Source: Promethearchaeota archaeon
Lineage (GTDB): Archaea; Asgardarchaeota; Heimdallarchaeia; Hodarchaeales; Hodarchaeaceae
Length of the DNA: 64,000 bases
NCBI GenBank assembly: GCA_048938105.1
Contig: JBHLMN010000017.1
Span: 80,714-144,713, forward strand
Direction: 5' to 3'
Positions 1 through 64,000 of this stretch are shown here, one piece after another. The number at the start of each line of letters is the position of its first letter. Positions within the stretch are counted from its first letter, which is position 1. The notes beneath the pieces are model-generated. The model was not told where the DNA came from. It saw only the letters and a list, made by a program, of their open reading frames with translations, and did not search any database. The position numbers were made by a program, and so were the translations under genes.

Positions 1-1224
1 TGAAATAAAACCATGGGGAGTGTATATTTTGGTCACTATATTCATATTAGTCATCCATTGGGCTAAATTAGTCGAATTAGTGGGAACAGTGATCTCTCCG
101 CTGATGATCTTATTTCTAACGGTTACATTCACTTCTTGGATTTTGTCAAAACCAATTTCATCTTTCGTATAAGTTAAAGGAGATAATCCAACCCCATTCT
201 CAGCCATTCTTAATGATTGAACGTCAGCACTCCAATTCGAATTATATACATCCTGAATAGCATTATAAACTGCAATGTCAACTCTTTTCATCATAGAACA
301 AAGAATTCGACCAGGGAAAAGAAAATCTTGGTCTGCATCAACACCAATGGCATAGAAACCTCCTCCCTGTTCATTTGTTGATTCTAAGGCGCCAAATCCG
401 CTAGCTCCAGCAGCAACATAGATTATATCCACTCCCTTCGCCCACATGGCTTCCGCGATATTTTTACCCGTTACAGGATCACCCCACGCGCCAACAAAAT
501 CTTCAATGACCTCGATATAGCTATCATTCTTTTCATAAAACACCCCAGCCTTATAACCAGCCCAAAATTCACGAATTAATGGAATATCCATACCTCCAAT
601 AAATCCCACTTTTCCTGTCTGGGTCATCAGACCAGCCATTGCCCCTGCAAGGAATGAGCCTTCTTGCTCCTCGAATAAAACAGACCTAACATTTCCTTGA
701 ACAACGACTTGGTCAATTAACACAATTGGCTGTGCTGGATAATTTATAGCTGTTATATTCACAGCTGATATTTGATCATATCCAATTGTAACGATTAAAT
801 CATAAATACCAGAGGCTGCATAATTGTCCAACATACCTAAATATTCGCTGCTATCAACAGGTTCTTTATAAACGAAGGTACATAATCCATCTGTTTGTGC
901 TTTTTGAAGCCCAGCATATACCATACTATTGAAACCTAGTTCATTAATACCTTGGGCTGATGCTGCAAAGACACATGCTACATTGATGGGAGCATTAATT
1001 TCAGTCACTTTCTGATTTGACACGGGCCGACCAGCTAATGAAGTAACAGATTCCCAGGGATAAATTACTCCTGTTTGATCAAATTGCTTCGTTGAATACA
1101 GCTTTGCTATTTTAAGTTGAAGCTTTTCTCCATTACTACCCCTAGTATTGATCCCAACGGCAAATACTAACATAAGAAGCATTATTAAGATAAATTGTTT
1201 TTTTATATTAATGTAATTTTTCAC
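1..1224 (-). CDS. BMP/PnrA-family ABC transporter substrate-binding protein, 3' end runs off the window
   Basis: Missing from the ORF track because it has no stop in the window. Manual translation from GTG 1224 (GGTGA RBS upstream) gives a hydrophobic N-terminus, then GINELGFNSMVYAGLQKA, FEEQEGSFLAGAMAGLMTQTGKVGFIGGMDIPLI, AIGVDADQD and ISGEITVP, all typical BMP motifs. Confidence 0.85.
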   Translation of the reverse strand, partial: MKNYINIKKQFILIMLLMLVFAVGINTRGSNGEKLQLKIAKLYSTKQFDQTGVIYPWESVTSLAGRPVSNQKVTEINAPINVACVFAASAQGINELGFNSMVYAGLQKAQTDGLCTFVYKEPVDSSEYLGMLDNYAASGIYDLIVTIGYDQISAVNITAINYPAQPIVLIDQVVVQGNVRSVLFEEQEGSFLAGAMAGLMTQTGKVGFIGGMDIPLIREFWAGYKAGVFYEKNDSYIEVIEDFVGAWGDPVTGKNIAEAMWAKGVDIIYVAAGASGFGALESTNEQGGGFYAIGVDADQDFLFPGRILCSMMKRVDIAVYNAIQDVYNSNWSADVQSLRMAENGVGLSPLTYTKDEIGFDKIQEVNVTVRNKIISGEITVPTNSTNLAQWMTNMNIVTKIYTPHGFIS

Positions 1225-1423
1225 ATTTATCACCTTATATCTTTCATGATATGAATCATTATTTAGGTTATGAAAAAAGCATTTTCCTGCTGTTCTATTT
1301 ATTATTATTAAGAAAATGATCAATTATAGCAACATGAAATAAAGATATTCATATTAATTAATACTAACAAAATGTTATAAAAAACTTTCGAAAAAAATTA
1401 TAATGAAAAATCATGAAATGATA

Positions 1424-1708
1424 TCATTTCTTTCCCATTAATCTCTCAACTTGTTGAATGTATTCTTGAGTGGTCATATCGGTACGATTTTGATCGTGAG
1501 TAAGGGCTTCTTTCGAAACCATACGCATTCTTCGGATTCGAAGTGTATATCCAATACTCATCAGTATTAACATCCCTGAAAGGATAATTACACCTATTAA
1601 AGGATGTAAAAACGGAAGAATATACATTACGAAGAAAAATGTTGAAATTGCAACCACGGTAACGCCAATATAATAGATATTAATCCTTGAAACCATTTTA
1701 CTACTCAA
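1424..1708 (-). CDS. Small hypothetical membrane protein (2 TM)
   Basis: Two hydrophobic segments followed by a basic/charged tail. Confidence 0.6.
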   Translation of the reverse strand: MSSKMVSRINIYYIGVTVVAISTFFFVMYILPFLHPLIGVIILSGMLILMSIGYTLRIRRMRMVSKEALTHDQNRTDMTTQEYIQQVERLMGKK

Positions 1709-2148
1709 GTTATTTTCAATTAGAATATCATTAATGTATCTTCGTTAAGACATTTTTTCTTGAACGCTCTAAAAGAACCATCAGACGCCGCTATCTGAGG
1801 CAAAATAAGACATGAATCTTGGATACGTCAAATATACTAATAATGGTAATTTTTCTATCCTCAAATTGATCCTGATTTCTTGAGTACTAATAAATTATTC
1901 TTATAGTTCAAGGAAAACACAATAACTCCATTTATATAAAAATTAAAGAAATACAAAATCCATCTGCTTTAATGTTTTTGTATTAGATGAAATCACTTCT
2001 TCAATTATCCTTTTTTCACCATTCTTAATGAATGGAAGGGTCTAGTTTGAATAGGTATTTAAAGAGAAAGAATCTTTCCATTCCAAAAACTATGTAAATC
2101 AAGTTTGAACTTATTCATTTTTAAAATCAAGAATCACAGTGATGTCAA

Positions 2149-3219
2149 ATGACCGATGAAAGTCAACCAAGTGGTTTTATCGGACTCTGGATAATTGAAA
2201 AAATCTCTGGAATCCCCATTTGCTCTTTATGTCCTAAGGATACGACACAGGTTGACTCGGTGCTCTTTGGTGGGTTCATGGTCGCGATTAGAGGCATGAT
2301 GAATGATCTTAATATTGGAGAATTAAGTTCTTTTAGTACCAAACGATCAAGTCTGCTTATTGCCAGCTCGGATGACGTATTTTCAGTTCTAGCTCTAGAA
2401 AAAGATATTAACACTGAGTTTTGGTATCCTACTTTACTTAGAGTACAAAAAACCGTTGAAGAACAGTATAAGCAATACAGAAAAGATGAGATTATTATTG
2501 ATACATCCATTTTTGAAAAATTAAAGCCAAGATTGCGTCAATTAATACTTTCTAACGCCAATAATTTCAATGGTTTTCAACAAAAACTAAAATCTTCTGA
2601 ATTTGACCAAATCACATCAATCGATATAGGAGACCAATATAAAGAAGGGGACTTAGAATTTTTGTTTCAGTATTTTTCTGAAGATTTGGGTAAATTAGTT
2701 TATACTTTAGTCTTAGAGGAGCCAGTTCTTATAATAGGCGATATAAAGGAGCTTGTACAAAAAGCTGTAGCCTCCATAGAATTACTTGTTCCTCATCGAT
2801 TACTATCAAAAGATTATGCTGCTGAATATATTGACCCAACTGGAAAAGACCTTATTATTTGTTCCTCGCGGGTAAATTTCTTAGATGACTATAAGGATAT
2901 CACAAAGGTTGATCTAGGTAATCGTAAGATCACCTCAACGATCAGGAAGGCCCCCTCTGCTGATAATCTTATATACTCATTAAAAATCACCCCAATAACC
3001 CAACTAGATACAGTTATTCATAGATATATAGGTAAGCTTATCGCAAAAACTGGTGAACTCATGGAATATTGTCATAAAGAAAAGGTTACCAAAGAAGAAA
3101 TCCTAAAATTCAGGAGCAATCTAAAAGTAGATGAATTAAATATTATTATTTCTAAAGTGCGAAAAACGGTTCCACAATTCGAGGATAAATTGTTTCATTT
3201 TGCTAGATCGTTTGTATAA
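2149..3219 (+). CDS. Longin-like + DENN-core-like protein (eukaryotic signature protein)
   Basis: N-terminal LWIIEKISGIPI...LFGGFMVAI...GELSSF pattern is typical of Asgard longin/roadblock folds. C-terminal LFQYFSEDLGKLVYTLVLEEPVLIIG...VASIELLVP resembles the start of a cDENN domain. Confidence 0.6.
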   Translation: MTDESQPSGFIGLWIIEKISGIPICSLCPKDTTQVDSVLFGGFMVAIRGMMNDLNIGELSSFSTKRSSLLIASSDDVFSVLALEKDINTEFWYPTLLRVQKTVEEQYKQYRKDEIIIDTSIFEKLKPRLRQLILSNANNFNGFQQKLKSSEFDQITSIDIGDQYKEGDLEFLFQYFSEDLGKLVYTLVLEEPVLIIGDIKELVQKAVASIELLVPHRLLSKDYAAEYIDPTGKDLIICSSRVNFLDDYKDITKVDLGNRKITSTIRKAPSADNLIYSLKITPITQLDTVIHRYIGKLIAKTGELMEYCHKEKVTKEEILKFRSNLKVDELNIIISKVRKTVPQFEDKLFHFARSFV

Positions 3220-3280
3220 TAAAAGGCGTCAGCTTAAGATATAAGCAAGATAACAATTCTTAATAGATTCTATTAATGGA

Positions 3281-5071
3281 TCATGTATCCTGTGATTGTT
3301 CCACAATTTCTTGAGCAACCGTGATATATTCTTTTAATTCTTTCATTCTCCTGATTTCATTCATTTCAATAAATAATTCAGGATTTAGAATCAGAATCTT
3401 TGCTACTTCAACAAGTCTGTCTCTTGACTTAGCTTTATAGAAATGCTTAATGGCGTTTGTATAATCACTATTCTTTAGAGCTTCTTCACCTCTCAGTAAA
3501 GCTTGATGACGGATAACACGACGATTGTACAAATATGCTGCAGCAATTAAACCAAATACTAAAGAGGAACCCAGTAAAAGCTCCACAACAGGGAATGGAG
3601 CGGGAGCAGAACTTGTAATGAGTTTAAAAACCTCACTTGAAGCAGTGTTATTATTTTTATCATTAATCAAGACTTGTGCTGAATAATTTGATTCTGCTTG
3701 TAGATTTTCAAGAATAAAGATGTGGATCGAGAGATATTTTTGATTAATCTTGCTATTTTCACCAAGAGATTCTAATCCATATTTGATATTAGCTCTGACT
3801 GGTTCATTAGCGACTATTGAAATATTATAACTATTATAGGACAGCTTGATAGGATAAAGCTCAGAAATAATAGGTGGAGTAAGATCTGATCCAAGGATTG
3901 ATATAATCTTTCCATTAAGAGTCCCTATGATTAAATCAACTATTGTGTCATTATTCAGGTTAGTAGCTAGTACAAAAGATAGTTGCTCTTGAGCTACTTG
4001 TTTATAGTGGACTGTATTTCCAGTGGTTTGATTAAGGACAAAAACATGACCAGAAGCTGTACAAACAACAAGATCATTTTTCAGATCTCCTGTGAACTCA
4101 ATCGAGAGCATATTAGTGATATAACCTGGGATATCAGTGTTATTCCATAAGATTGCTTTATCTGAAACTCGAACAGCAACCAGTTCTCCATTATTTTTCG
4201 ATAAGAATACCGTATCATTATCTCGATCAATTATTTGTATTGATTTATAGGTAAGAAGACCATAATATCCCGAATAATCGATTGAACTTGTCTGTAAATC
4301 CAAGAAGATTACTCCATTTTCATAGCTATATGCAATCACTAGATTTAAGTATAGATCTATTGCCAAAACTTGATTATCACCAATACTTTCGTTCCATAAA
4401 TCGTCTGTTCCATTAAATACGTATATCTCTCCTGATCGAGTCCCTACTAACGAATAACTTTCTTTAGTCACGATTATTGTAATTTCAGACGAAGTTGTAT
4501 GGTTTGCATCCTCAACCCCTTCTGGAGTTAACCACGAAATTACCTTGTTATCTCCACCCGTAACAATGTAGAAGGGGATATCTGGATTGTATGGAGCTTC
4601 TACTAGTACTAAACTTGATATGGCTAATGACCCAAGAGATTTTGTCCATAAAACTTGGCCAATCATGGAAATTTCAAATATGGTACCATTAGAAAGTGAA
4701 ACGTAGACACCAGATACTTCCTGTTTCCGTAAGGAATTGGGTATTAATTTCCATATGAAAACCTCTTCATTCTTCTCCAATCCAAAAGATTTATTCCAAA
4801 TAATTTCATTCTTATTATAATTAAATGCTATTATTCGTGAATGAAACCCTAAAATGAATATAAAGTCACCCTTGGAGATATTACTACCTATTTGTACAAT
4901 CCCAGACACAGGTTCATCCTCTTGGATATGTACGTTTACATTTTGGTCCTCAGTGAGAAATTTTGATATAAGAAATGAATTTGAAAGCTCGACAGGATGT
5001 AATGGAGAAATTAAAGACAATCCAAGCGTGAAGATAATACAATTAATTACAAGTGAATTTCTAATATTCAC
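3281..5071 (-). CDS. Single-pass surface protein: PQQ/FG-GAP-like beta-propeller, FN3-like domain, TM, cytoplasmic TPR-like tail
   Basis: Signal peptide; repeated W-ending blades (IIWNK, VLWTK, DLWNE, ILWNN); Ca-loop motifs EFTGDLKNDLVV and NLNNDTIVDLII; LENLQAESNY (FN3-like); TM VELLLGSSLVFGLIAAAYLY; helical tail. Confidence 0.7.
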   Translation of the reverse strand: MNIRNSLVINCIIFTLGLSLISPLHPVELSNSFLISKFLTEDQNVNVHIQEDEPVSGIVQIGSNISKGDFIFILGFHSRIIAFNYNKNEIIWNKSFGLEKNEEVFIWKLIPNSLRKQEVSGVYVSLSNGTIFEISMIGQVLWTKSLGSLAISSLVLVEAPYNPDIPFYIVTGGDNKVISWLTPEGVEDANHTTSSEITIIVTKESYSLVGTRSGEIYVFNGTDDLWNESIGDNQVLAIDLYLNLVIAYSYENGVIFLDLQTSSIDYSGYYGLLTYKSIQIIDRDNDTVFLSKNNGELVAVRVSDKAILWNNTDIPGYITNMLSIEFTGDLKNDLVVCTASGHVFVLNQTTGNTVHYKQVAQEQLSFVLATNLNNDTIVDLIIGTLNGKIISILGSDLTPPIISELYPIKLSYNSYNISIVANEPVRANIKYGLESLGENSKINQKYLSIHIFILENLQAESNYSAQVLINDKNNNTASSEVFKLITSSAPAPFPVVELLLGSSLVFGLIAAAYLYNRRVIRHQALLRGEEALKNSDYTNAIKHFYKAKSRDRLVEVAKILILNPELFIEMNEIRRMKELKEYITVAQEIVEQSQDT

Positions 5072-7077
5072 TTCTGATTCCCTTTATTTGATTTTTTTAG
5101 AGTATATATCCGTTTTAGGAACAATAATCCAAGAATAGGGTAGAAAATCTCGAATCCAGTATGGCTACTAGTTGGGGGAGGTTCACTAGTCATTGAAGTT
5201 GAGGTAGTACTCGAGCTTGGAGCAGTCATTGCAGCAATGGTATAATATGTAAAATTGTTGATGATTCCACAACCATACCACTTGGGAAAATCTGTGAAAG
5301 TAAAATAGAGTATAGTACCGATGTACAATGAGGCGGATTCTGGCATAGTGTTCAATTCAGAAGATATTTTATTAATAACGAATTTTGTAATATCATAAAC
5401 CAGGTCAAATTCCACCTTAAAATATTCTTTAGCCACATTACTGATGGGCCAATCAAATGGAGTGAAAACAGTGATTAATGAAGGATTGACTCCTTTTTGG
5501 TTATGAAATTCACAAGTAAAATAAGTATAGCCACCCATATATAGATTTATTTCATCTGGTTGAGTATTGTATTCTGGATTCACGACATCAATCCCAAAGG
5601 TTGTTGTTGTGGTTGTTACTGTCAAACCAAAGCCATTATCCATTTGTATTCGTTCTCTAGCATCATCCTCCATATAAAATGTGGATTCAGGTAGATAAAT
5701 TGTGACATTATTTTGAATGGTTCCACCCCCTGGAGATGGTGTCCCTACGAGATCATTTGGAACTTCAAGAGTGTAACTGGGAACAGCAGCAAATGGTGTA
5801 TGGTTCCAGGCCCCGCTAGGAATAGAATCCTCGGTTATTAGAAGGAAGCTAGTTTCACCAATATCATAATGAGCTGTCAATCTTCCTTTGATGTAACTGA
5901 ATTTACCTGAAATTTCTATTGTCTCAAACACATAATTAAACGAGACGAAATCGAGAACAGTAGCAGCGTAGATATCCTGGCCAAAAATTACACCCCTCGT
6001 ATCATCCTTAATATGTTGATCGTTTCCAAAGACATCTACACCTTTGACGGGAAGATTAACTTCTTGCCACAAGACGAACATATTTGTATAATTGATACCG
6101 AAATTGAAGCCATTAGTTGTTTCCTCAAAACTGGGTTTATAATTGAAGGGAGTAATCTGATAAGTTTGGTTATTTAATCTCAATAATTCATTCACAGCAT
6201 CAATCAATTCTTGCGTAGTAATGGTATAACCTAAATACAGGGAATCATTCTCATCCATTTCTCGATCTGTTAAATTTGAAGAATAAGCCATTAAAGACAT
6301 AAAATTATTGGTGACAAAGACATCTTCATCCCAAGGTGTGATATAATGCTGAATTAACTGTTGAAAAGGAGTACTGGCATTAATGCGGAAAATACTTGTG
6401 TTCAGAGCCTCATGAAAAGCAGGGGTGGCATAAAAAACGTTGTAATCATTTTCATCTAATAAACTACCAAAAGTAAGATTGTTTTCTACCTTCTCTAATG
6501 CGGTATAAAAGGTGTCAATTCCAGAGTCATTTATGAAAACAGTATAGAATTGGTCATCCTTAAGCTTATTCGAATCATTGGTCAATGCATTCTCATACAA
6601 CAGATCACGAATTAAATTAGGTTCTGTATTTTCAGGTACAGCTAGATCTACCTCGACCGCGAAGCAATGCTCACTAAAACAATGTCCAACGAAATCAGTG
6701 TCTTGGGTAGGGGAAGGAGAACGAATAACCACAGTAATATCTTGAGACACTACATTATTAGAATAATCAGTTATTTCTAAAGTAAAAATAATCACCTCTC
6801 CTGGTGGTTCAGGACTACGAGTAAAGTTCAAAACACTGGATCTTATTCTACCAGATTCCACTTCTTCCCCATCTCGTTTAAGAACGTAATAATTAGGATT
6901 ATCGTCAATAAGAATATATGTTAATGTAAATGGTTTGTTGGCATCTACCTCGATCACTGATTTAGGAACATATATAATTGGAACTAAAGAATCAGGGCGC
7001 GATTCACTTCTTAATCCATTTAAGCTAAGTAGTAAAAATAGAAAACAGAAAAACAGAATCTTCTTTAATAACTTCAT
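5068..7077 (-). CDS. Secreted/cell-surface glycoprotein with Ig-like domain, Ser/Thr linker and C-terminal sorting anchor
   Basis: Signal peptide; many N-x-S/T sequons; SSSTTSTSMTSEPPPTSS linker; TGFE + hydrophobic + KR/KK terminus (PGF-CTERM-like). Its stop overlaps the start of the next gene (GTGA). Confidence 0.7.
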   Translation of the reverse strand: MKLLKKILFFCFLFLLLSLNGLRSESRPDSLVPIIYVPKSVIEVDANKPFTLTYILIDDNPNYYVLKRDGEEVESGRIRSSVLNFTRSPEPPGEVIIFTLEITDYSNNVVSQDITVVIRSPSPTQDTDFVGHCFSEHCFAVEVDLAVPENTEPNLIRDLLYENALTNDSNKLKDDQFYTVFINDSGIDTFYTALEKVENNLTFGSLLDENDYNVFYATPAFHEALNTSIFRINASTPFQQLIQHYITPWDEDVFVTNNFMSLMAYSSNLTDREMDENDSLYLGYTITTQELIDAVNELLRLNNQTYQITPFNYKPSFEETTNGFNFGINYTNMFVLWQEVNLPVKGVDVFGNDQHIKDDTRGVIFGQDIYAATVLDFVSFNYVFETIEISGKFSYIKGRLTAHYDIGETSFLLITEDSIPSGAWNHTPFAAVPSYTLEVPNDLVGTPSPGGGTIQNNVTIYLPESTFYMEDDARERIQMDNGFGLTVTTTTTTFGIDVVNPEYNTQPDEINLYMGGYTYFTCEFHNQKGVNPSLITVFTPFDWPISNVAKEYFKVEFDLVYDITKFVINKISSELNTMPESASLYIGTILYFTFTDFPKWYGCGIINNFTYYTIAAMTAPSSSTTSTSMTSEPPPTSSHTGFEIFYPILGLLFLKRIYTLKKSNKGNQK

Positions 7078-7349
7078 GGGTTCTAGCTCATTAGCTATTT
7101 CTAGCAGTACTTGACATTAATCGTTATTTATTAAGTATTCTATTTTTCTTGCTTAGTTAAGGAGATAGCTCAATTCCACTAAACTTCTTTTTTTCTTGAT
7201 TCAGATATTGAAAATACCTTAAAATTAGTAGATTTTACACATTTTTTAACAAGAAGATAGTTCTATCAGCTATCTGATTCTCAGGTCATTAAAAAGAATT
7301 CACCTCTAATAAAAGTAAATAGCTCTATTTTCTAAGAGATGAATTTCTA

Positions 7350-7748
7350 ATGTACCTCGAAACCAATCAGAATGGAGAAACGATGGATCGCTTGCATGAA
7401 ATCGCGAGAATACTTCATGAACTCCAATCACGGATTCCTGACTTAGAAGGAGTCGCAGTTGTCTCTCGAGAGGGATTATCAATAGCTAGTGCGTTATTTA
7501 CTACTGTTGATGAAGATCGAATAGGTGCTATGACAGCTGCCAGTCTTTCTTTATCAGATCGAATTGTCCTAGAATTAGAACGAGGCATTATGGATCAGGT
7601 AATTATTACAGGGACAGATGGTTTAGTGATTATTCGCGAGGCTGGTGAACATGCAGTATTAGTAGGTATAGCTAAGACAAATGCCAAATTAGGTCTGGTT
7701 CTCCTTGATATTAAACGAGCTGCTAAAAGGCTCGCTGGTCTGATTTAA
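7350..7748 (+). CDS. Roadblock/LC7 (MglB-like) protein; likely start ATG 7383
   Basis: AVVSREGLSIAS, DRIGAMTAASLSLSDRIVLELERG and AKLGLVLLDIKRAA are canonical roadblock motifs. Confidence 0.92.
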   Translation: MYLETNQNGETMDRLHEIARILHELQSRIPDLEGVAVVSREGLSIASALFTTVDEDRIGAMTAASLSLSDRIVLELERGIMDQVIITGTDGLVIIREAGEHAVLVGIAKTNAKLGLVLLDIKRAAKRLAGLI

Positions 7749-7761
7749 CCAGGTGTTCTGA

Positions 7762-8388
7762 ATGAGTTTTTTCAATTCAATTCGTTCTAATCCTAATAAA
7801 CCATTAAAATTAGTAGTTCTAGGCGAGGGAGGAGTGGGTAAGACGACAATTGCAAAGACTTTTGTCAATAACAGGTTTTACTCTGAAGCAACACAGACCA
7901 TTGCTGTAGAATTCCATTCAAAGATTTTTTCAATAGGGATAGGTACTAACACAAAAATCCAAATCTGGGATCTAGGTGGACAAGAGCAATTTAAAAACAT
8001 GAGAACTGTTTTCAGAAAATTCTGTGAAGGTGCGGATGGAGCTCTTCTGTGTTTTGATTTAACTGATATTGGATCTTTGTTTGCAATTCCAGAATGGTTA
8101 GAATTCTTAGAAAACGATGCACAACGGTTCTTAATCGGGACAAAATATGATATTGCAATCTTTGAAGAACGAAACATCAATCTTGAAACCTTTCAACAGA
8201 AATTTAATTGTGAATATTCCTTTAAATGTACAGCAAAAGATGTTAACTCAATAGAAAACATATTTAAACAGATTATAATCTCAATTAGAAATTACAAGGA
8301 AAAGCAGCTTGAGGGGTTATCAGAGAAAGTCATAGAGCGTCCTAAATGGATGGATTATATCCCAACATACCATAAAGAATTCGGATAA
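7762..8388 (+). CDS. Rab-like small GTPase
   Basis: G1 GEGGVGKT, G2 TIAVEF, G3 WDLGGQ, G4 TKYD, G5 CTAK; no C-terminal Cys prenylation motif. Confidence 0.9.
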   Translation: MSFFNSIRSNPNKPLKLVVLGEGGVGKTTIAKTFVNNRFYSEATQTIAVEFHSKIFSIGIGTNTKIQIWDLGGQEQFKNMRTVFRKFCEGADGALLCFDLTDIGSLFAIPEWLEFLENDAQRFLIGTKYDIAIFEERNINLETFQQKFNCEYSFKCTAKDVNSIENIFKQIIISIRNYKEKQLEGLSEKVIERPKWMDYIPTYHKEFG

Positions 8389-8490
8389 GAGGTAACCCTC
8401 AATTATGATATTGTATTTAGGAAGACTTGTTAGAAGGAAAGTGAAAAGCAATACCTTTTAATAAATCAATTTTCTTTTCCTTTCAAACAC

Positions 8491-9738
8491 ATGAAGGCCG
8501 ATATTTTTAATTTAACGAGAATAACGTATGTTATAGTCCTTGGTGCTAGCATCACTAACCTCGCTGCAGGATTACTTGAACCTACGGTCGCACCATATTT
8601 GGAAATCCTCGGTGCAAGCTCTCAAGAAATTGGTACGATTTTAAGTGCGCGTTATTTAGTTGTTGCGATTGCATCTCTGCCACTCGCCCTTTTTGCGTCG
8701 CAAATAGGGCTTAAACGATTTTTGTATCTTTCAGCAATTGGTATGGTTATTGGGGGAATAATTCTATTTTCGATTGAAGGAAAAACCGCTATATTTTGGT
8801 TCTATTTGTCTATTGGCTTCGCAAGTGCCATTTTTAGCGGACCAGGGGCGGCTTTGATCGCTGAAAATACTGGTACAAAACGAATAGCAGCATTTAGCCT
8901 GTTTTTTGCGACTTGGATGATCCCAACTGCTCTTGGGGCATTAATATCGACCATTTGGTTTTGGGATATCCTTGAATATACTCCTGAAAATTTGACGAGT
9001 ATTTTTCCTCTAGCGGTTTTTGTGATAATAGGAGGAAGTGTGGTTTTTATTGGTTTAATGCTTTTCGTCAATCACAAAGGAAGTACAGAAGAACTATCGA
9101 CTGTTTCTGTTATCGATCAAGTTCCTATTAAGAATCAATTTCAAATATTATTCAGTCCTGTTATTGCTTTACCTTTAACTTTATTAATTTTCTCGGAATT
9201 CTTATCAGGTGCAGGAGCAGGGTCTAGTCTTCCATATTTAACCCCCTATTTAAAAAGTATTGGCGCAACTCCAGGAGAGCTGTCCATATTAGTTTTTGTA
9301 ATGAATGTTTTTATGGGTATAGCTACTCAATTATCTCCCATTTTAGCTAAGCGTTTTGGAGATTTGCGTGTCTTTTCCGTAACAATGATTTTATCAGTTT
9401 CTTGTTTATTAGGAATTGTTTTTTCAACTGATTTACTTATATCAGCTTTATTTTTCATCTTCCGGGGTACTTTCGCAAATATGAACGCGCCAATAACCTC
9501 ATCTCGGATGTTAACCTTCATTGAAACACGAGTACGAGCAACTGGTGTTGCAACTACTTCTACAGTCCGATGGATTGGCTGGAGTCTATTTTCACCAATT
9601 TCAGGTGGAATAATTGACCTTTACGGATACAACATCGCGTTTACTTTCACCTCTATCATTTATATCATTGTTTTAGTGATTTTTGTCCGTGTGATCCAAC
9701 GATATAAGAGTTTAGAAGAAATGAAAAACAGTGAGTAA
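8491..9738 (+). CDS. MFS transporter
   Basis: About 12 hydrophobic segments; motif-A-like loops (ASQIGLKR, AKRFGDLR). Confidence 0.85.
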   Translation: MKADIFNLTRITYVIVLGASITNLAAGLLEPTVAPYLEILGASSQEIGTILSARYLVVAIASLPLALFASQIGLKRFLYLSAIGMVIGGIILFSIEGKTAIFWFYLSIGFASAIFSGPGAALIAENTGTKRIAAFSLFFATWMIPTALGALISTIWFWDILEYTPENLTSIFPLAVFVIIGGSVVFIGLMLFVNHKGSTEELSTVSVIDQVPIKNQFQILFSPVIALPLTLLIFSEFLSGAGAGSSLPYLTPYLKSIGATPGELSILVFVMNVFMGIATQLSPILAKRFGDLRVFSVTMILSVSCLLGIVFSTDLLISALFFIFRGTFANMNAPITSSRMLTFIETRVRATGVATTSTVRWIGWSLFSPISGGIIDLYGYNIAFTFTSIIYIIVLVIFVRVIQRYKSLEEMKNSE

Positions 9739-10056
9739 TGAAATATTTTAATATCGTGAAGATTTTTCTCTTCTTATCAGTTTAAAGATTTTTAAACAAT
9801 AATGAAATTGATTTCATGAGTGTTATTGAAAAAATATGTTTTGACTGATCTAATGTGTAAATAATCCTAGGTGGTTCTTCTCCACTTAATGTTCTTAATG
9901 CCTGTTCCAATTCGAGTGAAATTAAGCTGTCATCTGTAGGTACCCAAAAATAATACTTTTGATCGACTCTGAAATTCTTTGAGTTTTACTTTATCCATTC
10001 ATATTTTCTGGTAAGAAATCGAAAAAATCATATGTCTATCTCATCCACAGGAATAA

Positions 10057-11445
10057 TTGATGCGAATGTCTGATTCATCATTAATAGATGTCATGAGAAG
10101 AGCTGAAACAGGCCCAATTTGTCTGGAAAAGGATTTTGATAGAAATAAATTAAGAATAAAACTCCAAGAGGTTATAAAAGAGTATAATATCTCATATAAT
10201 CCAGATTTTTTAATTCCGAATGATAATGACTTAGCGGACGCGCTGTTTAATGCTGCATTGGATCTTTATCTGGAAATAGGTACCTTATGTGTGAGTACAC
10301 ACCGACAAATCAAGTTTGAAGAAACAGAAATCAAGGTAGCTTTACAGAATGCAGCTAAACATGTTATATTTGGTGAGGGGTCTGATACAAGAGAAATGGC
10401 ACCTCGAAAGATAGAAGATCAAACTCCTCCTCTTTGCTTAACTTCAGGTGGAGGTGAAATCTCTGAAGACATCTACGTTCAAGTAGTTCAGAGTTACGCA
10501 CAAAATTCCCTAGCTGACACTATAAGTGGTGGATGTCCATTGCACACCATTTTTGGTATTGCTCCCAAAGCAGGTACTCCTGCAGAAGTATTAGCATCTA
10601 TGTACAATGTTATCTATTCAAAAGAGGGAGCAAAAAGAGCAGGTCGTCCTTTGATAGGTTTTCATAATCTACTCGGAACTGCTCTCTCAGCAGCAGGGTA
10701 TATCTCCGCAAGTCAACCCGAACTTGGTGTTAGACCTGTTGATGGAAACCTCATTGCTTCTCTTGCTGAACTTAAAACGGATTACAATCAGCTTACTAAA
10801 GCCTTATATTACTCTCAGCGAAAAAATGTCCTGTCAGGAGCTGTATACGTACCATTGATGGGAGGATACGGTGGAGGGCCTGAAGGAACTGCAATTGTCA
10901 CTCTAGCACACCATCTGCAAGGACTTCTTGTCCACGATGTTTCTTATGCAGACTTTCCAGTTACCCATCTAAGGTATTCTTGTAGTACAGCGCGAGAATC
11001 CTTATGGGTCGCTAGTATCGTTGGCCAGGCACTTAGTCGAAATACTCATCTCTTAACTGCTACTGAAGCCATCACTGCTGCTGGTCCCTGTACAGAAATG
11101 TGTTTACTAGAGGTTGCAGCAAGTTCGATTGTTGGTACCGTTTCAGGTATTCATATAAATAACGCATCTGCAACAAAAAGTCAATATCTCGATCGTGAAA
11201 CAGGTATGGAAGCTAGAATAGGCTGTGAAGTCGGCCATGCAACCACAGGTTTGAAAAGAACTGATGCAAACGAGTTAGTGACCCAACTTGTTGCTAAATA
11301 TGAGCAGAAGCTAGGAAATCCACCCCTTGGCCATAGGTTTCAAGAATGTTATGATATAAATACTGTAAAACCTTCTAAAGAGTATTTAAATGTTTATAAA
11401 CGGGTAAGAAAAGTATTACAAGAGCTGGGACTCAATTTAGAGTGA
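10057..11445 (+). CDS. mtmB: Monomethylamine:corrinoid methyltransferase MtmB homologue, no pyrrolysine
   Basis: RAETGPICLEKDFD, LADALFNAALDL, AGRP, ELKTDY, GGYGGGPEGTAIV, AGPCTEMCLLE, FQECYD. No in-frame TAG; His at the Pyl-equivalent site. Confidence 0.88.
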   Translation: MMRMSDSSLIDVMRRAETGPICLEKDFDRNKLRIKLQEVIKEYNISYNPDFLIPNDNDLADALFNAALDLYLEIGTLCVSTHRQIKFEETEIKVALQNAAKHVIFGEGSDTREMAPRKIEDQTPPLCLTSGGGEISEDIYVQVVQSYAQNSLADTISGGCPLHTIFGIAPKAGTPAEVLASMYNVIYSKEGAKRAGRPLIGFHNLLGTALSAAGYISASQPELGVRPVDGNLIASLAELKTDYNQLTKALYYSQRKNVLSGAVYVPLMGGYGGGPEGTAIVTLAHHLQGLLVHDVSYADFPVTHLRYSCSTARESLWVASIVGQALSRNTHLLTATEAITAAGPCTEMCLLEVAASSIVGTVSGIHINNASATKSQYLDRETGMEARIGCEVGHATTGLKRTDANELVTQLVAKYEQKLGNPPLGHRFQECYDINTVKPSKEYLNVYKRVRKVLQELGLNLE

Positions 11446-11454
11446 GTTCAGTAA

Positions 11455-11955
11455 TCAAATTTTTGAAAGAAGAGTTATAAACTCTTCCTTATCAAAGGAT
11501 TCATTCAGATCTAAAGTCAGAGGAGGAGAAAAGACAGGATCTATTCGATAAAAATCTGGTATAGCTAAAATATTCTTATCATGGGTTGCTATTTTCACGA
11601 CATTCCTGTCCTTCATCGTTGCTAAGATTGATGCATCTCGTCCTCCAATCCCATGGATTCGATAATCTCCTAAGAGAGTCATTGATTCTGCTAAAAGCCG
11701 CACATCAAAATCTGCAAGAATTACATTCTTAAGAGCAATGATTCCTAATGCTGCATTATAAGCTGTAGTAAAATCTACAGAAGGCTTCTTAGAAATAGAA
11801 TGCAGTACTTCTAATGGGATTATAGTGTTTAATACTATCTGTTCCTGGGATTGAAGAACTCCGTCCTTACCCCTTAACCAGCTTTTTACATTCTTTGATT
11901 CTGGTGCATAGGGATCATAATTATAAATCCAAATCATTGAATCAATAGTGATCAC
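11455..11955 (-). CDS. vapC: PIN-domain (VapC-like) toxin
   Basis: ITIDSMIWIY, E in IPLEV, GRDASILA and ATHDKN give the PIN acidic residues. Confidence 0.82.
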   Translation of the reverse strand: MITIDSMIWIYNYDPYAPESKNVKSWLRGKDGVLQSQEQIVLNTIIPLEVLHSISKKPSVDFTTAYNAALGIIALKNVILADFDVRLLAESMTLLGDYRIHGIGGRDASILATMKDRNVVKIATHDKNILAIPDFYRIDPVFSPPLTLDLNESFDKEEFITLLSKI

Positions 11956-11966
11956 CTTGAAATCCC

Positions 11967-12200
11967 TCAGAACAACTTTTCGAATTTGATTGGTGAATTT
12001 GTTTCTTGTTTCAGGGATTCGCTGATATTATCGGAGAGATTCTCAAACTCTTTAGCTGAAAGGACTTTTTTTATAAGCAGAAAATCTTTAATTATCGATA
12101 AGTTCAGTTCTACTCCAGCTGTTAATCCTAACTTTTTTCGCAATTCTCGCGGGATAGTAATTCTACCTTTTTCATCAATTGAAACTTTCATAAATACCAC
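11967..12200 (-). CDS. AbrB/MazE/SpoVT-family antitoxin
   Basis: SIDEKGRITIPRELRKKLGL motif; lies immediately upstream of the PIN gene. Confidence 0.88.
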   Translation of the reverse strand: MVFMKVSIDEKGRITIPRELRKKLGLTAGVELNLSIIKDFLLIKKVLSAKEFENLSDNISESLKQETNSPIKFEKLF

Positions 12201-12249
12201 TAAGTGGGCCGAGGTGGGAATTCATTAAAATTTTTCTGTATGGTCTTAA

Positions 12250-12777
12250 CTAGAGAAACTCCGTTAAAGTCTTTTTTTGTGATTCTAAAGCCAAGAGCTT
12301 TTCTTTTCTCCACAGTCCTCCACCATATCCATGTAATTTTCCATTACTAGCAATCACACGATGACAAGGGACAACAATAGCAACGGGATTATTCCCATTT
12401 GCTCGCCCAACTGCTCGGGAGGCAGATGATTTGCCTATTGTTTTTGCTATCTCTCCATAGGATCTAGTTTCTCCATAAGGAATCTTTTGTAATGCGTTCC
12501 AAACAGAGGTTTCAAAAGGAGTGCCTCGTAAATCTAGTGGAATAGAAAAATCACGTAATTTCCCGTTAAAATATTCTTTCAGCTCAATTTCAAGCTTATC
12601 AAGAATCGGATGTGATCCTTCAATGCAATCAAGTCGGTACCATTTTTTGTATCGTGTTTTAATGTTGAATAAGTCATGCCTATCTTTGAATTCAAGAAGA
12701 CAACAGCCTTTAGAGGTTGTACCAACGATTAAGTCACCTAAAGGGCTATCCAAATATCGATAGACTAGTTTAGACAT
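12250..12777 (-). CDS. ogt: Methylated-DNA-[protein]-cysteine S-methyltransferase (AdaB/Ogt)
   Basis: GTPFETSVWNALQKIPYGETRSY, RAVGRANGNNP and PCHRV active site. Start reassigned to ATG 12777 (MSKLVY), which overlaps the upstream stop. Confidence 0.93.
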   Translation of the reverse strand: MSKLVYRYLDSPLGDLIVGTTSKGCCLLEFKDRHDLFNIKTRYKKWYRLDCIEGSHPILDKLEIELKEYFNGKLRDFSIPLDLRGTPFETSVWNALQKIPYGETRSYGEIAKTIGKSSASRAVGRANGNNPVAIVVPCHRVIASNGKLHGYGGGLWRKEKLLALESQKKTLTEFL

Positions 12778-13312
12778 GGCGAGTCTCTCCAGGAGGGTGT
12801 CCAAATTCTTTAGAGAAAGCAGTTCTGAACCCACTATTGGACTTATATCCACAATGAGATGGGAGCTTTTTAACCCTCATTCCTTTTCTGAGTAATTCTT
12901 TTGCGTAAGCTAAGCGAAGTTTACGGTGAAATGCCATTGGAGTTAACTGATAATGATTTTTGAAATGCCGTCTAATAGTAGAGATCTCTACTCCTGAAAT
13001 CCGAATCAAAGTTTTCTCATCAATTCTCTTTGAAACATTCCTTTTCATATAAGAAAGAACCTTTTCCAACCAATTAGGAACATTATTGGGAAATAAATCT
13101 GGTTTACATCGTTTACAGCTTCGATATCCTGCAACAATTGCTTCTTCTCTCGTTGAAAAGAATACCATGTTTTTCTCCAATGACAATCTTGCTTTACATG
13201 AAGGAAGACAGAATATTTTCATCGTCCGCACCCCCACATAAAAATATCCATCGTATGAAGCATCACGTCTTATTCGTGCACTAACCATTTCTTCATACGT
13301 AAGTTTTTTCAT
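12770..13312 (-). CDS. adaA: Ada N-terminal Zn-binding methylphosphotriester methyltransferase + AraC HTH (AdaA-like)
   Basis: RDASYDGYFYVGV, IFCLPSCKAR, GYRSCKRCKP, AraC-type CGYKSNSGFRTAFSKEFG. Start ATG 13312 follows an AGGAG RBS. Confidence 0.88.
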   Translation of the reverse strand: MKKLTYEEMVSARIRRDASYDGYFYVGVRTMKIFCLPSCKARLSLEKNMVFFSTREEAIVAGYRSCKRCKPDLFPNNVPNWLEKVLSYMKRNVSKRIDEKTLIRISGVEISTIRRHFKNHYQLTPMAFHRKLRLAYAKELLRKGMRVKKLPSHCGYKSNSGFRTAFSKEFGHPPGETRHV

Positions 13313-13433
13313 GATGAGAACTCCTTTCACGATTATTTTAAACATTGTGCCTATTTTCGAGCAAGTAATTCGATATCACATGAATTCAGGATTTTCTTTT
13401 AATGAATAGAATGTGCAATGTAAAAAAAGATTA

Positions 13434-14819
13434 CTAGTAAATGAACGGAACACCGAGATCGTCAAGCTGCTTACGAATAACTTGATAAAGATCCAAATAT
13501 TCTGTTGAAGGCTTGCACCGCTGTACGTCATAACATTCTCGAAAATCTTTACCTAATGGAGCTTTCTCTATCCTATCTTCGTAAGTCTTGAGAAGAGTAA
13601 GAACAAGCTCATTAACATCACTTCTTGACAGTTGCTCTTTTGTTATTCCCAACCCTACTTCAGCAGCCATCCGTGCTTCCAATGGAGTAGCATAGTTTTT
13701 GTGTCTATTTTTTGCAACAGCCATTATCCAGAGATTTGAACCAGAAACAACTGAAGCAAGAGCGTGAGTTGCTGCCTCTCTTAAAACCATGGGTGTACAT
13801 GGTCCAGCAGCAGCATAACTAGCCGATAAAGAGATTAAATTACTGTTACGCGCTAACGCTTGGTAAGTTGTTGTCAATACCCAGAGAAGCTCCCGTGTTG
13901 TATTGCAGGTGTGCTTTAAGTGAAAGGGAAAGTAAACCATGAAATGTGCCTGATTCACAAGTAGACCCATTAAGTGATACGCAAGTCCAACAATAGCGGT
14001 TCCTTCGGGCCCTCCTGCATAACCACCCATAATAGGCCCAGCCAATGCCCCTACGAAACAGCCATAGCTGTGGAAATGTACCATTTTGTTCAGTAGAGAG
14101 TTATTCACTTTTAACTCCGTAATACTTGCCACAAAACGCCCATCAGTCAGTCTCTCTCCCCATTCAGGATTACTTGCTGCAATTTGCGCAGCATCAGATT
14201 CCGCAGTTCCAACACTTTTAAGAAAGATTCCAGGCCGACCCACTCTTCGGGCAGCCTCCCGAAACATCATGGCATGAGAAACAGATCCCTTTACTTCTGA
14301 GGGATATCCTGAGCGAATGGGCATCCCTTCTATCTCATCAAGGATGGGAGCACAGACTCCATCTGCTAGAGGCTCCTGCAAGTAAGCCATACTCATTGGG
14401 ACAAAAAGATCTTCATCACAAGTGATGTCAGGTGTGAACATACAGAAAGGCTTTCGAGAATCTGTTATTTGTCGATTTGAAATCTCTCTCGAATCACGTC
14501 CAAATCCTAATGTGAACCTGCCAGGGTAGTTTCCGAGAGCCTCTTTCACCTCTTCTTCTGTAAATAAAACCCTTCTATGAGTATCAGTCACCAAAGTTCC
14601 CACAGTCAGGTAAAGATCTTTTGCAGCGTCCCAAAGATTATCTACTAGAGTATTATCTTCTGGAACTGGTGTTTGGGGATCAAAATGAATATCATATTCC
14701 TTGATAATCCTCCGCAATTCAGGAACTAAGAATTTAAGGTCGAAATCCTTTTCTAAACAAACTGGCCCATTTTGTGCCCTGTCCAGTACTTCATTGATAC
14801 GCCATGGAGGAGTTCCCAT
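13434..14819 (-). CDS. mtmB: Second MtmB homologue, no pyrrolysine
   Basis: RAQNGPVCLEKDFD, VGRPG, ELKVN, GGYAGGPEGTAIV, AGPCT, FRECYD. Lys at the Pyl-equivalent site; start ATG 14819 follows a GGTGA RBS. Confidence 0.88.
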   Translation of the reverse strand: MGTPPWRINEVLDRAQNGPVCLEKDFDLKFLVPELRRIIKEYDIHFDPQTPVPEDNTLVDNLWDAAKDLYLTVGTLVTDTHRRVLFTEEEVKEALGNYPGRFTLGFGRDSREISNRQITDSRKPFCMFTPDITCDEDLFVPMSMAYLQEPLADGVCAPILDEIEGMPIRSGYPSEVKGSVSHAMMFREAARRVGRPGIFLKSVGTAESDAAQIAASNPEWGERLTDGRFVASITELKVNNSLLNKMVHFHSYGCFVGALAGPIMGGYAGGPEGTAIVGLAYHLMGLLVNQAHFMVYFPFHLKHTCNTTRELLWVLTTTYQALARNSNLISLSASYAAAGPCTPMVLREAATHALASVVSGSNLWIMAVAKNRHKNYATPLEARMAAEVGLGITKEQLSRSDVNELVLTLLKTYEDRIEKAPLGKDFRECYDVQRCKPSTEYLDLYQVIRKQLDDLGVPFIY

Positions 14820-14871
14820 TTTTCTCACCAAATATTTTTTCTTATTCAAAATAAACAGTAGATCTTTTGAT

Positions 14872-15549
14872 TTAGAACCAGACCAAAATTTCAGATAATT
14901 TCTTTCTTTTTATATCAGGAACGGTTACATCTTCTTTTGGAAATCCAATAGGCATTATAACAAACGCTTTCTCGTTTTTAGGCCGTTTTAAAAGATTTCG
15001 TAGAAAATTCATACTGATAGGTGTGTGTGTTAATGTTGCTAAACCTGCATTATGGATGGCCATGATGAGTATCCCAACAGCAATTCCAACACTCTTAGTT
15101 ACGTAATAATTTTTTCGTTTGTTATTGAATTCATCCAAATGATATTTTTGTTGAAAAACAACTATTAGATAGGGAGCTATTTCTAGAAACGGTTTTCTCC
15201 AAGTTGTTCCTAAAGGAGCTAAGTCTTGACGCCACTCCTCTGATATTTTACGTTCGTAAAATTCTTTTTCTTCAAGTTCTGCAGCTTCTCGGATCTTATG
15301 TTTGAGAACAGGATCACTGACAATAACAAATGTCCAGGGTTGTTTATTTGCTCCTGAGGGGGCCGTACCAGCAGTTTTGATAATATTCTTAATGATTTCT
15401 CGTGGAAAAGGCTTATCTGAAAAATCTCGTATTGATCTACGAGAATTGGCAAGATGATACATTTCTTGAGCTCTTCTACTCATATCCTCCTTGGAATATG
15501 TTTGAAAGTGATAGGGAATAAATGGATACTTATTTTCCATTGATCTCAC
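14872..15549 (-). CDS. Iodotyrosine deiodinase-family (nitroreductase superfamily) flavoprotein
   Basis: RRSIRDFS, AGTAPSGANKQPWTF, lid EEKEFY...W..DLAPLGTTWRKPFLEIAP and LTHTP match the IYD subgroup. Confidence 0.85.
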   Translation of the reverse strand: MRSMENKYPFIPYHFQTYSKEDMSRRAQEMYHLANSRRSIRDFSDKPFPREIIKNIIKTAGTAPSGANKQPWTFVIVSDPVLKHKIREAAELEEKEFYERKISEEWRQDLAPLGTTWRKPFLEIAPYLIVVFQQKYHLDEFNNKRKNYYVTKSVGIAVGILIMAIHNAGLATLTHTPISMNFLRNLLKRPKNEKAFVIMPIGFPKEDVTVPDIKRKKLSEILVWF

Positions 15550-15668
15550 CTCAAATTAGGCATGAGATGTATTTTAATGATCAATAGAAATACATATTCA
15601 CTTTCACTAATTGTAGTATATCTTAGTGTTATATCCTCTGAGAATCTGGTAAAGTAAGTAGATGATAT

Positions 15669-17267
15669 ATGGATCCCAAAGAAAAAAGATTTTTATCAGA
15701 AATTAGTGATATTTCAGGTCAAAAACTACTAAAAGTCGATAAAGTGGGATATGGAAGAAATGGTTATGTTGAGAAGCGTAATCGTATAATAAAATTATCC
15801 ATTTCCAATCTAAAACTCTATTATATTCCAGAAAGTATAGAGAATTTAAATGAACTAAAAGCTCTTCATATGGGGGGAAATTATCTAACTAAAATATCAG
15901 ACCCGATCCTAACCCTAAGGAATTTGGAAATTCTAGAAGCTTGGGACAATCGGATTGAATCAATTCCTAATGATATTGGAGTTTTGGAAAAAGTTTGGCG
16001 ATTACATCTCGCAGGAAATAAAATAACCGAGCTTCCGTTTTCTATTGGTAATCTGCCAATGAAGAAGCTGTATCTCAAACATAACAATGTTAGTTATGTT
16101 CCCGAAAGTATTGGGAACTGGATAAACCTCGATGTTTTTGGTTTACCTCTCAATAATCTTCCCTCACTACCAGAAACTATTAATGGTTGGAAAAACGTCC
16201 GTGTAATCTCAGTTTGGCAAAATAAGCTTAGAACGTTACCAGATGTTCAACTCAACGTTAAAGAATTACGAATTAATAATAATTATTTTACAGAAGTACC
16301 TCCTCGGGTGTACGAGATCAAACAATTAAGGAAACTTTGGTTGAATAGTAATCAATTGACAGAGATACCAGAAATTCCAAGAGGACATCTTCAAAATTTA
16401 TGGTTTCTAGATTTACAGAATAATCTCCTTTCTACATTACCTAAGTCCCTTCAGCAATTACCTAACCTCCGTGATTTAAGACTCTCAGGTAACCTATTTG
16501 ATTCCTATCCAAACTGGTTGGATTCTCTTAAAGGTTATAAAGTTGATACCACGACTCATAAGCGACAAGTAAAACAACCAGATTATATTGGAGTCAAGAA
16601 ATATGTGAAATATCTTGAAGATAATCACTTACCAATAGAACACTTAGTAGAGATCAAGCGACTCCAGAGATATCTCGAGAATGAGAAAGGTTTCTCCAGA
16701 ATTGTGAAAGCAAAGGCTGATGATGTTAAAGATTATATTGCACAAGGAGGTATCACAGCTTTTGCATTGAGATCTCTATATCTATATTTCTCTTGGCTTC
16801 AGGATTATCCATTACGTCGAATTATCAAAGAAGAATTAGAGAATTTTGCACAGATAATGAGTATCAATCTTCAAGATGTCAGAAGGCTTGTTGAGGAATC
16901 ACAGGTTGTGACATCATTATTAACAGTAGACGGAATAGAAGAAAAGACTCCTAATATTGTTTCTCAACCACCACAAGTTGTAGAGAAAATTGAGGGGGAT
17001 GAATGGGAGTCTTTCAAAACCAAACTAGATAAAACATCTATAAAAGCGTTAGAAATTCTCTTAAAGGCTTCAAAACCTAAAAACGCACTTAAAAAATTCG
17101 CTGATGGCCAAAACAGACTCCCAGAAACCCTTCTTGAATCTATTAATGAATTAGCATTGGAAATGATTGGTGATCTACTCATTGACCAAGAGACCTGTCA
17201 AATCACAGAAGTTAATTATAGAGAGAAATTACTTGAAATTTTCTTTAGAAAAGGGAAAGTAGAATAA
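15669..17267 (+). CDS. Leucine-rich-repeat protein with integrase-SAM-like middle domain and C-terminal TerB-C domain
   Basis: About 10 LxxLxLxxNxLxxLP repeats. The C-terminus (EESQVVTSLL...LPETLLESINELALEMIGDLLID) aligns with the C-terminus of the next gene. Confidence 0.82.
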   Translation: MDPKEKRFLSEISDISGQKLLKVDKVGYGRNGYVEKRNRIIKLSISNLKLYYIPESIENLNELKALHMGGNYLTKISDPILTLRNLEILEAWDNRIESIPNDIGVLEKVWRLHLAGNKITELPFSIGNLPMKKLYLKHNNVSYVPESIGNWINLDVFGLPLNNLPSLPETINGWKNVRVISVWQNKLRTLPDVQLNVKELRINNNYFTEVPPRVYEIKQLRKLWLNSNQLTEIPEIPRGHLQNLWFLDLQNNLLSTLPKSLQQLPNLRDLRLSGNLFDSYPNWLDSLKGYKVDTTTHKRQVKQPDYIGVKKYVKYLEDNHLPIEHLVEIKRLQRYLENEKGFSRIVKAKADDVKDYIAQGGITAFALRSLYLYFSWLQDYPLRRIIKEELENFAQIMSINLQDVRRLVEESQVVTSLLTVDGIEEKTPNIVSQPPQVVEKIEGDEWESFKTKLDKTSIKALEILLKASKPKNALKKFADGQNRLPETLLESINELALEMIGDLLIDQETCQITEVNYREKLLEIFFRKGKVE

Positions 17268-17547
17268 TTTTCTTATATAGCTTTTTCATCTTATGAACAT
17301 ATTATAAACCTTTTTAAATGACTTCTCATCCAAAGCTCAATCATTAGTGTCAATTAATATATGTTTTCACACTCTAGATACTGTTTGGAGTTATTCTGAT
17401 ATTGAAGAAGGTGTGTAATAATATTATAAACGTGCTATTGTATTATCCTCTTATTAAATATTATTCTCTTACCGACTCTGAATAACTTACACACAGGAGT
17501 TGTTGAGATAAGAAGAATTAAATGAGTTGTACAGGTAGCATCTTTCG

Positions 17548-20500
17548 ATGTCAACAGCTATAACAATCGTTACGATGAAGGCTAGAGATAAAGAACAGAA
17601 AATAGGAGACGCTCCATTAAGAATTCCAAAAAGATTCACAGATGTTTTTCCTGTGAAAACAAAAACAGTTATTATGGCTTGTCAAGGAAATTATACCCCT
17701 GAAATAGGAGATTATATATCTTTTCAGCTTTCTTCTGAAGACTCCTTAACCCACAAAGAATCTTCAGCTGAATTGTTTGTTCAAATTGATAAAATAACCT
17801 CATTTGAAAAAATATTATCTACTGATATTACTCAAGAGGAAATCGGATCAATTCTCGAAAGTTCTCCGAAGAGAATGGTTTGGATAGAAGGAATTGTCCT
17901 TGGATACTATTCTCCAAGTCGAAAAAGAATTTTAATGCCAAAAAATTCCCTTATAGGAATGATAGGAGAATTTACTGATTCAGAATCTATTAAGATTTTT
18001 ATAAACCTGTATATGGAATGTCTATTTCGCACATTCCCCCTTAAACTAATAAATTATTTAGTCTATAACTCAATCCAAGGAAGTCAGTTTTGTCAAAAAG
18101 GTAATAACAAGCTTTTAGAAGAAGTGATTCCTAAAATCCTAAAGAACATCGATGACTATTTCTTAAAGACAGAAACTAAAGATCTTCTTAATGTATTTAC
18201 ACAACAAACGAATTTTACCATTTCGAAAGAAACAGAAGATATTAATGATATCAAACATGAATATATTAATTGGCTTGCTTCTAATAAACCAATGGTCGAT
18301 TTCATAACTGATATATTGAAATATACTGAGAAAAAATTAAGTTTAATATTAAAATACCGAGGGAAGGTGGAAGTAAATCCAAGGCCACTTAATAGTCATA
18401 TCAGAAAAATAATTCAAACAGAACTTAAAAAATATGAAACAGGAGTACACCCAAAAAGGGAGACAAATCTAAAACAGCCAGTTTTTGCTGAATTTGAAAT
18501 TGGATTCAGTCCCGAACAACAAGTCAAAATATCGGTCATAGAACCCGAATTGCAATCTAAGGTCAGGAAAACCGATCGGAAACCAGACTCCATCAAAACC
18601 AATGAAAAGCGAGAAGATATTCGTGAACTTGAAGCTAAGATGAAACTCGCTGCTCATTCTCTGGACTTTAAAAAAGCATCCAAAATTCGAGAGAAAATTG
18701 AAGAAATAAAAAAAGAAAATATCGATAGAGAAATAGAAAAACAGCCTTCTGATTTTGAGGCACCTTCAGCAAAGAAACTTCTTAGAACACCCAAATTCGT
18801 ACCATTCGATCAATACTGGCCAACCTTAGATACAATGAATGAAGATCAAAGAAATTGGTACGATTATTGGGTGTCAGAAGCCGAAAATGGACATTATTAT
18901 CCGACTGATATATCTTATATTTTCTTATATATCTATCAAACACTTGATTATGAAGATAAAGAAAAAGGGTATCGTACATTACGAGATATTTGGATCCATT
19001 ATCGGAGAGAACATCCCAAACTGGATCGGTACTTGATTGATTGGATAACAGACTATGTCCTTCTTCATAAATGCCATTATGATCAAAGGACTATACTAAA
19101 GGAATTAATCAAATTTCACTCAAAATACACAGTCGAATGTCTTGATTCTATATTAACATTATTCCCCCCTCGCTCATTTAAAGAAATGCCTATAGATTGG
19201 ATTGATGTTCTGGCAAATAATAGTATCAAAAGTAGTTCATTTTATATGTCGAAGCCCAATGTCATGAACACAATAATCCCTGAAGTACTTGATGCAATTG
19301 ATCGATATTACCATGAGAATGAAAATATAGGTTTATTAGAGAAATTTAAACCCGATAAAGTTACACGGTTCGTCTTTGATCGTGCCCTCAAGGATGAAAG
19401 TTATCTTACTAAGACTATTGAAGTTTTATCTTACACAAAATCCCTATCTCTTCTTGTTTTCATCTCTGAGGTTGTAAGAACAACAGAGACTAAACTCCGT
19501 AAGTACTATCGTTTTCCAGCCCTTCCTCATATTTGTATATTAGAAAGAGAAATTGAAAAAGTAATTGAAACCACTTTTACGAAGTTTATCAGTGAGTTGA
19601 GTTTAACCGAAGGTGAAACACAATTATCCTTCATCGACGCAGCGCAAAAATATGTTAATAGAGTCGAGAATGAACCTGAAAAAAAACCGAAATTGTACCA
19701 GTTTCAACCTAATTATCAAGATATGACTAAATCTCAATTGAAATGGTATTTCTATTGGCGTAACCAGGTTAGGAACGGAAATTTTCTCCCTACTCAAATT
19801 GGATACATTATATTGTATATCTATGAAATAATCAATGATATTGGAATTCAAAATCATCAAGAGGGTTATAAACGACTATCAGCAATCTGGGAATATTACC
19901 GTATCGATAATCCCGAGTTAGACGAATATTTCCCTGAATGGATAGCGGAATATGCGATTCTAAATCAAATACCTGTTGATAATCTCGAAGAACTCTATTA
20001 TAAGATTTTAAATAGATTAGATAGAAGAGAACAAAGAGATCTTCGATATGAATTAACAGAACTTTTACTTTCTCAATACAAACATGAAGCTTTTAATAAA
20101 ATTCCAATCAAAATGATTTATGAGCTTGTTGGTTATACAAATTTTCTCCCCTATACACGATTAAATGACACAGTTCGAAATACGATAGATCAGCATGTAA
20201 ATACAATACTAAATGAAGTAAATTCTTACTATTTACAAAAGTACAAAAAAGGATTGCTAGATTGCTTCAGTCCAACCAAAAAACGGAGAATCCCCTTTGT
20301 TCTTGCTCGATATTTTGGTGACACTGATATATTAGAGGTAAAAGGTTACTCACGGCAATTTTTGAATTTTTTAGACAATATAATAAGATTTATCCAGAAT
20401 CGATTCCGTGATATTGAATTAGATACAACTAAAACCCGATTGAAGGTTGTTATTCCCGATCCTGAAGTTGAAGCACTAATTGATTATTATTTCATTGACA

Positions 20501-20997
20501 ACCTAAATGCCACAAACATCATGCCTAAATATTCAAAGATTGCATTACAGGTTCAAAGTGGCAATTTAGGCGTGGATCAATCTAAAATAAAGGCTTTAAC
20601 CGAGGAATCCGAGGAAATTCAATCCCTCTTAACAACCACCGAGATTGAGCAGGAAGAAGCTCTACCAGAGTTAGAAATGATTCAAATAGAAATTAAAAAA
20701 CCAATTAATAAAGAATCTGTTCAGGAAGCAGAAACAAGCGAATCAGATGAGTTGGAGCTGTTTCGATCAAGATTGACTGATCTCCAATTAGAAGTTTTGA
20801 GGATCTTAATAGTCAGTAAAAAGCCAAAAGAACAGTTAGACCAACTAGCAGAACAAACGGGTACTTTACCAGAAGCAATGATAGAATCCATTAACGAAAT
20901 CGCGCTTGAGATAATAGATGATATCATAATTGATTCTGAACTTCTCAACATTATTGATGAGTATTTGGATAGGATAAAGACGATTATCAAGATATAA
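17548..20997 (+). CDS. Shango SngA-like protein: divergent N-terminus, UVR motif, two TerB-N domains, TerB-C
   Basis: TerB-N signatures YWPTLDTMNEDQRNWYDYW...TDISYIFLYIY and FQPNYQDMTKSQLKWYFYWR...QIGYIILYIYE; TerB-C LPEAMIESINEIALEIIDDIIID. Confidence 0.8.
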   Translation: MSTAITIVTMKARDKEQKIGDAPLRIPKRFTDVFPVKTKTVIMACQGNYTPEIGDYISFQLSSEDSLTHKESSAELFVQIDKITSFEKILSTDITQEEIGSILESSPKRMVWIEGIVLGYYSPSRKRILMPKNSLIGMIGEFTDSESIKIFINLYMECLFRTFPLKLINYLVYNSIQGSQFCQKGNNKLLEEVIPKILKNIDDYFLKTETKDLLNVFTQQTNFTISKETEDINDIKHEYINWLASNKPMVDFITDILKYTEKKLSLILKYRGKVEVNPRPLNSHIRKIIQTELKKYETGVHPKRETNLKQPVFAEFEIGFSPEQQVKISVIEPELQSKVRKTDRKPDSIKTNEKREDIRELEAKMKLAAHSLDFKKASKIREKIEEIKKENIDREIEKQPSDFEAPSAKKLLRTPKFVPFDQYWPTLDTMNEDQRNWYDYWVSEAENGHYYPTDISYIFLYIYQTLDYEDKEKGYRTLRDIWIHYRREHPKLDRYLIDWITDYVLLHKCHYDQRTILKELIKFHSKYTVECLDSILTLFPPRSFKEMPIDWIDVLANNSIKSSSFYMSKPNVMNTIIPEVLDAIDRYYHENENIGLLEKFKPDKVTRFVFDRALKDESYLTKTIEVLSYTKSLSLLVFISEVVRTTETKLRKYYRFPALPHICILEREIEKVIETTFTKFISELSLTEGETQLSFIDAAQKYVNRVENEPEKKPKLYQFQPNYQDMTKSQLKWYFYWRNQVRNGNFLPTQIGYIILYIYEIINDIGIQNHQEGYKRLSAIWEYYRIDNPELDEYFPEWIAEYAILNQIPVDNLEELYYKILNRLDRREQRDLRYELTELLLSQYKHEAFNKIPIKMIYELVGYTNFLPYTRLNDTVRNTIDQHVNTILNEVNSYYLQKYKKGLLDCFSPTKKRRIPFVLARYFGDTDILEVKGYSRQFLNFLDNIIRFIQNRFRDIELDTTKTRLKVVIPDPEVEALIDYYFIDNLNATNIMPKYSKIALQVQSGNLGVDQSKIKALTEESEEIQSLLTTTEIEQEEALPELEMIQIEIKKPINKESVQEAETSESDELELFRSRLTDLQLEVLRILIVSKKPKEQLDQLAEQTGTLPEAMIESINEIALEIIDDIIIDSELLNIIDEYLDRIKTIIKI

Positions 20998-21021
20998 ATA
21001 CCTAAAGGACGCATTGTAACA

Positions 21022-22353
21022 ATGTCAAAGAAAAGAATCCCACAACGTGTATCAGCTACAATTCTAAAATCCTTGAGTGCTGGAGTGGTACCCCGTATAG
21101 GTCTAGAACATATTGCTGTAGGTCGAAAAGAGGAAATAGAATCATTATTGGAAGATTTGGAAAATATTGAGGTAGGAAGCGCAGCTTTTCGATTTTTTAT
21201 TGGACGATATGGATCTGGTAAGAGTTTCTTAATTCAGTTGCTAAGGAATTATGCGATGGATCGTGATTTCGTTGTTGCTGATGTTGATTTATCCCCAGCT
21301 CGACGATTCATTGGCGGGGGAAATAAAGGCGTTGCTACATATCGTGAACTTATTACAAATATGTCCACAAAAACACGTCCTAGTGGTGGAGCATTAACAG
21401 CAATCTTGGAAAAATGGATCTCCAAAATTCAATCCATGGTAATCACTGAAAAAGGGATCAAACTTCAAGATCCTGTTTTTGTGGATTTGGTGGAAACAGA
21501 GATAATTAATGCTGTAAACAACATCAAGGACTTAGTTCATGGGTTTGATTTCGCAACAGTTATCTCAACATACTGGCGTGGGCACAAACTTGGTGAGGAA
21601 GAAACGAAAGAAAATGCTCTTAGATGGTTACGAGGGGAATATACCACAAAAACAGAGGCACGAAACGCTATAACAAATGTTAGTGTCATTGTCGATGATG
21701 ATTCATGGTACGATTATATCAAGTTAATGGCGCGATTTGTCACTGAAATTGGATATAAAGGACTATTAGTGTTTTTTGATGAGGCTGTGAACCTTTATAA
21801 GATCACCCATACTCAATCAAGAACCAATAATTATGAGAAACTTTTAACAATGTATAACGACACCATGCAAGGAAAAGCTGAGTACATTGGAATTTTTGTT
21901 GGTGGTACACCTCAATTTCTCGAAGATCGAAGGAGAGGCCTCTATAGCTATGAAGCACTACATTCACGTCTTGTTGAGAGTCGGTTTACCAAAAATGGAT
22001 TACGTGATATTTCAGGCCCTGTCATTAAGCTAGAACGTTTATCCTTAGAAGAGATTTTTGTACTATTAACTCGTGTTATGAACATTCATGCCCTCCACTA
22101 TAAATATGAAGCTAATTTAACAAATGATGAACTTCAAGAATTCATTAAAATAATAGTTAGCCGAATTGGGGCCGATAAACTGCTTACTCCACGAGAATTT
22201 GTCCGAGAATTTATTATTTTATTAAATATCCTTCGGAGGAACCCAGAAAAATCCTTTTTAGGATTAATTCAAGGAGAAGATTTCAAACCACAAGCTCCAA
22301 GCCAAGTAGAGGAATCCGTTAAAGGAACAGAATATGAGGAATTTACCTTATGA
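21022..22353 (+). CDS. DUF2791/BrxD-family P-loop ATPase (Shango SngB-like)
   Basis: SLSAGVVPRIGLEHIAVGR, Walker A GRYGSGKS, Walker B LLVFFDE, RRGLYSYEALHSRL, TPREF. Confidence 0.9.
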   Translation: MSKKRIPQRVSATILKSLSAGVVPRIGLEHIAVGRKEEIESLLEDLENIEVGSAAFRFFIGRYGSGKSFLIQLLRNYAMDRDFVVADVDLSPARRFIGGGNKGVATYRELITNMSTKTRPSGGALTAILEKWISKIQSMVITEKGIKLQDPVFVDLVETEIINAVNNIKDLVHGFDFATVISTYWRGHKLGEEETKENALRWLRGEYTTKTEARNAITNVSVIVDDDSWYDYIKLMARFVTEIGYKGLLVFFDEAVNLYKITHTQSRTNNYEKLLTMYNDTMQGKAEYIGIFVGGTPQFLEDRRRGLYSYEALHSRLVESRFTKNGLRDISGPVIKLERLSLEEIFVLLTRVMNIHALHYKYEANLTNDELQEFIKIIVSRIGADKLLTPREFVREFIILLNILRRNPEKSFLGLIQGEDFKPQAPSQVEESVKGTEYEEFTL

Positions 22354-24584
22354 GTGATGCTATTTTCAATCGTTTTCCTGCATTTATTCAAGAATGGATT
22401 TACTCGCATGGATGGGAGGAATTACGTGAAATTCAGGTTGCTTCTGCAAATGTAATTTTTAATACAAACGCTCATGTATTGTTGGCAACTGGAACTGCCA
22501 GTGGGAAAACGGAAGCAGCTTTTTTTCCTGCATTAACATTGATTTATGAAGATCCTCCTGCAAGTATTGGTATCCTTTACATCTCACCCTTGAAAGCTTT
22601 AATTAATGACCAATTTAATCGCATAGAGGAGTTGTTAGAAGAAGCAGAGATCTCCACTTGGCCCTGGCATGGAGATATTCCTCGAAATCTGAAAAGAAAA
22701 TTACTCGAAAATCCTAATGGAGTTCTTCAAATTACGCCTGAATCTATGGAAAGTTTACTAATAAATAGACACCAAGATCTTCGGAGAATGTTTGGAGATC
22801 TTCGATTTGTGATAATAGACGAAGTACACGTTTTTATGAATGCAGAGAGAGGAACTCAAATCCTATGTCAATTAGAACGTCTTGGAAACATCATTGGATA
22901 TCATCCCCGTCGTATAGGTCTGTCAGCAACTTTAAGCGATTATAGCTCTGCAGAAAAGTGGTTAAGTTCAGGAACAACCATTTCAATTAATACTCCGAAA
23001 GTACAAGGATTAATCAAAAGAATTAGATTGGCTGTTGAGAATTTCATTGATCCTAATCCGAACCCTGCTGGAATAATGCAGTATGGTGAAGGGGGCGAAT
23101 TAGTTGCCCCAGCTTCAGAACCCTCTTCCGAACCATATCCCTCAAATATGTATTTATTTGATCAAACGTTAAATGTTCAGTGTTTAATCTTTACTAACAC
23201 CCGAGAACGAGCGGAAAGCACAATTAATGCCCTTAGGGCAATTGCTGATCAAAAACGATATCCAAATAGGTACTATGTTCATCATGGGAGTATTTCTGCT
23301 TCTCTAAGGGAGGAAGCTGAATCAATTATGAAAACTGGAGACATCCCTTCTGTTACGGCATGTTCTGTTACGTTGGAATTAGGCATTGATATTGGATCCT
23401 TGGAAAGAATTATTCAGATTGGATCCCCACGAACAGTATCCAGTTTTTTACAACGGCTAGGCCGATCAGGTCGAAAGGAAAAAGATGTTTCTGAAATCCT
23501 TTTCATTCATTCGGAAGAAGAACCTTCGGATAACAAACCATTACCTTACTTGATACCTTGGGAATTGATTCAATCTGTAGCAATCATCAATCTTTATTTA
23601 GAAGAACGCTGGATTGAACCAATACAAGAGTTAAAATCTCCATTCAGTTTATTATATCACCAAACAATGTCTTCTCTGGCATCTGCAGGTGAACTCTCTC
23701 CTCAATCTCTTGCTCAACGAGTACTCTCCTTGACACCATTCAAGTATGTCTCTCAAGAAGAATATCGAACTCTTATTCATCATCTTATAGAATTGAATCA
23801 TATTGAACAAATTGAAGATGGAGGATTAATTGTAGGCCTTGATGGTGAACGAATTGTTCGAAACTATCGATTTTATGCGGTCTTTCCTGATGTGGTAGAG
23901 TGGACGGTGAAGAACACAGAAGAATTTGATGAGATAGGTAAAATTGGGCAATTATTTCTACCAGGTGATCGGTTTCCCCTAGCAGGATATACCTGGGAGG
24001 TTAAAGAAATCTATCCTGATCAAAAGGTGATAATTGTATCGAAAGTTGGTGGTCGAACCCGATATTTCTGGCCTGGAGGGATTGCCCCTGTTCATACTAA
24101 AATCCTTCAGAAGATGCGAAAAATCCTGTTTGAAGAAAAGATTTATCCTTACTTACAACCTGGTGCTGTTGAACGAATTCAACAGGTTAGAACATTAGCC
24201 AGAGAAGTAGAAATGGATAGACAAGTCCTTTTTCAGCTTGCTGGTCATAAATTTGTACTTCTACCTTGGGCTGGATCAATTTCGTTTCGAACAATTAGAA
24301 GAATATTGGAATTACATTCTGAAGAATTAGGGATCAGAAGTATTAGCGAACAGTCTCCCTATTTCTTTTTATTTGAAGCGGAAGACCAATCAAGAGATAG
24401 TCTTGAATCAGAGATCAAAAGATTATGTAACAGAATTGAATCACCTGCTGAGCTTATCAAAGAGGATGAAATTTTTGTCTGGCGGAAATTTGATCAATTT
24501 ATCCCGACTGATCTCCAACAACAGACATTAATGAATGACTACTTAGACTTGAAAGAAGTCAAAAGCATTATTAAGAACTGGTGA
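22350..24584 (+). CDS. Lhr-like SF2 DEAD/H helicase (Shango SngC-like), copy 1
   Basis: TASGKT, SPLKALINDQ, TPES, DEVH, LSAT, HHGS, LELGIDIG, QRLGRSGR. ATGA overlap with the ATPase gene. Confidence 0.9.
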   Translation: MSDAIFNRFPAFIQEWIYSHGWEELREIQVASANVIFNTNAHVLLATGTASGKTEAAFFPALTLIYEDPPASIGILYISPLKALINDQFNRIEELLEEAEISTWPWHGDIPRNLKRKLLENPNGVLQITPESMESLLINRHQDLRRMFGDLRFVIIDEVHVFMNAERGTQILCQLERLGNIIGYHPRRIGLSATLSDYSSAEKWLSSGTTISINTPKVQGLIKRIRLAVENFIDPNPNPAGIMQYGEGGELVAPASEPSSEPYPSNMYLFDQTLNVQCLIFTNTRERAESTINALRAIADQKRYPNRYYVHHGSISASLREEAESIMKTGDIPSVTACSVTLELGIDIGSLERIIQIGSPRTVSSFLQRLGRSGRKEKDVSEILFIHSEEEPSDNKPLPYLIPWELIQSVAIINLYLEERWIEPIQELKSPFSLLYHQTMSSLASAGELSPQSLAQRVLSLTPFKYVSQEEYRTLIHHLIELNHIEQIEDGGLIVGLDGERIVRNYRFYAVFPDVVEWTVKNTEEFDEIGKIGQLFLPGDRFPLAGYTWEVKEIYPDQKVIIVSKVGGRTRYFWPGGIAPVHTKILQKMRKILFEEKIYPYLQPGAVERIQQVRTLAREVEMDRQVLFQLAGHKFVLLPWAGSISFRTIRRILELHSEELGIRSISEQSPYFFLFEAEDQSRDSLESEIKRLCNRIESPAELIKEDEIFVWRKFDQFIPTDLQQQTLMNDYLDLKEVKSIIKNW

Positions 24585-26866
24585 GGGACCTGGCCTCAGC
24601 TCAATTTTATCGACTTGCTCCATGGATTCAAGAGTGGATTTATAGACAACAATGGGAGGTTTTTAGACCAATTCAAGAAGAGGCCTGTAAAGTCATTTTC
24701 GATACTCCTCATCATCTCCTATTAGCAACTGGAACTGCCAGTGGGAAGACCGAAGCTGCATTATTTCCTATCCTGACTCTATTAGATCAAAATCCTTCTG
24801 CAACTATTGGTGTTTTATACATTGGACCATTAAAAGCTCTTATTAATGATCAATTCCAGCGAGTTGAAGATCTCCTCCGAGAAGCGGATATAAAAGTTTG
24901 GCGTTGGCACGGAGATGTACCACAGAGCTACAAAACCAAATTAGTTCGAAATCCAAACGGATTACTGCAAATCACTCCAGAATCATTAGAAAGCTTGTTG
25001 ATTAATCGCACAACTGATTTACGTAGACTCTTTGGTGATTTAAGATTCATCATTATTGATGAAGTACATGCATTCATGCCTCAACTATCGGATCGCGGAA
25101 GACAAGTAATTTGTCAACTTGAGCGGCTTCAAGAGTATATTAACCAAATTCCTCGGCGAATTGGACTCTCTGCTACACTTGGTGATTATTCCTATGCTGA
25201 ATATTGGCTTGCTTCAGGTACAAATTTCCCTGTTATAACTCCTATAACCAACGAACCCTCAAAGAAACTTCGACTTAGTATTGAACATTTCACTGAAACA
25301 ACATGGCATCGAGCAAAGATGAGAGGTCAACCCCCACCACGTGGCCTTGACCTTCCATCACATAGATGGATCTTTGATTTAACTTTAGGAAGAAAATGCA
25401 TAATTTTCCAGAATGATAGAGAAAGAACTGAGCTAGTAACTCATGGATTGAGAGAAATCGCTAAATCAAAAGGATTACCAGATGTATATCACTCGCATCA
25501 TTCATGTATAGCAGGTTTACTTAGAGAAGATGCGGAGGAGTTTTTGAAAGAAAAGAACGGGGTTCCTCATGTTGTTGCAGCAACTATGACATTAGAGCTA
25601 GGCATTGATATATCTGATGTTGAAAGGATTATCCATGTTGATAGCCCTCATGCTGTCTCCACATTTGTACAACGTTTGGGAAGATCTGGTCGAGTAAATA
25701 ACGCGTCAGAGATGTTTTTTGCTGTTTCTGAGAATCCTAAATCTCCTCGTACGCCTCTTGCATATCAACTCCCTTATCGATTATTGCAAGCCATAGCAGT
25801 TGTCCAACTCTATCTTGATGAACGATGGATTGAACCAGCACTCCCACTTAAGAAACCGTTTTCAATTTTATTTCACCAAACCATGTCGATTCTAGCTTCC
25901 GCTGGTGAACTCTCTCCTCAAGCGTTAGCTCAAAGGGTATTATCACTTTCTCCTTTCAAGAATATTACTCAGCCTGAATTTCGCGTATTGTTAAACTACC
26001 TTATTAATAATGAGTATATTGAGCAAATTCAAGATGGTGGCTTGATTCTTGGACTAGCTGGAGAGAAGATAGTCCGAAACTACCGTTTTTATGCGGTATT
26101 TCGAGACTATGCGGTAGATTACTCAGTGAAGGAGGGGACGCGTGAGATTGGCCATATTGAACAACTACTCGAACCAGGTGATCAATTATTAATTGGGGGG
26201 TATCCTTACCGAATAACTCAAGCTTATCCTAAACAAAAACTCATGCTAGCTGAAAAGATATCGGAAAAACCATTATATGTGTGGCCAGGGAGAATCGCTC
26301 CTGTACATACTAGAGTAGTTCAACGAATGCGACGTTCTCTCTTTGAGGAAAAATCTTATTCATTCCTTCAGAGAGGTGCACGAATTCGTCTGGAAGAAGG
26401 CCGATTATTTGCTAAAAAGCATCAATTAGATAAAAGGGTCTTATTAAAAGAGTCAAAAAACAGATATAGCCTACTACCATGGATGGGATCCACACCGTTT
26501 AGAACACTTCTTCGTATATTAAAATTTCTGGGTCCTAACACCTTAGGGATAAATTGGGTGCAACCTGAACCTGTAACAACAACGGATCCCCATCTTCCAG
26601 TCCATGTTATTCAATTTGAAACCAGTAGTTATAATAACGCCAATTCGCTTTATAATGACCTATACAAACTAGTAGAAAACGTTTCAGAGAAAGAGCTACA
26701 CCAACTATATGATCAGTCTGAAAAATTCATTTATGAAAGATATCACCACTTATTACCAGTAGAATTACAACGGGAGGTATTAATTCATAATTATCTGGAT
26801 CTTAAAGAGGTAAAGAGTGTTATTCGTACGTGGGAGGATTATTCTATTTATTGGCAAACAGATTAA
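24581..26866 (+). CDS. Lhr-like SF2 DEAD/H helicase (SngC-like), copy 2
   Basis: Same motifs intact (TASGKT, DEVH, LSAT, QRLGRSGR); HHSC replaces HHGS. GTGA overlap with copy 1. Confidence 0.9.
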   Translation: MRDLASAQFYRLAPWIQEWIYRQQWEVFRPIQEEACKVIFDTPHHLLLATGTASGKTEAALFPILTLLDQNPSATIGVLYIGPLKALINDQFQRVEDLLREADIKVWRWHGDVPQSYKTKLVRNPNGLLQITPESLESLLINRTTDLRRLFGDLRFIIIDEVHAFMPQLSDRGRQVICQLERLQEYINQIPRRIGLSATLGDYSYAEYWLASGTNFPVITPITNEPSKKLRLSIEHFTETTWHRAKMRGQPPPRGLDLPSHRWIFDLTLGRKCIIFQNDRERTELVTHGLREIAKSKGLPDVYHSHHSCIAGLLREDAEEFLKEKNGVPHVVAATMTLELGIDISDVERIIHVDSPHAVSTFVQRLGRSGRVNNASEMFFAVSENPKSPRTPLAYQLPYRLLQAIAVVQLYLDERWIEPALPLKKPFSILFHQTMSILASAGELSPQALAQRVLSLSPFKNITQPEFRVLLNYLINNEYIEQIQDGGLILGLAGEKIVRNYRFYAVFRDYAVDYSVKEGTREIGHIEQLLEPGDQLLIGGYPYRITQAYPKQKLMLAEKISEKPLYVWPGRIAPVHTRVVQRMRRSLFEEKSYSFLQRGARIRLEEGRLFAKKHQLDKRVLLKESKNRYSLLPWMGSTPFRTLLRILKFLGPNTLGINWVQPEPVTTTDPHLPVHVIQFETSSYNNANSLYNDLYKLVENVSEKELHQLYDQSEKFIYERYHHLLPVELQREVLIHNYLDLKEVKSVIRTWEDYSIYWQTD

Positions 26867-26938
26867 AAGATATTTAAGAAAATTTTTAGGCTATCATCAA
26901 GTAAAAGAAGTTTAATTCCCATCTAGAACTGAGTAAAA

Positions 26939-28198
26939 TTATGTTAAACGTTTAAGTTTCTCTAATACTATGTAGTAGGCTTTTTTTTCTAATTCTTCAA
27001 GTAATATGCTTTTACCATTTAAGAAGAAGTCAATAATATAGGGATGAGCTGCTTGAGGAATGCTTAATTTCTTGAATTCGCTTTTATCCAACTCATAGAC
27101 ATCTTCAGGATGTTTTTCTAGAAGCCCAGCAGCTTTGTTTAATTGGTATGTTTCACCAGAAGATTTCTCTCGAATAATATTTGAGTCTACGTAGGCTGCT
27201 CTCATTAAGATTTCAACAAGTCGGAGATTATTTTCAATCCGTCCAGGGGGAATATAACGCCTAGCAGTATAGGGAAGTTTGAACTCGTGATTAAATTTGT
27301 ATGCTTTTACTTCTGGATAAATGAGATTGAATTTTTTTAATTGAAAATGATCTAATGTCCCATATTTGTTATTATTGCCGTATAACTGGCGATATTTAGA
27401 TAATAAATGAGGATAATGTTTTTGGATTGTACGAAAAAACCCATTCTTATTTCTCCCAGGTTTTAAGGTTAAAGACCACACATAAACAAACTCTGCACCA
27501 GTTTTTTTCGCTTTTTGAAATAGTAAATGCATATTTTCATCTGTATCCCCAATAAATGGTAAAGGGGGATAAAAATATACCCCTGAATGAATCCCTTCTT
27601 CTCTTAGTTTCTGAATTGCTTTAAAGCGTTCAGAGGTTGTGCTTGCGTTGGGTTCAAAAATTCTTTGAGCATCTTCGTCCGCTAATGTAATACTGAAATT
27701 TACTGCTGCATATGTTTTCTCATTTATCTTCTTAAATAAGTCTAGATCTCTCAGAACAAGTGCACTTTTTGTTAATATTTGTACAGGAACATTGTACATA
27801 TAAGCAAGGTGTAATAAGGTTCGAGTCATCTTCACCTGTTTCTCTGCAGGTTGATAAACATCGCACACCCCTCCTCCAATAAACAGGATGAAAGTTGGTT
27901 TGGGGGATCTTTTTTTTATTTTTAGATGGTCATCCAAGGTGGAACCTGATATCATTCCATGCTGTTTTAAAAATCGTTCAAGTAAGTGAGGAGCATTCCT
28001 TTTGACACGGATACGATTACCAAAGTCCTCATGCATGTGGTATACTTCAGATTTACCATCACAATACTGACAATCGTGATAGCATCCTTGATAAGGATTT
28101 AGATAGTATTCCGTCCAAGAGAAAAGTGAAGGCGAACTTTTACGCATCAGAGTCTTGGCATTATACTCTTCTACTATCATTGGGTACTCACGTGTCAT
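26939..28198 (-). CDS. Radical SAM protein, spore-photoproduct-lyase-like family
   Basis: LNPYQGCYHDCQYC (CxxxCxxC), DVYQPAE, ILTKSALVLRDLD, FEPNASTTSERF. Confidence 0.85.
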   Translation of the reverse strand: MTREYPMIVEEYNAKTLMRKSSPSLFSWTEYYLNPYQGCYHDCQYCDGKSEVYHMHEDFGNRIRVKRNAPHLLERFLKQHGMISGSTLDDHLKIKKRSPKPTFILFIGGGVCDVYQPAEKQVKMTRTLLHLAYMYNVPVQILTKSALVLRDLDLFKKINEKTYAAVNFSITLADEDAQRIFEPNASTTSERFKAIQKLREEGIHSGVYFYPPLPFIGDTDENMHLLFQKAKKTGAEFVYVWSLTLKPGRNKNGFFRTIQKHYPHLLSKYRQLYGNNNKYGTLDHFQLKKFNLIYPEVKAYKFNHEFKLPYTARRYIPPGRIENNLRLVEILMRAAYVDSNIIREKSSGETYQLNKAAGLLEKHPEDVYELDKSEFKKLSIPQAAHPYIIDFFLNGKSILLEELEKKAYYIVLEKLKRLT

Positions 28199-28294
28199 TT
28201 AAGAATAGCTAAATTGAATAAAGAATCTCTTGTTTTAATAATTTGATCCCTGATTAGCCATTATTTTCTTCCTGATTTTATTGGGATTAAGTAA

Positions 28295-28990
28295 TTATAA
28301 CCCTGAGATTTCTTTTTTGAGGAGAATGAAAACTTCATTGAAATGTTCCTTATATTTAGGATTAATTTCATTAATCATTTTAAGAAAATCGTACAGTACT
28401 CCCATATCTAACTTTTCTTTCGCAATTATGTCTTCATGATCTACTAACCAGTTACCTAATACCTTGTAATATTGCTGTTTAGTTTCTAATAGTTTTTGTG
28501 GTAAATTTGAATAATCCTTAGGAAGAGATAATTCTAAAATATTAGCAAATTTTTGAAATTCATTGAATCGTTTAGTATAACTTTCGAAACTAATTTTTTC
28601 ACTCCCAACGAAAAGATTTCGTGCCACACGTCCAAAATACTTAACTTTATTGCGTCCATGAGGCCCTTTCTGCAACGTAGCTACAACTTTGATTAATCCA
28701 ATTTCTTGGAGAGTATCTAAGTGAAAATAAAGATTCGTCGAACTCATAACAATTTCTTTTCTTTTCTCTAATAATTCTTTGATTTCAATCACATTAAGCG
28801 CATGTCGCATCACAGATCTTCCATCTGGAGACATCTCTTCTATTCCTTCTCTTAATAGCTTAACAATTTCACTTTTCACTGGATGGGAATAGTATTTATC
28901 TTTAGGAACGTCTATATATGCGAAGGAGGGGATCTTATCCCAATGATCAAATAGTAGCTGATGCTTGTTAGTCATTTTAGGATCACTCAT
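28295..28990 (-). CDS. ArsR-like winged-helix transcriptional regulator
   Basis: HPVKSEIVKLL...NLYFHLDTLQEIGLIKVV...KYFGR wHTH pattern; divergent from the AKR cluster. Confidence 0.7.
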   Translation of the reverse strand: MSDPKMTNKHQLLFDHWDKIPSFAYIDVPKDKYYSHPVKSEIVKLLREGIEEMSPDGRSVMRHALNVIEIKELLEKRKEIVMSSTNLYFHLDTLQEIGLIKVVATLQKGPHGRNKVKYFGRVARNLFVGSEKISFESYTKRFNEFQKFANILELSLPKDYSNLPQKLLETKQQYYKVLGNWLVDHEDIIAKEKLDMGVLYDFLKMINEINPKYKEHFNEVFILLKKEISGL

Positions 28991-29060
28991 AAATTATTTC
29001 ATTCTTTAATATATGGAAGGCTTATTATTGGTTTTTTATACTCTTCAGTTAGCCACATTC

Positions 29061-29140
29061 GAAAACTATATATCAGATTTTACGTTTCAAATTGAACTTG
29101 AAATAAATTTCTAAACGCTTCAAGAAGGGCTTGAAACGTT
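29061..29140 (+). promoter_or_regulatory. Putative BRE/TATA promoter followed by two TTCAA-N7-TTGAA operators
   Basis: GAAAACTATATAT at 29061-29073; TTCAAattgaacTTGAA at 29086-29102 and TTCAAgaagggcTTGAA at 29119-29135. Confidence 0.65.
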
Positions 29141-29179
29141 CCATTTTACTTTAGAATCAGCTAGGGAAGATAATCAAGA

Positions 29180-30208
29180 ATGAAATTATACACAAGAAAA
29201 TTGGGTAAGAGTAATATCAAAGTTAGTGCAATGGGAATGGGTTGTTTTGCGATTGGAGGACCTTTTAAGAATGAGGATGGTCGTCTTTTTGCCTATGGAA
29301 ATGTAAATGATCAAGAATCAATAGAAACAATACATAAGGCTTTGGAAATTGGAGTGAACATATTTGACACTGCCGAGGCTTATGGACAAGGTCATAGTGA
29401 AGAAGTGCTAGGCCTGGCTTTAAAAGGTAGGAGAGACGACGTTGTCATCGCAACTAAATTCAGGAGTGTATATGACCCAAAAAAGCAAACAAATGTTGAT
29501 AAAAAAATTATTCTAGATAAATTGCAAGATTCTGTTAATAAAAGCCTGAACAGATTACAAACAGATTACATAGATATTTATCAGTTACATAATTCTCGTC
29601 AAGATCCTTCAAGTGCTTTATTAATCAGGGATTGTCTAGAAGAATTAGTAGATGAAGGAAAAATTCGTTATTATGGTTGGAGTACAGATGATCCCAATCG
29701 AGCAAAAGAGTTTGCTAAAGAAAAGCATTGTGTGGCATTACAGTATGTTTTAACGCTTACTCGGATAAATACACCGATAGCAGAATTGTGTGAAGAAAAT
29801 AACTTGGCAGGGATTATTCGGAGCCCCTTCGCAAGTGGAACTTTAACAGGAAAATACACCAGAGACACTAAGCGTAGTTCAGATCATATGTTATCAGAAG
29901 TTGATTTTAACACTAAGCGTTATATTAAAACATTCCAGGCTTTAGACCAGTTGAAAGAGTTATTAACGGAACATGGTCGGACTTTAGTTCAAGGAATTCT
30001 TGGATTTATTTGGACGAAGAATGATCGTGCTATTCCTATTCCAGGAGCAAAAACAGTTGACCAAATAACTGAAAACGCGAAGTCTCTGGAATTAGGCCCC
30101 ATTTCACAGCAATTAATGAGTGAAATTGATTCAATATTCTCAGATTTGCAGCTAGATTTCTCTTATGATAATTTTACTTACTATAAAGAAAATAAAAAGG
30201 ACAGATAA
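29180..30208 (+). CDS. Aldo/keto reductase
   Basis: RKLGKSNIKVSAMGMG, FDTAEAYG, ATKF, SLNRLQTDYIDIYQLH, PIPGAK. Confidence 0.93.
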   Translation: MKLYTRKLGKSNIKVSAMGMGCFAIGGPFKNEDGRLFAYGNVNDQESIETIHKALEIGVNIFDTAEAYGQGHSEEVLGLALKGRRDDVVIATKFRSVYDPKKQTNVDKKIILDKLQDSVNKSLNRLQTDYIDIYQLHNSRQDPSSALLIRDCLEELVDEGKIRYYGWSTDDPNRAKEFAKEKHCVALQYVLTLTRINTPIAELCEENNLAGIIRSPFASGTLTGKYTRDTKRSSDHMLSEVDFNTKRYIKTFQALDQLKELLTEHGRTLVQGILGFIWTKNDRAIPIPGAKTVDQITENAKSLELGPISQQLMSEIDSIFSDLQLDFSYDNFTYYKENKKDR

Positions 30209-30211
30209 TCC

Positions 30212-31294
30212 ATGAAATTTCGAAAATTAGGAAAAAGCGGAATGCATGTTTCTCTCATTAGTTTTGGGACAATGGCGTATGGAGGAGCACAATATAAATT
30301 CACAGAAAATCCAATTTCTAAAGAAGATGCCTTAAGATGTCTTGAAAAAGCAAGTGACTTAGAGATTAACTATATAGATTGTGCTGATATCTATGGGGCT
30401 TATGGTCAAGCTGAAAATATCATTGGGGAGTTCATTCAAGAACATGCTCGCTCAAACTTTGTAATCAGTAGTAAGGTCATGTTTCCAATGAGTACAAATG
30501 TTAATGATCGAGGACTTAGTAAAAAACACATCTATGAATCAATAAATAATACATTAAAACGTCTTAAAACTGATTATCTCGATGTATATTACTGTCATAG
30601 GTATGATTTTGCTACCCCACTGGAAGAAACTATAACTGCAATGAATAATTTGATCGATCAAGGTAAAATACTCCATTGGGCAACGTCAAACTGGAGAGCA
30701 GTTCAATTAGAACGTACTTTTGGTATTACATCAAGATTAGGATTAGAACCTCCTGTATGTGATCAAACTAAGTATAATATGTTTCAGAGATATGCGGTAG
30801 AAATTGAATTACCTTATACAGCTGATCACTACGGTTTAGGTGTTGTTGCTTACAGAATATTAGCTGAAGGATTGTTAACAGAAAAATATAAACTTTTAAA
30901 ACTTGAAAAACTTTCCAAAGAAGATGAAAGACATTTTTCTGGTTATTTGGAGAACGACCCTCTGATTATCGAGAAAATCAACCAATTACTTGAAGTAGCA
31001 GATGAGCTAGAAATTACACTTCCGCAACTTGTATTTGCCTGGAGTTTGCAGATTCCTTATATCGACACTGTATTAATGAGTACAAGGAATCCTGATCGAA
31101 TTGAGGAAAATGTTCAGGCAATTAGTATTAAATTGAAACCAGATATTTGCGAGAAAATAGAATTGATTTTGAACAATCGGCCTATGCCGATTAGAAGAGG
31201 GATTACTGAATCATTTGTTGATTTCAATAATTTTATTCTTCAAAATCCCAAAGCAAAAATTGGGAAATTCCCTCCAGATCCACAGACATTTTAA
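30212..31294 (+). CDS. Aldo/keto reductase (Kv-beta/AKR6-like)
   Basis: DCADIYG, ISSKV, GLSKKHI, LKRLKTDYLDVYYCHR. Confidence 0.92.
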   Translation: MKFRKLGKSGMHVSLISFGTMAYGGAQYKFTENPISKEDALRCLEKASDLEINYIDCADIYGAYGQAENIIGEFIQEHARSNFVISSKVMFPMSTNVNDRGLSKKHIYESINNTLKRLKTDYLDVYYCHRYDFATPLEETITAMNNLIDQGKILHWATSNWRAVQLERTFGITSRLGLEPPVCDQTKYNMFQRYAVEIELPYTADHYGLGVVAYRILAEGLLTEKYKLLKLEKLSKEDERHFSGYLENDPLIIEKINQLLEVADELEITLPQLVFAWSLQIPYIDTVLMSTRNPDRIEENVQAISIKLKPDICEKIELILNNRPMPIRRGITESFVDFNNFILQNPKAKIGKFPPDPQTF

Positions 31295-31316
31295 TCGTCA
31301 TAAAAGAGGTTTTCAA

Positions 31317-32318
31317 ATGAAATACAGAAAAATGGGAAAACATGGAATGAAACTCTCAGAAATTAGTATTGGAACTATGTATTATGGTTCATATATCAAA
31401 AAGGAAGCTGCATTAGCGTGCTTAATGGAAGCCTTGAATCAAGGAATTAACTTCATCGATTGTGCTGATAGATATGGTATCGATGATTCTGAACTTCCAA
31501 TAGATCAACGAATACGTGCAGAAGTCATCCTTTGTGAATTTCTACAGGATCAAGACCGCGATGACTTAGTAATCAGCAGCAAAGTCTTCAAACAATTACG
31601 TGAAAGTCCAAATAGTGGAGGCTTATCACGTAAACATATTAGAGAATCAATTAGAGACTCGTTGAAATATCTTCAAACCAATTATCTGGATATTTATTAT
31701 TGTCATAGACCAGATCGTGAAACTCCTTTAGCAGAAACAATTAGAACTATGACTAATCTAATCGAAGAAGGACTTGTACATTATTGGGGAACCAGTTGGT
31801 GGCCTCCATTTCTTGTAGAAAGAACTATAGGAATCGCTAAAGAGCATGGATTAATACCTCCCGCTGTTGAAGAACCACCTTATCATATAAATGCACGTTT
31901 TATTGAAGTAGAGCTCTTTGATGTTGCAAACTACCATGGGTTAGGAATTACAGCTTTTGAAGCTTTGGCTGGAGGATTTTATACTGGAAAATATGTTGAT
32001 GGAATACCAGAAGAAAGTCGTTTCTCTATTGACCTTATTAGGGAAGGAATACCACCAGGGTTGTTTGAAAAACGTAGACCACAAATATTAAAGCTTATAG
32101 AAGTAGCAAACTCTCTTGAGATACCTTTGAGTCAGTTAGCGTTAGCATGGGTCTTACGTAATCCCGAAATTTCATCAACTATTATGGGTGCTTCGAAACC
32201 TGAACAAGTAAGTGAGAATGCGGGAGCATGCGATGTAAGCTTAGATGAAGAGACATTAGAGAAGATAGAAGAAATATTAGATAACAAACCGACAACACCT
32301 TTTAGACAATGGGGTTGA
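31317..32318 (+). CDS. Aldo/keto reductase (Kv-beta/AKR6-like)
   Basis: Start reassigned to ATG 31317 (MKYRKMGK, GAGG RBS); DCADRYG, GLSRKHI, YYCHRPD, QLALAWVL. Confidence 0.92.
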   Translation: MKYRKMGKHGMKLSEISIGTMYYGSYIKKEAALACLMEALNQGINFIDCADRYGIDDSELPIDQRIRAEVILCEFLQDQDRDDLVISSKVFKQLRESPNSGGLSRKHIRESIRDSLKYLQTNYLDIYYCHRPDRETPLAETIRTMTNLIEEGLVHYWGTSWWPPFLVERTIGIAKEHGLIPPAVEEPPYHINARFIEVELFDVANYHGLGITAFEALAGGFYTGKYVDGIPEESRFSIDLIREGIPPGLFEKRRPQILKLIEVANSLEIPLSQLALAWVLRNPEISSTIMGASKPEQVSENAGACDVSLDEETLEKIEEILDNKPTTPFRQWG

Positions 32319-32357
32319 CAAGAAAGAGGAAACTAATTCAAGACGTTCAGTTGGGGT

Positions 32358-32732
32358 ATGACCATGCTTGAAATTGCTATGAATCAAATTAATGTTACTA
32401 ATCTCGAGGAAGCAATTACTTGGTATACAGAAGTATTAGGATTTAAACTCTCAAAAGAACATTACTACCCTCCTCAAGCTGTGGATTTAATCCAAAAAGG
32501 GGGAATTCGATTACTTTTGTATAAAGTACAAAAACATACTGTGATTGATTACCCAAATCAAGCTCAATCTCTAATAATATTTAGAACAGATGATCTAAGA
32601 AAACTGAAGAAAGAGTTAACAGAAAAAGGAGTCGAATTCCTCTATTCTGAGGCAAAAGAATTTCCTGCAGGTATTTTTAATGCCTTTAAAGATCCATATG
32701 GTAATGTTCATGAGATCGTCCAAATTCACTAG
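32358..32732 (+). CDS. VOC/glyoxalase-family protein
   Basis: INVTNLEEAITWYTEVLGF and FKDPYGNVHEIVQ. Confidence 0.88.
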   Translation: MTMLEIAMNQINVTNLEEAITWYTEVLGFKLSKEHYYPPQAVDLIQKGGIRLLLYKVQKHTVIDYPNQAQSLIIFRTDDLRKLKKELTEKGVEFLYSEAKEFPAGIFNAFKDPYGNVHEIVQIH

Positions 32733-32914
32733 GCTTTTTGTAAACTGATCCCATTCTTTAAACCCGTCCTTCAGATCCCTTTTATTTACCCCATCAAATC
32801 AAATAAATCCATTACCTCATGATATTATCTCCAGGGAATCTGTTACCGATAATTCACAGGTTTTCATCAAACAATTCTGAATAATAGCAAAAATCAAGAG
32901 AATATTGATGGTAT

Positions 32915-34129
32915 ATGAAAAGAAATAACATTTTAATCTATTTAGCGACAGCCTTTCTTGCTCTTGGCCAGTCCTTCTCCCGAGGTAATTTTCCCTCTTA
33001 TGTTGAAGTCTTAGGGGGAACTATAGTCAATTATGGTTTCATTCAATCAATCCAAACATTCTCTAATTTATTATTTCTTTTTCCAGCAGCTTTACTATCA
33101 GATAAATTGGGTCACAAACGATTAGTTTTAAGTGGGACTGTAATCTACGCTTTATCATATTTCATTATTGCATTCACCCCACCCCCACATTGGGAATATT
33201 TGTTGTTGGGAGGTTTTGGAATAGGACTTGGGCAAGGAATGATTATGCCGTCTCAAGTAGCAATTCTGGCTCATAATAATCCGACCGATAGGATTAATGT
33301 ATTCACAAGGAATGAGACAATGAGATGGGGAACCCTAGCTTTAGGATATTTTTTATCATCTTTCTTCTTTATTCTTTTTGAAAATAAATTTTCATACGAA
33401 AACCTCCAACTAACAATTGTTGTCACCTTATTAGTTGTAACAGCTGCAATAATCCCTTCTTTTTTACTTGTGAATGCTGAAGAGTGGAGGAATAATGTTG
33501 AATCTCAACCAAAGGCTAATATAAAAATGATGTTAAGTAGTCCTGAAGGAACGTATATTATTGGTTTTCTTGGTTTTTCTCTTATAGTTGGATTTGGTGC
33601 AGGCTTCTTAGTACCTTTTGCTCAACCATATTTTGTCAAACGATTTTCCCTTGGACCTTCTGAGATCAATATTATTATGGGTACAGCTCAAATTCTTACT
33701 GCACTTTTTATGGGTAGTATTCCATTTTTGTCTTTTAGATTGGGTAGTAATGCTAGAGTGATTTATTTAACACAAGGGACATCTATTCCATTAATACTGA
33801 TTTTAGCATATAGTACAAATCTCCCATTATCGATTTTTGCCTTTCTGTTTCGAATTGTACTCATGAACATGAGTACACCAGCACAGACTACTATTGTGCA
33901 AGAATATGTTCCTGAAGCTTTTCGGGCAAGGATTCAATCACTAATGCGAATCACAGATCGACTTGGCCGGAGTTTTAGCCCTTCAATAAGTGCTATAATG
34001 ATTGAAGAGACAAATGATTTTTATCTATCTTTTACATTCACAGCAATATTATATTCAACAGCAGTATCAACCCTTTTCTTAATAACAAGAAATTTAAAGA
34101 GAAAATTGACAGTCAAAACAAATTTCTAG
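32915..34129 (+). CDS. MFS transporter
   Basis: LLSDKLGHKR motif A; about 12 TM segments. Confidence 0.87.
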   Translation: MKRNNILIYLATAFLALGQSFSRGNFPSYVEVLGGTIVNYGFIQSIQTFSNLLFLFPAALLSDKLGHKRLVLSGTVIYALSYFIIAFTPPPHWEYLLLGGFGIGLGQGMIMPSQVAILAHNNPTDRINVFTRNETMRWGTLALGYFLSSFFFILFENKFSYENLQLTIVVTLLVVTAAIIPSFLLVNAEEWRNNVESQPKANIKMMLSSPEGTYIIGFLGFSLIVGFGAGFLVPFAQPYFVKRFSLGPSEINIIMGTAQILTALFMGSIPFLSFRLGSNARVIYLTQGTSIPLILILAYSTNLPLSIFAFLFRIVLMNMSTPAQTTIVQEYVPEAFRARIQSLMRITDRLGRSFSPSISAIMIEETNDFYLSFTFTAILYSTAVSTLFLITRNLKRKLTVKTNF

Positions 34130-34179
34130 AGTTCAGAGATTTTTGTGGACTACTCAATCAGATGTGAGAAATACCTATG

Positions 34180-35550
34180 TCATCTGAGACTTATTTTCCA
34201 AATTGTACGTTTATTTTTCTCTTCAATCATTTCAGGTTCATCTAATGTAAGAGTTTTCAACATACCTATCAAAAATCCTTTTGTAATTAAATTTGAGATT
34301 TCTTTAGGAAATCTTTCATCAGACCAATCTTTAAGAGTAACTATTATAGAATCTTCTTTCTGAATAACATTAGGTGAGTCTTGTTTTTCTATAGTTTCTG
34401 GTACAGAATATGTACCAATTAAGGATTCAATCCATGCGTTCTGCAAAAAATAAGAATACTCTTTTCCATACCTTACTGATCTTTCAACAAGATCAGCTTT
34501 TGATTCAGCAAGTACTCTGGGATAAAAAATTAAATAAGAAAAATCATCAGCGATTAATCTAATTTGTTTCTCAAAATAATTTGTAAAATCTTCAAATAAT
34601 CTTTTTAGAACCATAGAGGGAAGAGAGAAAAAGAAAGCCTTAGAAAGGGCAATATTACTACTATCATCATTAATTGTAGTAAAATAGAATATTCCTTTGT
34701 CAAAATAATCAACGAAGTACTTTAAGCAAATATTGACATTTTCAACTAAATTAGCTCTTTTCTCGACGTCAAATTTATGAAGAAATATTGATAAACGAGG
34801 CGGGGGATCATTAACACGTGAAGCAATTTCCCAAATATCTGTTAAGTAGTCTCTTGCTATTTGAAATAGCTCTCGATTTTGGATATCAATTACAAACACG
34901 ATTGCTGCAATTCCTTTCCAACTTATGTCTCGTGAAATATACTCTTGACGAAAATTAGATTGTCCCCCAAAATCCTTTACTAAGAGCTTCTGTCGTAAAA
35001 AGTCCTCGAATTTAAGAGATGTCTCTATGCCTATAGTAGGTTTAATGTCTTTAATTTCTTCAGCTGACCATCTATCAAAAAAAACATTTTTGATAGAAGT
35101 TTTACCAGCCAGAGCGAGGCCTACTAGTGCGACTTTTGAAGGAGGAGGAGCTTTTGAGATTCTTTTCGACTTCATATAGAATTTCTCTATAATCCGAACC
35201 AAATTTAACTGAAAAATCTTTTTCGTTTCATCTATTTCATTCTCTGCGAGAATTTGAGATGTTTCTAACGCTAATTCTTTAGTAAATGGTTCTATTGATT
35301 GAAATGTCACTGATTCATCAAAAAGAAGACGAATGTGGAATTTTTTAAAAGGAATGAAAAATAGACATTTGTTTGAGAACATTATATGTTGGATCTTAGA
35401 TTTATTCTCGTTTCCCTTAGACATATTCTCAAGTGCATTAAATAAAATAGAAATATAATGGAAATTGACATACTCTTTTGAAGAGGGTTTATTTTCGTAT
35501 CTGAATAATTCCACTTTATCAAAGTTATTAATTGTTGCCAGTCGAAGCAT
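34180..35550 (-). CDS. Rag/Gtr1-like GTPase fused to N-terminal longin-like and C-terminal V4R-like domains
   Basis: GLALAGKTS, PTIG, DFGGQ, Rag-type G4 HKFD and G5 TTIND. The flanking-domain calls are weaker than the GTPase call. Confidence 0.78.
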   Translation of the reverse strand: MLRLATINNFDKVELFRYENKPSSKEYVNFHYISILFNALENMSKGNENKSKIQHIMFSNKCLFFIPFKKFHIRLLFDESVTFQSIEPFTKELALETSQILAENEIDETKKIFQLNLVRIIEKFYMKSKRISKAPPPSKVALVGLALAGKTSIKNVFFDRWSAEEIKDIKPTIGIETSLKFEDFLRQKLLVKDFGGQSNFRQEYISRDISWKGIAAIVFVIDIQNRELFQIARDYLTDIWEIASRVNDPPPRLSIFLHKFDVEKRANLVENVNICLKYFVDYFDKGIFYFTTINDDSSNIALSKAFFFSLPSMVLKRLFEDFTNYFEKQIRLIADDFSYLIFYPRVLAESKADLVERSVRYGKEYSYFLQNAWIESLIGTYSVPETIEKQDSPNVIQKEDSIIVTLKDWSDERFPKEISNLITKGFLIGMLKTLTLDEPEMIEEKNKRTIWKISLR

Positions 35551-35745
35551 TCTAGAATCACTATTCCAGTCAAAGAATAAAATGCGATTTTACTCCATAA
35601 CCTAAACCTAGTATCACTAGTATAATGCTGCAATAATTTAAATATTAGCATTTATTTGACATTATTTTTCATATAGATTTTATATTATCTCTTTTCAATG
35701 AAGTTAAAGATGCTAACATCTAGATATCGCTAATATTACACATTT

Positions 35746-36327
35746 TCATTTAATTGTATTTAGAATCGCAGAGATCTTAATCCAATAGTTCTTAAGATCT
35801 GGATGTTTTCCATTCTTGATTTGGCTAGATATTTGTTTCAATATATTCCTTAGCTCTAATGAATCTGAACAACTAATTTTAGGGGAAATCAGAGCAATTA
35901 AGTATTTACATTGGCCTCCTCTTATTTCATCATCTTCAAAAAAGTCAAAAAAAATGAAACTATCGTGTTGGACATATTCTATTCTCAACAAGAGATCTTG
36001 AGGAGCAATAGCGTCCGCATAACCATAAATAGCGACTGATGCTTGGAATAAATAATTTCCAATTGTTTCTATAGGAATAAAAGAAATGTCCAATAAATGG
36101 GGGGGATAATTATCTTGAAGTGTCGGACCACTTTCTTCATCCCAGATTATCCAGAATAAAATTTGAGAATCTGTTTTATGTGATGAGAGAAATGAATTGT
36201 AACAACTTTGTGTCTCCTTATCAACGTTTTTAGCTTCTAAATGTGAATTATTCAACTTAGTAAATCTGCTAATATAAGATTTAAAGGTGGAAATGAGTCT
36301 TTTCAAGAAACTAACACCTTTATCCAT
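35746..36327 (-). CDS. uDENN/longin-domain protein (folliculin/SMCR8/NPRL2-like N-terminus)
   Basis: WIIWDEESGPTLQDNYP and FEDDEIRGGQCKYLIALI match uDENN motifs. Confidence 0.62.
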   Translation of the reverse strand: MDKGVSFLKRLISTFKSYISRFTKLNNSHLEAKNVDKETQSCYNSFLSSHKTDSQILFWIIWDEESGPTLQDNYPPHLLDISFIPIETIGNYLFQASVAIYGYADAIAPQDLLLRIEYVQHDSFIFFDFFEDDEIRGGQCKYLIALISPKISCSDSLELRNILKQISSQIKNGKHPDLKNYWIKISAILNTIK

Positions 36328-36707
36328 TGATTAACATGTTTTGATTAATTTTATTCCTTACTATATCTTCATAAAAGGAGAATAACATCTTTCTCTCATA
36401 TATCTCTATATAAATATTCAATTCAAAGATTCGGAAGCCTGTCGAAGTACATATCTTAGTCATACATTTTAAACATAATTAAATAAATCATTATAATTCG
36501 TCTTGTCAATCTTTTATAATTGATCTCGAGACAGTAGTATAGATAAAAGTAAAAAATGTATGAATCTATGAGATTAAGAATCTTATAAGAACATGTCATA
36601 ATATCACATTCACATATATATCATAATTTGCTATAATTTTATCCTTTCTCTCATTAGAATGGAAATTAAGGAAAAATTCACAATTGAATTAAAATAGATG
36701 AAATATA

Positions 36708-37274
36708 ATGGTTCGAACTTTCATATGTGTTGAAATAAATGATTTAGAAGTAGTTAAACAAATCGAAGACCAAATTAGAAAGATCAGATTTGAAGGAGTT
36801 CGAGCGGTCAAACCAAATCAATTGCATCTGACATTGAAGTTCTTGGGAGAAGTACCGGAATCCCAAATAGTATCGATCAAGCAAGCAATACAAGCAATTG
36901 AGTCTCCTTCTTTTAACATATCATTAGAGGGATTGGGCTGTTTTCCCAATCTTAATTATATACGGGTTGTATGGATTGGAATAACAAAAGGAAATGATAA
37001 TCTTAAACAACTTGCCAACATGATAGATGAAAATCTTAATTCAATTGGGTTTCCAAAAGAGAAAAGACGTTTTTCTCCCCATTTGACTCTGGCTCGGGTA
37101 AAAAAATTACGTGATTCTGATAAAAAACAATTAACTGCCATTATCCGAGACTCGAAAACCATTCACATTGGAGTTCAAATGATAGAGGAATTAATCCTCA
37201 AGAAAAGTACTCTAACACCAAAGGGTCCTATTTATGAAGATTTACTTGTTGTTCCGATGAAGTACAAGAGTTGA
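36708..37274 (+). CDS. thpR: RNA 2',3'-cyclic phosphodiesterase (2H family)
   Basis: RTFICVE, LHLTLKFLGEV, RVVWIG, FSPHLTLAR, KSTLTPKGPIY. Confidence 0.92.
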   Translation: MVRTFICVEINDLEVVKQIEDQIRKIRFEGVRAVKPNQLHLTLKFLGEVPESQIVSIKQAIQAIESPSFNISLEGLGCFPNLNYIRVVWIGITKGNDNLKQLANMIDENLNSIGFPKEKRRFSPHLTLARVKKLRDSDKKQLTAIIRDSKTIHIGVQMIEELILKKSTLTPKGPIYEDLLVVPMKYKS

Positions 37275-38353
37275 GTTTAGCTTTCATAAGAAGGTTTTTA
37301 TCTTCAATTGATAGTAGAGAGAAGATAATAAGTTCCCCTCTAACATTCGATAAACCTTCCCTCCCCCTTAATTGTCACGAGTTGTTAAAACAAATGACTC
37401 AAAGCATTTCTGATTTGAAATATGGGATCATTAGAAAGGTAGTTCAGTTCGCTGCACTGTTTGGCTATCGCTTAGAGATTGAGGGGAGACGTGAGAATCT
37501 AAGTGATAAAATCGATGAGCTACGAGAAGGAGTCATCTTTGCAGGAAATCATGAAAGTGTAATTGATGCATTTTTGATGGGATTGATAGTTCCACCAGAG
37601 ATGAAAGAAAAGAGAATATATTTTTTAGGAAAAAAAAGTGCACTTTGGAGGAACAGATTTTGGGGATCAATGATGAATTATTTTGGAGTTATTCCGGTAA
37701 AAAAACGAGGGAATCAAGAAGCCATTAGAAGAGGGATTGATGTTTTACAACACAATCAAGCATTAGGAATTTTTCCAGAAGGACATATTCGTTACTCTCG
37801 GAAAGAATTAGAAGGTAAAGTAGGAGTTGCTCGCTTTGCTTTCGAGACTGAATCACCTGTTATACCCGTCGGTATAATCGGTACGGATGGTATTTTACCC
37901 TATGGAGGTAATTGGCCTTCTCCTGGAAGAAAGGTCACCTTACGTGTTGGAAATCCCATTTTTCTCCGTTATGATTATGATCGGAAAGATATGTTCGATC
38001 CTTATGCTCTTCGTGCAGCCACTGATCTAATCATGCATGAAATTCGTATTTTGTCTCAAGGGTATGGGATTCCTCCAAATGAAGCCCACTCATTACGCTG
38101 TATGGATGGAATTCAACAAGTGATGACCCCTCCGAAGTGGCTTTTAAAGAAAAAGAAAATCGTGGAAGAATGGGATAGGAAAAAAAAGAGGATAGATATT
38201 GTAGATTCGTTTGAGGATTGGATAGCAGGAGTCCCTCAATCAAAATCAAAGCGAATTCGAAAGAAAACTGGGAAAAAGAGTATTCTAAAGACCCCAGAGT
38301 ATAAATCCACGCCAACAGATGAATTTTTGAAGTGGCTAGACGATCAGCTCTGA
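37271..38353 (+). CDS. plsC: Lysophospholipid / 1-acyl-sn-glycerol-3-phosphate acyltransferase (PlsC family)
   Basis: GNHESVID (HX4D), IFPEGH, GVARFA, PVIPVGI; TTGA overlap with thpR. Confidence 0.85.
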   Translation: MSLAFIRRFLSSIDSREKIISSPLTFDKPSLPLNCHELLKQMTQSISDLKYGIIRKVVQFAALFGYRLEIEGRRENLSDKIDELREGVIFAGNHESVIDAFLMGLIVPPEMKEKRIYFLGKKSALWRNRFWGSMMNYFGVIPVKKRGNQEAIRRGIDVLQHNQALGIFPEGHIRYSRKELEGKVGVARFAFETESPVIPVGIIGTDGILPYGGNWPSPGRKVTLRVGNPIFLRYDYDRKDMFDPYALRAATDLIMHEIRILSQGYGIPPNEAHSLRCMDGIQQVMTPPKWLLKKKKIVEEWDRKKKRIDIVDSFEDWIAGVPQSKSKRIRKKTGKKSILKTPEYKSTPTDEFLKWLDDQL

Positions 38354-38455
38354 CATTAGAACTAAAGATTCGCTTAAAAGCACGATTTATGATAGGAATA
38401 TGCTAGATATTGGATCTATGTTGCTGAAAATAATGCTATGAATCAAAAGCTAAAA

Positions 38456-39466
38456 TTATGGCTTCCAGCCGAATTTTAGTGGTTTACCTTTGATAAAATT
38501 AAGAACATCTTCAGTAATCATATTTGTTTGATGACGAACAACATCAGCAGTATTTCCTCCAAAATGAGGCATTACAGTCACATTATCAAACTCTAAGAAG
38601 CGATTCTCCGAATCAACTGGTTCATCATCAAAAACATCAAGACCAGCTCCAGCTATTCTCTTTTCTTTGATAGCACTATATAGTGCATCTTCATCAATAC
38701 AATAAGAACGAGCAAGATTAAAGAAATGAGCTGTTGGTTTCATTAGGGAAAACATCTCTGCATTTATCAACTCTTCTGTCTCTTCAACGGGAGGAGTATG
38801 AATAGTAATCATATCAGACTCTTTCATTAATCTCTCAAGTGAAACCTTTTTCCCTTTAGTTTCAAGCACAAGCTCGTGATTTTCTGCAACATAGGGGTCA
38901 AAATAAAGTATTTTACATCCAAAACCTTTATGCAGCCTTTGTGCTACTCGGGAACCGATAGCTCCGAAACCGATTATTCCTATAGTTAAACCATTGAGTT
39001 CCACACCCCGAAAACGATTATAAAACTCTGCAAAATCCTCTTCACTTTCAAGCTCTGCAGTATTAAATTTACCACTCTTAAGAAACCGATCAATTTCGAT
39101 CATTTTACGAGCTTGAACAAGTATCATTGCTACTGTGAGATCCGCTACAGCATCAGCATTTCGATGAGGAGTATGAATTACGGGAATGTTTTTATCGTTA
39201 GCTGCTTCCTCGTCAACATTTACAGGAGTACCTCTAGTTGATGCTATAAGTTTGAGATTTGTTTTTTCGATTACCCATGCATCTACTTCATCAGCTTCTG
39301 TTATGAAGATATCAACCTTATTATCATTTAATTTTTGAATGAGTTCATCCTCATCGAAATAGATCTTTCCTGTATCTCTCCAACTCTCATAAATAACCTC
39401 ACAGTGTTCCTGTAAATTTTTTATTCCACTTTCGTGGAAGGGAGCAGTAATTAGGATTTTCACCAA
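38456..39466 (-). CDS. D-isomer-specific 2-hydroxyacid dehydrogenase
   Basis: GIIGFGAIG, FNLAR, AGLDVFDDEP, MPHFGG. Confidence 0.9.
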   Translation of the reverse strand: MVKILITAPFHESGIKNLQEHCEVIYESWRDTGKIYFDEDELIQKLNDNKVDIFITEADEVDAWVIEKTNLKLIASTRGTPVNVDEEAANDKNIPVIHTPHRNADAVADLTVAMILVQARKMIEIDRFLKSGKFNTAELESEEDFAEFYNRFRGVELNGLTIGIIGFGAIGSRVAQRLHKGFGCKILYFDPYVAENHELVLETKGKKVSLERLMKESDMITIHTPPVEETEELINAEMFSLMKPTAHFFNLARSYCIDEDALYSAIKEKRIAGAGLDVFDDEPVDSENRFLEFDNVTVMPHFGGNTADVVRHQTNMITEDVLNFIKGKPLKFGWKP

Positions 39467-39488
39467 TAATTCCTCTTAATAATAGGCT

Positions 39489-40997
39489 TTAATCTTCTTC
39501 TCTTGATTTTTCATATGTCTCCAGCCATTGAGAAAAGAGATTACTATACTCAGACTGATAATCTTCATTAGGAGAGAAGATTTCTTTCTCTGGTATCAAC
39601 TGAGAGACTGCCTCATTTACTGTTTTGAAATAACCAGTACCAATCATGCATGAAATAAAACCAGCTACAGAGGCTCCCTCTGGTACAAAAACGTGAACGT
39701 CAGATTGAACAACATCTGCTGTAACTTGACAAAATGCCTTTGATCGAGCTAATCCTCCAACTACATAAATGGTTTCCAGTGGCGAATCCACTACGTTAAG
39801 AATTTGTTCCATATTTGCCCGTACAGAAAAGGAGAGATTTTCAACAACTGCTCTTGCAAAAGCACCAACATCAAGGTTACCTTCCAACATGTACGCTATA
39901 GGAGAGAAAATGAATCCTCCTGTTGGAATTCGTAACATATCCTGAGCGTTAAAGATCTGTGGCCCAATATCAGCCTGAACTCCTCCTGCTCCAGGCTTTT
40001 GGGAAAAAACAAGTTCTTCAAATTTGCCGTAGGGGTTTTCAACTCCTAGTTTGGCCAAAAATGAGTCAACAAACCACTGATGAGCATCTCCAGCAGATCC
40101 TGCATTTGATTCAATTACCCAGTTTCCTAAGAAAGGATTTGTCCAAACACGTCTTTCAGGATCCAAAATAGGACGATCAACGACAAAATAAATTGGCATG
40201 GTTGAACCAGCAACAACTCCTAAAGATCCTTTGTTTATTGCTCCACAGCCAATAAGGGATGCTTGACTATCAGCACAACCCATAAAAACTGGAATCTGCG
40301 ATTTTAAACCTAATTTTTCAGCAAAACTAGGAAGAATAGGCGCGATAAGCTCTCCAAACTCTAAAATCCTAGGTAGGATCTCATGAGAAATTCCAAACTC
40401 TTCAAGGATCGTTTCTGACCAATTTTTCTTCGTAATATTATAGAGGAGCGTTTCACTTGCCCCAGTCTCATCGATAGCATACTGACCAGTTAAACGAAAA
40501 TTTACCCATCCATCAATTGTCAAGAGATGCTTGATTTTTTCATATGTTTCCTCCTCATTCTCTTGAAACCATAATAATCTAGCTAATGGAAATATAAAGG
40601 GAAGACCTCTACCAGTAATATCATAAATTACATCGTTTTCCATGTACTCTTCTGTATCAATTTCTAAACCACGAACATCGCGATTTGGACCTGCATACAA
40701 TTCTTTTCCATCTTTGTTAAGAAAAACGCACCCCTGTCTTTGAGATGTAGTAGAAATTGCCTTGATACTTCTTGGATCAATCTTTGCATAATCAATAACA
40801 TCTTTTACTGTTTTTATGATAATATTCCAGAATTGATCAGGATCAAATTCATGTCCATATGGTGCCAAATCTTCTGGTATATGATATAAGTGACTCCATT
40901 TTGATTTTGCAAAACCAATAATCTGACCATTCTCGTTACCGATAACAGCTTTTCCTCCACTTGTTCCCGCATCTATCGTTAAAAAATAATCAGTCAT
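39489..40997 (-). CDS. FGGY-family carbohydrate kinase (LsrK/XylB-like)
   Basis: IDAGTSGGKA, TSQRQG, ADSQASLIGCG, VGGLARS. Confidence 0.88.
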   Translation of the reverse strand: MTDYFLTIDAGTSGGKAVIGNENGQIIGFAKSKWSHLYHIPEDLAPYGHEFDPDQFWNIIIKTVKDVIDYAKIDPRSIKAISTTSQRQGCVFLNKDGKELYAGPNRDVRGLEIDTEEYMENDVIYDITGRGLPFIFPLARLLWFQENEEETYEKIKHLLTIDGWVNFRLTGQYAIDETGASETLLYNITKKNWSETILEEFGISHEILPRILEFGELIAPILPSFAEKLGLKSQIPVFMGCADSQASLIGCGAINKGSLGVVAGSTMPIYFVVDRPILDPERRVWTNPFLGNWVIESNAGSAGDAHQWFVDSFLAKLGVENPYGKFEELVFSQKPGAGGVQADIGPQIFNAQDMLRIPTGGFIFSPIAYMLEGNLDVGAFARAVVENLSFSVRANMEQILNVVDSPLETIYVVGGLARSKAFCQVTADVVQSDVHVFVPEGASVAGFISCMIGTGYFKTVNEAVSQLIPEKEIFSPNEDYQSEYSNLFSQWLETYEKSREED

Positions 40998-41011
40998 ATA
41001 ACTTTCAACTC

Positions 41012-41695
41012 TTAATCAAATCCAGGAAATCTCCGTAATTCTCCCCCAAATTGTTGGGCGTTCAAATAAAGTCGTAAATATTCTTCAAGTGCTCGAGTTT
41101 TAATTGCAGCCTCTCTAAATGTTTCCCCCACCGCAACAACACCATGATTTTCCAGAATCACAATACTAGAATCCCATAGTTTATCAGCTACGGCTTCTCC
41201 AAGCTCTTCTGAACCTGATTGCTCATATGGCACTATCACAATTTCAGGAACCAGAAAACCTAATTCAGCAGTTAACGGGGGAAATTGGGGAGGATTCTTG
41301 AGAACAGATAGAGCAGTTGCCAACGGCGCATGGCTATGGATGATGACCTTGAAATCCTCGTCTTCTTTATAGATTCGTAGATGCATTGGCCATTCAACAG
41401 AAGGATTCATATCTGTGTCTTCAGATACTACTTCACCTGTCAATGACATTTTAATTAAATGGTTAGGTTCAACTATATTCTTTTTCAATCCAGAAGGAGT
41501 TATCCAGAAAAATTGGTCCTTATCTTCTGACCGAAAACTTAAATTTCCTCCCACATCCGTAAGAATCCGTTCACTATATAGTTCCTTCATAGTTTGACAT
41601 AATTCTACCTTGATTTTTTGATCAGAAGTCAATTCAAAACGTCCATTATATGTATAACTAAAAATAAAAACAAAATTAGCAATAGTTATTTTCAA
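41012..41695 (-). CDS. Class II aldolase/adducin family (FucA-like); true start probably TTG near 41632
   Basis: GGNLSFR, ITPSG, PSVEWPMH, IIHSHAP, LENHGVV. Confidence 0.9.
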   Translation of the reverse strand: MKITIANFVFIFSYTYNGRFELTSDQKIKVELCQTMKELYSERILTDVGGNLSFRSEDKDQFFWITPSGLKKNIVEPNHLIKMSLTGEVVSEDTDMNPSVEWPMHLRIYKEDEDFKVIIHSHAPLATALSVLKNPPQFPPLTAELGFLVPEIVIVPYEQSGSEELGEAVADKLWDSSIVILENHGVVAVGETFREAAIKTRALEEYLRLYLNAQQFGGELRRFPGFD

Positions 41696-41724
41696 TAGAT
41701 AAAGGGATGACTATGAACATATCC

Positions 41725-42063
41725 TTATTTCATTAGTTTTTGAAGTTTTAAGAGATCAGGCATACTACCTTTTACTTTCAGCTTTTTACTAGTGTAAGCT
41801 TTCATTCCACCAATTTCGCCAGCCATAATGCCTTTCCATGTTGCAGCATCAGTTGTGATTTTCACGTGGACTTTTCCATCTGGAGCTCCTTCGATAACTT
41901 CACTAGGTACACCATTTTCAATGTTTGTGTGGAATGTTTTTTCCAAATCAGTGAATTCAAAAACCATAGTTTTTGACCACTTTCGGAAAGTCTTTTGAGC
42001 TTTTTCCGTTTTAAAATTCTCCAGCATCTTATTTATTGCATCAATTGCTTCCTGTTCTGACAT
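41725..42063 (-). CDS. SCP2 sterol/lipid-binding domain protein
   Basis: ITTDAATWKGIMAGEIGGMKAYTSKKLKVKGSMPDLLKL. Confidence 0.85.
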   Translation of the reverse strand: MSEQEAIDAINKMLENFKTEKAQKTFRKWSKTMVFEFTDLEKTFHTNIENGVPSEVIEGAPDGKVHVKITTDAATWKGIMAGEIGGMKAYTSKKLKVKGSMPDLLKLQKLMK

Positions 42064-42147
42064 TATTACTCACATGTGAACATTGATTTCATTGGTTAAA
42101 CAAGATTCGATTTCTCATCCATATCTAAAAGGGTTTTCTTCATTCCA

Positions 42148-44091
42148 TTAAATATCCAGAATAAAATCGTCTAGACCCAAATCTTTCAAATGGTTACTAT
42201 CAGGAATGGTAGTGTTTATATCCCACTTTAGAGCAGTAAGAAATTCCCTGAGGATTTTATCTTCTTCCTCAACTAAAGATACGTCTTGATTGGGTCCGTC
42301 CTCCGCTTTTTCTATAATTCTTTTAGGTAATTCATAATTCAACGGATTGATCCCCTCTCGGAGGTTAAAGAGATGTTTCACTGTTAAGGTTCTTTCTCCA
42401 ATCCTAATAAGATCCTCGATAGACAAATCCAAACCTGTTACTAAGTTAACAAACTCGAGGGCTGGATAATTACCTATGACAAGTCCAAATTGACATAATC
42501 CAAGCGCTGAAATCGTTTGATTAAAGCAATAATAATCAAGCGTCCTATTCTTCTTATCTAAGGAGGGATATATCTTATGAAATTTAGAAATATCAATCAT
42601 TACTTCTGTAAAGGGTGTATGACGGCCAGGACTTGGATCGAGTCTGTATGGAATTATGAAAGCTTTAGAGAACCTGGGATCATGTGCAGGGATAGCTTGA
42701 TTGTTAATATGAATTGCAAAATCCTCACCACCAAGTTTCTTAGATGCTCTACCCACTCCAGTTGCTAATATATCTCCTATTCCCTCCCGACTTGTGATCT
42801 TTTTAATTAAAGGAAGAAGATCTCCTGAATTCCCCCATGATATATTGAGACCGCCTAAATCAACTTCAGATATTAATCCATTTTCTGTAGCTTCCATGAG
42901 GAATGCAAGAATTGAACCAACAGCAATAGTATCTAATCCCTGCCGGTTGCAATAATCATTCATTGCATAAATAGAACCAAGATCATCATTGAGGAGATTT
43001 GAACCAAGCATGGCTAATGTTTCATATTCAGGCTTGTGTGTCTCTGATATATCATAGTGTTCATCCTTATAGCTCATTATTCCTCCACATGCCATAGGAC
43101 ACCTTTTACACCCATATTTCCGAACACGATACTTTGTTACAGAGTCAGTCGATAATTTTCCACTTTTTTTCAATGGGAAGTCCTTATAACACCCTTTCCA
43201 ATTCTTAACTGGGGCATCCCCTGTCTCAACTAGCACTGCTGTTCCTGCTGCAGTCCCCCATCGCTTATATGATTCAATAATCATGCTACTTGTACTCATG
43301 GATTCGTAATTCTTTACTTTGAAGCGTCGAAGCCATGGAGCGAAGGTAGTTGACATTTTCAGACTAGGTTTTAAAAGAAAGTTCAGACCTTTTGAGACCC
43401 ATTTATTTACGAAGGTACGGAGTTCACGAAGTCCATCAGGATCGAAAATGGGAATATCTTTTGTTCCCCGAACAACAATAGCCTTTAGATTTTTCGACCC
43501 CATAACTGCTCCAAGACCACTTCTAGCAGCGACTCTAGCTTTATCCGTTACTATACCAGTGATTAAAACCAAATTCTCCCCAGCTAATCCGATACTAGCC
43601 ACCTGGACTTTTGGCCCATATTTCTTTTTCAATTCTACTTCAGTTTCAACACAATCTAAACCTTTAAGATTAGAGGTGGGGATTATTTCAATGGAATCAT
43701 TTGTAATATTCAAAATTGAAAGCTCTTTCGCTTTGCCTTTAATGAGTAGTAAATCAAATCCTGCTTGACGTAATTCAGGACCAAACCGTCCACCTGAATT
43801 TGCTTCTCCCCACGTACCAGTTAAGGGTGATTTTCCAGCAACAATGAAGCGGCCCGAAAAAGGGACAATAGTTCCACTTAGAACACCTGTGATGAAGCAT
43901 AGAATATTCTCAGATCCTAGTGGGTCCGTTTTAGAAGGCATATGTCGAAGAAGATAATCAGCTGCAAGTCCCTCTCCTCCAAGATATTTCTTAAACACTT
44001 CATCTCGAAATGAATGAGATTCTATGTTTATGTTGTTTGTGGATAAGTCAACAACACCAATCTGTATTCTATTAGAAAAATTAGAGTTCAT
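42148..44091 (-). CDS. aor: Tungsten-dependent aldehyde:ferredoxin oxidoreductase family
   Basis: KSPLTG, EANSGGRFG, ARSGLGAVMGSKNLKA, CKRCPMAC, PEYET, GLDTI, HDPR. Confidence 0.92.
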   Translation of the reverse strand: MNSNFSNRIQIGVVDLSTNNINIESHSFRDEVFKKYLGGEGLAADYLLRHMPSKTDPLGSENILCFITGVLSGTIVPFSGRFIVAGKSPLTGTWGEANSGGRFGPELRQAGFDLLLIKGKAKELSILNITNDSIEIIPTSNLKGLDCVETEVELKKKYGPKVQVASIGLAGENLVLITGIVTDKARVAARSGLGAVMGSKNLKAIVVRGTKDIPIFDPDGLRELRTFVNKWVSKGLNFLLKPSLKMSTTFAPWLRRFKVKNYESMSTSSMIIESYKRWGTAAGTAVLVETGDAPVKNWKGCYKDFPLKKSGKLSTDSVTKYRVRKYGCKRCPMACGGIMSYKDEHYDISETHKPEYETLAMLGSNLLNDDLGSIYAMNDYCNRQGLDTIAVGSILAFLMEATENGLISEVDLGGLNISWGNSGDLLPLIKKITSREGIGDILATGVGRASKKLGGEDFAIHINNQAIPAHDPRFSKAFIIPYRLDPSPGRHTPFTEVMIDISKFHKIYPSLDKKNRTLDYYCFNQTISALGLCQFGLVIGNYPALEFVNLVTGLDLSIEDLIRIGERTLTVKHLFNLREGINPLNYELPKRIIEKAEDGPNQDVSLVEEEDKILREFLTALKWDINTTIPDSNHLKDLGLDDFILDI

Positions 44092-44267
44092 AGTCTCACC
44101 TGTTTCCGAATAAACTTATTTATCTTTTCTTGGTTGCAATTTATTAACTATACTTTTATTTCAATCTTCACCAATACGACAATCTAAAGGAGATAAATCA
44201 AATTAAAGTTGAATATTTAAACTACTATGACGAGGAATTTTGGAATAATTTACAAGTTTAGGAGGAT

Positions 44268-45638
44268 TTGTTGATGTTATCACTTGCTGAAATGGAAAAA
44301 TTTGCAGAGAACAATCTTGATAATGCTCTTGAGGATCTATTCAAGCTTACTAGAATACCTACTATTACTGCAAAAGGAGGAGACTATTCATCTAAAGCTA
44401 TAACGGAATTAACTAGAATTTTCAGTGAATTACATTTTAAATGTGTCATTACTGAAACCAAAGGAGAACCTGTTTTTACCGCTGTATTAGATATAAATAA
44501 ACCAAAGACCTTACTTTTCTACGATCATTACGATGTGCAACCTGCAGAACCATTTGATAAATGGACAAGTCCTCCGTTTGAACCAGAAGTTAGAGAGGGA
44601 ATGATATATGGCCGAGGAGTTGCTGATAATAAAGGCAATATAATAGCTAGGATATATGCAGTAAAAATGATCCAAGAGTTACTTGGGGAACTTCCTGTCA
44701 ATGTAAAATTTATTATTGAAGGCGAGGAGGAAGTTTCAAGCCCAAATTTAAAGGAATATGTCGATTCTCACCATGAATTCTTATTTTCAGACCAAACTTC
44801 TTGTATCTGGGAATTCGGAGGTACGAATACTCAAGGGATGCAAGAGATTTGGGCAGGAGTGAAAGGGATTTGTTACATCCAGCTGAAAACCACAGGTCCA
44901 AATCGAGACCTGCATTCAGCTTACGGAGCAATCGTTGAGAATCCAGCTAATCATCTAGTTGCAGCTCTTGCTTCATTACGAAATGATCACACAGACAAAA
45001 TTCTAATCGAAAATTTTTATGATCCACTCATTACTCCTTCTAAGGAAGTACTTCAAGCTATTTTAAGGATAAAAGACACTATGAATGAGGATAATCAAAA
45101 AAAGCAACTAGGTATCAAGAAATTCATAGGTGGATTATATGGTGAAGAATTACTAAAGAAGTACTATTTAAGCCCAACCTGTACCATTTGTGGAATTTGG
45201 TCAGGCTGGCAGGGGGAGGGGGGAAAGACTGTACTCCCCGCTGAGGCTCATGCAAAATTAGACTTCAGGTTAGTGCCAAATCAGACTCCAGAAGACGTTA
45301 TTCAGATGTTAAAAGATCATTTCAAGAAGAAGAATTTTAATGTTGAGATAGAATGGTTTGAAGGGTATCGTCCTGCTTTTACACCGTTATCGGTTCCTTT
45401 TGTCGGATTACTTAAGGAAACAATGTTTGAAGTCTATGGTCATACCCCTATTATTCATCCCTGGAGCCCTGCTTCAGGCCCTCTGTATCTATTTGCTGAT
45501 CATATACCTGTCCTTTCAATAGGAGTAGCTCATGCAGGCAGCCGTGGTCATGCTCCTAATGAAAATATTAAAGTTGAAGACTTCAAACAAGGCCAGGTTT
45601 GTCTTGCCAAGTTAATGGAAAATATGGCAGAATCTTAG
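44268..45638 (+). CDS. M20/M25/M40 metallopeptidase (dipeptidase-like)
   Basis: YDHYDVQPA, GRGVADNKG, EGEEE, DLHS, HAPNE. Confidence 0.92.
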   Translation: MLMLSLAEMEKFAENNLDNALEDLFKLTRIPTITAKGGDYSSKAITELTRIFSELHFKCVITETKGEPVFTAVLDINKPKTLLFYDHYDVQPAEPFDKWTSPPFEPEVREGMIYGRGVADNKGNIIARIYAVKMIQELLGELPVNVKFIIEGEEEVSSPNLKEYVDSHHEFLFSDQTSCIWEFGGTNTQGMQEIWAGVKGICYIQLKTTGPNRDLHSAYGAIVENPANHLVAALASLRNDHTDKILIENFYDPLITPSKEVLQAILRIKDTMNEDNQKKQLGIKKFIGGLYGEELLKKYYLSPTCTICGIWSGWQGEGGKTVLPAEAHAKLDFRLVPNQTPEDVIQMLKDHFKKKNFNVEIEWFEGYRPAFTPLSVPFVGLLKETMFEVYGHTPIIHPWSPASGPLYLFADHIPVLSIGVAHAGSRGHAPNENIKVEDFKQGQVCLAKLMENMAES

Positions 45639-45662
45639 TAATTAACTGTTTGTGGAATTAAA

Positions 45663-46106
45663 ATGTTTAATAAAATGGTTCATGCTGCAGATGGACTCTT
45701 GATTAGTGATAATGGAAAAATTGTCCTTATTCTACGTAAGGGTGAGACTTTTCATGATTTTTGGGCACTACCTGGTGGAGCTGTAGAAGAAGACGAAACG
45801 ATCGAGGAAGCCTTAATTCGTGAGATGAAAGAAGAAACAGGTGTAAAGGTAAAACCAAAGGAAATTTTAGGAATATTTTCTGATCCTGATCGAGATCCAA
45901 GAGGACGTGTGATTTCAACAGTATTTATATGCAATTATGAAGGAATATTGAAAGCAGGGTCAGATGCAGGGAGGATAATCACATGTACGATAGAAGAAGC
46001 TCTAAATATGCAGCTTGCATTTGATCACCACTTCATTCTCCAATGTTATCAACAGTGGCTCAAACAGAAGGGCACATTTTGGTCGAAAAAGCTATTACGG
46101 CATTAA
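45663..46106 (+). CDS. NUDIX hydrolase (ADP-ribose pyrophosphatase-like)
   Basis: Nudix box GGAVEEDETIEEALIREMKEETG; RDPRG; LAFDH. Confidence 0.92.
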   Translation: MFNKMVHAADGLLISDNGKIVLILRKGETFHDFWALPGGAVEEDETIEEALIREMKEETGVKVKPKEILGIFSDPDRDPRGRVISTVFICNYEGILKAGSDAGRIITCTIEEALNMQLAFDHHFILQCYQQWLKQKGTFWSKKLLRH

Positions 46107-46119
46107 AATCATAAATACT

Positions 46120-47568
46120 CTATTCTCTCCCCCTTTTAGAATGATAATCCACCAATGCTTTCATTGCTCGCGCTGCCATTGAGGGCCATTTAAAAACTGC
46201 AATACCATTATCCTGAAGAAACGTAACGGCTTCGTCAGCTGTATCTAAACAACTTATTAGCACTGGAATCTTATTTTCATGAACCCAAGAAACAAAATCC
46301 GATAAATTCTCTTGCAACATGGTTTCGAAAAATGTTGCTGGAAGTATTTCCATAAATTCATTATTCCCAAATTTGAACATTCGCTCTATCATATTCCCTC
46401 CGAAAACACCGTACAATAATAGAACATCCACCTCGCCTGATTGCCAGATGAGACGTGGAACCTCTCTGTAAAACAAATCCATATTCATGTCAAATGTAAG
46501 ATCGATAGGATTATTTGCAGAAGCAGTCGATCTTACAACATTTCTAATCTTTCTTTGGAGATCAGATGAGAATGAGGGGACAGGTAGACCATTCCTCTCG
46601 CAACTATCTGCGAAAGTTACCGCAGGTCCCCCGGAATTTGTTATGAGTCCAATACGATCCCCTTTAGGAGGATATGTGAGTGAAAACGCATGAATATATT
46701 CATATAATTCTTCCATTGTTGTTGTTTCGATAACCCCTGCTTGTTTGAAAACAGTTTCATATACGGAGATTTTTCCTCCTAAAGAAGCAGTGTGAGACAT
46801 CCCTGCTCTTGATCCAGCTTTTGTTCCTCCAACATAATGTACAATAACTGGTTTCTTTTGAGCTAGTTCACATAGTGCTTTTACAAACTGACGTCCTTCA
46901 CGTTTTACTCCTTCAATGTAAAGACCTACAACTTCAGTGTCAGGATCATCACGAAAATATTCCATGCAATCTGTGATGTTGACATTGGCTTCATTTCCAA
47001 CAGACACCGCTTTTCCAAGTCTTATCCCTCTTCTTTCCATCCAGATCAGGATTTGAGAAATCCATGAACCAGACTGACTTATTAGCGAAACGTTCCCAGA
47101 TTGTCCTTCAGGAAGCTCAAAAGGAAACCAAGTGCAATTAAATATACCTTTTGGGCAATGAAGATTAATTATACCAATACAATTAGGCCCAATGAAGCGT
47201 ATTCCATAACGTTCCGCTATCTCGTTTAATTGTACTTGATTTTCTGACTCTCCAACCTCACTAAATCCTGCAGAAATAATGATCACATGACGAATTCCAA
47301 ATTGACCTGCTTTCTCTAAATAATCAGTAACAAGTCGAGTCGGTAGGACAATAATAAGAAGATCAGGAATTTCAGGTAGATCTTCCAGTTTTCTGAATGC
47401 TGGAAATCCCAGAATTGAAGTTTCAGTTGGATGAACTGGATAGATTTTTCCTTTAAAACGACTGCGACAAACGTATAGTTGTCCGCTACCCATTGTTGTG
47501 AAATTATTACTTGCACCAAGAAAAGCAACTGATTTTGGATTCATCAGTTTATCTAGAAAATGTGTCAT
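46120..47568 (-). CDS. ADP-forming acetate/acyl-CoA ligase alpha subunit
   Basis: PKSVAFLGAS, GPNCIG, SQSG, VGNEA, phospho-His site SHTASL, NSGGP, NPIDL. Confidence 0.88.
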   Translation of the reverse strand: MTHFLDKLMNPKSVAFLGASNNFTTMGSGQLYVCRSRFKGKIYPVHPTETSILGFPAFRKLEDLPEIPDLLIIVLPTRLVTDYLEKAGQFGIRHVIIISAGFSEVGESENQVQLNEIAERYGIRFIGPNCIGIINLHCPKGIFNCTWFPFELPEGQSGNVSLISQSGSWISQILIWMERRGIRLGKAVSVGNEANVNITDCMEYFRDDPDTEVVGLYIEGVKREGRQFVKALCELAQKKPVIVHYVGGTKAGSRAGMSHTASLGGKISVYETVFKQAGVIETTTMEELYEYIHAFSLTYPPKGDRIGLITNSGGPAVTFADSCERNGLPVPSFSSDLQRKIRNVVRSTASANNPIDLTFDMNMDLFYREVPRLIWQSGEVDVLLLYGVFGGNMIERMFKFGNNEFMEILPATFFETMLQENLSDFVSWVHENKIPVLISCLDTADEAVTFLQDNGIAVFKWPSMAARAMKALVDYHSKRGRE

Positions 47569-47688
47569 GATTTCGTCTTATTCGATATATGTTGCTTCTC
47601 TTAAATATTTTCGGTAATTCAAGATTAATTGGCTACAATAAGGCTCTAATGCAGTTGGTATTGTAAGTTTACTTACTTTATTTTGTCA

Positions 47689-50433
47689 TTAAGATGTTAA
47701 TTTTCCTTGACAAAAAGGACAGGTATTCTCTCTTTGAATTTGATTTGGACGTATAAAATCGACCTGACATTTTATACATTCCTTAGGGTATTTTACTAAG
47801 GATCCAGTGCAATAAGGACAAGTTTTTTTAGATGAAAAACACGACGAACAGACTGGACGATTACAATTAGTACAATAATAGAATTCCATTGAGTTATTAT
47901 ATTGGTTTTGACAGATTTGACAAGTTTCTTCTAATGATTGTGCTTTGAAAGACTTATTACTTTGAATTAAGAACTGGGTCTTATTATGAAGTCTGTGTCT
48001 TAATACTTGGCGTACACTGATATAAGACATGTCGTTTTTATATGGAATAAATTCTCCTTTGAGTAACATCTTTTCTATTTTGTCAATTCGACGCAAGGAT
48101 GCATATTCCTTTATAGAATGGGTTGGAACTTCAGCGGTAGGTAGATAAGTTATACCACACAACTGACATAACAAATTCTCTTCTATCTCTTCAATTGAAA
48201 CAACTGTTATGAGACATTGAGGACAGGTTAATGGCAATTCTTGTAAATCTTTATTACCACAAGAAGGACAATTTAACATCCTTGTTAATTCTAAACTTTT
48301 ATGGCAACTTTGACAGAGATACTTAAAACACTGTTTACACTGATAAAAAGTCAAATTAGAAGTAATTTCTTCATTCTTTAATTGACAATAGGCTTGAAAT
48401 CTCTCCGCAAGATAAAATCTGTTTTTCATTTGTGTTAAAACTAGCCCAGTATCAAGTGTAAAATGTCTAGCGAACCTTATCCCATCAAGAATGTTATCTA
48501 AAGACCCTTCTAAACGTTTATAAGGAATGGCATTCCCCTTTTTGATATCACGAGCAAGGTCACCAAGTTCTTGATCCAATTTTAGAGATTCTGCAGTTAT
48601 GAATAAATCAGAATCTTTAATGATTGTTCCATTTCTTTCCTTTTTAATCAGTTCTCTTTTCATTAATTCGGGATTAGCGTTAATAATATCTGCTAAATCA
48701 TTAATTCGGATCACAGGCCCTAATTGTCTATCAACGACAAGTGGATTGTTTACATTACCAATGTTTAGTAGGATTATACTGTTCTTAATGATTCCTGTAT
48801 CCTTCTCAATAAGGTTCTTTAACCATCTTATTTTAACATCCAATTTTTTAGCAAGTTTAGATAATTTAATTGCTTGTTCCTTTCTTATGTATTCTATTAG
48901 ATTGTTTTTAAAAGAACGTAACCATTCTGGAGTTATTAAAATAGCAGTTCCTTTAAATGTATGAGTTACAAGAATTCCTTTAATCTCATCTGATTTTTGG
49001 TTTATATAATCTCTTAACCATTTTAGATTGACATCTAATTCCTTCGCTAGATTATTCAAGGTAAAACTACCCTTTGTTTGAACTGTTTCTAATAATAAAT
49101 CATCAAAAGAGTTTAACCATGTAGGTGTCACGAAAGTTGGATACTTATGAAAATCAAGTATTTTCTGAATATCAGGGACAACTTTATGGATCATTCTTTT
49201 TATATCGACATTCTTAGGAAGTTCCAACTCATATCGTAATTCATTCAGGTTAAAACGAGTTTTTTCCTTAAGAATTCGAGAAATTTCCTCTTGAAGACGA
49301 TTAGTTTCTATATCTGGCTCTCTAATCTCGTATATTCGAATAATCACACCAATTATGAATATGGAAATGGTTGAAATCAATAATATTCCAGTTATTATTA
49401 TATCAAAAGTAATAACCATCAGGCAGAGACAAACTCCTACTAAGATCGTTAAATATCGTTTATAAGCCCAACTGATCCATGTAACAGCTAAAACTAGGCA
49501 GAAAGTGATCCAATTATGATAAAATGCGGTAAAGATAGGAGTAAAAGGATCAATATAGTTTTTTGAGTACACTACGATAAATAACGTTGATGAAACAATT
49601 ATTCCTATAATACCAGCTTTTAGACTCCCAAATTGATCAGCAATATAACCTCTCTCTAAAGTCATTGAGAACTGATAAAGCTGGTTTGGGACACTTCTAT
49701 TTTGAAAATATAATCGTAATATTATAAACGATCCGATAAAAAAGAATACAAGAAATATATGTACCTGTAAAATGATTAATAATACTATAAAGAAGAAGAA
49801 AAAAGGAATTTCACGGTCATTTTCAAAATCCTCCTGAAGAAAACTGATTAACCTACGACGATAGTTACTTAACACCCGATTGACTGCTAATGTCCATCGC
49901 GCAGTTGGATTCCCATATCTTTTGTAAGAACGATCAGAATCAAAAAAAATGTCAAGAGAAAGAAAAATAACAAGTAAAAAGAATAGAGCAAAGGGAGAAG
50001 CTAGACCAATGTTAATGTTTTCCATATTCGTTATAACATAAAGAATTCCAAGGAAAAATATTGAGATCAATAAGCAAATGTCAAGAAATTTAGGAAGTTT
50101 TTCTTTGTAAGAAAGAGGAATCGAAATAAAAGAAGATCCTTTTCGGGGCGAAAAATTTTCAATTAAAAACCACGAGCCTCTTAATGTCAGATTAAGGGAA
50201 TAGCAGAAACAAAAGATAACTATAGGGATAAAATGAGGGTCTTCAATAATATTCTGGAAAAATATAATGAAATCTGAAGGAATTAAATAAAGGACTTCAA
50301 TACCTATAATTTCAAAGCTAAGATTCCCCACGAGAAAGGCTAAGAGAAGTCCAAAAGTAAGTGTGACACCTAGCTTTAAGACTTCATCGCTTTCTTTTGA
50401 GTCATTATTTTTCTGTAGAGGATCTAATGGCAT
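47689..50433 (-). CDS. Polytopic membrane protein with winged-helix (PCI-like) repeats and duplicated Cys-rich RING/Zn-finger module
   Basis: About 8-9 TM segments; repeated helix-turn-helix units (FTLNNLAKELDV, IKLSKLAKKLDV, IRINDLADIINA); two tandem Cys-rich modules. Confidence 0.7.
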   Translation of the reverse strand: MPLDPLQKNNDSKESDEVLKLGVTLTFGLLLAFLVGNLSFEIIGIEVLYLIPSDFIIFFQNIIEDPHFIPIVIFCFCYSLNLTLRGSWFLIENFSPRKGSSFISIPLSYKEKLPKFLDICLLISIFFLGILYVITNMENINIGLASPFALFFLLVIFLSLDIFFDSDRSYKRYGNPTARWTLAVNRVLSNYRRRLISFLQEDFENDREIPFFFFFIVLLIILQVHIFLVFFFIGSFIILRLYFQNRSVPNQLYQFSMTLERGYIADQFGSLKAGIIGIIVSSTLFIVVYSKNYIDPFTPIFTAFYHNWITFCLVLAVTWISWAYKRYLTILVGVCLCLMVITFDIIITGILLISTISIFIIGVIIRIYEIREPDIETNRLQEEISRILKEKTRFNLNELRYELELPKNVDIKRMIHKVVPDIQKILDFHKYPTFVTPTWLNSFDDLLLETVQTKGSFTLNNLAKELDVNLKWLRDYINQKSDEIKGILVTHTFKGTAILITPEWLRSFKNNLIEYIRKEQAIKLSKLAKKLDVKIRWLKNLIEKDTGIIKNSIILLNIGNVNNPLVVDRQLGPVIRINDLADIINANPELMKRELIKKERNGTIIKDSDLFITAESLKLDQELGDLARDIKKGNAIPYKRLEGSLDNILDGIRFARHFTLDTGLVLTQMKNRFYLAERFQAYCQLKNEEITSNLTFYQCKQCFKYLCQSCHKSLELTRMLNCPSCGNKDLQELPLTCPQCLITVVSIEEIEENLLCQLCGITYLPTAEVPTHSIKEYASLRRIDKIEKMLLKGEFIPYKNDMSYISVRQVLRHRLHNKTQFLIQSNKSFKAQSLEETCQICQNQYNNSMEFYYCTNCNRPVCSSCFSSKKTCPYCTGSLVKYPKECIKCQVDFIRPNQIQRENTCPFCQGKLTS

Positions 50434-50639
50434 TTAAAGTCGATTTGGTTTAATAATTTTTAAGACTATTTTTTTCGGAAACCGACAAACCGAAACTCTG
50501 CAAAATAAATAGAAGGAATTTCTTTTATTCTTGATATACTTCAATAAATGAGGAATATTCCAGCCTCATTCATAAGCTATATAAATTTCACAAACAATTC
50601 TTAGATAGAAGAAATTTCACAACTACTAGGTGGATTATC

Positions 50640-51149
50640 ATGAGTTTGAATGAATGTCCAAACTGTGGTGAATTAGCTAAACCAAATGAATTCTTTTGTC
50701 AATCATGTGGGACACCCATTTCGACCAGTACTCAACGACCTCGTACGAGAGAAATTAGAGGATACGTTCAAATTATTGGTACCGTTGAAATCGTTTTTGG
50801 AATAGTAGGTATAATGGCATCCATATTATTCGGCATTTTAGCTGCATTTATCCCTGCTTTGATATCTGAAGGTGTAATTGAATCGTCAGAGGAGTCTACT
50901 ATTCTAGCTTCTGATACTTTAGTTGTTTTACTTGCTGTATTTATAGGTTCAATTGCATTAATGTTTATCATTTTCTCAGTTGCAGCTATTATAAGTGGAA
51001 TTAAGCTAATGCAATACAAGAATTCTGGGCGAATTGGAACAATGATAATCGGGGCTTTTTCCCTATTCCTCATCCCAGTGGGGACAATCTTTGGTGCAGC
51101 AGCGCTATATATTTTAACAAAACCCGAAGTTGAACCGCTCTTCATGTGA
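50640..51149 (+). CDS. Zinc-ribbon membrane protein
   Basis: CPNCG...FCQSCG, then three hydrophobic segments ending PVGTIFG. Confidence 0.8.
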   Translation: MSLNECPNCGELAKPNEFFCQSCGTPISTSTQRPRTREIRGYVQIIGTVEIVFGIVGIMASILFGILAAFIPALISEGVIESSEESTILASDTLVVLLAVFIGSIALMFIIFSVAAIISGIKLMQYKNSGRIGTMIIGAFSLFLIPVGTIFGAAALYILTKPEVEPLFM

Positions 51150-51545
51150 GTTCATCAACATCTTCCCTTTTTTTTTACCTGATAAACAGTTTTTAGAGAC
51201 AATAGAATTAATAAAAAGAGGATCTCCCAAATATCATCTTCCTCTTTTATTTACATACCCTAAACATCTTTTTACAATAATTTTAATATTAACATTACCT
51301 TTACCGAAATCTATATATGCAAATTTATTTTAAATTTGATCAAATTAAAATTGATGATTTGGTGAAAATTGGCTAAAAAATTTTTAAAATTCCAAATCAA
51401 AAATCCTCCAGCTTACCACCAAAAAAATACTTTTATAGAAAAGAGTTTATTCTCTCATCTGTCTTTTTTGGAAATCCTTGGCTTTTAAAGGAAAAGTTTT
51501 CCACCACTAGACGATTAATTTCTTCTATTAGCTGGAGGAAACAGC

Positions 51546-52481
51546 TTGGTTGAAGATAAAGCTTTACGTCAGAAGTTTGATAAGGCACTCGAGTCATTCA
51601 CGGACAGAATTAAGACTGATAATAGTATTCTCGCTGTATTTGTACTTGGTAGTTATACTAATGGCATTGTGTGGGAAAAATCGGATATCGACATGGTTAT
51701 AGTAACCAAAGAGGAACGTGTTCTTCAGGATTTAATAGTAATAAGAGAGAATGATATACAAATTAACGCTTATGTCATTTCTCGTAATGATTATCGTCGG
51801 AATCAACAGAGATTTCTTCAAGGAAGTATAACACATCATATGCTTTCTACAAGTAAACTGATTCATTCATCTGATAGAGGGATTTCAGAGTTTAATCGGG
51901 ACATGTTTTCTGTAGCAGAGAGAGATAAGGAGTTACAGATCCTTGTACGCTCTGAAATGTTGATAGGAGGCATATTCAAAATTAAGAAATCGCTTTACAT
52001 TGAAGAATCCCTAGAAAAGAGTCTCAACTGGTTAATCCTAACAACTCAGGAAATCGCACGAATCCTTATCTTCCTTGAGGGAAAAATTCCTGGTAGAGAT
52101 ATCCTTACTCAAGCACAGGAAATATCGACGAACAAAATATTAGAAAATATAATAGAGAATGTTTACAAAAAGGGATTTACGAAAGAAAATGTTGAATACG
52201 CATTAAATCTCATTGAAGATTTTCTACTTAAGAATACTCATAGATTTTTCAAACCATTGTTTGAGTATTTAAAGGAGAGTGTCGGAGAGAGGAGCCACTC
52301 TGAATTAGACTTATATTTTAAAAAAGCAACTGGATTTCAAGGATTAACCTTAGTTGAGTCAATTAGCTGGTTAAGTGATCAAGGTATTTTGATGTTAGGG
52401 GTGAAACCAAAGAGAATCACAGCAAGGAGTCGTGTCACAGTAGATGAAACTACAATTTTTTACATTGGAGGAGAGGAATAA
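51546..52481 (+). CDS. Pol-beta-superfamily nucleotidyltransferase domain protein
   Basis: AVFVLGSYTNG...SDIDMVIV (GS...DxD); TTG start after a GGAGG RBS; ends 2 nt before uvrA. Confidence 0.78.
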   Translation: MVEDKALRQKFDKALESFTDRIKTDNSILAVFVLGSYTNGIVWEKSDIDMVIVTKEERVLQDLIVIRENDIQINAYVISRNDYRRNQQRFLQGSITHHMLSTSKLIHSSDRGISEFNRDMFSVAERDKELQILVRSEMLIGGIFKIKKSLYIEESLEKSLNWLILTTQEIARILIFLEGKIPGRDILTQAQEISTNKILENIIENVYKKGFTKENVEYALNLIEDFLLKNTHRFFKPLFEYLKESVGERSHSELDLYFKKATGFQGLTLVESISWLSDQGILMLGVKPKRITARSRVTVDETTIFYIGGEE

Positions 52482-52483
52482 AG

Positions 52484-55345
52484 ATGAGAGACACAATTGA
52501 GGTGATTGGGGCCCGTCAAAACAATCTTAAAAATATTAATGTGAAAATACCTAGGAATAAGCTTACTGTGGTGACTGGGGTAAGCGGATCAGGAAAATCT
52601 AGTCTGGCTTTTGATGTGATCTTTGGTGAAGGACAGAGATTATTTCTCGAATCATTATCGACATACGCAAGATCACGAGTAGTTCAAGTTCGAAGACCTG
52701 ATGTTGATTTTATATTTGGATTGTCATCTGTTGTATCTATTGAACAACATCAGAGCTTACGGAACTATCGTTCCACTGTTGGAACCCTAACAGACATTTC
52801 AACCTATCTTCGTCTTCTTTATGCAACCAAAGGGAAAGCGTACTGTCCATATTGTAATCAAGAGGTCACAGTAAAGAATGCTAATCAGATCGTAGAAAAT
52901 TTATTGTCCCTACCTAAAGATACTATGGTAGAAATCTACGCACCAGTTTTCAAAATTTATGATGAAGATTATAGGTACTTGTTTGATACCCTGAGAAGGC
53001 GAGGAATCAGTAAAATCCTTATCGATGGTCAGGAATACGATGTTGGGGATCAGATAGACCTTGATGAGGAAAAGATCTATCACATAGAAGCATTCATTGA
53101 TAAATTTGAAATTAATTCAGATCTTCACCAGATCATGTTAGATACTGTCCGTGAATGTCAAAGAATTGGAGAAGGGTATATTAAGATCCATATTTCAGAA
53201 GAAGGGGAGAAAAATGAATCCTTTTATCAAGATTTTGCATGTACAGATCATCATCTTGTAATGGGAGAACTTTTACCCTGGTATTTCTCTCCAAATGAAG
53301 GAGATAGTGCTTGCTTAACTTGTCGTGGTCTTGGAGTATATCGAAGGGCGGTCCCATGGTTAATCGTTGCGAATGAAAACAAAAGCATTCGCAAAGGAGC
53401 TATTAATGAAAATATCTTTACTCTAAAACACCCATTTAAATATCTAGTGATTTGGAGCTTAGCGAAACATTATGGGTTTAGTTTAGATACTCCATTCAAA
53501 GATTTAAATGAAGAACATCATGATATAATATTCTATGGTACTCATAGAGAGAAATTTGTTTTACAACAACCTGACGACCTAAAGCAAACATTTTCGAACA
53601 TTGGTAAAAAAGTAGCTTTTGAAGGACTCATTCCTCCTATTAATCGTTGGTATAAAGAAAGAGTACGAAATGAGGCTCGTAGATCCGCAAGAACCATGGA
53701 TGACCACATTTATTTTCGTGGTATGACAGATGTTCTTTGTCCTGATTGTCAGGGCACAAAACTGCTTCCCCAACGATTACTAGTACGCTTGAATGGTAAG
53801 AATATTCACGAACTTGGAGAAATGACATTAACTGAGCTCAGATCCTTTTTAGATACCTTGCAAGTTGGTAAGAAACGTAAACATATTGAGGAACCAATAA
53901 TTGAAGAACTAAAGAAGCGAATAGACCTTCTTTGTGAGATTGGCGTTGGGTATGTTAGTTTAAATCGGAACGCCCATACCTTATCAGGTGGGGAAATTCA
54001 GCGGGTTAGAATGTCTACTCAAATAGGTTCAGGATTAATGGGAATGCTTTATATCTTAGATGAACCAAGTATCGGCCTCCATCATCGAGATAATTTTCGG
54101 ATCATTAATACTCTCAAGAAACTGAGAGATATAGGGAATACAGTGATTGTAGTCGAACATGACACTGAGATGATGGAAGCAGCTGATTGGATTGTGGATC
54201 TAGGCCCTGGTTCTGGAGAAAATGGGGGAAAAATCGTTGCAGAAGGAACTGTTGAGGACATTAAGAACTCTTTCAAATCGATTACAGGGCAATATCTCTC
54301 ACGGAAAAAAACCATCGATACTCCAAAAAAGAGAAGGCCCCTAAATGGTGAGTATATTACAATTTCAGGGGCATCAGAAAATAACCTCAAAGATATTGAC
54401 GTGAAAATTCCATTAGGTATGTTGATCTGTGTTACTGGAGTATCAGGTTCAGGAAAAAGCAGTTTAGTAAATGATATTCTAACAAATAAGCTTATTTCAC
54501 GTTTCCGTGATCGAAGGGTCACTGCAGGAAAACATAGGAACATTGAGGGCCTTGAACATCTTAGAGATGTGAGAATTATGGACCAGTCCCCCATAGGGAG
54601 AACCTCACGATCTAATCCAGCGACTTATGTTGGGTTTTATAATAAGATCCGAGAAATATTCTCAGAGCTTCCTGAATCTAAGAAACGTGCTTATACCAAA
54701 ACAACTTTCAGTTTTAATTCAAAAGATTCAGGTCGATGTGAGGAGTGCGAAGGTACAGGTGAAATTGTCACACAGTTGCAATTTATGCCTGATGTACGAA
54801 CTTTATGTCCGATCTGTAAAGGAGAGCGATTCAAATCTGAGATACTAGAAATTGAGTATAAAGGGTTTAATATCGCAGATATTCTTGACCTCCCAGTTGA
54901 GAAGGCATTAGATGTCTTTAAAGATGTCCGTTTGATTCACCATAAATTAAAAGTCATGAATGACCTTGGACTGGGGTATCTTAAGCTGGGTCAGTCTTCT
55001 ACAACCTTGAGTGGAGGAGAAGCGCAAAGAATTAAGTTAGCTAACGAATTGGGAAAATTAAAGCGCCATGAACGCAATCTGTATGTCTTTGATGAACCAT
55101 CTATTGGATTACATTTAGCTGACATAAAAAACCTTCTTTTTACAATCAATAAGCTCATCGACGTAGGTAATAGTGTTATTATAATTGAACACAACCTAGA
55201 TATCATTAAAATGGCAGATTACGTTATTGATCTAGGGCCTGAAGGGGGAAATGAAGGAGGGTATCTTGTAACGGCAGGTACCCCAGAAGAAGTTAGTAAA
55301 GTGTCAGAATCCTATACTGGTCAATACCTTAAGGAGTATCTCTAG
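52484..55345 (+). CDS. uvrA: Excinuclease ABC subunit UvrA
   Basis: GARQNNLKN, two GVSGSGKS Walker A motifs, two LSGGE signatures, DEPSIGLH, Zn-finger Cys pairs. Confidence 0.95.
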   Translation: MRDTIEVIGARQNNLKNINVKIPRNKLTVVTGVSGSGKSSLAFDVIFGEGQRLFLESLSTYARSRVVQVRRPDVDFIFGLSSVVSIEQHQSLRNYRSTVGTLTDISTYLRLLYATKGKAYCPYCNQEVTVKNANQIVENLLSLPKDTMVEIYAPVFKIYDEDYRYLFDTLRRRGISKILIDGQEYDVGDQIDLDEEKIYHIEAFIDKFEINSDLHQIMLDTVRECQRIGEGYIKIHISEEGEKNESFYQDFACTDHHLVMGELLPWYFSPNEGDSACLTCRGLGVYRRAVPWLIVANENKSIRKGAINENIFTLKHPFKYLVIWSLAKHYGFSLDTPFKDLNEEHHDIIFYGTHREKFVLQQPDDLKQTFSNIGKKVAFEGLIPPINRWYKERVRNEARRSARTMDDHIYFRGMTDVLCPDCQGTKLLPQRLLVRLNGKNIHELGEMTLTELRSFLDTLQVGKKRKHIEEPIIEELKKRIDLLCEIGVGYVSLNRNAHTLSGGEIQRVRMSTQIGSGLMGMLYILDEPSIGLHHRDNFRIINTLKKLRDIGNTVIVVEHDTEMMEAADWIVDLGPGSGENGGKIVAEGTVEDIKNSFKSITGQYLSRKKTIDTPKKRRPLNGEYITISGASENNLKDIDVKIPLGMLICVTGVSGSGKSSLVNDILTNKLISRFRDRRVTAGKHRNIEGLEHLRDVRIMDQSPIGRTSRSNPATYVGFYNKIREIFSELPESKKRAYTKTTFSFNSKDSGRCEECEGTGEIVTQLQFMPDVRTLCPICKGERFKSEILEIEYKGFNIADILDLPVEKALDVFKDVRLIHHKLKVMNDLGLGYLKLGQSSTTLSGGEAQRIKLANELGKLKRHERNLYVFDEPSIGLHLADIKNLLFTINKLIDVGNSVIIIEHNLDIIKMADYVIDLGPEGGNEGGYLVTAGTPEEVSKVSESYTGQYLKEYL

Positions 55346-55365
55346 TATAATTAGGGATTGATTGA

Positions 55366-56280
55366 ATGGCAACAGATCTAAACTATATTGAGGTCACACT
55401 AAACATTTTTATGACCGCAATGATGATTGAAGAGACAGATAAGCTAATAAGACCATATCTCTACTCAAATATGAGTTGTATTATTCTTCCAGAAGAATTG
55501 ATTTTTGTCAATTGTGGCCCACATGCAGATCTTGCTCTGAAATTCAGAAAGGATATGGAAGCGCGGACTAAAAAGGAAACCTCGCATTTGATTTTGACTA
55601 GTAAATCATGGGATGTTATATGGGGAATGGAGGCATTTAAGGATGTAACGGTTGTTAGCTCATCGGCAACAAAATCAGGTATTCGAACTAACATAAAAAA
55701 GGGAATTGATGTATCATACAGAGAATGGATTATCCGTCAAGTTCCAGAAGATAACAAACTACATGAAAGTCTTATGAAAAACGAAATTTTTGTTCCGACA
55801 ACTGGATTTTCAAAAAATAAACAGTTAGGTCCTTTAGAATTAGAAGTAACATTAGCAGGGGCTATCTCAATTTATTATCCATCAGATAAAGTTATTTTTA
55901 CGGGAAATGCTATTCAAAGTGTTATACCACCTTTCGTGTGGCCGATTACAGCTGTGAACCTGTATCAAAAATGGGAAGAGTTAGAAATCGAGAAAATCAT
56001 ACCTGGCCATGGGCCAGTTATTGGTAAAGAGTATTTAATTCAGATTAGAAAATGGATGGAAGCGTATCTAGATAAGCTAAGAGAATATAGAGATCAAGAC
56101 GTCCCTGAAAGAAAAATCTTTGAACAAGAGTACCCAGATCATCCTGGAAAATCCCGCAAATCATGGATTGAAGGAGGACCTTATCATACAGGTATGATCG
56201 AAAGATTAACACAATATTGGTATAAACAAATACTAATAGAAAAACAACATGAAGAAGGGGATTTGATGTTCATTAGTTGA
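55366..56280 (+). CDS. MBL-fold protein with degenerate metal site
   Basis: IIPGHG retained; THxHxDH replaced by TSKSWDV; FxGD replaced by FTGN. Confidence 0.7.
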   Translation: MATDLNYIEVTLNIFMTAMMIEETDKLIRPYLYSNMSCIILPEELIFVNCGPHADLALKFRKDMEARTKKETSHLILTSKSWDVIWGMEAFKDVTVVSSSATKSGIRTNIKKGIDVSYREWIIRQVPEDNKLHESLMKNEIFVPTTGFSKNKQLGPLELEVTLAGAISIYYPSDKVIFTGNAIQSVIPPFVWPITAVNLYQKWEELEIEKIIPGHGPVIGKEYLIQIRKWMEAYLDKLREYRDQDVPERKIFEQEYPDHPGKSRKSWIEGGPYHTGMIERLTQYWYKQILIEKQHEEGDLMFIS

Positions 56281-56292
56281 TCTGGGAATATC

Positions 56293-56637
56293 ATGAAAAA
56301 CGAGGAACACATGATAATGGGATTCTGCATTGCTTTATTTGTGGGGGTATACGGCCAGATTTTCGACGAATATTTTGATTTTATCTTGTATATAATATTC
56401 GTAGGCCTCACTGTTTTCGGTTCAGTAGTGCCTAATCTGATCGAACCTCCTCACAAAGAGAACCACAGACAATTCTTTCATTCTGTTGTAATACTAGTAA
56501 TTTTAGCGATTCTACTCATCTGGCTCATAATTGGACGGCAATCTATGTTCACTTATCTTTTATCAGGCTTTATTCTAGGTTATTTGTCACATTTACTTTT
56601 TGATGCCACGAGCCAAGAGAGACTGCCAAAATATTAG
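56293..56637 (+). CDS. YdjM/DUF457-like membrane metal-dependent hydrolase (short)
   Basis: HRQFFHS and GYLSHLLFD motifs among hydrophobic segments. Confidence 0.75.
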   Translation: MKNEEHMIMGFCIALFVGVYGQIFDEYFDFILYIIFVGLTVFGSVVPNLIEPPHKENHRQFFHSVVILVILAILLIWLIIGRQSMFTYLLSGFILGYLSHLLFDATSQERLPKY

Positions 56638-56692
56638 CTATACTGAAGCAGTGAATAATCATATATTAATTATTTAGAAAAATCAATTAATC

Positions 56693-57700
56693 ATGGACAT
56701 TTTTTTGCATATAGTTTTAAATGCAGCAATAGCACATCAACTGAGTCGAGATGAAAACTCGCATCGTGCATGTATCTTAGGGGGAATCGTTCCTGATCTG
56801 GATGTAATTCTTGCTTGGATTCCACTCATAATTCCTCAGTTATTTTTTTTACAACACCGTGGATTATTTCATACAGTGATTGCTGCTCCTTTCATTGCTG
56901 GTGCCATAATTGTTTCGACACAATTTCTTAGAAAAATAAATTTCAGTCAAAGATTAGATAAACCATTTAAAGCGATACATACCGAACTTAATTATCGTAG
57001 CTTTTTATGGGGCATCATTGGTGTTTTTTTACATCTAATATTGGATGTTATCTCGTATAATGGAATACTTCTCTTCTATCCCTTAAGTGATCAACGAATA
57101 GCCCTCAATCTAATTTCAGTTGTCGATCCATTAATATCAGTGCTGTCTGGTCTGATTGTTCTTCGCTTCATTTACAATAAATATATCGACTCTAGCACAT
57201 ATTCGTTCTTACACTTTAAGAACTCAGCTAGATCAATCACCGTTCTTTTTGTTCTCTTATTGGTAGTGTATGGATCTCTCCAAGTCAATACAATGGTAAT
57301 CCAATCCCCAATATCCACTAAACCTGAAATAATCCCCCTATTCAGATGGATGTACACTGAAGACGAGAATGAGATTACGATAAGCTTAGTAAATCAATTG
57401 ACACAAGATATCATAAAAACATACTATTATGCATCCCTTACGTATAATCAGACAACTTGGAATATTACAACCATTAATTCGGTTATTAAAGAAGCTAAAC
57501 AAACATTAGACTATAAAAGATTCCAATTTGAACTAACATCCGCCGCATACCTTGCTGTGAATGTTACGTTTAATGAGGAGGGGAATGAATGGGAAGTTTC
57601 ATTTTTAGATACTTTCCAAGATGCTCAATCCAAGTTTTATGGATTCCCAAATAGCTTTTTCATGGAGAATGAAGTCATTGTACATGTAAGTCAAATATAG
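56693..57700 (+). CDS. YdjM/DUF457-like membrane metal-dependent hydrolase
   Basis: MDIFLH, PDLD, HRGLFHT, LHLILD, GILLFYP. Confidence 0.85.
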   Translation: MDIFLHIVLNAAIAHQLSRDENSHRACILGGIVPDLDVILAWIPLIIPQLFFLQHRGLFHTVIAAPFIAGAIIVSTQFLRKINFSQRLDKPFKAIHTELNYRSFLWGIIGVFLHLILDVISYNGILLFYPLSDQRIALNLISVVDPLISVLSGLIVLRFIYNKYIDSSTYSFLHFKNSARSITVLFVLLLVVYGSLQVNTMVIQSPISTKPEIIPLFRWMYTEDENEITISLVNQLTQDIIKTYYYASLTYNQTTWNITTINSVIKEAKQTLDYKRFQFELTSAAYLAVNVTFNEEGNEWEVSFLDTFQDAQSKFYGFPNSFFMENEVIVHVSQI

Positions 57701-57729
57701 GAACATTACTCTCAAAAAAAGAATTAGCG

Positions 57730-58053
57730 ATGAACCTTGCTAGAATTAGTAACTTGTTCTATCGACTTCCTTTTGATACCCCACGGAACGAAGAACGGCT
57801 TTACATGATGAAAGATAGATATTTTGATTCAGGAGGAACTTTAATTTCATGGGGTTCAATGGAACCTATCTGGCAGTTTGATCGAACTCTTTCAGAATAT
57901 AGTGCTGCACTGAGAGAAGCAGGATTTTTAATTCGAGAAATTTTAGAGCCTAAACCAGATAATGAAGTGATAAAGAACCATCCAAGACTACTAGCATTTG
58001 ATATTGATCGCATCCCATTCTTTATAATCTTTAAGTGCATAAAACAAAAGTAA
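57730..58053 (+). pseudogene. C-terminal remnant of a class I SAM-dependent methyltransferase
   Basis: YFD...RTLSEYSAALREAGFLIREILEPKP...IPFFIIFKCIK is a typical methyltransferase C-terminus. No SAM-binding GxG motif, and no room for one upstream. Confidence 0.55.
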
Positions 58054-58184
58054 AAATCCCAAGACTCCGAGAATTCCAACCTAATTAGATCTTTCAATAC
58101 CAAAAAAAGGGGGAGAATGGAGGAAGACACCCTAAGTCATCTTCGAGTTGTTCATTCTTCATTTAATCTTCAATGAATAGAATA

Positions 58185-58799
58185 TCATATGATATAAGCA
58201 AATAGTAGGGAAATACTTAACATTGTTAATGTGAAGAGGGCACCATATTTGCATGGATATCTTTCATTCTTGAGATTGTCAGAGATGAGAAAAAAAGCAG
58301 TAGGGATGAATACTACAAATCCAAGCAAGAGTCCAATTTCACCGATAGTATTAACCGAAACAACGAGAACTAATCCCGCCACTAAGGAAGCTCCAATAAT
58401 CCCTGCGGCACCATAGTATATTAATCTGAAAAAGGCATCAACCTCCTTGTAAAGAAAATCAAAGGACTTTTTTCGAATTATTCCTAAGAAAATTAGGAAA
58501 AATGTCAATACGAAGAAAAGAAGTATATTAAACATGATTACTAAGAGAAACGGTTCCCCAGAATTTTGGGCGGACGAGGAAGTACCAACTAGTGTAAGCA
58601 CTAGGCGAAGGGCTATCCCAAGGATAAGACCAATGAAGCTTATCGTGATTGACATACCTAGAGAATAGCCTATAATGCCAATGCCTGTTTTTATTGATCT
58701 ACCTAAACTTGGTTTTTCATACATTTTTTTCCCAAAAGAATAGTTTAACTGATCATCATTCTTCATATAAACCACGATATAAGGTTTTACTCGAAACAT
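58185..58799 (-). CDS. Hypothetical membrane protein
   Basis: About five hydrophobic segments; no recognisable motif. Confidence 0.6.
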   Translation of the reverse strand: MFRVKPYIVVYMKNDDQLNYSFGKKMYEKPSLGRSIKTGIGIIGYSLGMSITISFIGLILGIALRLVLTLVGTSSSAQNSGEPFLLVIMFNILLFFVLTFFLIFLGIIRKKSFDFLYKEVDAFFRLIYYGAAGIIGASLVAGLVLVVSVNTIGEIGLLLGFVVFIPTAFFLISDNLKNERYPCKYGALFTLTMLSISLLFAYII

Positions 58800-58930
58800 A
58801 TCAATAATGAAAATTAAAACATTACTTAAAAAAAAGAAATGGGGGAAAATCCCTATGATCTTCTCTAACTCTATTAAGCCTTTATAGATACTCCACCTGT
58901 TGGTACTTCAATTACTGGTTGTTTATAAGT

Positions 58931-59602
58931 TCATTTCCAAGGATATTCCATATAATGAGCTGTATTTCGTGCACTCTCTTCTCCTATGAGCTCAGAAACT
59001 AAAAATAGACTCATATCAATTCCAGCAGCGATTCCAGCAGAAATTACTAATCGGCCGTGTCCTGAAACAATGAAACGCTCACCCTGTACTACTTGAACTT
59101 TAGGATAGGTATTTCTCATCCTTTCAATGCTTGCCCAGTGAGTTGTAGACTCGAAACCATTTAATAAACCAGCTTCCGCAAGAAGAAAACTCCCAGTACA
59201 CACACTCGCCATCAATTGAGCTTTCTCCTTTTGTGACTTCAGCCACTCAATAAGGACAGAATTTTGAACTTCTTTTCTCGTTCCCCATCCTCCAGGCACT
59301 AAAACAAGATCGAATTTCGGATGATCATTAAAATTATAATCTGTAAGAACTTTTAAGCCACCACGACATCTTATTGAACCACTTTTTTCAGAGATTAGCC
59401 TAATAGTAAAAGGACTATCATCTGTTCGCTCACCTTCTTCGTCCAGAAATCTAGTTACAGAGAAAACCTCAAAAGGTCCACAAAAGTCTAAGACCTCCAC
59501 TTGGTCAAAAACTAGGATCCCCACAAACCATGGGGTATCTTTTTGGGGATTTGTAGTTACATCTATACTTCCCATCATATCACCTATAATATAAGAAATC
59601 AA
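58931..59602 (-). CDS. DJ-1/PfpI family protein (isonitrile-hydratase-like subgroup)
   Basis: EVLDFCGPFEVF, LVPGG, SVCTGS, TTHW, SAGIAAGID. Confidence 0.9.
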   Translation of the reverse strand: MISYIIGDMMGSIDVTTNPQKDTPWFVGILVFDQVEVLDFCGPFEVFSVTRFLDEEGERTDDSPFTIRLISEKSGSIRCRGGLKVLTDYNFNDHPKFDLVLVPGGWGTRKEVQNSVLIEWLKSQKEKAQLMASVCTGSFLLAEAGLLNGFESTTHWASIERMRNTYPKVQVVQGERFIVSGHGRLVISAGIAAGIDMSLFLVSELIGEESARNTAHYMEYPWK

Positions 59603-60813
59603 CCAGGAAATTTAAGGTCTCTCTTGATGAATAAATAACACAAAATCAAGAATAAGCCAAATAAAGAGGATAAGCCACTTAGAATAAAAGCTATATCCAA
59701 ATTTGAGAAAATATCCGCAATAATACCAAATATAATGGAACCAATCCCGAAACCTGTAGCTAATCCAGTACCAAATACTCCCATTGCCAACCCCCGCTCC
59801 TCACGTTTCGTGTCTACTGCAACGAGAGATATTAATGAAGGATAGATAATCCCAAAGCCGAATCCTGCCAAAAAAAGTGGGATTATTGCAATCATTGGGT
59901 TTGTGATTGCTGGTGTAATCATAATTCCTGCACTAATACAGGTTATCCCTAAAAACATGTTAAATCTATTCCCTAACAACTCCATAATTTTTGCACTTAA
60001 TAAGCGACTGAAAATCGCACTAATGTCTCTAACTGCTAGTAAGATACCTATCTCAAAGGAAACTAACCCTATTCCCTTAAGAAATAACGGATGGAACGAA
60101 ACTCCAACACTAAAACACAATGTCATAAGGAAAGATCCCAAGGTCGCTAGTGCAACGTTTCTTTTAGTACGAAATATGTTGAATCCTTTGGAATAACTCT
60201 CTAGAATTCCATTCCTTTCCCGATGAACGACTTCAGTAAATTCCAGACTTTGCTTCTTTCGATTCTTTCTTAAGAGAGGAAATGTTGAGAAGAATCCAGC
60301 TATGGCGAGGCATGTGAAAACCATAAAGACAATCTCGTAACTAATATGGTCAATAAGCCACCCAGCAATGGGTGGACCAATCAATTGCCCTATTCCTGTG
60401 ATTGTTAAATACCGTCCTAATATTTGAGGTCGTTCACTCTCACTTCCCATCTCTGAGATATATGCGGGTTCTGTTACGCGAAACGACGCTGCAGTCAGTC
60501 CCCATAATATCTGTGCAGGGATGAATAGGAGAACCTGCTTTGAGACCATACCTATGAAGAAAGTTACTCCAGAAGCTAATCCGAGTATAAATGAAACACC
60601 ATAAAAAAGCTCCCACCCAAACCTATCAGCACTCTCTCCCATTGGCATTCGGAGCCCTGATTGGATTATTGCCCGTGCACTTGCTATTAGTCCTACTAAA
60701 GCAGTTGTAGCTCCCAGTGCACTAGCTGCTAAAGGAACAGTCGGACTTAACAAACCCAACATTGTAGTATATATAGTCCCAACGCAAATAATTAACAAAA
60801 AATCCGTATTCAA
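59599..60813 (-). CDS. MFS transporter
   Basis: GESADRFG motif A, GPPIAG, about 12 TM segments. Confidence 0.88.
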   Translation of the reverse strand: MNTDFLLIICVGTIYTTMLGLLSPTVPLAASALGATTALVGLIASARAIIQSGLRMPMGESADRFGWELFYGVSFILGLASGVTFFIGMVSKQVLLFIPAQILWGLTAASFRVTEPAYISEMGSESERPQILGRYLTITGIGQLIGPPIAGWLIDHISYEIVFMVFTCLAIAGFFSTFPLLRKNRKKQSLEFTEVVHRERNGILESYSKGFNIFRTKRNVALATLGSFLMTLCFSVGVSFHPLFLKGIGLVSFEIGILLAVRDISAIFSRLLSAKIMELLGNRFNMFLGITCISAGIMITPAITNPMIAIIPLFLAGFGFGIIYPSLISLVAVDTKREERGLAMGVFGTGLATGFGIGSIIFGIIADIFSNLDIAFILSGLSSLFGLFLILCYLFIKRDLKFPG

Positions 60814-60863
60814 CCTTTATTAATTCCTCTCTCGTTTTTCTCAATAAAAAGTTACGAATTTTC

Positions 60864-61970
60864 TTACCCAATCACTTTTCTCATAAGATTAATCGCATTG
60901 ATCCCCAAGATTTTTTCAATCTCTTGATCACTATAGCCTCTAGACACCAAGCCTCGAGTAATGTTGGGCCACTCTTCGGGACTCTCAATGCCTGCCATAT
61001 ACGGAGCATTTAATTCTTGTCCTGTACGATCCAAAAAGAAGATCGTCTTAGCAGCTTGGCGATGATATTCGACTTGATCTTCGAAAACATTATCTAATCC
61101 AATTGCACATTTATCGACCCCTATTAAATTCACGATATAGTCAACATGGTTCAATAAGTCATCAATACCCTGTTCAGGTTTATTACTGAGCTGATTAGGG
61201 ATAGCAGAGACTCCAGCAATCCCACCCTTTTCAGCTAGAGCTTGAAGCTCTTCATCGGTCTTCATTCGTTTACACTGTGGGTGGAGAGCCCGTGCCCCGA
61301 CATGGTTAGCGATGACTGGGTCTTTAGAAGTCTCTATAGTATCCAAGGTGGTTTGGATACCAACATGGGAAAGATCGATCAACATTCCGACTTTATTCAT
61401 CCGTTCAACCAGATCGATCCCAAAGTACGACAAGCCTTCATTGGTTCGTTCCCCACACCCATCCCCCGCGTACGTCCGTGTATTAAATGTCAGAAGGGCC
61501 ATCCGGATGCCTAATCCATACGCTACGTCTACATTATCTAGGTTTTTTCCAAAGGTTTGAGGTTCTAATTGAAACATCGTGGCTATTTTTCCCTTCTGTT
61601 TGGCCCGCTTAAAATCCTCTGCTTTGAATGCAGGCATAAAATCGGGATGTTTTATTGATCGCTGCATCAAATAACCTAGTTCATCCATTGATTTCTGGAA
61701 GTTCTCATGAATGGCTGCAACAGCCTCTACGAATCCTGTTACACCAGAGTTCTTTATCCTGGACACTATGAAGTCTTCATCTGGTAAAATGTGAGAGTGA
61801 AGATCAATAGTGATGATTCTTTTGTGTAACTCCTCAGCTCTTTCTTCTTCTGCTTTATCAAGTTTAATAAAACGTTCTTTCAGAGGTAATTTCAAATATT
61901 CTTCACGTGGGAGCATTTTATACCTTCCAATGGGTTGAATTGGTGTGAGAGGAGATTGTCCTTTCTTCAC
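60864..61970 (-). CDS. Membrane dipeptidase (M19)-family amidohydrolase
   Basis: IDLHSH, GLSYFGIDLVERMNKVGMLIDLSH, HVDYIVNLIG, GLD, RGYSDQEIEKILG. Confidence 0.9.
   Translation of the reverse strand: MKKGQSPLTPIQPIGRYKMLPREEYLKLPLKERFIKLDKAEEERAEELHKRIITIDLHSHILPDEDFIVSRIKNSGVTGFVEAVAAIHENFQKSMDELGYLMQRSIKHPDFMPAFKAEDFKRAKQKGKIATMFQLEPQTFGKNLDNVDVAYGLGIRMALLTFNTRTYAGDGCGERTNEGLSYFGIDLVERMNKVGMLIDLSHVGIQTTLDTIETSKDPVIANHVGARALHPQCKRMKTDEELQALAEKGGIAGVSAIPNQLSNKPEQGIDDLLNHVDYIVNLIGVDKCAIGLDNVFEDQVEYHRQAAKTIFFLDRTGQELNAPYMAGIESPEEWPNITRGLVSRGYSDQEIEKILGINAINLMRKVIG
61291..61451. repeat. 161-bp near-identical direct repeat, copy 1 (copy 2 at 63499-63659)
   Basis: Base-by-base comparison shows 2 mismatches in 161 bp. 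Confidence 0.85.
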
Positions 61971-63058
61971 CCAATAACTTTCTCAATGATTTTCATCGCA
62001 TTTCCCCCGATTATTTTCTGGATTTCTTCGTCTGAGTATCCTTCTGACACTAATCCACGAACAATATTCTTCCATTCATGAGGTCCTTCAATACCGAAGA
62101 GATAGTCGCCAGTCAGCTGTATTCCTGATTCCTTAAAATTCCTAGAAGCTGCCGATCTTCTGTGCCCTGCTACTTGGTCTCGAAAGACGTTATCCAAACC
62201 GATAGCTACATGGTCAATACCAACAAGGTTGACACAGTAGTTTATGTGCTTAAGATGGTCTTCAATTCCTTGATCTTTGTCAAAAGAAAGTTGATTCGGA
62301 ATCGCGCTGATCCCTATTAATCCCTTTTTCTCTGCAACAGCCTGTAATTCCTCATCATTTCTTAATCTTTTACACGGTGGATTCAGAGCACGAGCTCCAG
62401 CGTGGTTAAAGACACAGGGAACTTTTGAATGTTCAATTGCGTCCAATGATGTCTGAATTCCACTGTGACTCAAATCAATGAGCATTCCAATTTTATTCAT
62501 ACGCTCTACGAGTTCAAGACCTAGATAACTAAGGCCTGCATTAGTTCTTTCAGCAATACCGTCACCAATATAGTTTCTAGTATTGAAACACAGTAAAGCC
62601 ATTCTTATTCCATGCCCATAAGCGATTTCCACTCTATCAAGATTCCTACCGAAGGTATTTGGTTCTAATTGAAATAAGACGGCTTGTTTACCTTCCTTTT
62701 TTGCTTTTCTGATATCTTCAGCTTTATAGGCAGGTATCAGACTTGGTTCTTTCTCAGTGATTGCAAGATATTTTCCTAGAAGATCCATGGATTCCGCAAA
62801 ATTTTCTGATAGTGCTGGGACAGCTTCGAAACACCCTTCGACACCCATTTGATGAACAAGGCTTAACTTTTCCTCATTCCATTCGAAAATCACTGATCCA
62901 TAGATATGCGTATGTAAATCGACCTTTAACGATCTTGTAAAGATTTCCTCAGCCCTTTCAGATTCTGATGAACTTAATTTGATGTATTTTTCTTCTTCTG
63001 GAAGCTTTAGATATTCTTCACGGGTATAACCTCGGTTAGTCATTTGACTTCTTACCAC
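61967..63058 (-). CDS. M19-family amidohydrolase, paralogue 2
   Basis: VDLHTH, MNKIGMLIDLSH, GIDHVAIGLD, KIIGGN. Confidence 0.9.
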   Translation of the reverse strand: MVRSQMTNRGYTREEYLKLPEEEKYIKLSSSESERAEEIFTRSLKVDLHTHIYGSVIFEWNEEKLSLVHQMGVEGCFEAVPALSENFAESMDLLGKYLAITEKEPSLIPAYKAEDIRKAKKEGKQAVLFQLEPNTFGRNLDRVEIAYGHGIRMALLCFNTRNYIGDGIAERTNAGLSYLGLELVERMNKIGMLIDLSHSGIQTSLDAIEHSKVPCVFNHAGARALNPPCKRLRNDEELQAVAEKKGLIGISAIPNQLSFDKDQGIEDHLKHINYCVNLVGIDHVAIGLDNVFRDQVAGHRRSAASRNFKESGIQLTGDYLFGIEGPHEWKNIVRGLVSEGYSDEEIQKIIGGNAMKIIEKVIG

Positions 63059-63071
63059 CTTTACATAATTG

Positions 63072-64000
63072 TTAACCTACTACTCTTTCAAGTATCGAAA
63101 GAGCATTTCTCGATAAAATTTTCTCGATATCCTGGTCACTGTACCCTCTTTGCACCAATCCTCGTGTGATGTTTTGAAATTCCTCTGGATTTTCAATTCC
63201 ATACATATACGGGGCGTTTAAACCTTGTCCAATGTATGAAAGCTTGAATATTGTTTTTGCTGCTTCGCGATGGAAGCCGACTTGATCCCCAAACGTATTG
63301 TCCAGTCCAATAGCGACATTATTGATCCCAATCAGGTTCACCATATAGTCCATATGGTCAAGAAAAGTCTCGATCCCCTGTTCCTCATCACTACTCAGCT
63401 GATTGGGGATAGCAGAGACACCTGCGATTCCTCCTTTCTCTGCTAAAGCTTTAAGCTCTTCATCTGTCTTTAATCGTTTACATTGTGGATGAAGAGCTCG
63501 TGCCCCGACATGGTTAGCGATGACTGGGTCTTTAGAAGTCTCTATAGTATCCAAGGTGGTTTGGATACCTACATGGGAAAGATCGATCAACATTCCGACT
63601 TTATTCATCCGTTCAACCAGATCGATCCCAAAGTATGACAAGCCTTCATTGGTTCGTTCTCCGCAGCCATCGCCTGCATATGTTCGTGTATTAAACGTAA
63701 GTAAAGCCATCCGGATGCCATGTCCATATGCTATATCTACATTATCTAGGTTTTTTCCAAAGGTTTGAGGTTCTAATTGAAACAACACAGCCATTTTTCC
63801 TTTTTTCTTCGCGCGTCTGAAGTCCTCCGCTTTGAATGCAGGCATAAAATCTGGATTTTTATTTACTCTAGTGAGAAATTTACCTAAAGTATCCATGGAT
63901 TCTTGAAAATCTTCAGCTATCCCGGCAATGGCTTCGAACCAGCCACAGACACCTGAATTTTTTATCCGATCAACGAAAAAATACCTATCCATTAGAATAT
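63072..64000 (-). CDS. M19-family amidohydrolase, paralogue 3 (5' end outside the window)
   Basis: Same motifs as the other two; the N-terminal HxH region is missing because of the window edge. Confidence 0.88.
   Translation of the reverse strand, partial: ILMDRYFFVDRIKNSGVCGWFEAIAGIAEDFQESMDTLGKFLTRVNKNPDFMPAFKAEDFRRAKKKGKMAVLFQLEPQTFGKNLDNVDIAYGHGIRMALLTFNTRTYAGDGCGERTNEGLSYFGIDLVERMNKVGMLIDLSHVGIQTTLDTIETSKDPVIANHVGARALHPQCKRLKTDEELKALAEKGGIAGVSAIPNQLSSDEEQGIETFLDHMDYMVNLIGINNVAIGLDNTFGDQVGFHREAAKTIFKLSYIGQGLNAPYMYGIENPEEFQNITRGLVQRGYSDQDIEKILSRNALSILERVVG
63499..63659. repeat. 161-bp near-identical direct repeat, copy 2
   Basis: Matches 61291-61451 at an offset of 2208 bp. Confidence 0.85.

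Follow-up and report, generated by a model that had tools for sequence, protein, structure and literature searches.

We analyzed a five-gene locus of an Asgard archaeon in the window (the whole stretch of 64,000 nucleotides) and found it to be a variant of the known Shango system, narrow in occurrence (one genus) and built from known families. As judged from gene content, its special feature is a protein joining a leucine-rich repeat (LRR) array to a TerB_C tail; the other expansions of the locus are known elsewhere. The reading that we favor, and consider probable though well short of certain, is that of a chromosomal four-gene antiviral Shango core of bacterial derivation, to which a separately transcribed LRR-TerB_C protein has been added as an accessory input subunit.

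The earlier note had described five co-oriented genes, and all five open reading frames were found, between positions 15669 and 26866 and on the + strand throughout (Table 1). The overlaps it had read among the last three genes are both real, sngB and sngC1 sharing ATGA (22350-22353) and sngC1 and sngC2 sharing GTGA (24581-24584), and sngA is separated from sngB by 24 nt. Its view of the locus as a single five-gene unit did not survive: the LRR gene lies behind its own spacer of 280-550 nt, and in relatives it is 1.5 kb or three opposite-strand genes apart from sngA. In the window, a T-rich tract within the spacer immediately follows the stop codon of the LRR gene, and the spacer probably combines the terminator of that gene with the promoter of a sngA-sngB-sngC1-sngC2 operon. 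A sigma-70 promoter/terminator scan gave nothing above shuffled controls, the model being bacterial and irrelevant for an archaeon.

Table 1. Genes and intergenic spacer of the locus, in positions of the window
Feature	Position	Strand	Length and basis
LRR-TerB_C accessory protein	15669..17267	+	532 aa; Pfam, PADLOC, hhalign, AF2, dN/dS
AT-rich spacer, LRR gene/sngA	17268..17547	.	280 nt; direct sequence reading
Long SngA	17548..20997	+	1149 aa; Pfam, PADLOC, internal repeat
SngB, BrxC/BrxD-type (DUF2791, ORC/Cdc6-like AAA+) ATPase	21022..22353	+	443 aa; PF10923, PADLOC
SngC1, Lhr-like SF2 DEVH helicase	22350..24584	+	744 aa; PADLOC SngC, motifs
SngC2, second Lhr-like SF2 DEVH helicase	24581..26866	+	761 aa, GTG start; PADLOC SngC, motifs

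The assignment to the Shango family held throughout. The sngA, sngB and sngC genes stand in canonical order, co-oriented and tightly coupled, and each product was matched strongly by its PADLOC profile and by Pfam, with TerB_N, TerB_C, DUF2791 and Lhr-type domains all detected. The first gene of the operon encodes an SngA with TerB_N in two stretches (8.6e-43) and TerB_C (1e-12), and the PADLOC SngA profile aligned over positions 81-527 of 528 (1.5e-98). For SngB, the proposed DUF2791/BrxD-like ATPase was borne out by PF10923 (BrxC_BrxD/DUF2791; 5e-164) and the SngB profile (2.9e-187), and its Walker A (GSGKS, K67) and Walker B (DE, D253 and E254) motifs were invariant across 12 homologues. 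The place of the Lhr-like SF2 DEAD/DEAH helicase adjoining SngB is filled by two copies, both with Pfam DEAD, Helicase_C and WH_Lhr domains and with SngC profile matches of 2.9e-225 (SngC1) and 5.4e-210 (SngC2). The two are 50% identical over their full length, and motifs I, II, III and VI (GTASGKT, DEVH, SAT and QRLGRSGR) are intact in both.

A DNA repair or replication-restart module, made of Lhr-type helicases and an ORC-like ATPase and having no part in immunity, could also look like this. Among solved structures, the repair helicases Lhr and MrfA/YprA come closest, the chains nearest to SngC1 being mycobacterial Lhr (5v9x and 7lhl); the flanks hold genes of metabolism and repair (nitroreductase, MtmB-like, Ada, Ogt, radical SAM, HTH protein and aldo-keto reductases), with no defence island or mobile element in the neighbourhood; and the locus is syntenic and apparently vertically inherited within the subclade. 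We nevertheless regard this explanation as very improbable. The SngC profile scored 748 bits, roughly double the 387 bits of the next-best helicase profile. Shango occurs in 7 of the 21 genomes of the genus and in 10 of 399 across the Asgard archaea, a patchy, accessory-like distribution typical of accessory defence and not of housekeeping repair, and the orthologous bacterial system protects E. coli and P. aeruginosa against phages (10.1101/2022.05.11.491447; PMC10250203, preprint). The locus would likewise serve defence in the Asgard host. Few recognised defence systems have been reported for Hodarchaeales in a published survey.

The Shango core has many bacterial relatives, with at least 579 loci found in one scan. 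SngB is approximately 60% identical to copies from Firmicutes, Chloroflexi and cyanobacteria, and the SngC clade of Asgard archaea branches from among bacterial ones. From these relationships, the locus most likely descends from a bacterial Shango that an Asgard ancestor acquired. Near-identical homologues carry the names of Hodarchaeales, Heimdallarchaeota and Promethearchaeota metagenome-assembled genomes (MAGs), in support of the Asgard origin of the DNA.

The doubled helicase is not unique and recurs in a second Asgard family and in 3 of about 68 bacterial Shango loci, all from Firmicutes MAGs (L048, Bacillota; L063, Clostridiales; L095, Defluviitaleaceae). SngC2 orthologues occupy the same position in six related genomes (G003, G006, G009, G011, G014 and G281), and two Asgard families have retained both helicases at orthologous positions. 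The pairs of Asgard archaea and of Firmicutes fell into separate clades, one for each (SH-aLRT 100), and a single origin of the second copies was rejected (AU test, p 2.8e-7); on these phylogenies, the tandem duplication of SngC arose independently in Asgard archaea and in some Firmicutes. The paralogues are under similar, strong constraint (dN/dS 0.054 for SngC1 and 0.057 for SngC2), as is SngB (0.036). Two of the related Asgard loci (G006 and G281) have two helicases and no LRR partner, and the Shango core thus does not need the LRR protein.

SngA begins with a lineage-specific head (residues 1-345), followed by a UVR coiled coil (358-390, a Pfam motif match), two TerB_N copies (approximately 420-650 and 715-950) and TerB_C (994-1143). 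The TerB_N copies form an internal repeat (27% identity, E 4e-23), although the doubling is less distinctive than had been supposed, since doubled TerB_N and long SngA heads occur in bacteria too. SngA is described in the literature as a "TerB domain" protein; PF05099 had no match at E <= 0.01 on the Asgard SngA, but the SngA profile spans the whole C-terminal 460 residues, and a divergent TerB core may have been missed by Pfam. The head has relatives in only seven protein clusters of the same clade and does not resemble that of a 1201-aa bacterial SngA. Its AlphaFold2 (AF2) model, built from a seven-row alignment, had a mean pLDDT of 40 and was unusable, an ESM Atlas feature search returned no usable match, and Pfam reported no domain. 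The suggestions of a HAS-barrel head and of a SAM-like integrase middle domain consequently found no support; Pfam was blank there, and profile-profile homology between the LRR protein and SngA is limited to residues 400-526.

The LRR-TerB_C protein consists of approximately 10 leucine-rich repeats (residues 40-290), a helical middle (approximately 308-418) and a TerB_C tail (400-526). Pfam detected the repeats over approximately residues 50-280 (LRR_4/LRR_8 at 1e-18, also LRR_14) and TerB_C at 395-520 (1.6e-7), and the PADLOC SngA profile matched the tail region only (residues 307-524, 5e-16). In hhalign, residues 400-526 aligned to 1010-1147 of the SngA family with 98.6% probability, and the two tails are homologous by this profile comparison. 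AF2 gave the whole protein a confident LRR solenoid and a low-confidence tail. A predicted complex of SngB with the tails of SngA (985-1149) and of the LRR protein (300-532) scored 0.00, a result that is neutral on binding.

We found LRR-TerB_C to be a single family among 1.84 billion representative proteins, confined to one Hodarchaeales genus. The gene is present in exactly the six congeneric genomes that have this type of Shango and in none of the 14 without Shango; it is also absent from the genome with a divergent Shango (G006). The TPR protein encoded divergently upstream of that Shango was considered as an analogue and rejected, having no TerB_C tail. As the earlier note had expected, a survey of neighbourhoods placed the gene beside the locus in relatives, always upstream of sngA and co-oriented in every informative genome. 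It adjoins sngA in G000, G011, G014 and the P0013 MAG; the distance is 1.5 kb in G009 and 6 kb in both G003 and 12 metagenome contigs, and in some relatives three opposite-strand genes stand between the two. At this point relatives have either a spacer of 285-550 nt or a longer interval, namely a gap of 1.5 kb or an insertion of 6 kb. One genome (G015), in which the LRR gene and a decayed Shango seemed to stand 260 kb apart, was set aside as uninformative: genes are truncated at every junction, and the separation is explained by joined contigs. With a spacer of its own and insertions of 1.5-6 kb tolerated, the gene is less likely to encode a strictly co-expressed subunit. The six carriers are close kin with common flanking synteny, so that a single inheritance, and not repeated selection, may account for the perfect co-occurrence.

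The same observations would fit a history in which the four-gene operon is the whole system and LRR-TerB_C a by-product, a partial duplication of the 3' end of sngA fused to an LRR gene of the archaeon's own, staying close through shared descent and having an independent role in defence or none. The separate spacer, the tolerated insertions and the kinship of the carriers agree with this, as do the two-helicase Asgard loci that run without LRR-TerB_C and the approximately eight further LRR proteins of the source genome, 29-37% identical to the LRR part. A tail retained by chance alone is expected to decay, however, whereas the whole protein, including the tail, is under purifying selection (dN/dS 0.16) and the tail alignment contains invariant columns. 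The constant upstream, co-oriented placement and the absence from all 14 congeners without Shango also speak against a by-product, and we rate this origin as possible but on the unlikely side.

Under our preferred reading, that of an accessory input subunit, the working core would be the four-gene operon sngA-sngB-sngC1-sngC2. A published proposal has BrxD load or activate the BrxHI helicase in the manner of ORC/Cdc6 (PMC12839542), and SngB would either load the Lhr-like 3'-5' helicases onto invading DNA or activate them there. SngC1 and SngC2, both catalytically intact by their motifs, equally constrained and derived from a tandem duplication inside the Asgard lineage, probably act as a pair, either as a heteromer or on two substrates. 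SngA would be the input or scaffold subunit, with its variable head, TerB_N modules and C-terminal TerB_C. The LRR-TerB_C gene would be transcribed on its own and its product brought into physical contact with the Shango complex, the tail occupying the same docking site as that of SngA and the solenoid binding a protein ligand, so that the protein would give the ATPase-helicase engine a further trigger or gate one. We found no structure of a Shango complex, and TerB_C as the docking module is for this reason a guess. The ligand is probably conserved rather than fast-evolving. LRR-TerB_C (dN/dS 0.16) resembles SngA (0.19), both being three to five times above SngB and SngC, but its LRR region is the most conserved part (dN 0.11 vs 0.22 in the tail), unlike the usual pattern of arms-race receptors as far as substitution rates tell.

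The conserved LRR surface would suit a self ligand better than a viral one, and the protein may instead be a negative regulator or guard, its tail blocking the docking site of SngA and keeping the engine off until a conserved host protein attacked by viruses changes. Competition for one site is made possible by the homology of the tails, and separate transcription, as predicted, permits independent dosage. Bacterial Shango works without such a brake (10.1101/2022.05.11.491447; PMC10250203), however, and we think a guard distinctly unlikely; it is a sub-case of the functional accessory subunit, and sequence cannot tell the two apart. A bolder version, which we hold to be unlikely but worth stating, makes TerB_C a universal plug by which interchangeable inputs dock; in this genus, an LRR receptor native to the archaeon would have been joined to a TerB_C plug of bacterial derivation, with two receptors, SngA and the LRR protein, acting in trans to drive the ORC-like AAA+ ATPase and a heteromeric helicase pair. 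If true, the archaea closest to eukaryotes would have a split, nonhomologous version of the LRR-NTPase logic seen in eukaryotic NLRs.

Shango is widespread and experimentally validated but poorly understood, and a natural Asgard variant could help to show how it senses infection, as it separates pieces that are fused or single in other Shango loci. A second input protein bearing the TerB_C tail alone points to the tail as the connector between input and engine, and the presence of two helicase paralogues under equal constraint, a state reached twice independently, suggests that the helicase acts as a pair. LRR-TerB_C itself is one lineage-specific addition to the immune repertoire of Hodarchaeales. 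Given that the variant is narrow and made from known families, we see it as a useful lead rather than a new principle.

Compared with the Shango of E. coli and P. aeruginosa PA14 (10.1101/2022.05.11.491447; PMC10250203), the Asgard locus has the same three families, translationally coupled and alike in order and orientation, and the PADLOC SngA, SngB and SngC profiles matched over nearly their whole length. It differs in its host, in having two tandem SngC paralogues in place of one, in the 1149-aa SngA with a clade-specific head, UVR coil and two TerB_N modules but no match to PF05099 (TerB proper), and in the extra upstream LRR-TerB_C gene. Of the architecture claimed by the earlier note, the second TerB_C protein with an LRR head, the doubled TerB_N and the two helicases are all present, but the last two are not unique to this locus. 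Its belief that the architecture was undescribed stands for the first: a second TerB_C gene was found in 0 of 80 bacterial Shango loci, and no Shango with a second TerB_C or an LRR subunit was found in those loci or the published literature. Nor did any of 113 TerB_C representatives contain an LRR. Shango in Asgard archaea, on the other hand, is already catalogued (PMC11291487). The Firmicutes two-helicase loci share the SngA-SngB-SngC-SngC layout, and neither of their helicases is truncated or has lost its motifs, but they have a short SngA and no LRR-TerB_C gene. With the BrxD-BrxHI dyad of type 2 BREX/Pgl (PMC12839542), the locus shares a DUF2791 ORC/Cdc6-like AAA+ ATPase and, in tight linkage with it, an Lhr/Ski2-like helicase. 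The BREX profiles matched accordingly (BrxD 2.3e-49, BrxHI 4e-116), the Shango profiles scoring far higher, but no PglX methyltransferase, PglZ phosphatase, BrxC or PglW is found near the Asgard locus. The likeness to NLR/STAND receptors (eukaryotic NLRs and bacterial Avs/NACHT), an LRR array with a P-loop NTPase in a context of immunity, is conceptual, and to that extent the comparison with eukaryotic LRR/NTPase immunity can be kept. Such receptors unite a STAND NTPase and an LRR sensor in one protein, whereas the Asgard LRR and ATPase are separate proteins from genes predicted to be separately transcribed, and Pfam found no NACHT or NB-ARC match in any of the five proteins. The parallel is an analogy only, as SngB is an ORC/Cdc6-like AAA+ ATPase of the BrxD family (PF10923) and not a STAND NTPase, and the homology of the locus to NLRs is confined to the generic LRR fold.

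Domain assignment with Pfam and PADLOC profiles recovered five plus-strand ORFs at exactly the coordinates reported in the earlier note, and matches to the PADLOC SngA, SngB and SngC profiles bore out its placement of the stretch in the Shango family (see the table). On the LRR-TerB_C protein, the PADLOC SngA profile matched the tail alone (5e-16). The gap between sngA and sngB is 24 nt, and the ATGA and GTGA overlaps further down the locus were confirmed in the sequence. The spacer between the LRR gene and sngA measures 280 nt and is AT-rich, with a T-rich tract at its start. We infer a four-gene operon, with the upstream LRR gene probably transcribed separately.

Genes of the locus (positions in the window) and features of related loci (L-handles, DNA stretches around homologous loci in other genomes or metagenome contigs)
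Feature	Coordinates	Strand	Properties
LRR-TerB_C gene	15669-17267	+	532 aa; about ten leucine-rich repeats (LRR_4/LRR_8 around 1e-18), helical stretch, TerB_C 1.6e-7
sngA	17548-20997	+	1149 aa; SngA 1.5e-98; TerB_N in two stretches 8.6e-43; TerB_C 1e-12; UVR coiled coil 358-390
sngB	21022-22353	+	443 aa; BrxC_BrxD/DUF2791 5e-164; SngB 2.9e-187
sngC1	22350-24584	+	744 aa; SngC 2.9e-225; DEAD, Helicase_C, WH_Lhr
sngC2	24581-26866	+	761 aa; SngC 5.4e-210; DEAD, Helicase_C, WH_Lhr
333-aa ORF	L013:15676-16677; L014:13416-14417; L017:6119-7120; L119:21502 onwards		co-oriented with sngC2
Firmicutes two-helicase Shango	L048:6351-10827; L063:3967-8512; L095:10662-14815		tandem full-length SngC pairs

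The distinctive element of the locus is the LRR-TerB_C protein. A word-index search of its non-LRR part against 5.8 billion proteins returned 15 clusters, 67–85% identical and all Asgard-labelled, every one of them consisting of full-length LRR+TerB_C proteins. When 1.84 billion representatives were searched exhaustively with HMMER, one cluster and one fragment of the family were recovered, the next-best matches being SngA-type proteins that aligned weakly over the TerB_C core alone (E 1e-11 or worse). In profile–profile comparison, residues 400–526 were homologous to residues 1010–1147 of the neighbouring SngA (probability 98.6%, 36% identity). TerB_C without TerB_N is known in other proteins, including divergent ones that serve as the only SngA in loci of three genes, and none of these carries an LRR. 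An HMM scan of the 80 bacterial loci counted exactly one TerB_C ORF in 76 and none in four; the Asgard loci have two. No described counterpart of the LRR subunit was found in the literature searched, as the earlier note had supposed. The gene evolves under purifying selection (dN/dS 0.16, similar to 0.19 for SngA), and within the protein conservation is highest in the LRR part (dN 0.11 vs. 0.22 for the tail). The genome encodes about eight further LRR proteins, 29–37% identical to the LRR part, so the gene could plausibly have arisen when a native LRR was fused to a TerB_C tail. A cyanobacterial protein of 501 aa (L103:8001-9506) combines a long coiled coil with TerB_C and stands alone among housekeeping genes; with neither SngB nor SngC nearby, TerB_C is thus used outside Shango too.

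Within the genus, the set of genomes with the LRR-TerB_C gene is exactly the six that carry the close Shango type; the gene was not detected in the remaining 14 or in G006, whose Shango is divergent. It is always co-oriented with and upstream of Shango, adjoining it in the genomes G000, G011 and G014 and in the P0013 MAG. In G009 the distance is 1.5 kb, and in G003 and 12 metagenome contigs it is 6 kb, with three opposite-strand genes between. Given these distances and the 280-nt spacer, the proposal of a single five-gene unit was not supported in the form given. The "single-contig" genome G015 (L012:9027-13352 and L018:6595-9067) was left out as uninformative: every junction has truncated genes, which looks more like contigs joined end to end than like real gene decay. 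Truncated genes bound its 4.3-kb Shango fragment, on one side an amylase fragment and an SngA tail of 222 aa and on the other an SngC2 broken off after 26 residues, and a tRNA-synthetase C-terminal fragment lies 25 nt past the LRR gene.

The genome comprises 5.85 Mb in 65 contigs. Near-identical homologues of three locus proteins are labelled in NCBI as Hodarchaeales, Heimdallarchaeota or Promethearchaeota MAGs, and the attribution to an Asgard-type archaeon is therefore correct. The upstream flank consists of genes for a nitroreductase, an MtmB-like methyltransferase (471 aa, without in-frame TAG), an Ada-type Zn/HTH regulator and Ogt (12250-15549, minus strand), and the downstream flank of genes for a radical SAM protein, an HTH protein and aldo-keto reductases. 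Neither an integrase nor a defence island was found among the flanking genes in the window, and the GC content of the locus is that of its surroundings. Synteny of the downstream flank extends to three relatives, and that of the upstream flank to another group of metagenome contigs, which marks the locus as a long-established part of the chromosome in its subclade. The nitroreductase-to-Ogt run also precedes the LRR gene in the related metagenome contigs L116 and L118. In G009, G011, G014 and the P0013 MAG, sngC2 is followed after 20–40 nt by a sixth ORF in the same orientation, 333 aa long; it is cleanly missing from the window and G003, where the radical SAM gene comes directly. This ORF had no Pfam or PADLOC match, and its Atlas features weakly suggest prenyltransferase or terpene-cyclase-like toroid proteins.

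The two TerB_N halves of SngA are 27% identical (E 4e-23). Relatives of its 345-residue head were found solely in seven clusters of proteins from the same clade, and the head of the 1201-aa Ruminiclostridium cellulolyticum SngA (~650 residues) shows no similarity to it; the head of the Asgard protein thus looks like a variable module, for which structure prediction gave no usable fold (pLDDT 40). Long SngA proteins and doubled TerB_N are known from other loci too.

SngC1 and SngC2 are 50% identical end to end, and both retain motifs I, II (DEVH), III and VI. All informative congeners have kept the tandem pair, as have G006, in its divergent Shango, and G281, from another Asgard family. Purifying selection on the two copies is equally strong (dN/dS 0.054 and 0.057, vs. 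0.036 for SngB). Among the 80 bacterial SngB loci fetched, downstream sequence was readable in ~68, and three of these, all in Firmicutes MAGs, contained two full-length tandem helicases. In the helicase tree, the eight Asgard helicases formed one clade (SH-aLRT 100) with the C2 clade inside (100), and the Firmicutes pairs formed a clade of their own (SH-aLRT 100). Constraining all second copies to one clade cost 118 log-likelihood units (AU p 2.8e-7, for a group of second copies defined after a first tree had been inspected). The doubling therefore occurred at least twice, in Firmicutes independently of Asgard archaea, which argues for a selectable function of the helicase pair. The doubled helicase is thus not unique to the window's locus and, with doubled TerB_N also found elsewhere, uniqueness of the doubled modules is not supported.

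SngB matches (E < 1e-50) were found in 7 of the 21 genomes of the genus and 10 of the 399 Asgard genomes searched, counts that mean "not found" rather than "absent" as the genomes are incomplete. SngB shares ~60% identity with its counterparts in Firmicutes, Chloroflexi, cyanobacteria and other groups, the Asgard helicase clade is nested among bacterial sequences, and bacterial Shango loci are plentiful (at least 579 confirmed in one scan). Together with the patchy Asgard counts, these patterns suggest that an Asgard ancestor acquired Shango from bacteria, the probable direction of transfer. The mere presence of Shango in an Asgard archaeon is not new, as a published survey had already catalogued it there (PMC11291487). 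A divergent second Asgard type, in G006 (L016, 4622-13550) and G281 (L101, 2933-10198), has two helicases and no LRR-TerB_C gene, with identities of ~74% for SngB, 57–59% for SngC and 27–36% for SngA; in G006, a TPR protein without a TerB_C tail is encoded divergently upstream. A three-gene Shango beside a Fic gene (L106:8001-13064), its SngA without Pfam-detectable TerB_N, lies on a contig with the methanogen markers MCR_C, DUF2112 and DUF2113, so Shango is present in other archaea too. In G128, of another Asgard family, a SngB/BrxD-like ATPase (L102, 9681-10964; 50% identical) had neither SngA nor SngC within the 20 kb examined and may be part of a different system.

Shango protects bacteria from phages (10.1101/2022.05.11.491447; PMC10250203), and the BrxD family of ORC/Cdc6-like AAA+ ATPases, to which SngB belongs, has been proposed to load or activate a partner Lhr/Ski2-like helicase (PMC12839542). 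No deposited structures were found for SngA or SngB; the solved helicases nearest to SngC are Lhr and MrfA/YprA. On sequence grounds, the LRR-TerB_C protein of this clade would act beside SngA as an alternative or cooperating input subunit, the two sharing a TerB_C docking module, and SngB would turn their signal into loading of the SngC1/SngC2 pair on foreign DNA, with the LRR-TerB_C protein putatively contacting the complex. The coupling of an LRR sensor to the ATPase, as put forward in the earlier note, was not supported in that form. Conservation of the LRR surface is easier to reconcile with a ligand that is itself conserved, perhaps a host protein, than with a viral one that evolves fast, and a guard or brake role for the LRR-TerB_C protein is therefore a live variant of this input-subunit model.

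No new protein family is present in the locus and its phyletic range is narrow; the novelty lies mainly in the accessory gene for the LRR-TerB_C protein and less so in the convergently duplicated helicase. The locus offers clear experiments on an unsolved system, with an Asgard angle. The defining features of NLR/STAND receptors, and likewise those of type 2 BREX, are lacking. Apart from the TerB core PF05099, which gave no separate Pfam match (E <= 0.01) and may be too divergent for that profile, the testable features of Shango are present, and the locus is a real, conserved, lineage-specific variant of this known defence system.

What the first reader, a model, noticed from the sequence alone, without database searches (positions are those of the whole stretch)
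15669..17267. Domain fusion LRR + integrase-core-binding-like helices + TerB-C: a possible plug-in sensor
Seen: about 10 LRRs (to about 16530), then a helical segment KADDVKDYIAQGGITAFALRSLYLYFSWL (about 16580-16830), then a C-terminus clearly paralogous to that of the SngA-like gene (LPETLLESINELALEMIGDLLID vs LPEAMIESINEIALEIIDDIIID). The middle segment resembles the phage-integrase N-terminal SAM-like DNA-binding domain (recognition by eye). The LRR N-cap is of the type common in Asgard LRR proteins. Inference: TerB-C serves as a docking module to the ATPase/helicase, letting a host-type LRR be recruited as an alternative recognition subunit.
Basis: partly seen in the sequence, partly recalled or inferred. 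Interest (0 to 1): 0.82.

Follow-up and report, generated by a model that had tools for sequence, protein, structure and literature searches.

The report
LRR accessory protein of Asgard Shango
An Asgard archaeon carries, beside a Shango-type antiviral gene cluster, a conserved protein that joins a leucine-rich-repeat domain and an integrase-like helical domain to the same tail (TerB_C) found on the cluster's own SngA protein, and modelling suggests this tail plugs into the cluster's ATPase.

Summary
ORF 15669-17267 (+) encodes 532 aa in three parts:
- 11 SHOC2/Roco-type LRRs (aa 40-293);
- a four-to-five-helix domain (aa 300-395);
- a Pfam TerB_C domain (aa 396-527), 34% identical to the TerB_C of the adjacent SngA.

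Downstream lie sngA, sngB and two sngC helicase genes.

The middle domain has no significant sequence match. Its AlphaFold model, however, best fits tyrosine-recombinase core-binding (SAM-like) domains (Z 9.6-8.3, rmsd 2.1-2.4 Å). The end of TerB_C is a winged helix.

A co-fold of the TerB_C region with SngB scored ipSAE 0.62 against 0.00 for the best control. The conserved LPExL..INE..GD motif lies at the interface.

The fusion occurs only in six species genomes of one genus, and all six carry Shango. It is usually directly upstream of sngA, but lies 260 kb away in one genome. All domains are under purifying selection, and the LRR is the most conserved part.

Most likely this is an accessory, separately transcribed Shango subunit that docks on SngB. 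A sensor role for the LRR is untested. I rate it a new variant of a known system. All evidence is computational.

The parts
15669..17267 (+). Gene for the LRR / core-binding-like / TerB_C protein (532 aa, P0001)
   Evidence: ORF, translation, Pfam and PADLOC hits, 15 orthologue clusters
15669..16553 (+). N-terminal cap (aa 1-39) plus 11 leucine-rich repeats (aa 40-293), SHOC2/Roco/Leptospira-LIC type
   Evidence: Pfam LRR_4/LRR_8/LRR_14. AF2 solenoid with pLDDT mostly 85-96 over aa 1-140, lower after. Foldseek E 4e-12 to 1e-10 against LIC LRR proteins, SHOC2 and the Roco LRR. Repeat starts listed.
16566..16853 (+). Helical middle domain (aa 300-395) with the fold of the tyrosine-recombinase core-binding (SAM-like) domain; no catalytic domain follows
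   Evidence: AF2 pLDDT 85-92. VIA-align matches: 5vfz Z 9.6, 1a0p Z 9.3, 3nrw Z 9.0, 5hxy 8.9, 4a8e 8.3. Atlas rows 8-9 are integrases. Faint Pfam Phage_int_SAM_1/4 hits in two orthologues. No homology to SngA regions.
16854..17264 (+). TerB_C domain (aa 396-532): end of a long helix (aa 380-418), a disordered acidic linker (aa 419-444) and a winged helix (aa 445-527) carrying the LPETLLESINELALEMIGDLLID motif
   Evidence: Pfam TerB_C 32.1 bits. hhalign 99.2-99.6%. Winged-helix matches Z 6-7. Predicted SngB interface at aa 399-420 and 479-514.
17268..17547 (.). AT-rich 280-bp spacer between the LRR gene and sngA, with T-runs after the stop codon and 'atattataaac' present twice. It probably holds a terminator and sngA's own promoter.
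   Evidence: Sequence read directly. Other genes are inserted at this point in L001 and L007, and the two genes are unlinked in L002.
17548..20997 (+). sngA (1149 aa): UVR motif, two TerB_N domains, TerB_C
   Evidence: Pfam and PADLOC SngA E 1.5e-98
21022..22353 (+). sngB (443 aa), a DUF2791/BrxD-like ATPase and the predicted docking partner of TerB_C
   Evidence: PADLOC SngB E 2.9e-187; Pfam BrxC_BrxD; co-fold
22350..24584 (+). sngC1 (744 aa), an Lhr-like DEAD/DEAH helicase
   Evidence: PADLOC SngC E 2.9e-225
24581..26866 (+). sngC2 (761 aa), a paralogous helicase 50% identical to sngC1
   Evidence: PADLOC SngC E 5.9e-210; BLASTP

Best explanation
The gene encodes an accessory subunit of the neighbouring Shango system (SngA, SngB, two SngC helicases). 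Its C-terminal TerB_C module consists of the end of a long helix plus a winged helix carrying the family's most conserved motif. This module is proposed to dock on the DUF2791 ATPase SngB in the same way as the TerB_C of SngA.

Docking would bring two extra modules to the ATPase/helicase machine. One is a SHOC2/Roco-type LRR, a protein-binding surface recruited from the host's own large LRR repertoire. The other is an integrase core-binding-like helical domain that may contact double-stranded DNA.

The gene has its own transcription unit and is kept with Shango by selection, not by operon structure.

Shown: the domain architecture, conservation, linkage and co-occurrence.
Supported by models only: the core-binding-like fold and the TerB_C-SngB contact.
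Inferred: that the LRR binds a viral or host protein, that the middle domain binds DNA, and that this modulates SngB and the helicases in defence.
For: Architecture.

TerB_C-SngB co-fold. The median ipSAE of three runs is 0.62 (0.66, 0.62, 0.62) and the best of three controls is 0.00. The pass mark was reached by 58 of 80 solved complexes and by 2 of 110 mismatched pairs. The runs share at least 84% of contacts, and the partner's pLDDT is at least 71. These counts hold only roughly, because my own alignments were used. No solved SngB/BrxD or TerB_C structure exists by sequence, so the pass is not from memory.

Interface conservation. Interface residues on TerB_C are more conserved across 30 diverse TerB_C domains than the rest (0.51 against 0.39, Mann-Whitney p 6e-4). 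They include the LPExL..INE..GD motif. On SngB they include the near-invariant KTRPxGGAL..W stretch.

TerB_C is the constant neighbour of sngB elsewhere. TerB_C-only proteins sit directly upstream of sngB in L015, L014 and L023. In L015, SngA is naturally split into TerB_N and TerB_C genes. N-termini of TerB_C proteins vary: TerB_N, coiled coil, FHA, TM2, TerB.

Linkage. The LRR gene lies directly upstream of sngA in the window, L003, L009/L010 and L011/L012. It is 1.5 kb and 6 kb upstream, with inserted genes, in L001 and L007. These arrangements occur in at least four different upstream contexts.

Co-occurrence in 82 genomes of the class. The fusion is present in 6, all of which carry SngB. 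SngB is present in 7. No genome has the fusion without Shango. G000 has only two TerB_C domains, both at this locus.

Selection. dN/dS is 0.115 (LRR), 0.14 (middle) and 0.255 (TerB_C). The protein diverges at a rate like SngA (77-84% against 70-76% identity), while SngB and SngC stay at 88-96%.
Against: - No experiment exists. The co-fold is a model's own confidence.
- In one complete genome (CP070760.1) the gene lies 260 kb from the Shango genes, and other genes are inserted between them in two genomes, so co-transcription is unlikely.
- All six carriers belong to one genus, so the co-occurrence amounts to few independent events.
- Related Shango loci work without it: G050 and L020, both also with two helicases.
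- The LRR is the most conserved part, which is unlike an arms-race sensor.
- The TerB_C winged helix and the core-binding-like domain could both be DNA binders, which would suit a regulator as well.
- The middle-domain fold match (Z 9.6) lies within the range that helical bundles can reach by chance, according to the tool's own note.
Confidence: 0.55

Rival explanations
1. The protein docks on SngB as above but acts as a brake. It competes with SngA for the same SngB surface and keeps the ATPase/helicase machine off, or retargets it, until the LRR is occupied.
For: Both TerB_C domains share the predicted interface motif: 15 of 35 interface residues are identical against 31 of 96 elsewhere. There is one ATPase gene but two TerB_C proteins. 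The gene is separately transcribed and can be unlinked, as regulators often are. The conserved LRR would fit a conserved host ligand.
Against: Nothing distinguishes activation from inhibition. SngB-type ATPases are probably oligomers, so both TerB_C proteins could bind at once (inference). Shango loci without the gene (G050, L020) show no obvious substitute brake.
Confidence: 0.17
2. The protein is a DNA-binding regulator or a chromatin/DNA-associated LRR adaptor that does not join the Shango complex. The winged helix of TerB_C and the core-binding-like domain bind DNA (for example the sngA promoter region), and the LRR receives a signal.
For: The TerB_C end matches MarR, ArsR and LysR winged helices at Z 6-7, and the middle domain matches DNA-binding core-binding domains. 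The spacer before sngA carries a repeated 11-mer. The gene is upstream of, and separate from, the operon.
Against: The conserved face of the winged helix is predicted to contact SngB with high confidence. TerB_C is acidic to neutral (pI 5.6 for the winged helix). TerB_C is otherwise found only in SngA-position proteins next to sngB. The winged-helix matches include protein-binding winged helices of STAND/ORC ATPases as often as DNA binders.
Confidence: 0.15
3. The fusion is an evolutionary accident with no role in Shango: a host LRR gene that captured a TerB_C fragment and persists as lineage-specific baggage.
For: It is restricted to six species of one genus and lies 260 kb from Shango in one genome.
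Against: Purifying selection acts on all three domains at dS about 0.8. The full-length architecture is kept in 16 clusters. Linkage is kept across at least four genomic contexts. It never occurs without Shango.
Confidence: 0.05

Closest known systems
Shango anti-phage system (SngA TerB-domain protein, SngB DUF2791 ATPase, SngC Lhr-like helicase; Millman et al. 2022, doi 10.1101/2022.05.11.491447; Johnson et al. 2022, doi 10.1101/2022.11.11.516204)
   Same: The neighbouring genes are clear SngA, SngB and SngC (PADLOC E 1e-98 to 1e-225). The finding shares SngA's TerB_C tail. Shango is reported as enriched in Asgard archaea (doi 10.1101/2023.09.13.557551).
   Different: Described Shango has three genes. 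This locus has five: an extra TerB_C protein that lacks TerB_N and carries LRR and core-binding-like domains, a doubled TerB_N in SngA, and two helicases. No role for TerB_C has been published in the library searched.
SngA-position proteins with TerB_C but other N-termini (TerB_C-only P0023 and P0046; FHA+TerB_N+TerB_C P0043; TM2- or TerB-containing forms)
   Same: TerB_C sits at the C-terminus with the same motif, and the N-terminal module varies. They lie directly next to sngB.
   Different: Those proteins replace SngA, whereas this one is additional to a complete SngA. None of the 76 scanned representatives has an LRR.
Core-binding (N-terminal SAM-like) domain of tyrosine recombinases (XerD 1a0p, Brujita integrase 5vfz, Haloarcula integrase N-domain 3nrw, lambda Int 2oxo) and its non-recombinase derivative in Ndc10
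   Same: The predicted fold of aa 300-395 superposes over 77-88 residues at 2.1-2.5 A, Z 8.3-9.6.
   Different: No catalytic domain follows. No Pfam hit reaches threshold (best 14.5 bits against a cut-off of 22.3, and in an orthologue). DNA binding is untested. As in Ndc10, it would be a recombinase-independent use of the fold.
SHOC2 / Roco / Leptospira LIC-type LRR scaffolds, and LRR sensors of eukaryotic NLR and TLR immune receptors
   Same: 23-residue LRR units with a curved solenoid; Foldseek E 1e-10 to 4e-12 at 27-32% identity. An LRR is joined to an NTPase-driven immune machine.
   Different: Here the LRR is not fused to the NTPase. It is predicted to reach it through a separate docking domain. 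There is no NACHT/NB-ARC, TIR or Roc-COR domain, and no sign of diversifying selection.

Membership tests
Pfam TerB_C (PF15615) | Score above the curated gathering threshold, and a profile match to bona fide TerB_C domains | tested here: met
   32.1 bits against a cut-off of 26.3, aa 395-520. hhalign probability 99.2% to Asgard SngA C-termini and 99.6% to short SngA proteins.
SngA (Shango component A) | TerB_N domain(s) N-terminal to TerB_C | tested here: not met
   No TerB_N hit in P0001. The PADLOC SngA model matches only its C-terminal part (profile 313-526 of 528, E 5e-16). hhalign shows that only aa 396-527 are homologous.
Shango system (the locus) | Adjacent genes for SngA, SngB (DUF2791 ATPase) and SngC (Lhr-like helicase) | tested here: met
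   PADLOC SngA 1.5e-98, SngB 2.9e-187, SngC 2.9e-225 and 5.9e-210, co-oriented with overlapping stops and starts.
Shango system (the locus) | Protects against viruses | not testable with these tools
   Shown only for bacterial Shango in E. coli and P. aeruginosa. No assay exists for Asgard loci.
Leucine-rich repeat proteins | Tandem LxxLxLxxNxL units forming a solenoid | tested here: met
   Pfam LRR_4, LRR_8 and LRR_14; 11 units; AF2 solenoid; Foldseek to SHOC2/Roco/LIC LRRs.
Phage integrase N-terminal SAM-like / core-binding domain | Significant sequence match to a Phage_int_SAM model | tested here: not met
   P0001 gives no hit. Orthologues give E 0.045 (14.5 bits against a cut-off of 22.3) and E 0.15. 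A PDB profile search found nothing.
Phage integrase N-terminal SAM-like / core-binding domain | Four-to-five-helix core-binding fold | tested here: inconclusive
   The top rows are all of this fold (Z 9.6, 9.3, 9.0, 8.9, 8.3; rmsd 2.1-3.4 A; 77-88 residues), and integrase clusters appear in the Atlas search. However, both sides rest on a predicted model, Foldseek gave no E below 0.7, and helical bundles can reach such Z values by chance.
Tyrosine recombinases | C-terminal catalytic domain with the RKHRH-Y active site | tested here: not met
   The middle domain is followed by TerB_C, and no Phage_integrase hit was found.
NLR / STAND immune receptors | A central NACHT/NB-ARC-type NTPase in the same polypeptide as the repeat sensor | tested here: not met
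   No NTPase domain in P0001. The ATPase (SngB) is a separate gene of the DUF2791/BrxD family.

The most novel reading that the evidence does not exclude
In archaea of the lineage nearest to eukaryotes, an LRR protein-recognition module is wired to an ATPase/helicase antiviral machine. The wiring is not a fusion but a portable docking domain (TerB_C) that binds the hub ATPase SngB, with an integrase-derived DNA-clamp domain alongside. This would make TerB_C the general adaptor through which Shango swaps input modules. It would also be the first prokaryotic defence system that uses an LRR as a plug-in recognition subunit.
Probability: 0.25. Interest if true: 0.85.

Novelty: new variant of a known kind. 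Interest (0 to 1): 0.6.

Why it matters
Shango is a validated anti-phage system whose mechanism is unknown, and no function has been assigned to TerB_C. This locus yields a concrete, testable proposal. TerB_C would be the module that attaches variable input domains to the SngB ATPase, and named residues sit at the predicted interface.

It also shows an LRR, the hallmark recognition module of eukaryotic innate immunity, tied to a defence machine in Heimdall/Hodarchaeales-type Asgard archaea. A host-derived domain has been added there to a system acquired from bacteria: SngB is about 60% identical to bacterial SngB.

If the docking holds, Shango could be dissected, and perhaps retargeted, by exchanging what is fused to TerB_C.

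Tried and rejected
1. Is the middle domain part of the SngA homology region? The PADLOC SngA alignment spanning aa 307-524 suggested so. Rejected: hhalign of aa 296-395 against the regions preceding TerB_C in 31 short and 20 long SngA proteins gave probability 0.1%.

2. Sequence evidence for the core-binding-like domain.
   - PDB profile search with 16 orthologues: only noise.
   - Foldseek against PDB on aa 300-532: no E below 0.7.
   - Only the exhaustive VIA-align search gave a clear family of matches.

3. One helicase per TerB_C protein (two and two). Rejected: G050 and L020 have two helicases with a single TerB_C protein.

4. Is the divergent TPR protein upstream of the G050 Shango an alternative TerB_C carrier? 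Rejected: hhalign probability 0.3%.

5. Is the LRR protein's TerB_C a recent duplicate of the neighbour's? The tree places the LRR family on its own long branch, not beside the Asgard SngA clade. Deep nodes are unresolved.

6. Other LRR+TerB_C fusions. None among 76 scanned TerB_C representatives, none among large ESM Atlas clusters, and none in 76 other genomes of the class. These searches are not exhaustive for the whole TerB_C family.

7. Paralogues of the middle domain. Found only in the six orthologous genes among 82 genomes.

9. Literature. The paper that defined TerB-N and TerB-C (Anantharaman, Iyer and Aravind 2012) could not be retrieved. What I say of it rests on citations and on my own memory. 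No mechanistic Shango paper was found.
Full report
**What is there**

The window holds one ORF at exactly 15669-17267 (+), 532 aa. Pfam finds LRR_4, LRR_8 and LRR_14 in the N-terminal half. It finds TerB_C at aa 395-520, at 32.1 bits against a cut-off of 26.3.

Four co-oriented genes follow after a 280-bp spacer:
- sngA (17548-20997; UVR motif, two TerB_N domains, TerB_C);
- sngB (21022-22353; DUF2791/BrxC_BrxD ATPase);
- two Lhr-like helicases, sngC1 (22350-24584) and sngC2 (24581-26866), which are 50% identical to each other.

The PADLOC E-values for these genes run from 1.5e-98 to 2.9e-225.

BLASTP aligns aa 397-498 of the LRR protein to aa 1007-1121 of SngA at 34% identity, E 9e-14. Profile comparison gives 99.2-99.6% probability.

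**Structure of the three parts**

An AlphaFold2 model of the whole protein has a mean pLDDT of 79.1. A second model of aa 300-532 has a mean pLDDT of 79.5. Together they show:
- an LRR solenoid;
- a short disordered hinge (aa 296-306);
- a compact helical domain (helices 309-318, 324-340, 350-358 and 364-376);
- a long helix (aa 380-418);
- a disordered acidic linker (aa 419-444);
- three helices plus a beta hairpin and a final helix (aa 445-527).

*LRR.* It matches Leptospira LIC proteins, SHOC2 and the Chlorobium Roco LRR (Foldseek E 4e-12 to 1e-10, 27-32% identity). These are protein-binding scaffolds. Its N-terminal cap recurs in many other LRR proteins of the same class.

*Middle domain.* It has no significant sequence match:
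- Pfam at E up to 10 gives nothing for this protein.
- It gives only 14.5 bits (Phage_int_SAM_1, E 0.045) and E 0.15 (Phage_int_SAM_4) for two orthologues.
- A PDB profile search gives noise.
- Foldseek against PDB gives nothing below E 0.7.

The exhaustive structural search does give a clear answer, with every top row a tyrosine-recombinase core-binding domain or a known derivative:

| Match | Z | rmsd (A) | Residues aligned |
|---|---|---|---|
| Brujita integrase | 9.6 | 2.4 | 88 |
| XerD | 9.3 | 2.1 | 81 |
| Haloarcula integrase N-domain | 9.0 | 2.2 | 83 |
| XerA | 8.9 | 3.4 | 87 |
| archaeal Xer | 8.3 | 2.3 | 77 |
| IntI | 7.9 | 2.5 | 77 |
| Ndc10 | 7.5 | 2.9 | 84 |

Lambda Int, XerH and MrpR/SroF follow lower down the list. 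The ESM Atlas search also returns integrase clusters.

Caveats apply. The tool itself warns that helical bundles can reach such Z values by chance. One side of the comparison is a prediction. Common ancestry is not shown.

The domain is not homologous to anything in SngA (hhalign probability 0.1%). Among 82 genomes of the class it occurs only in this gene family.

*End of TerB_C.* It is a winged helix. It matches MarR and ArsR regulators and, equally, the winged helices of ORC/Cdc6 and STAND/NLR ATPases at Z 6-7.

**Is TerB_C a docking module?**

A co-fold of SngB (30-row alignment) with aa 380-532 (45-row alignment) gave ipSAE 0.66, 0.62 and 0.62, against 0.00 for the best of three controls.
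- That pass mark was reached by 58 of 80 solved complexes and by 2 of 110 mismatched pairs.
- The runs agree in at least 84% of contacts, and the partner's pLDDT is at least 71.
- The counts hold only roughly, because my own alignments were used.
- No SngB/BrxD or TerB_C structure exists in the PDB by sequence, so the pass is not recall of a solved complex.

The interface uses aa 399-420 and 479-514, which include the motif LPETLLESINELALEMIGDLLID. On SngB it uses residues 7-43, 73-80, 117-137, 188-191 and 341-375. The SngB stretch 116-137 is nearly invariant across archaeal and bacterial SngB.

Interface positions of TerB_C are more conserved across diverse family members than the rest of the domain (0.51 against 0.39, p 6e-4).

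Independent genomic support comes from other loci:
- TerB_C-only proteins sit immediately upstream of sngB in three unrelated loci.
- One of these loci has SngA naturally split into a TerB_N gene and a TerB_C gene.
- Across 76 representatives TerB_C is always C-terminal, while the N-terminus varies: TerB_N in 22, coiled coils in about 15, FHA, and many unassigned. Atlas clusters add TM2 and TerB.

TerB_C, not TerB_N, is therefore the constant partner of SngB.

**Distribution and linkage**

Only 15 clusters of homologues exist. All are 513-532 aa, 67-85% identical and of the same architecture. Their sources label them Heimdall-, Hod-, Thor- or Promethearchaeota.

Among 82 species genomes of the class, the full-length gene is present in six, all in the window's own genus. 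SngB is present in those six and in one more, G050. No genome has the fusion without Shango. G000 has just two TerB_C domains, both at this locus.

Position of the gene relative to sngA:
- directly upstream in the window, L003, L009/L010 and L011/L012;
- separated from it by two small genes in L001;
- separated from it by three genes (6 kb) in L007;
- 260 kb away in the complete genome CP070760.1.

The upstream flank differs among these loci, with at least four contexts. The linkage is therefore maintained while the surroundings change.

The spacer has T-runs after the stop codon and is AT-rich. Taken with the insertions, this argues for a separate transcription unit.

Related Shango loci lack the gene: G050, L020, and the bacterial L021 and L023. 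G050 and L020 still have two helicases. So the gene is an optional addition, and it is not paired with the second helicase.

**Evolution**

dN/dS is 0.115 for the LRR, 0.14 for the middle domain and 0.255 for TerB_C, at dS about 0.8. The gene is functional, and the LRR is its most conserved part (86% identity).

Identity between the window and its relatives:

| Protein | Identity |
|---|---|
| LRR-TerB_C protein | 77-84% |
| SngA | 70-76% |
| SngB | 93-96% |
| SngC1/SngC2 | 88-96% |
| Flanking housekeeping genes, nearest relative (L007) | 85-91% |

The two TerB_C proteins are thus the fast-evolving components.

A tree of 107 TerB_C domains puts the LRR family on one long branch. That branch lies apart from the Asgard SngA clade, and the deep nodes are unresolved. 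The tail is therefore not a recent copy of the neighbour's.

Asgard SngB is 57-63% identical to bacterial SngB. This points to acquisition of Shango from bacteria, followed by addition of a host-type LRR.

**Most likely mechanism**

I think the protein is an accessory Shango subunit that docks on SngB through TerB_C. It would present an LRR (protein ligand unknown) and a core-binding-like domain (possibly DNA) to the ATPase/helicase machine (confidence 0.55).

The same contact could instead make it a competitor of SngA, that is, a brake (0.17). It could also be a DNA-binding regulator outside the complex (0.15), or baggage without function (0.05).

The conserved LRR argues against a sensor locked in an arms race. 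It is compatible with recognition of a conserved viral or host protein.

**Comparison and novelty**

The locus is a member of the Shango family. The protein itself fails the SngA definition because it has no TerB_N. It is also not a recombinase or an NLR.

I found no description of an LRR-bearing Shango component, or of a role for TerB_C, in the literature searched.

I rate it a new variant of a known kind. Interest is moderate to high for three reasons: it makes Shango's architecture testable, it ties an LRR to a defence machine, and it does so in the archaeal lineage nearest to eukaryotes. All functional evidence is computational, and the family is confined to one genus.

Noticed in passing
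window 22350-26866: Two tandem SngC helicase paralogues (50% identical) with a 4-bp overlap. The doubling is kept in all Asgard Shango loci seen, including those without the LRR gene (G050/L013, L020). The bacterial loci L021 and L023 have one helicase.
   Followed up: partly
window 17548-20997: SngA is 1149 aa. It has an unassigned region of about 350 aa at the N-terminus, a UVR motif (aa 358-390), two TerB_N domains and TerB_C. Similar long forms (1000-1256 aa) are common among the TerB_C representatives and also occur in a Bacillota-like locus (L021).
   Followed up: partly
window 21022-22353: Asgard SngB is 57-63% identical over its full length to SngB of Chloroflexota, Bacillota, Planctomycetota and others. 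This is unusually high across domains and suggests fairly recent transfer of Shango from bacteria into this archaeal genus.
   Followed up: partly
window 17268-17547: The 11-mer 'atattataaac' occurs twice (near 17300 and 17421) in the spacer before sngA. It may be a promoter or operator element.
   Followed up: no
L015:2-3134: A naturally split SngA: a TerB_N-only gene, then a 294-aa TerB_C-only gene whose end overlaps the start of sngB.
   Followed up: partly
L013 (G050:C58) 16417-18357: In the one genus member with Shango but no LRR-TerB_C gene, a 646-aa TPR protein is transcribed divergently from sngA. It has no TerB_C (hhalign probability 0.3%), and its relation to the system is unknown.
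   Followed up: partly
L023:6160-6880: A HEPN/minimal-nucleotidyltransferase toxin-antitoxin pair sits directly upstream of a three-gene Shango-like locus whose first protein has TerB_C but no TerB_N. This looks like a typical defence-island context.
   Followed up: no
window 10057-14849: Two MtmB-family (monomethylamine methyltransferase-like) genes without an in-frame TAG flank an Ada/Ogt-like pair and a nitroreductase-family gene upstream of the finding. The same block is syntenic in L007.
   Followed up: no

Follow-up and report, generated by a model that had tools for sequence, protein, structure and literature searches.

A stand-alone longin protein encoded next to a Rag-type GTPase in an Asgard archaeon: a candidate Rag-GAP pair

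Central to an understanding of the longin-type GTPase-activating proteins of Asgard archaea is the identity of the GTPases that they serve. A recent survey (Traffic 2025, PMC12290439) described no fixed GTPase partner for the Asgard longins that carry a GP motif and an arginine, and left as a question whether their partners are Arf-related or of the Rag/Gtr kind. From the genome of the archaeon MK-D1 it was concluded that gene order seldom shows which regulator belongs to which GTPase (Tran et al., 2024, PMC10933270). The locus described here, which lies in a window of 64,000 nucleotides (the whole stretch of DNA that was analysed), raises the question directly: on the minus strand, the gene of a longin protein, P0002, lies upstream of the gene of a Rag-type GTPase, P0001, and 195 bp separate the two (Table 1). 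An earlier note on this DNA had described two adjoining co-oriented genes, with the motifs HKFD and TTIND in the GTPase and with WDEESGP and a candidate arginine codon in its neighbour, and all of these are present, the two genes and the arginine codon exactly where it had placed them.

Table 1. Coordinates of the features of the P0002-P0001 locus within the window
Feature	Position	Strand	Basis
P0002, stand-alone longin protein, 193 aa	35746..36327 (stop included)	-	ORF; 139 homologues; AF2
P0002 N-terminal helical extension, residues 1-49	36181..36327	-	AF2 helices H3-31, H36-49
P0002 longin domain, residues 52-193	35749..36174	-	AF2; beta-beta-alpha-beta-beta-beta-alpha-alpha
WDEESGP, W62-P68, WD-x3-GP motif at beta1-beta2 turn	36124..36144	-	conservation, AF2, C9orf72 alignment
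Arg136 codon, candidate arginine finger, loop DDEIRGG 132-138	35920..35922	-	conservation, AF2
Intergenic spacer, 195 bp, AT-rich	35551..35745	-	between P0002 and P0001 genes
P0001, three-domain Rag-type GTPase, 456 aa	34180..35550 (stop included)	-	ORF, Pfam, orthologues
P0001 N-terminal longin-like domain, residues 1-132, without WD/GP/Arg	35155..35550	-	AF2 topology
P0001 Rag-type G domain, residues 139-309	34624..35136	-	Pfam Gtr1_RagA; HKxD clade
P-loop GLALAGKTS (G144-S152)	35095-35121	-	
DFGGQ (193-197)	34960-34974	-	
G4 HKFD (258-261)	34768-34779	-	
TTIND (291-295)	34666-34680	-	
P0001 C-terminal domain, residues 312-456	34183..34617	-	AF2: long helices then beta-beta-alpha-beta-beta

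That P0001 is a Rag-type GTPase, as its HKFD motif had suggested, is borne out by its best Pfam model, Gtr1_RagA (E 1.7e-19; 70.6 bits, the cut-off being 22; Arf reaches 35.5 bits). Its best sequence matches among solved structures are 8zla, a 'GTP-binding protein', followed by RagA and Gtr1, and its orthologues have the same architecture at 32-38% identity. Since P0001 keeps the DxxGQ motif, an arginine supplied in trans is plausible. The likeness to a minimal Rag-FLCN switch that had been drawn appears overstated for the C-terminus of the GTPase, where neither the AlphaFold2 model nor the ESM Atlas comparison reveals a clear Rag-type roadblock domain. The neighbours of this domain in the ESM Atlas are V4R, TRAPPC6B and HNOB (TM about 0.5), none of 11 orthologues has a Pfam match there, and the predicted structure is possibly V4R/Bet3 (TRAPP)-like. 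The AlphaFold2 model of the N-terminal domain runs E2-9, E14-19, H30-45, E55-57, E62-67, E71-77, H83-102 and H106-132 (E, strand; H, helix). A profile-profile comparison showed no homology between this domain and the longin of P0002, and the notion of two related longins at the locus therefore has its basis in topology only. Tandem paralogues of the P0001-type GTPase occur in relatives; in the window, no second Rag-type copy adjoins P0001.

Searches of Pfam (E up to 1), NCBIfam and the PDB with the sequence of P0002 gave no match, the Pfam Folliculin and NPR2 models gave no significant one, and a word-index homologue search returned the protein itself only. Its AlphaFold2 model (pLDDT 88.7) is a longin fold, which VIA-align matches to the Lokiarchaeal longin 8yqg (Z 14.7), Lst4 (12.8), the FLCN-complex chain 6nzd_H (12.4) and C9orf72 (11.2), the values for Lst4, FLCN-complex, C9orf72 and NPRL chains spanning 10.6-12.8. 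The best Foldseek matches are GATOR1/SEA subunits; in the ESM Atlas, Avl9 takes the first row (TM 0.65), and archaeal folliculin-annotated and SMCR8 rows reach 0.68. A search for publications on 8zla, 9m28 and 8yqg found nothing relevant. The earlier description of P0002 as a uDENN/longin protein thus stands for the longin, which is of the FLCN/FNIP/C9orf72/NPRL kind, and falls for the DENN part: no DENN module follows the longin, whose helices close the protein at residue 193, and P0002 is hence a bare longin. By sequence, its link to Pfam Folliculin is transitive only, via a 449-aa paralogue (C52) in this genome that matches P0002 with E 2.6e-6 and the Folliculin model with E 1.6e-6, above the cut-off. 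The best whole-domain match of the family profile in the PDB is C9orf72, with WD..GP aligned, at a marginal E of 0.72. Public gene calls start P0002 at codon 25 (TTG), which gives 169 aa; the ATG start is favoured, since the alignment with homologues already begins at residue 11, and the N-terminal extension aligns with the receiver-to-longin linker of fused relatives.

These fused relatives dominate the family. An exhaustive HMMER search with P0002 found 139 homologues, and 79 of the 140 family representatives have the receiver-longin architecture, many such proteins matching P0002 with E 1e-20 to 1e-23; residues 11-189 of P0002 align with residues 114-288 of one of them (G129) at 36% identity. 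The receiver-longin fusion and its Arg/GP motifs have already been published (Liu et al., bioRxiv 10.1101/2020.10.19.343400; Traffic 2025, PMC12290439), and P0002 is, as judged from sequence, a receiver-less stand-alone member of that Asgard GAP-type longin family. Its open frame of 194 aa holds no receiver (Response_reg) domain, and all five strong profile matches from the same genus (G101, G129, G135, G138, G183) lie in frames of 294-348 aa; we infer loss of the receiver rather than its primary absence. P0002 could be what is left, in decay, of a response regulator after loss of its receiver, its adjacency to P0001 having no present function, a reading to which the short frame, the replacement of the nearly invariant Met143 by Leu and the long branch of P0002 in the family tree lend weight, as this branch possibly reflects relaxed constraint after receiver loss. 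However, the ORF is intact, all other family-invariant residues are kept, the model is very confident, the 380 bp upstream contain no receiver remnant or frameshift, and other stand-alone forms occur in metagenomes, such as P0058 on two contigs, so that decay appears very unlikely. For stand-alone homologues, short metagenome contigs were mostly uninformative, and P0005, a further candidate, was rejected as a frameshifted receiver-longin gene.

The GP motif has been described as peculiar to GAP-type longins and absent from the GEF-type, and GP and arginine both occur in Asgard longins (PMC12290439), while in DENN/longin GAPs the arginine finger lies between beta4 and beta5 (bioRxiv 10.64898/2026.01.05.697756). 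In the model of P0002, G67-P68 open beta2 (67-74) right after the beta1-beta2 turn. The family profile aligns WDEESGP with WDNILGP of human C9orf72, where W33-D34...G38-P39 have the same spacing, and the motif is strongly conserved among 86 homologues (W 85/86, D 72/86, G 85/86, P 83/86). Arg136, encoded within DDEIRGGQCKYLIALI (35887-35934), lies in the beta4-beta5 loop between E121-131 and E139-148, in a block of pLDDT 94, and 71 of the 86 homologues (83%) have arginine here. It remains a candidate for the finger that had been proposed, by the criterion of its position in the loop rather than residue-level superposition on FLCN R164, NPRL2 R78 and SMCR8 R147. Against a GAP reading of the pair, the arginine is absent in 17% of the family, and the spacer of 195 bp, which shows no terminator-like site and for which the consensus used in the scan is uninformative about archaeal promoters, leaves co-transcription putative.

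In eukaryotic FLCN, NPRL2 and SMCR8, insertion of the arginine speeds GTP hydrolysis. For the pair described here, we infer the binding, the GAP chemistry and the dimer partner as follows. P0002 would bind the GTP-bound G domain of P0001, and its Arg136 would insert beside the catalytic Gln197, making GTP hydrolysis faster. Probably the active form would be a dimer of longins, in which P0002 pairs with a second copy of itself or with the N-terminal longin of P0001, which lacks the motifs. In fused relatives, the GAP activity would be gated by receiver phosphorylation, a control that P0002 would have lost. It is possible, if doubtful, that P0002 (FLCN-like) and the N-terminal longin of P0001 (FNIP-like) form a heterodimer whose target is the Rag-type G domain within the P0001 chain itself, a self-contained prototype of FLCN-FNIP/Rag.

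GAPs are less common among longin and roadblock domains than GEFs or platforms, and most of these domains, as in DENN, Mon1-Ccz1, TRAPP and Ragulator, have a non-GAP role. P0002 also matches DENND1, TRAPP, Mon1-Ccz1 and Ragulator chains (Z 8-11), and it might bind the Rag-type GTPase as a GEF, a scaffold or platform, or an effector, especially as linkage of longin and GTPase genes indicates partnership and not the direction of regulation; the bacterial RomRX has lately been re-read in one paper as an effector of MglA, not a GEF. Against this, the literature describes the GP motif and the beta4-beta5 arginine as features that only GAP-type longins have and the GEF-type lacks, and the arginine goes together with a GTPase neighbour, present for 32 of 37 Arg-bearing longin members and 2 of 10 Arg-less ones (Fisher p 1.4e-4, and 0.012 when the set is reduced to 31 representatives with less than 60% identity). 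We consider a non-GAP role rather unlikely.

It is the gene neighbourhoods of the family that point to a type of GTPase. Receiver-longin genes usually cluster with genes for a sensor histidine kinase and an HKxD-clade GTPase: 28 of 40 such loci have a GTPase within 4 kb, against 10% of random ORFs in this genome, statistics that overstate independence because many of the linked loci are kin. This genome has about 74 small-GTPase genes, and 2.5% of its ORFs of at least 120 aa have any of them within 300 bp. The linkage is specific for HKxD GTPases, as the clade that holds P0001 (support 0.986) takes in 27 of 35 neighbouring GTPases, and HKxD is carried by 42 of its 43 sequences, against 1 of 68 outside it. 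The adjacency seen here is not unique among Asgard genomes, contrary to what might have refuted the pairing; P0001-clade GTPases are next to or near receiver-longin genes at five further loci, the two genes adjoining each other in G129, standing 1.3 kb apart in G101, and in G183 lying on opposite strands at a distance of 7.4 kb, and both gene types being present in L112 and L113. In G135 and G025, by contrast, the gene that precedes the closest orthologue of P0001 encodes a small Ras-like GTPase and no longin; the 191-192-aa genes there, alike in size to P0002, were rejected as its orthologues, being these Ras-like GTPases. Kinases are present at most of the relatives' receiver-longin loci, and the P0002 locus has no histidine kinase cluster, the pair being flanked by plus-strand genes that are putatively MFS, ThpR-like and PlsC-like.

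Could P0002 be a GAP-type longin for another GTPase encoded elsewhere, its adjacency to P0001 reflecting shared cluster history only? Clusters of the same genus contain Ras-like small GTPases too, the two natural GTPase-longin fusions, which keep the WD-x3-GP and Arg motifs, have G domains of Arf-type and Ras-type, not Rag-type, and eukaryotic C9orf72-SMCR8 targets Arf and Rab proteins. This reading nevertheless seems quite unlikely, given that 27 of 35 neighbouring GTPases are HKxD-type, a type to which only 9 of the genome's 64 GTPases belong, and that a P0001-type GTPase directly adjoins the longin gene both here and in G129.

Overall, the conserved motifs, which natural GTPase-longin fusions keep as well, and the Arg-linked GTPase neighbours make P0002-P0001 a candidate Rag-GAP pair that is well supported comparatively. 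That P0002 is the GAP-type longin for the adjoining P0001, in a family that is a two-component output paired with HKxD GTPases, has in our estimation about an even chance of being correct. The suggested connection to TORC1 nutrient signalling is not sustained, as nothing ties the pair to TORC1, and Asgard archaea have no TOR kinase homologue according to Liu et al. (bioRxiv 10.1101/2020.10.19.343400). Because the longin family is mainly a response-regulator output, its ancestral control would have been by histidine kinases. On the question of Arf-related or Rag/Gtr partners, the comparative data point specifically to the HKxD (Rag-type) GTPases, and P0002-P0001 offers the smallest and simplest testable form, two proteins that work without a kinase or phosphorylation. 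Were GAP activity to depend on R136, the switch of Rag and longin GAP would have arisen before eukaryotes and TORC1; were it absent, motif-based inference of GAP activity would weaken for all Asgard longins. Should the prototype of FLCN-FNIP/Rag be true, the longin-pair GAP would predate eukaryotes and would first have been driven by two-component phosphorelays, not TOR.

Among eukaryotic longin GAP complexes, FLCN-FNIP2 targets RagC/D, GATOR1 NPRL2-NPRL3 targets RagA/B and C9orf72-SMCR8 targets Arf/Rab. P0002 shares with these complexes the longin fold, the beta1-beta2 GP, the beta4-beta5 Arg, the C9orf72-like WD-x3-GP spacing and the association with a Rag-type GTPase. However, it has neither a DENN module nor a large heterodimeric complex, it has no lysosome/TORC1 tie, and the sequence similarity is marginal (E 0.72); it unites WD, GP and Arg in one chain, whereas C9orf72-SMCR8 has WD and Arg on separate subunits. 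Avl9-type monomeric DENN GAPs (bioRxiv 10.64898/2026.01.05.697756) likewise carry their arginine finger in a longin subdomain, where it lies between beta4 and beta5, but Avl9 grips the GTPase's switch regions with its cDENN subdomain, and P0002 consists of the longin part only. In the Myxococcus MglA-MglB/RomR circuit, too, a small Ras-superfamily GTPase is regulated by a GAP of the roadblock/longin superfamily, and a receiver-domain protein takes part; there, MglB is a roadblock protein with the receiver on a separate protein, whereas P0002 is one of the GP/Arg longins and matches MglB weakly (Z 8.4). The Asgard longins described as 'NPRL2-like' or 'Folliculin-SMCR8-type' are of the same family as P0002, with the same GP motif and Arg finger, from which P0002 differs in having no receiver or other input domain and in adjoining a three-domain Rag-type GTPase. 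P0001 shares a Rag-type G domain behind a longin-like domain, an arrangement reported for Rag-like GTPases of Asgard archaea, with the longin-GTPase-roadblock fusions described by Tran et al. (2024, PMC10933270); Rags dimerise via the roadblock domain, in place of which P0001 has a domain that looks V4R/Bet3-like. Finally, the GTPase genes of MK-D1 generally lie outside operons with longin genes (PMC10933270), whereas those of P0001 and P0002 are adjacent.

It is evident that the genes for P0002, a longin protein, and P0001, a Rag-type GTPase, constitute a pair of their own, since the flanking genes lie on the plus strand. The two co-oriented genes proposed in the earlier note for 34180-36327 are present there as minus-strand ORFs, and the motifs quoted from them are all in place, with the Arg136 codon of P0002 exactly at 35920-35922. 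A low-complexity ORF across the P0001 start and the intergenic spacer is probably not a gene. Elsewhere in the window, three tandem ORFs of ~340-370 aa are followed by one of 124 aa, the first and third having motifs in common (e.g. YGxxxSEE/YCHRPD).

Coordinates of the gene pair, modelled protein domains and neighbouring or related loci (G, genomes, G000 being the window's own; C52, a contig; L, fetched loci)
Feature	Location	Strand	Description
P0002 ORF	window 35746-36327	minus	193 aa
P0001 ORF	window 34180-35550	minus	456 aa; 195 bp downstream of P0002
Low-complexity ORF	window 35382-35651	minus	89 aa
Tandem ORFs	window 29180-32732	plus	
P0002 longin elements	beta(56-63), beta(67-74), alpha(86-101), beta(110-116), beta(121-131), beta(139-148), alpha(153-171), alpha(178-189)		
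P0001 N-terminal part	residues 1-132		beta-beta-alpha-beta-beta-beta-alpha-alpha; longin-like, without WD/GP/Arg
P0001 G domain	residues 139-309		
P0001 C-terminal domain	residues 312-456		long helices + beta-beta-alpha-beta-beta
P0002 paralogue	G000:C52:295244-296593 (L002:622-1971)	minus	449 aa
Local GTPase paralogues	G000:C52:96539-103479		three genes, ~300-335 aa
Ras-like GTPase	L035:3035-3610 (G025); L036:2898-3476 (G135)	minus	191-192 aa
Receiver-longin/GTPase cluster	L113:1-13398 (partly also L114)		
KaiB/KaiC-like locus	L089:189-6909		

P0002 matches nothing in Pfam, NCBIfam or PDB sequences; an exhaustive HMMER search yields 139 representative homologues, 77 of them with E < 1e-10. 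The AlphaFold2 model, built on an 86-sequence alignment, is confident (pLDDT 88.7) and consists of two N-terminal helices followed by a longin topology, for which Foldseek finds GATOR1 and SEA-complex subunits, FLCN-FNIP2 complex chains and the Lst4 longin as top PDB matches. VIA-align scores are highest against the Lokiarchaeal longin 8yqg (Z 14.7), followed by Lst4 (12.8), FLCN-complex chains (12.4 and 11.9), C9orf72 (11.2) and NPRL subunits (~10.5), with values of 8-10 for generic longins (SNARE, TRAPP) and for roadblock proteins. An independent ESM Atlas model has Avl9, archaeal folliculin-annotated proteins, SMCR8 and NPR2-annotated clusters as structural neighbours. The longin fold suggested earlier is thus borne out; the accompanying 'uDENN' label is not, because P0002, unlike the DENN-type GAPs, is without any DENN module.

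In the model, WDEESGP spans the end of beta1 to the start of beta2 and Arg136 sits in the beta4-beta5 loop, and by the sheet topology this loop would lie at the edge that also holds the beta1-beta2 turn. The arginine, as the earlier note had required of a finger, is conserved among homologues (R136 in 71/86), together with W62 (85/86), D63 (72/86), G67 (85/86) and P68 (83/86). Human C9orf72 (residues 30-157) is the best whole-domain PDB sequence match of the family profile, at an E of only 0.72, and its WDNILGP aligns there with the WD..GP of the family. According to published work, the GP motif, which neighbours the arginine finger, occurs specifically in longins of the GAP type (C9orf72, SMCR8, FLCN, NPRL2), C9orf72 GAP activity requires W33-D34, and Asgard longins have GP and Arg in the same arrangement (PMC12290439); a 2026 preprint puts the finger of DENN-type GAPs in the longin subdomain, between beta4 and beta5 (bioRxiv 10.64898/2026.01.05.697756). 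By these published criteria, P0002 has the fold and motifs of a GAP-type longin. A 449-aa paralogue in the same genome matches P0002 (BLAST E 2.6e-6) and, in its N-terminal longin domain, Pfam Folliculin PF11704 (E 1.6e-6, above the curated cut-off); FDEEHGP replaces WDxxxGP, and there is a GTPase gene of the Rag clade 4.6 kb off.

The Rag-type assignment of P0001 likewise holds: its best Pfam model is Gtr1_RagA (E 1.7e-19, 70.6 bits; Arf, 35.5 bits), and its best sequence matches among solved structures are a 385-aa 'GTP-binding protein' (8zla), then RagA and Gtr1. The model, from 11 orthologous sequences of 22-38% identity, is moderate (pLDDT 72.5) and has three parts. Longin-GTPase fusions are known among Asgard Rag-like GTPases (Tran et al., PMC10933270; Liu et al., bioRxiv 10.1101/2020.10.19.343400). 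The C-terminal domain matches no Pfam model in any orthologue, and its ESM Atlas neighbours, the V4R, TRAPPC6B and HNOB families (TM ~0.5), may be taken as a lead rather than a result. The G domain retains GxxxxGKT, DFGGQ and HKFD, and as the catalytic Gln is present (DFGGQ), the sequence makes it plausible that an Arg is provided in trans.

Most homologues of P0002 are proteins of ~300 aa in which an N-terminal Response_reg domain precedes the longin domain (79/140 representatives), here termed receiver-longins, a fusion already published as an 'NPRL2-like longin fused to two-component domains' (Liu et al., bioRxiv 10.1101/2020.10.19.343400). Other partners are histidine kinase plus receiver, PAS, GAF, RsbRD_N, DUF1638, TPR repeats and, twice, a GTPase domain (P0045, 360 aa, Arf-type; P0068, 378 aa, Ras-type). 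All these other fusions keep WD..GP, and the Arg is missing only in P0049, the PAS fusion; P0045 and P0068 are natural single-chain fusions in which a possible docking of the Arg on the nucleotide pocket could be modelled. P0002 itself has no receiver, nor is a remnant found in the 380 bp upstream. Its residues 1-49 align with what in relatives is the linker between receiver and longin, its branch in the domain tree is long and nests weakly amid receiver-fused members (support 0.75), and all five same-genus homologues strongly matching the profile have frames of 294-348 aa, which together make receiver loss in the P0002 lineage the likeliest history.

Linkage was assessed at 40 receiver-longin genes from same-phylum genomes, each with ~14 kb of surrounding sequence and with ORFs annotated by home-made profiles. 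Of these loci, 28 have a small-GTPase gene, nearly always co-oriented, no more than 4 kb away, against a baseline of 10% (2.5% within 300 bp) in the window's genome with its ~74 GTPase genes; the linkage is not peculiar to that genome. The pairing is preserved across at least six gene layouts. Within family f13 the commonest is a run of three consecutive genes, for a ~182-aa GTPase, a MASE3-PAS histidine kinase and a receiver-longin; in other layouts the GTPase directly precedes or follows the receiver-longin, and there are larger clusters in which kinases and a Ras-like GTPase accompany two receiver-longin genes and as many as three P0001-type GTPases. Within the window's genus, the genes for receiver-longin, P0001-type GTPase, kinase and Ras-like GTPase are consecutive in G129; the first two are 1.3 kb apart in G101, and 7.4 kb apart on opposite strands in G183, where kinase and Ras-like GTPase directly follow the receiver-longin. 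In G135 and in G025, from another family, a small Ras-like GTPase precedes the closest P0001 orthologue.

That Ras-like gene lies directly upstream, where the window has the longin gene, and the Ras-like/Rag-type order recurs in L113 and L114. The large co-oriented L113 cluster begins with a hybrid sensor kinase, after which come two receiver-longin genes, then a REC-PAS kinase and a Ras-like GTPase; two GTPases of the P0001 type are next, then another such GTPase, on the opposite strand, and a protein of 454 aa whose G domain is degenerate. In L089 a Rag/Arf-type GTPase, KaiB and a KaiC-like ATPase come first, then a histidine kinase and a tandem pair of receiver-longin genes, the first without the Arg and the second keeping it; the Kai genes hint at a clock-like input to the module.

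The neighbouring GTPases, rated Gtr1_RagA/Arf-type by Pfam, are of a particular kind. In a G-domain tree of 111 sequences, a single clade of 43 (support 0.986) holds P0001, its orthologues and 8 other GTPases of the window's genome; 27 of 35 GTPases near receiver-longin genes fall in it, as against 9/64 tree GTPases of that genome. The Rag-type G4 motif HKxD occurs in 42/43 members inside and 1/68 outside. Three such HKxD genes form a local paralogue cluster, within a 7-kb stretch of that genome. Where a receiver-longin has Arg at the P0002-136 position, its gene has a GTPase no more than 5.5 kb away in 32/37 cases; for those without the Arg this holds in 2/10, both sharing a cluster with an Arg-bearing paralogue (Fisher p 1.4e-4; 0.012 on 31 representatives below 60% identity, both indicative only since related genomes are not independent). 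The earlier core idea, an Arg-finger longin and a Rag-type GTPase as a candidate GAP-GTPase pair, is well supported by the fold, by the conserved motifs, by the gene linkage and its specificity for one clade, and by the correlation of Arg with a GTPase neighbour; for this pair, GAP chemistry, mutual binding and a dimer partner are inferred. The main rival reading would make P0002 a GEF, scaffold or effector.

The TORC1 framing once given to the pair is unsupported, because the input was ancestrally a histidine kinase, and Liu et al. note that a TOR kinase homologue is absent (bioRxiv 10.1101/2020.10.19.343400). Earlier publications already cover the longin family together with its two-component fusions and GP/Arg motifs. 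The linkage to HKxD GTPases is not described by Liu et al., who found most such genes without conserved neighbourhoods (bioRxiv 10.1101/2020.10.19.343400), by Tran et al., who found no general operon linkage in MK-D1 (PMC10933270), or in the 2025 paper, which left the GTPase partner of the longin open (PMC12290439). Particular to the window is a stand-alone, receiver-less longin directly adjoining a three-domain longin-Rag-type GTPase, and hence a two-protein system that could be tested without a kinase.
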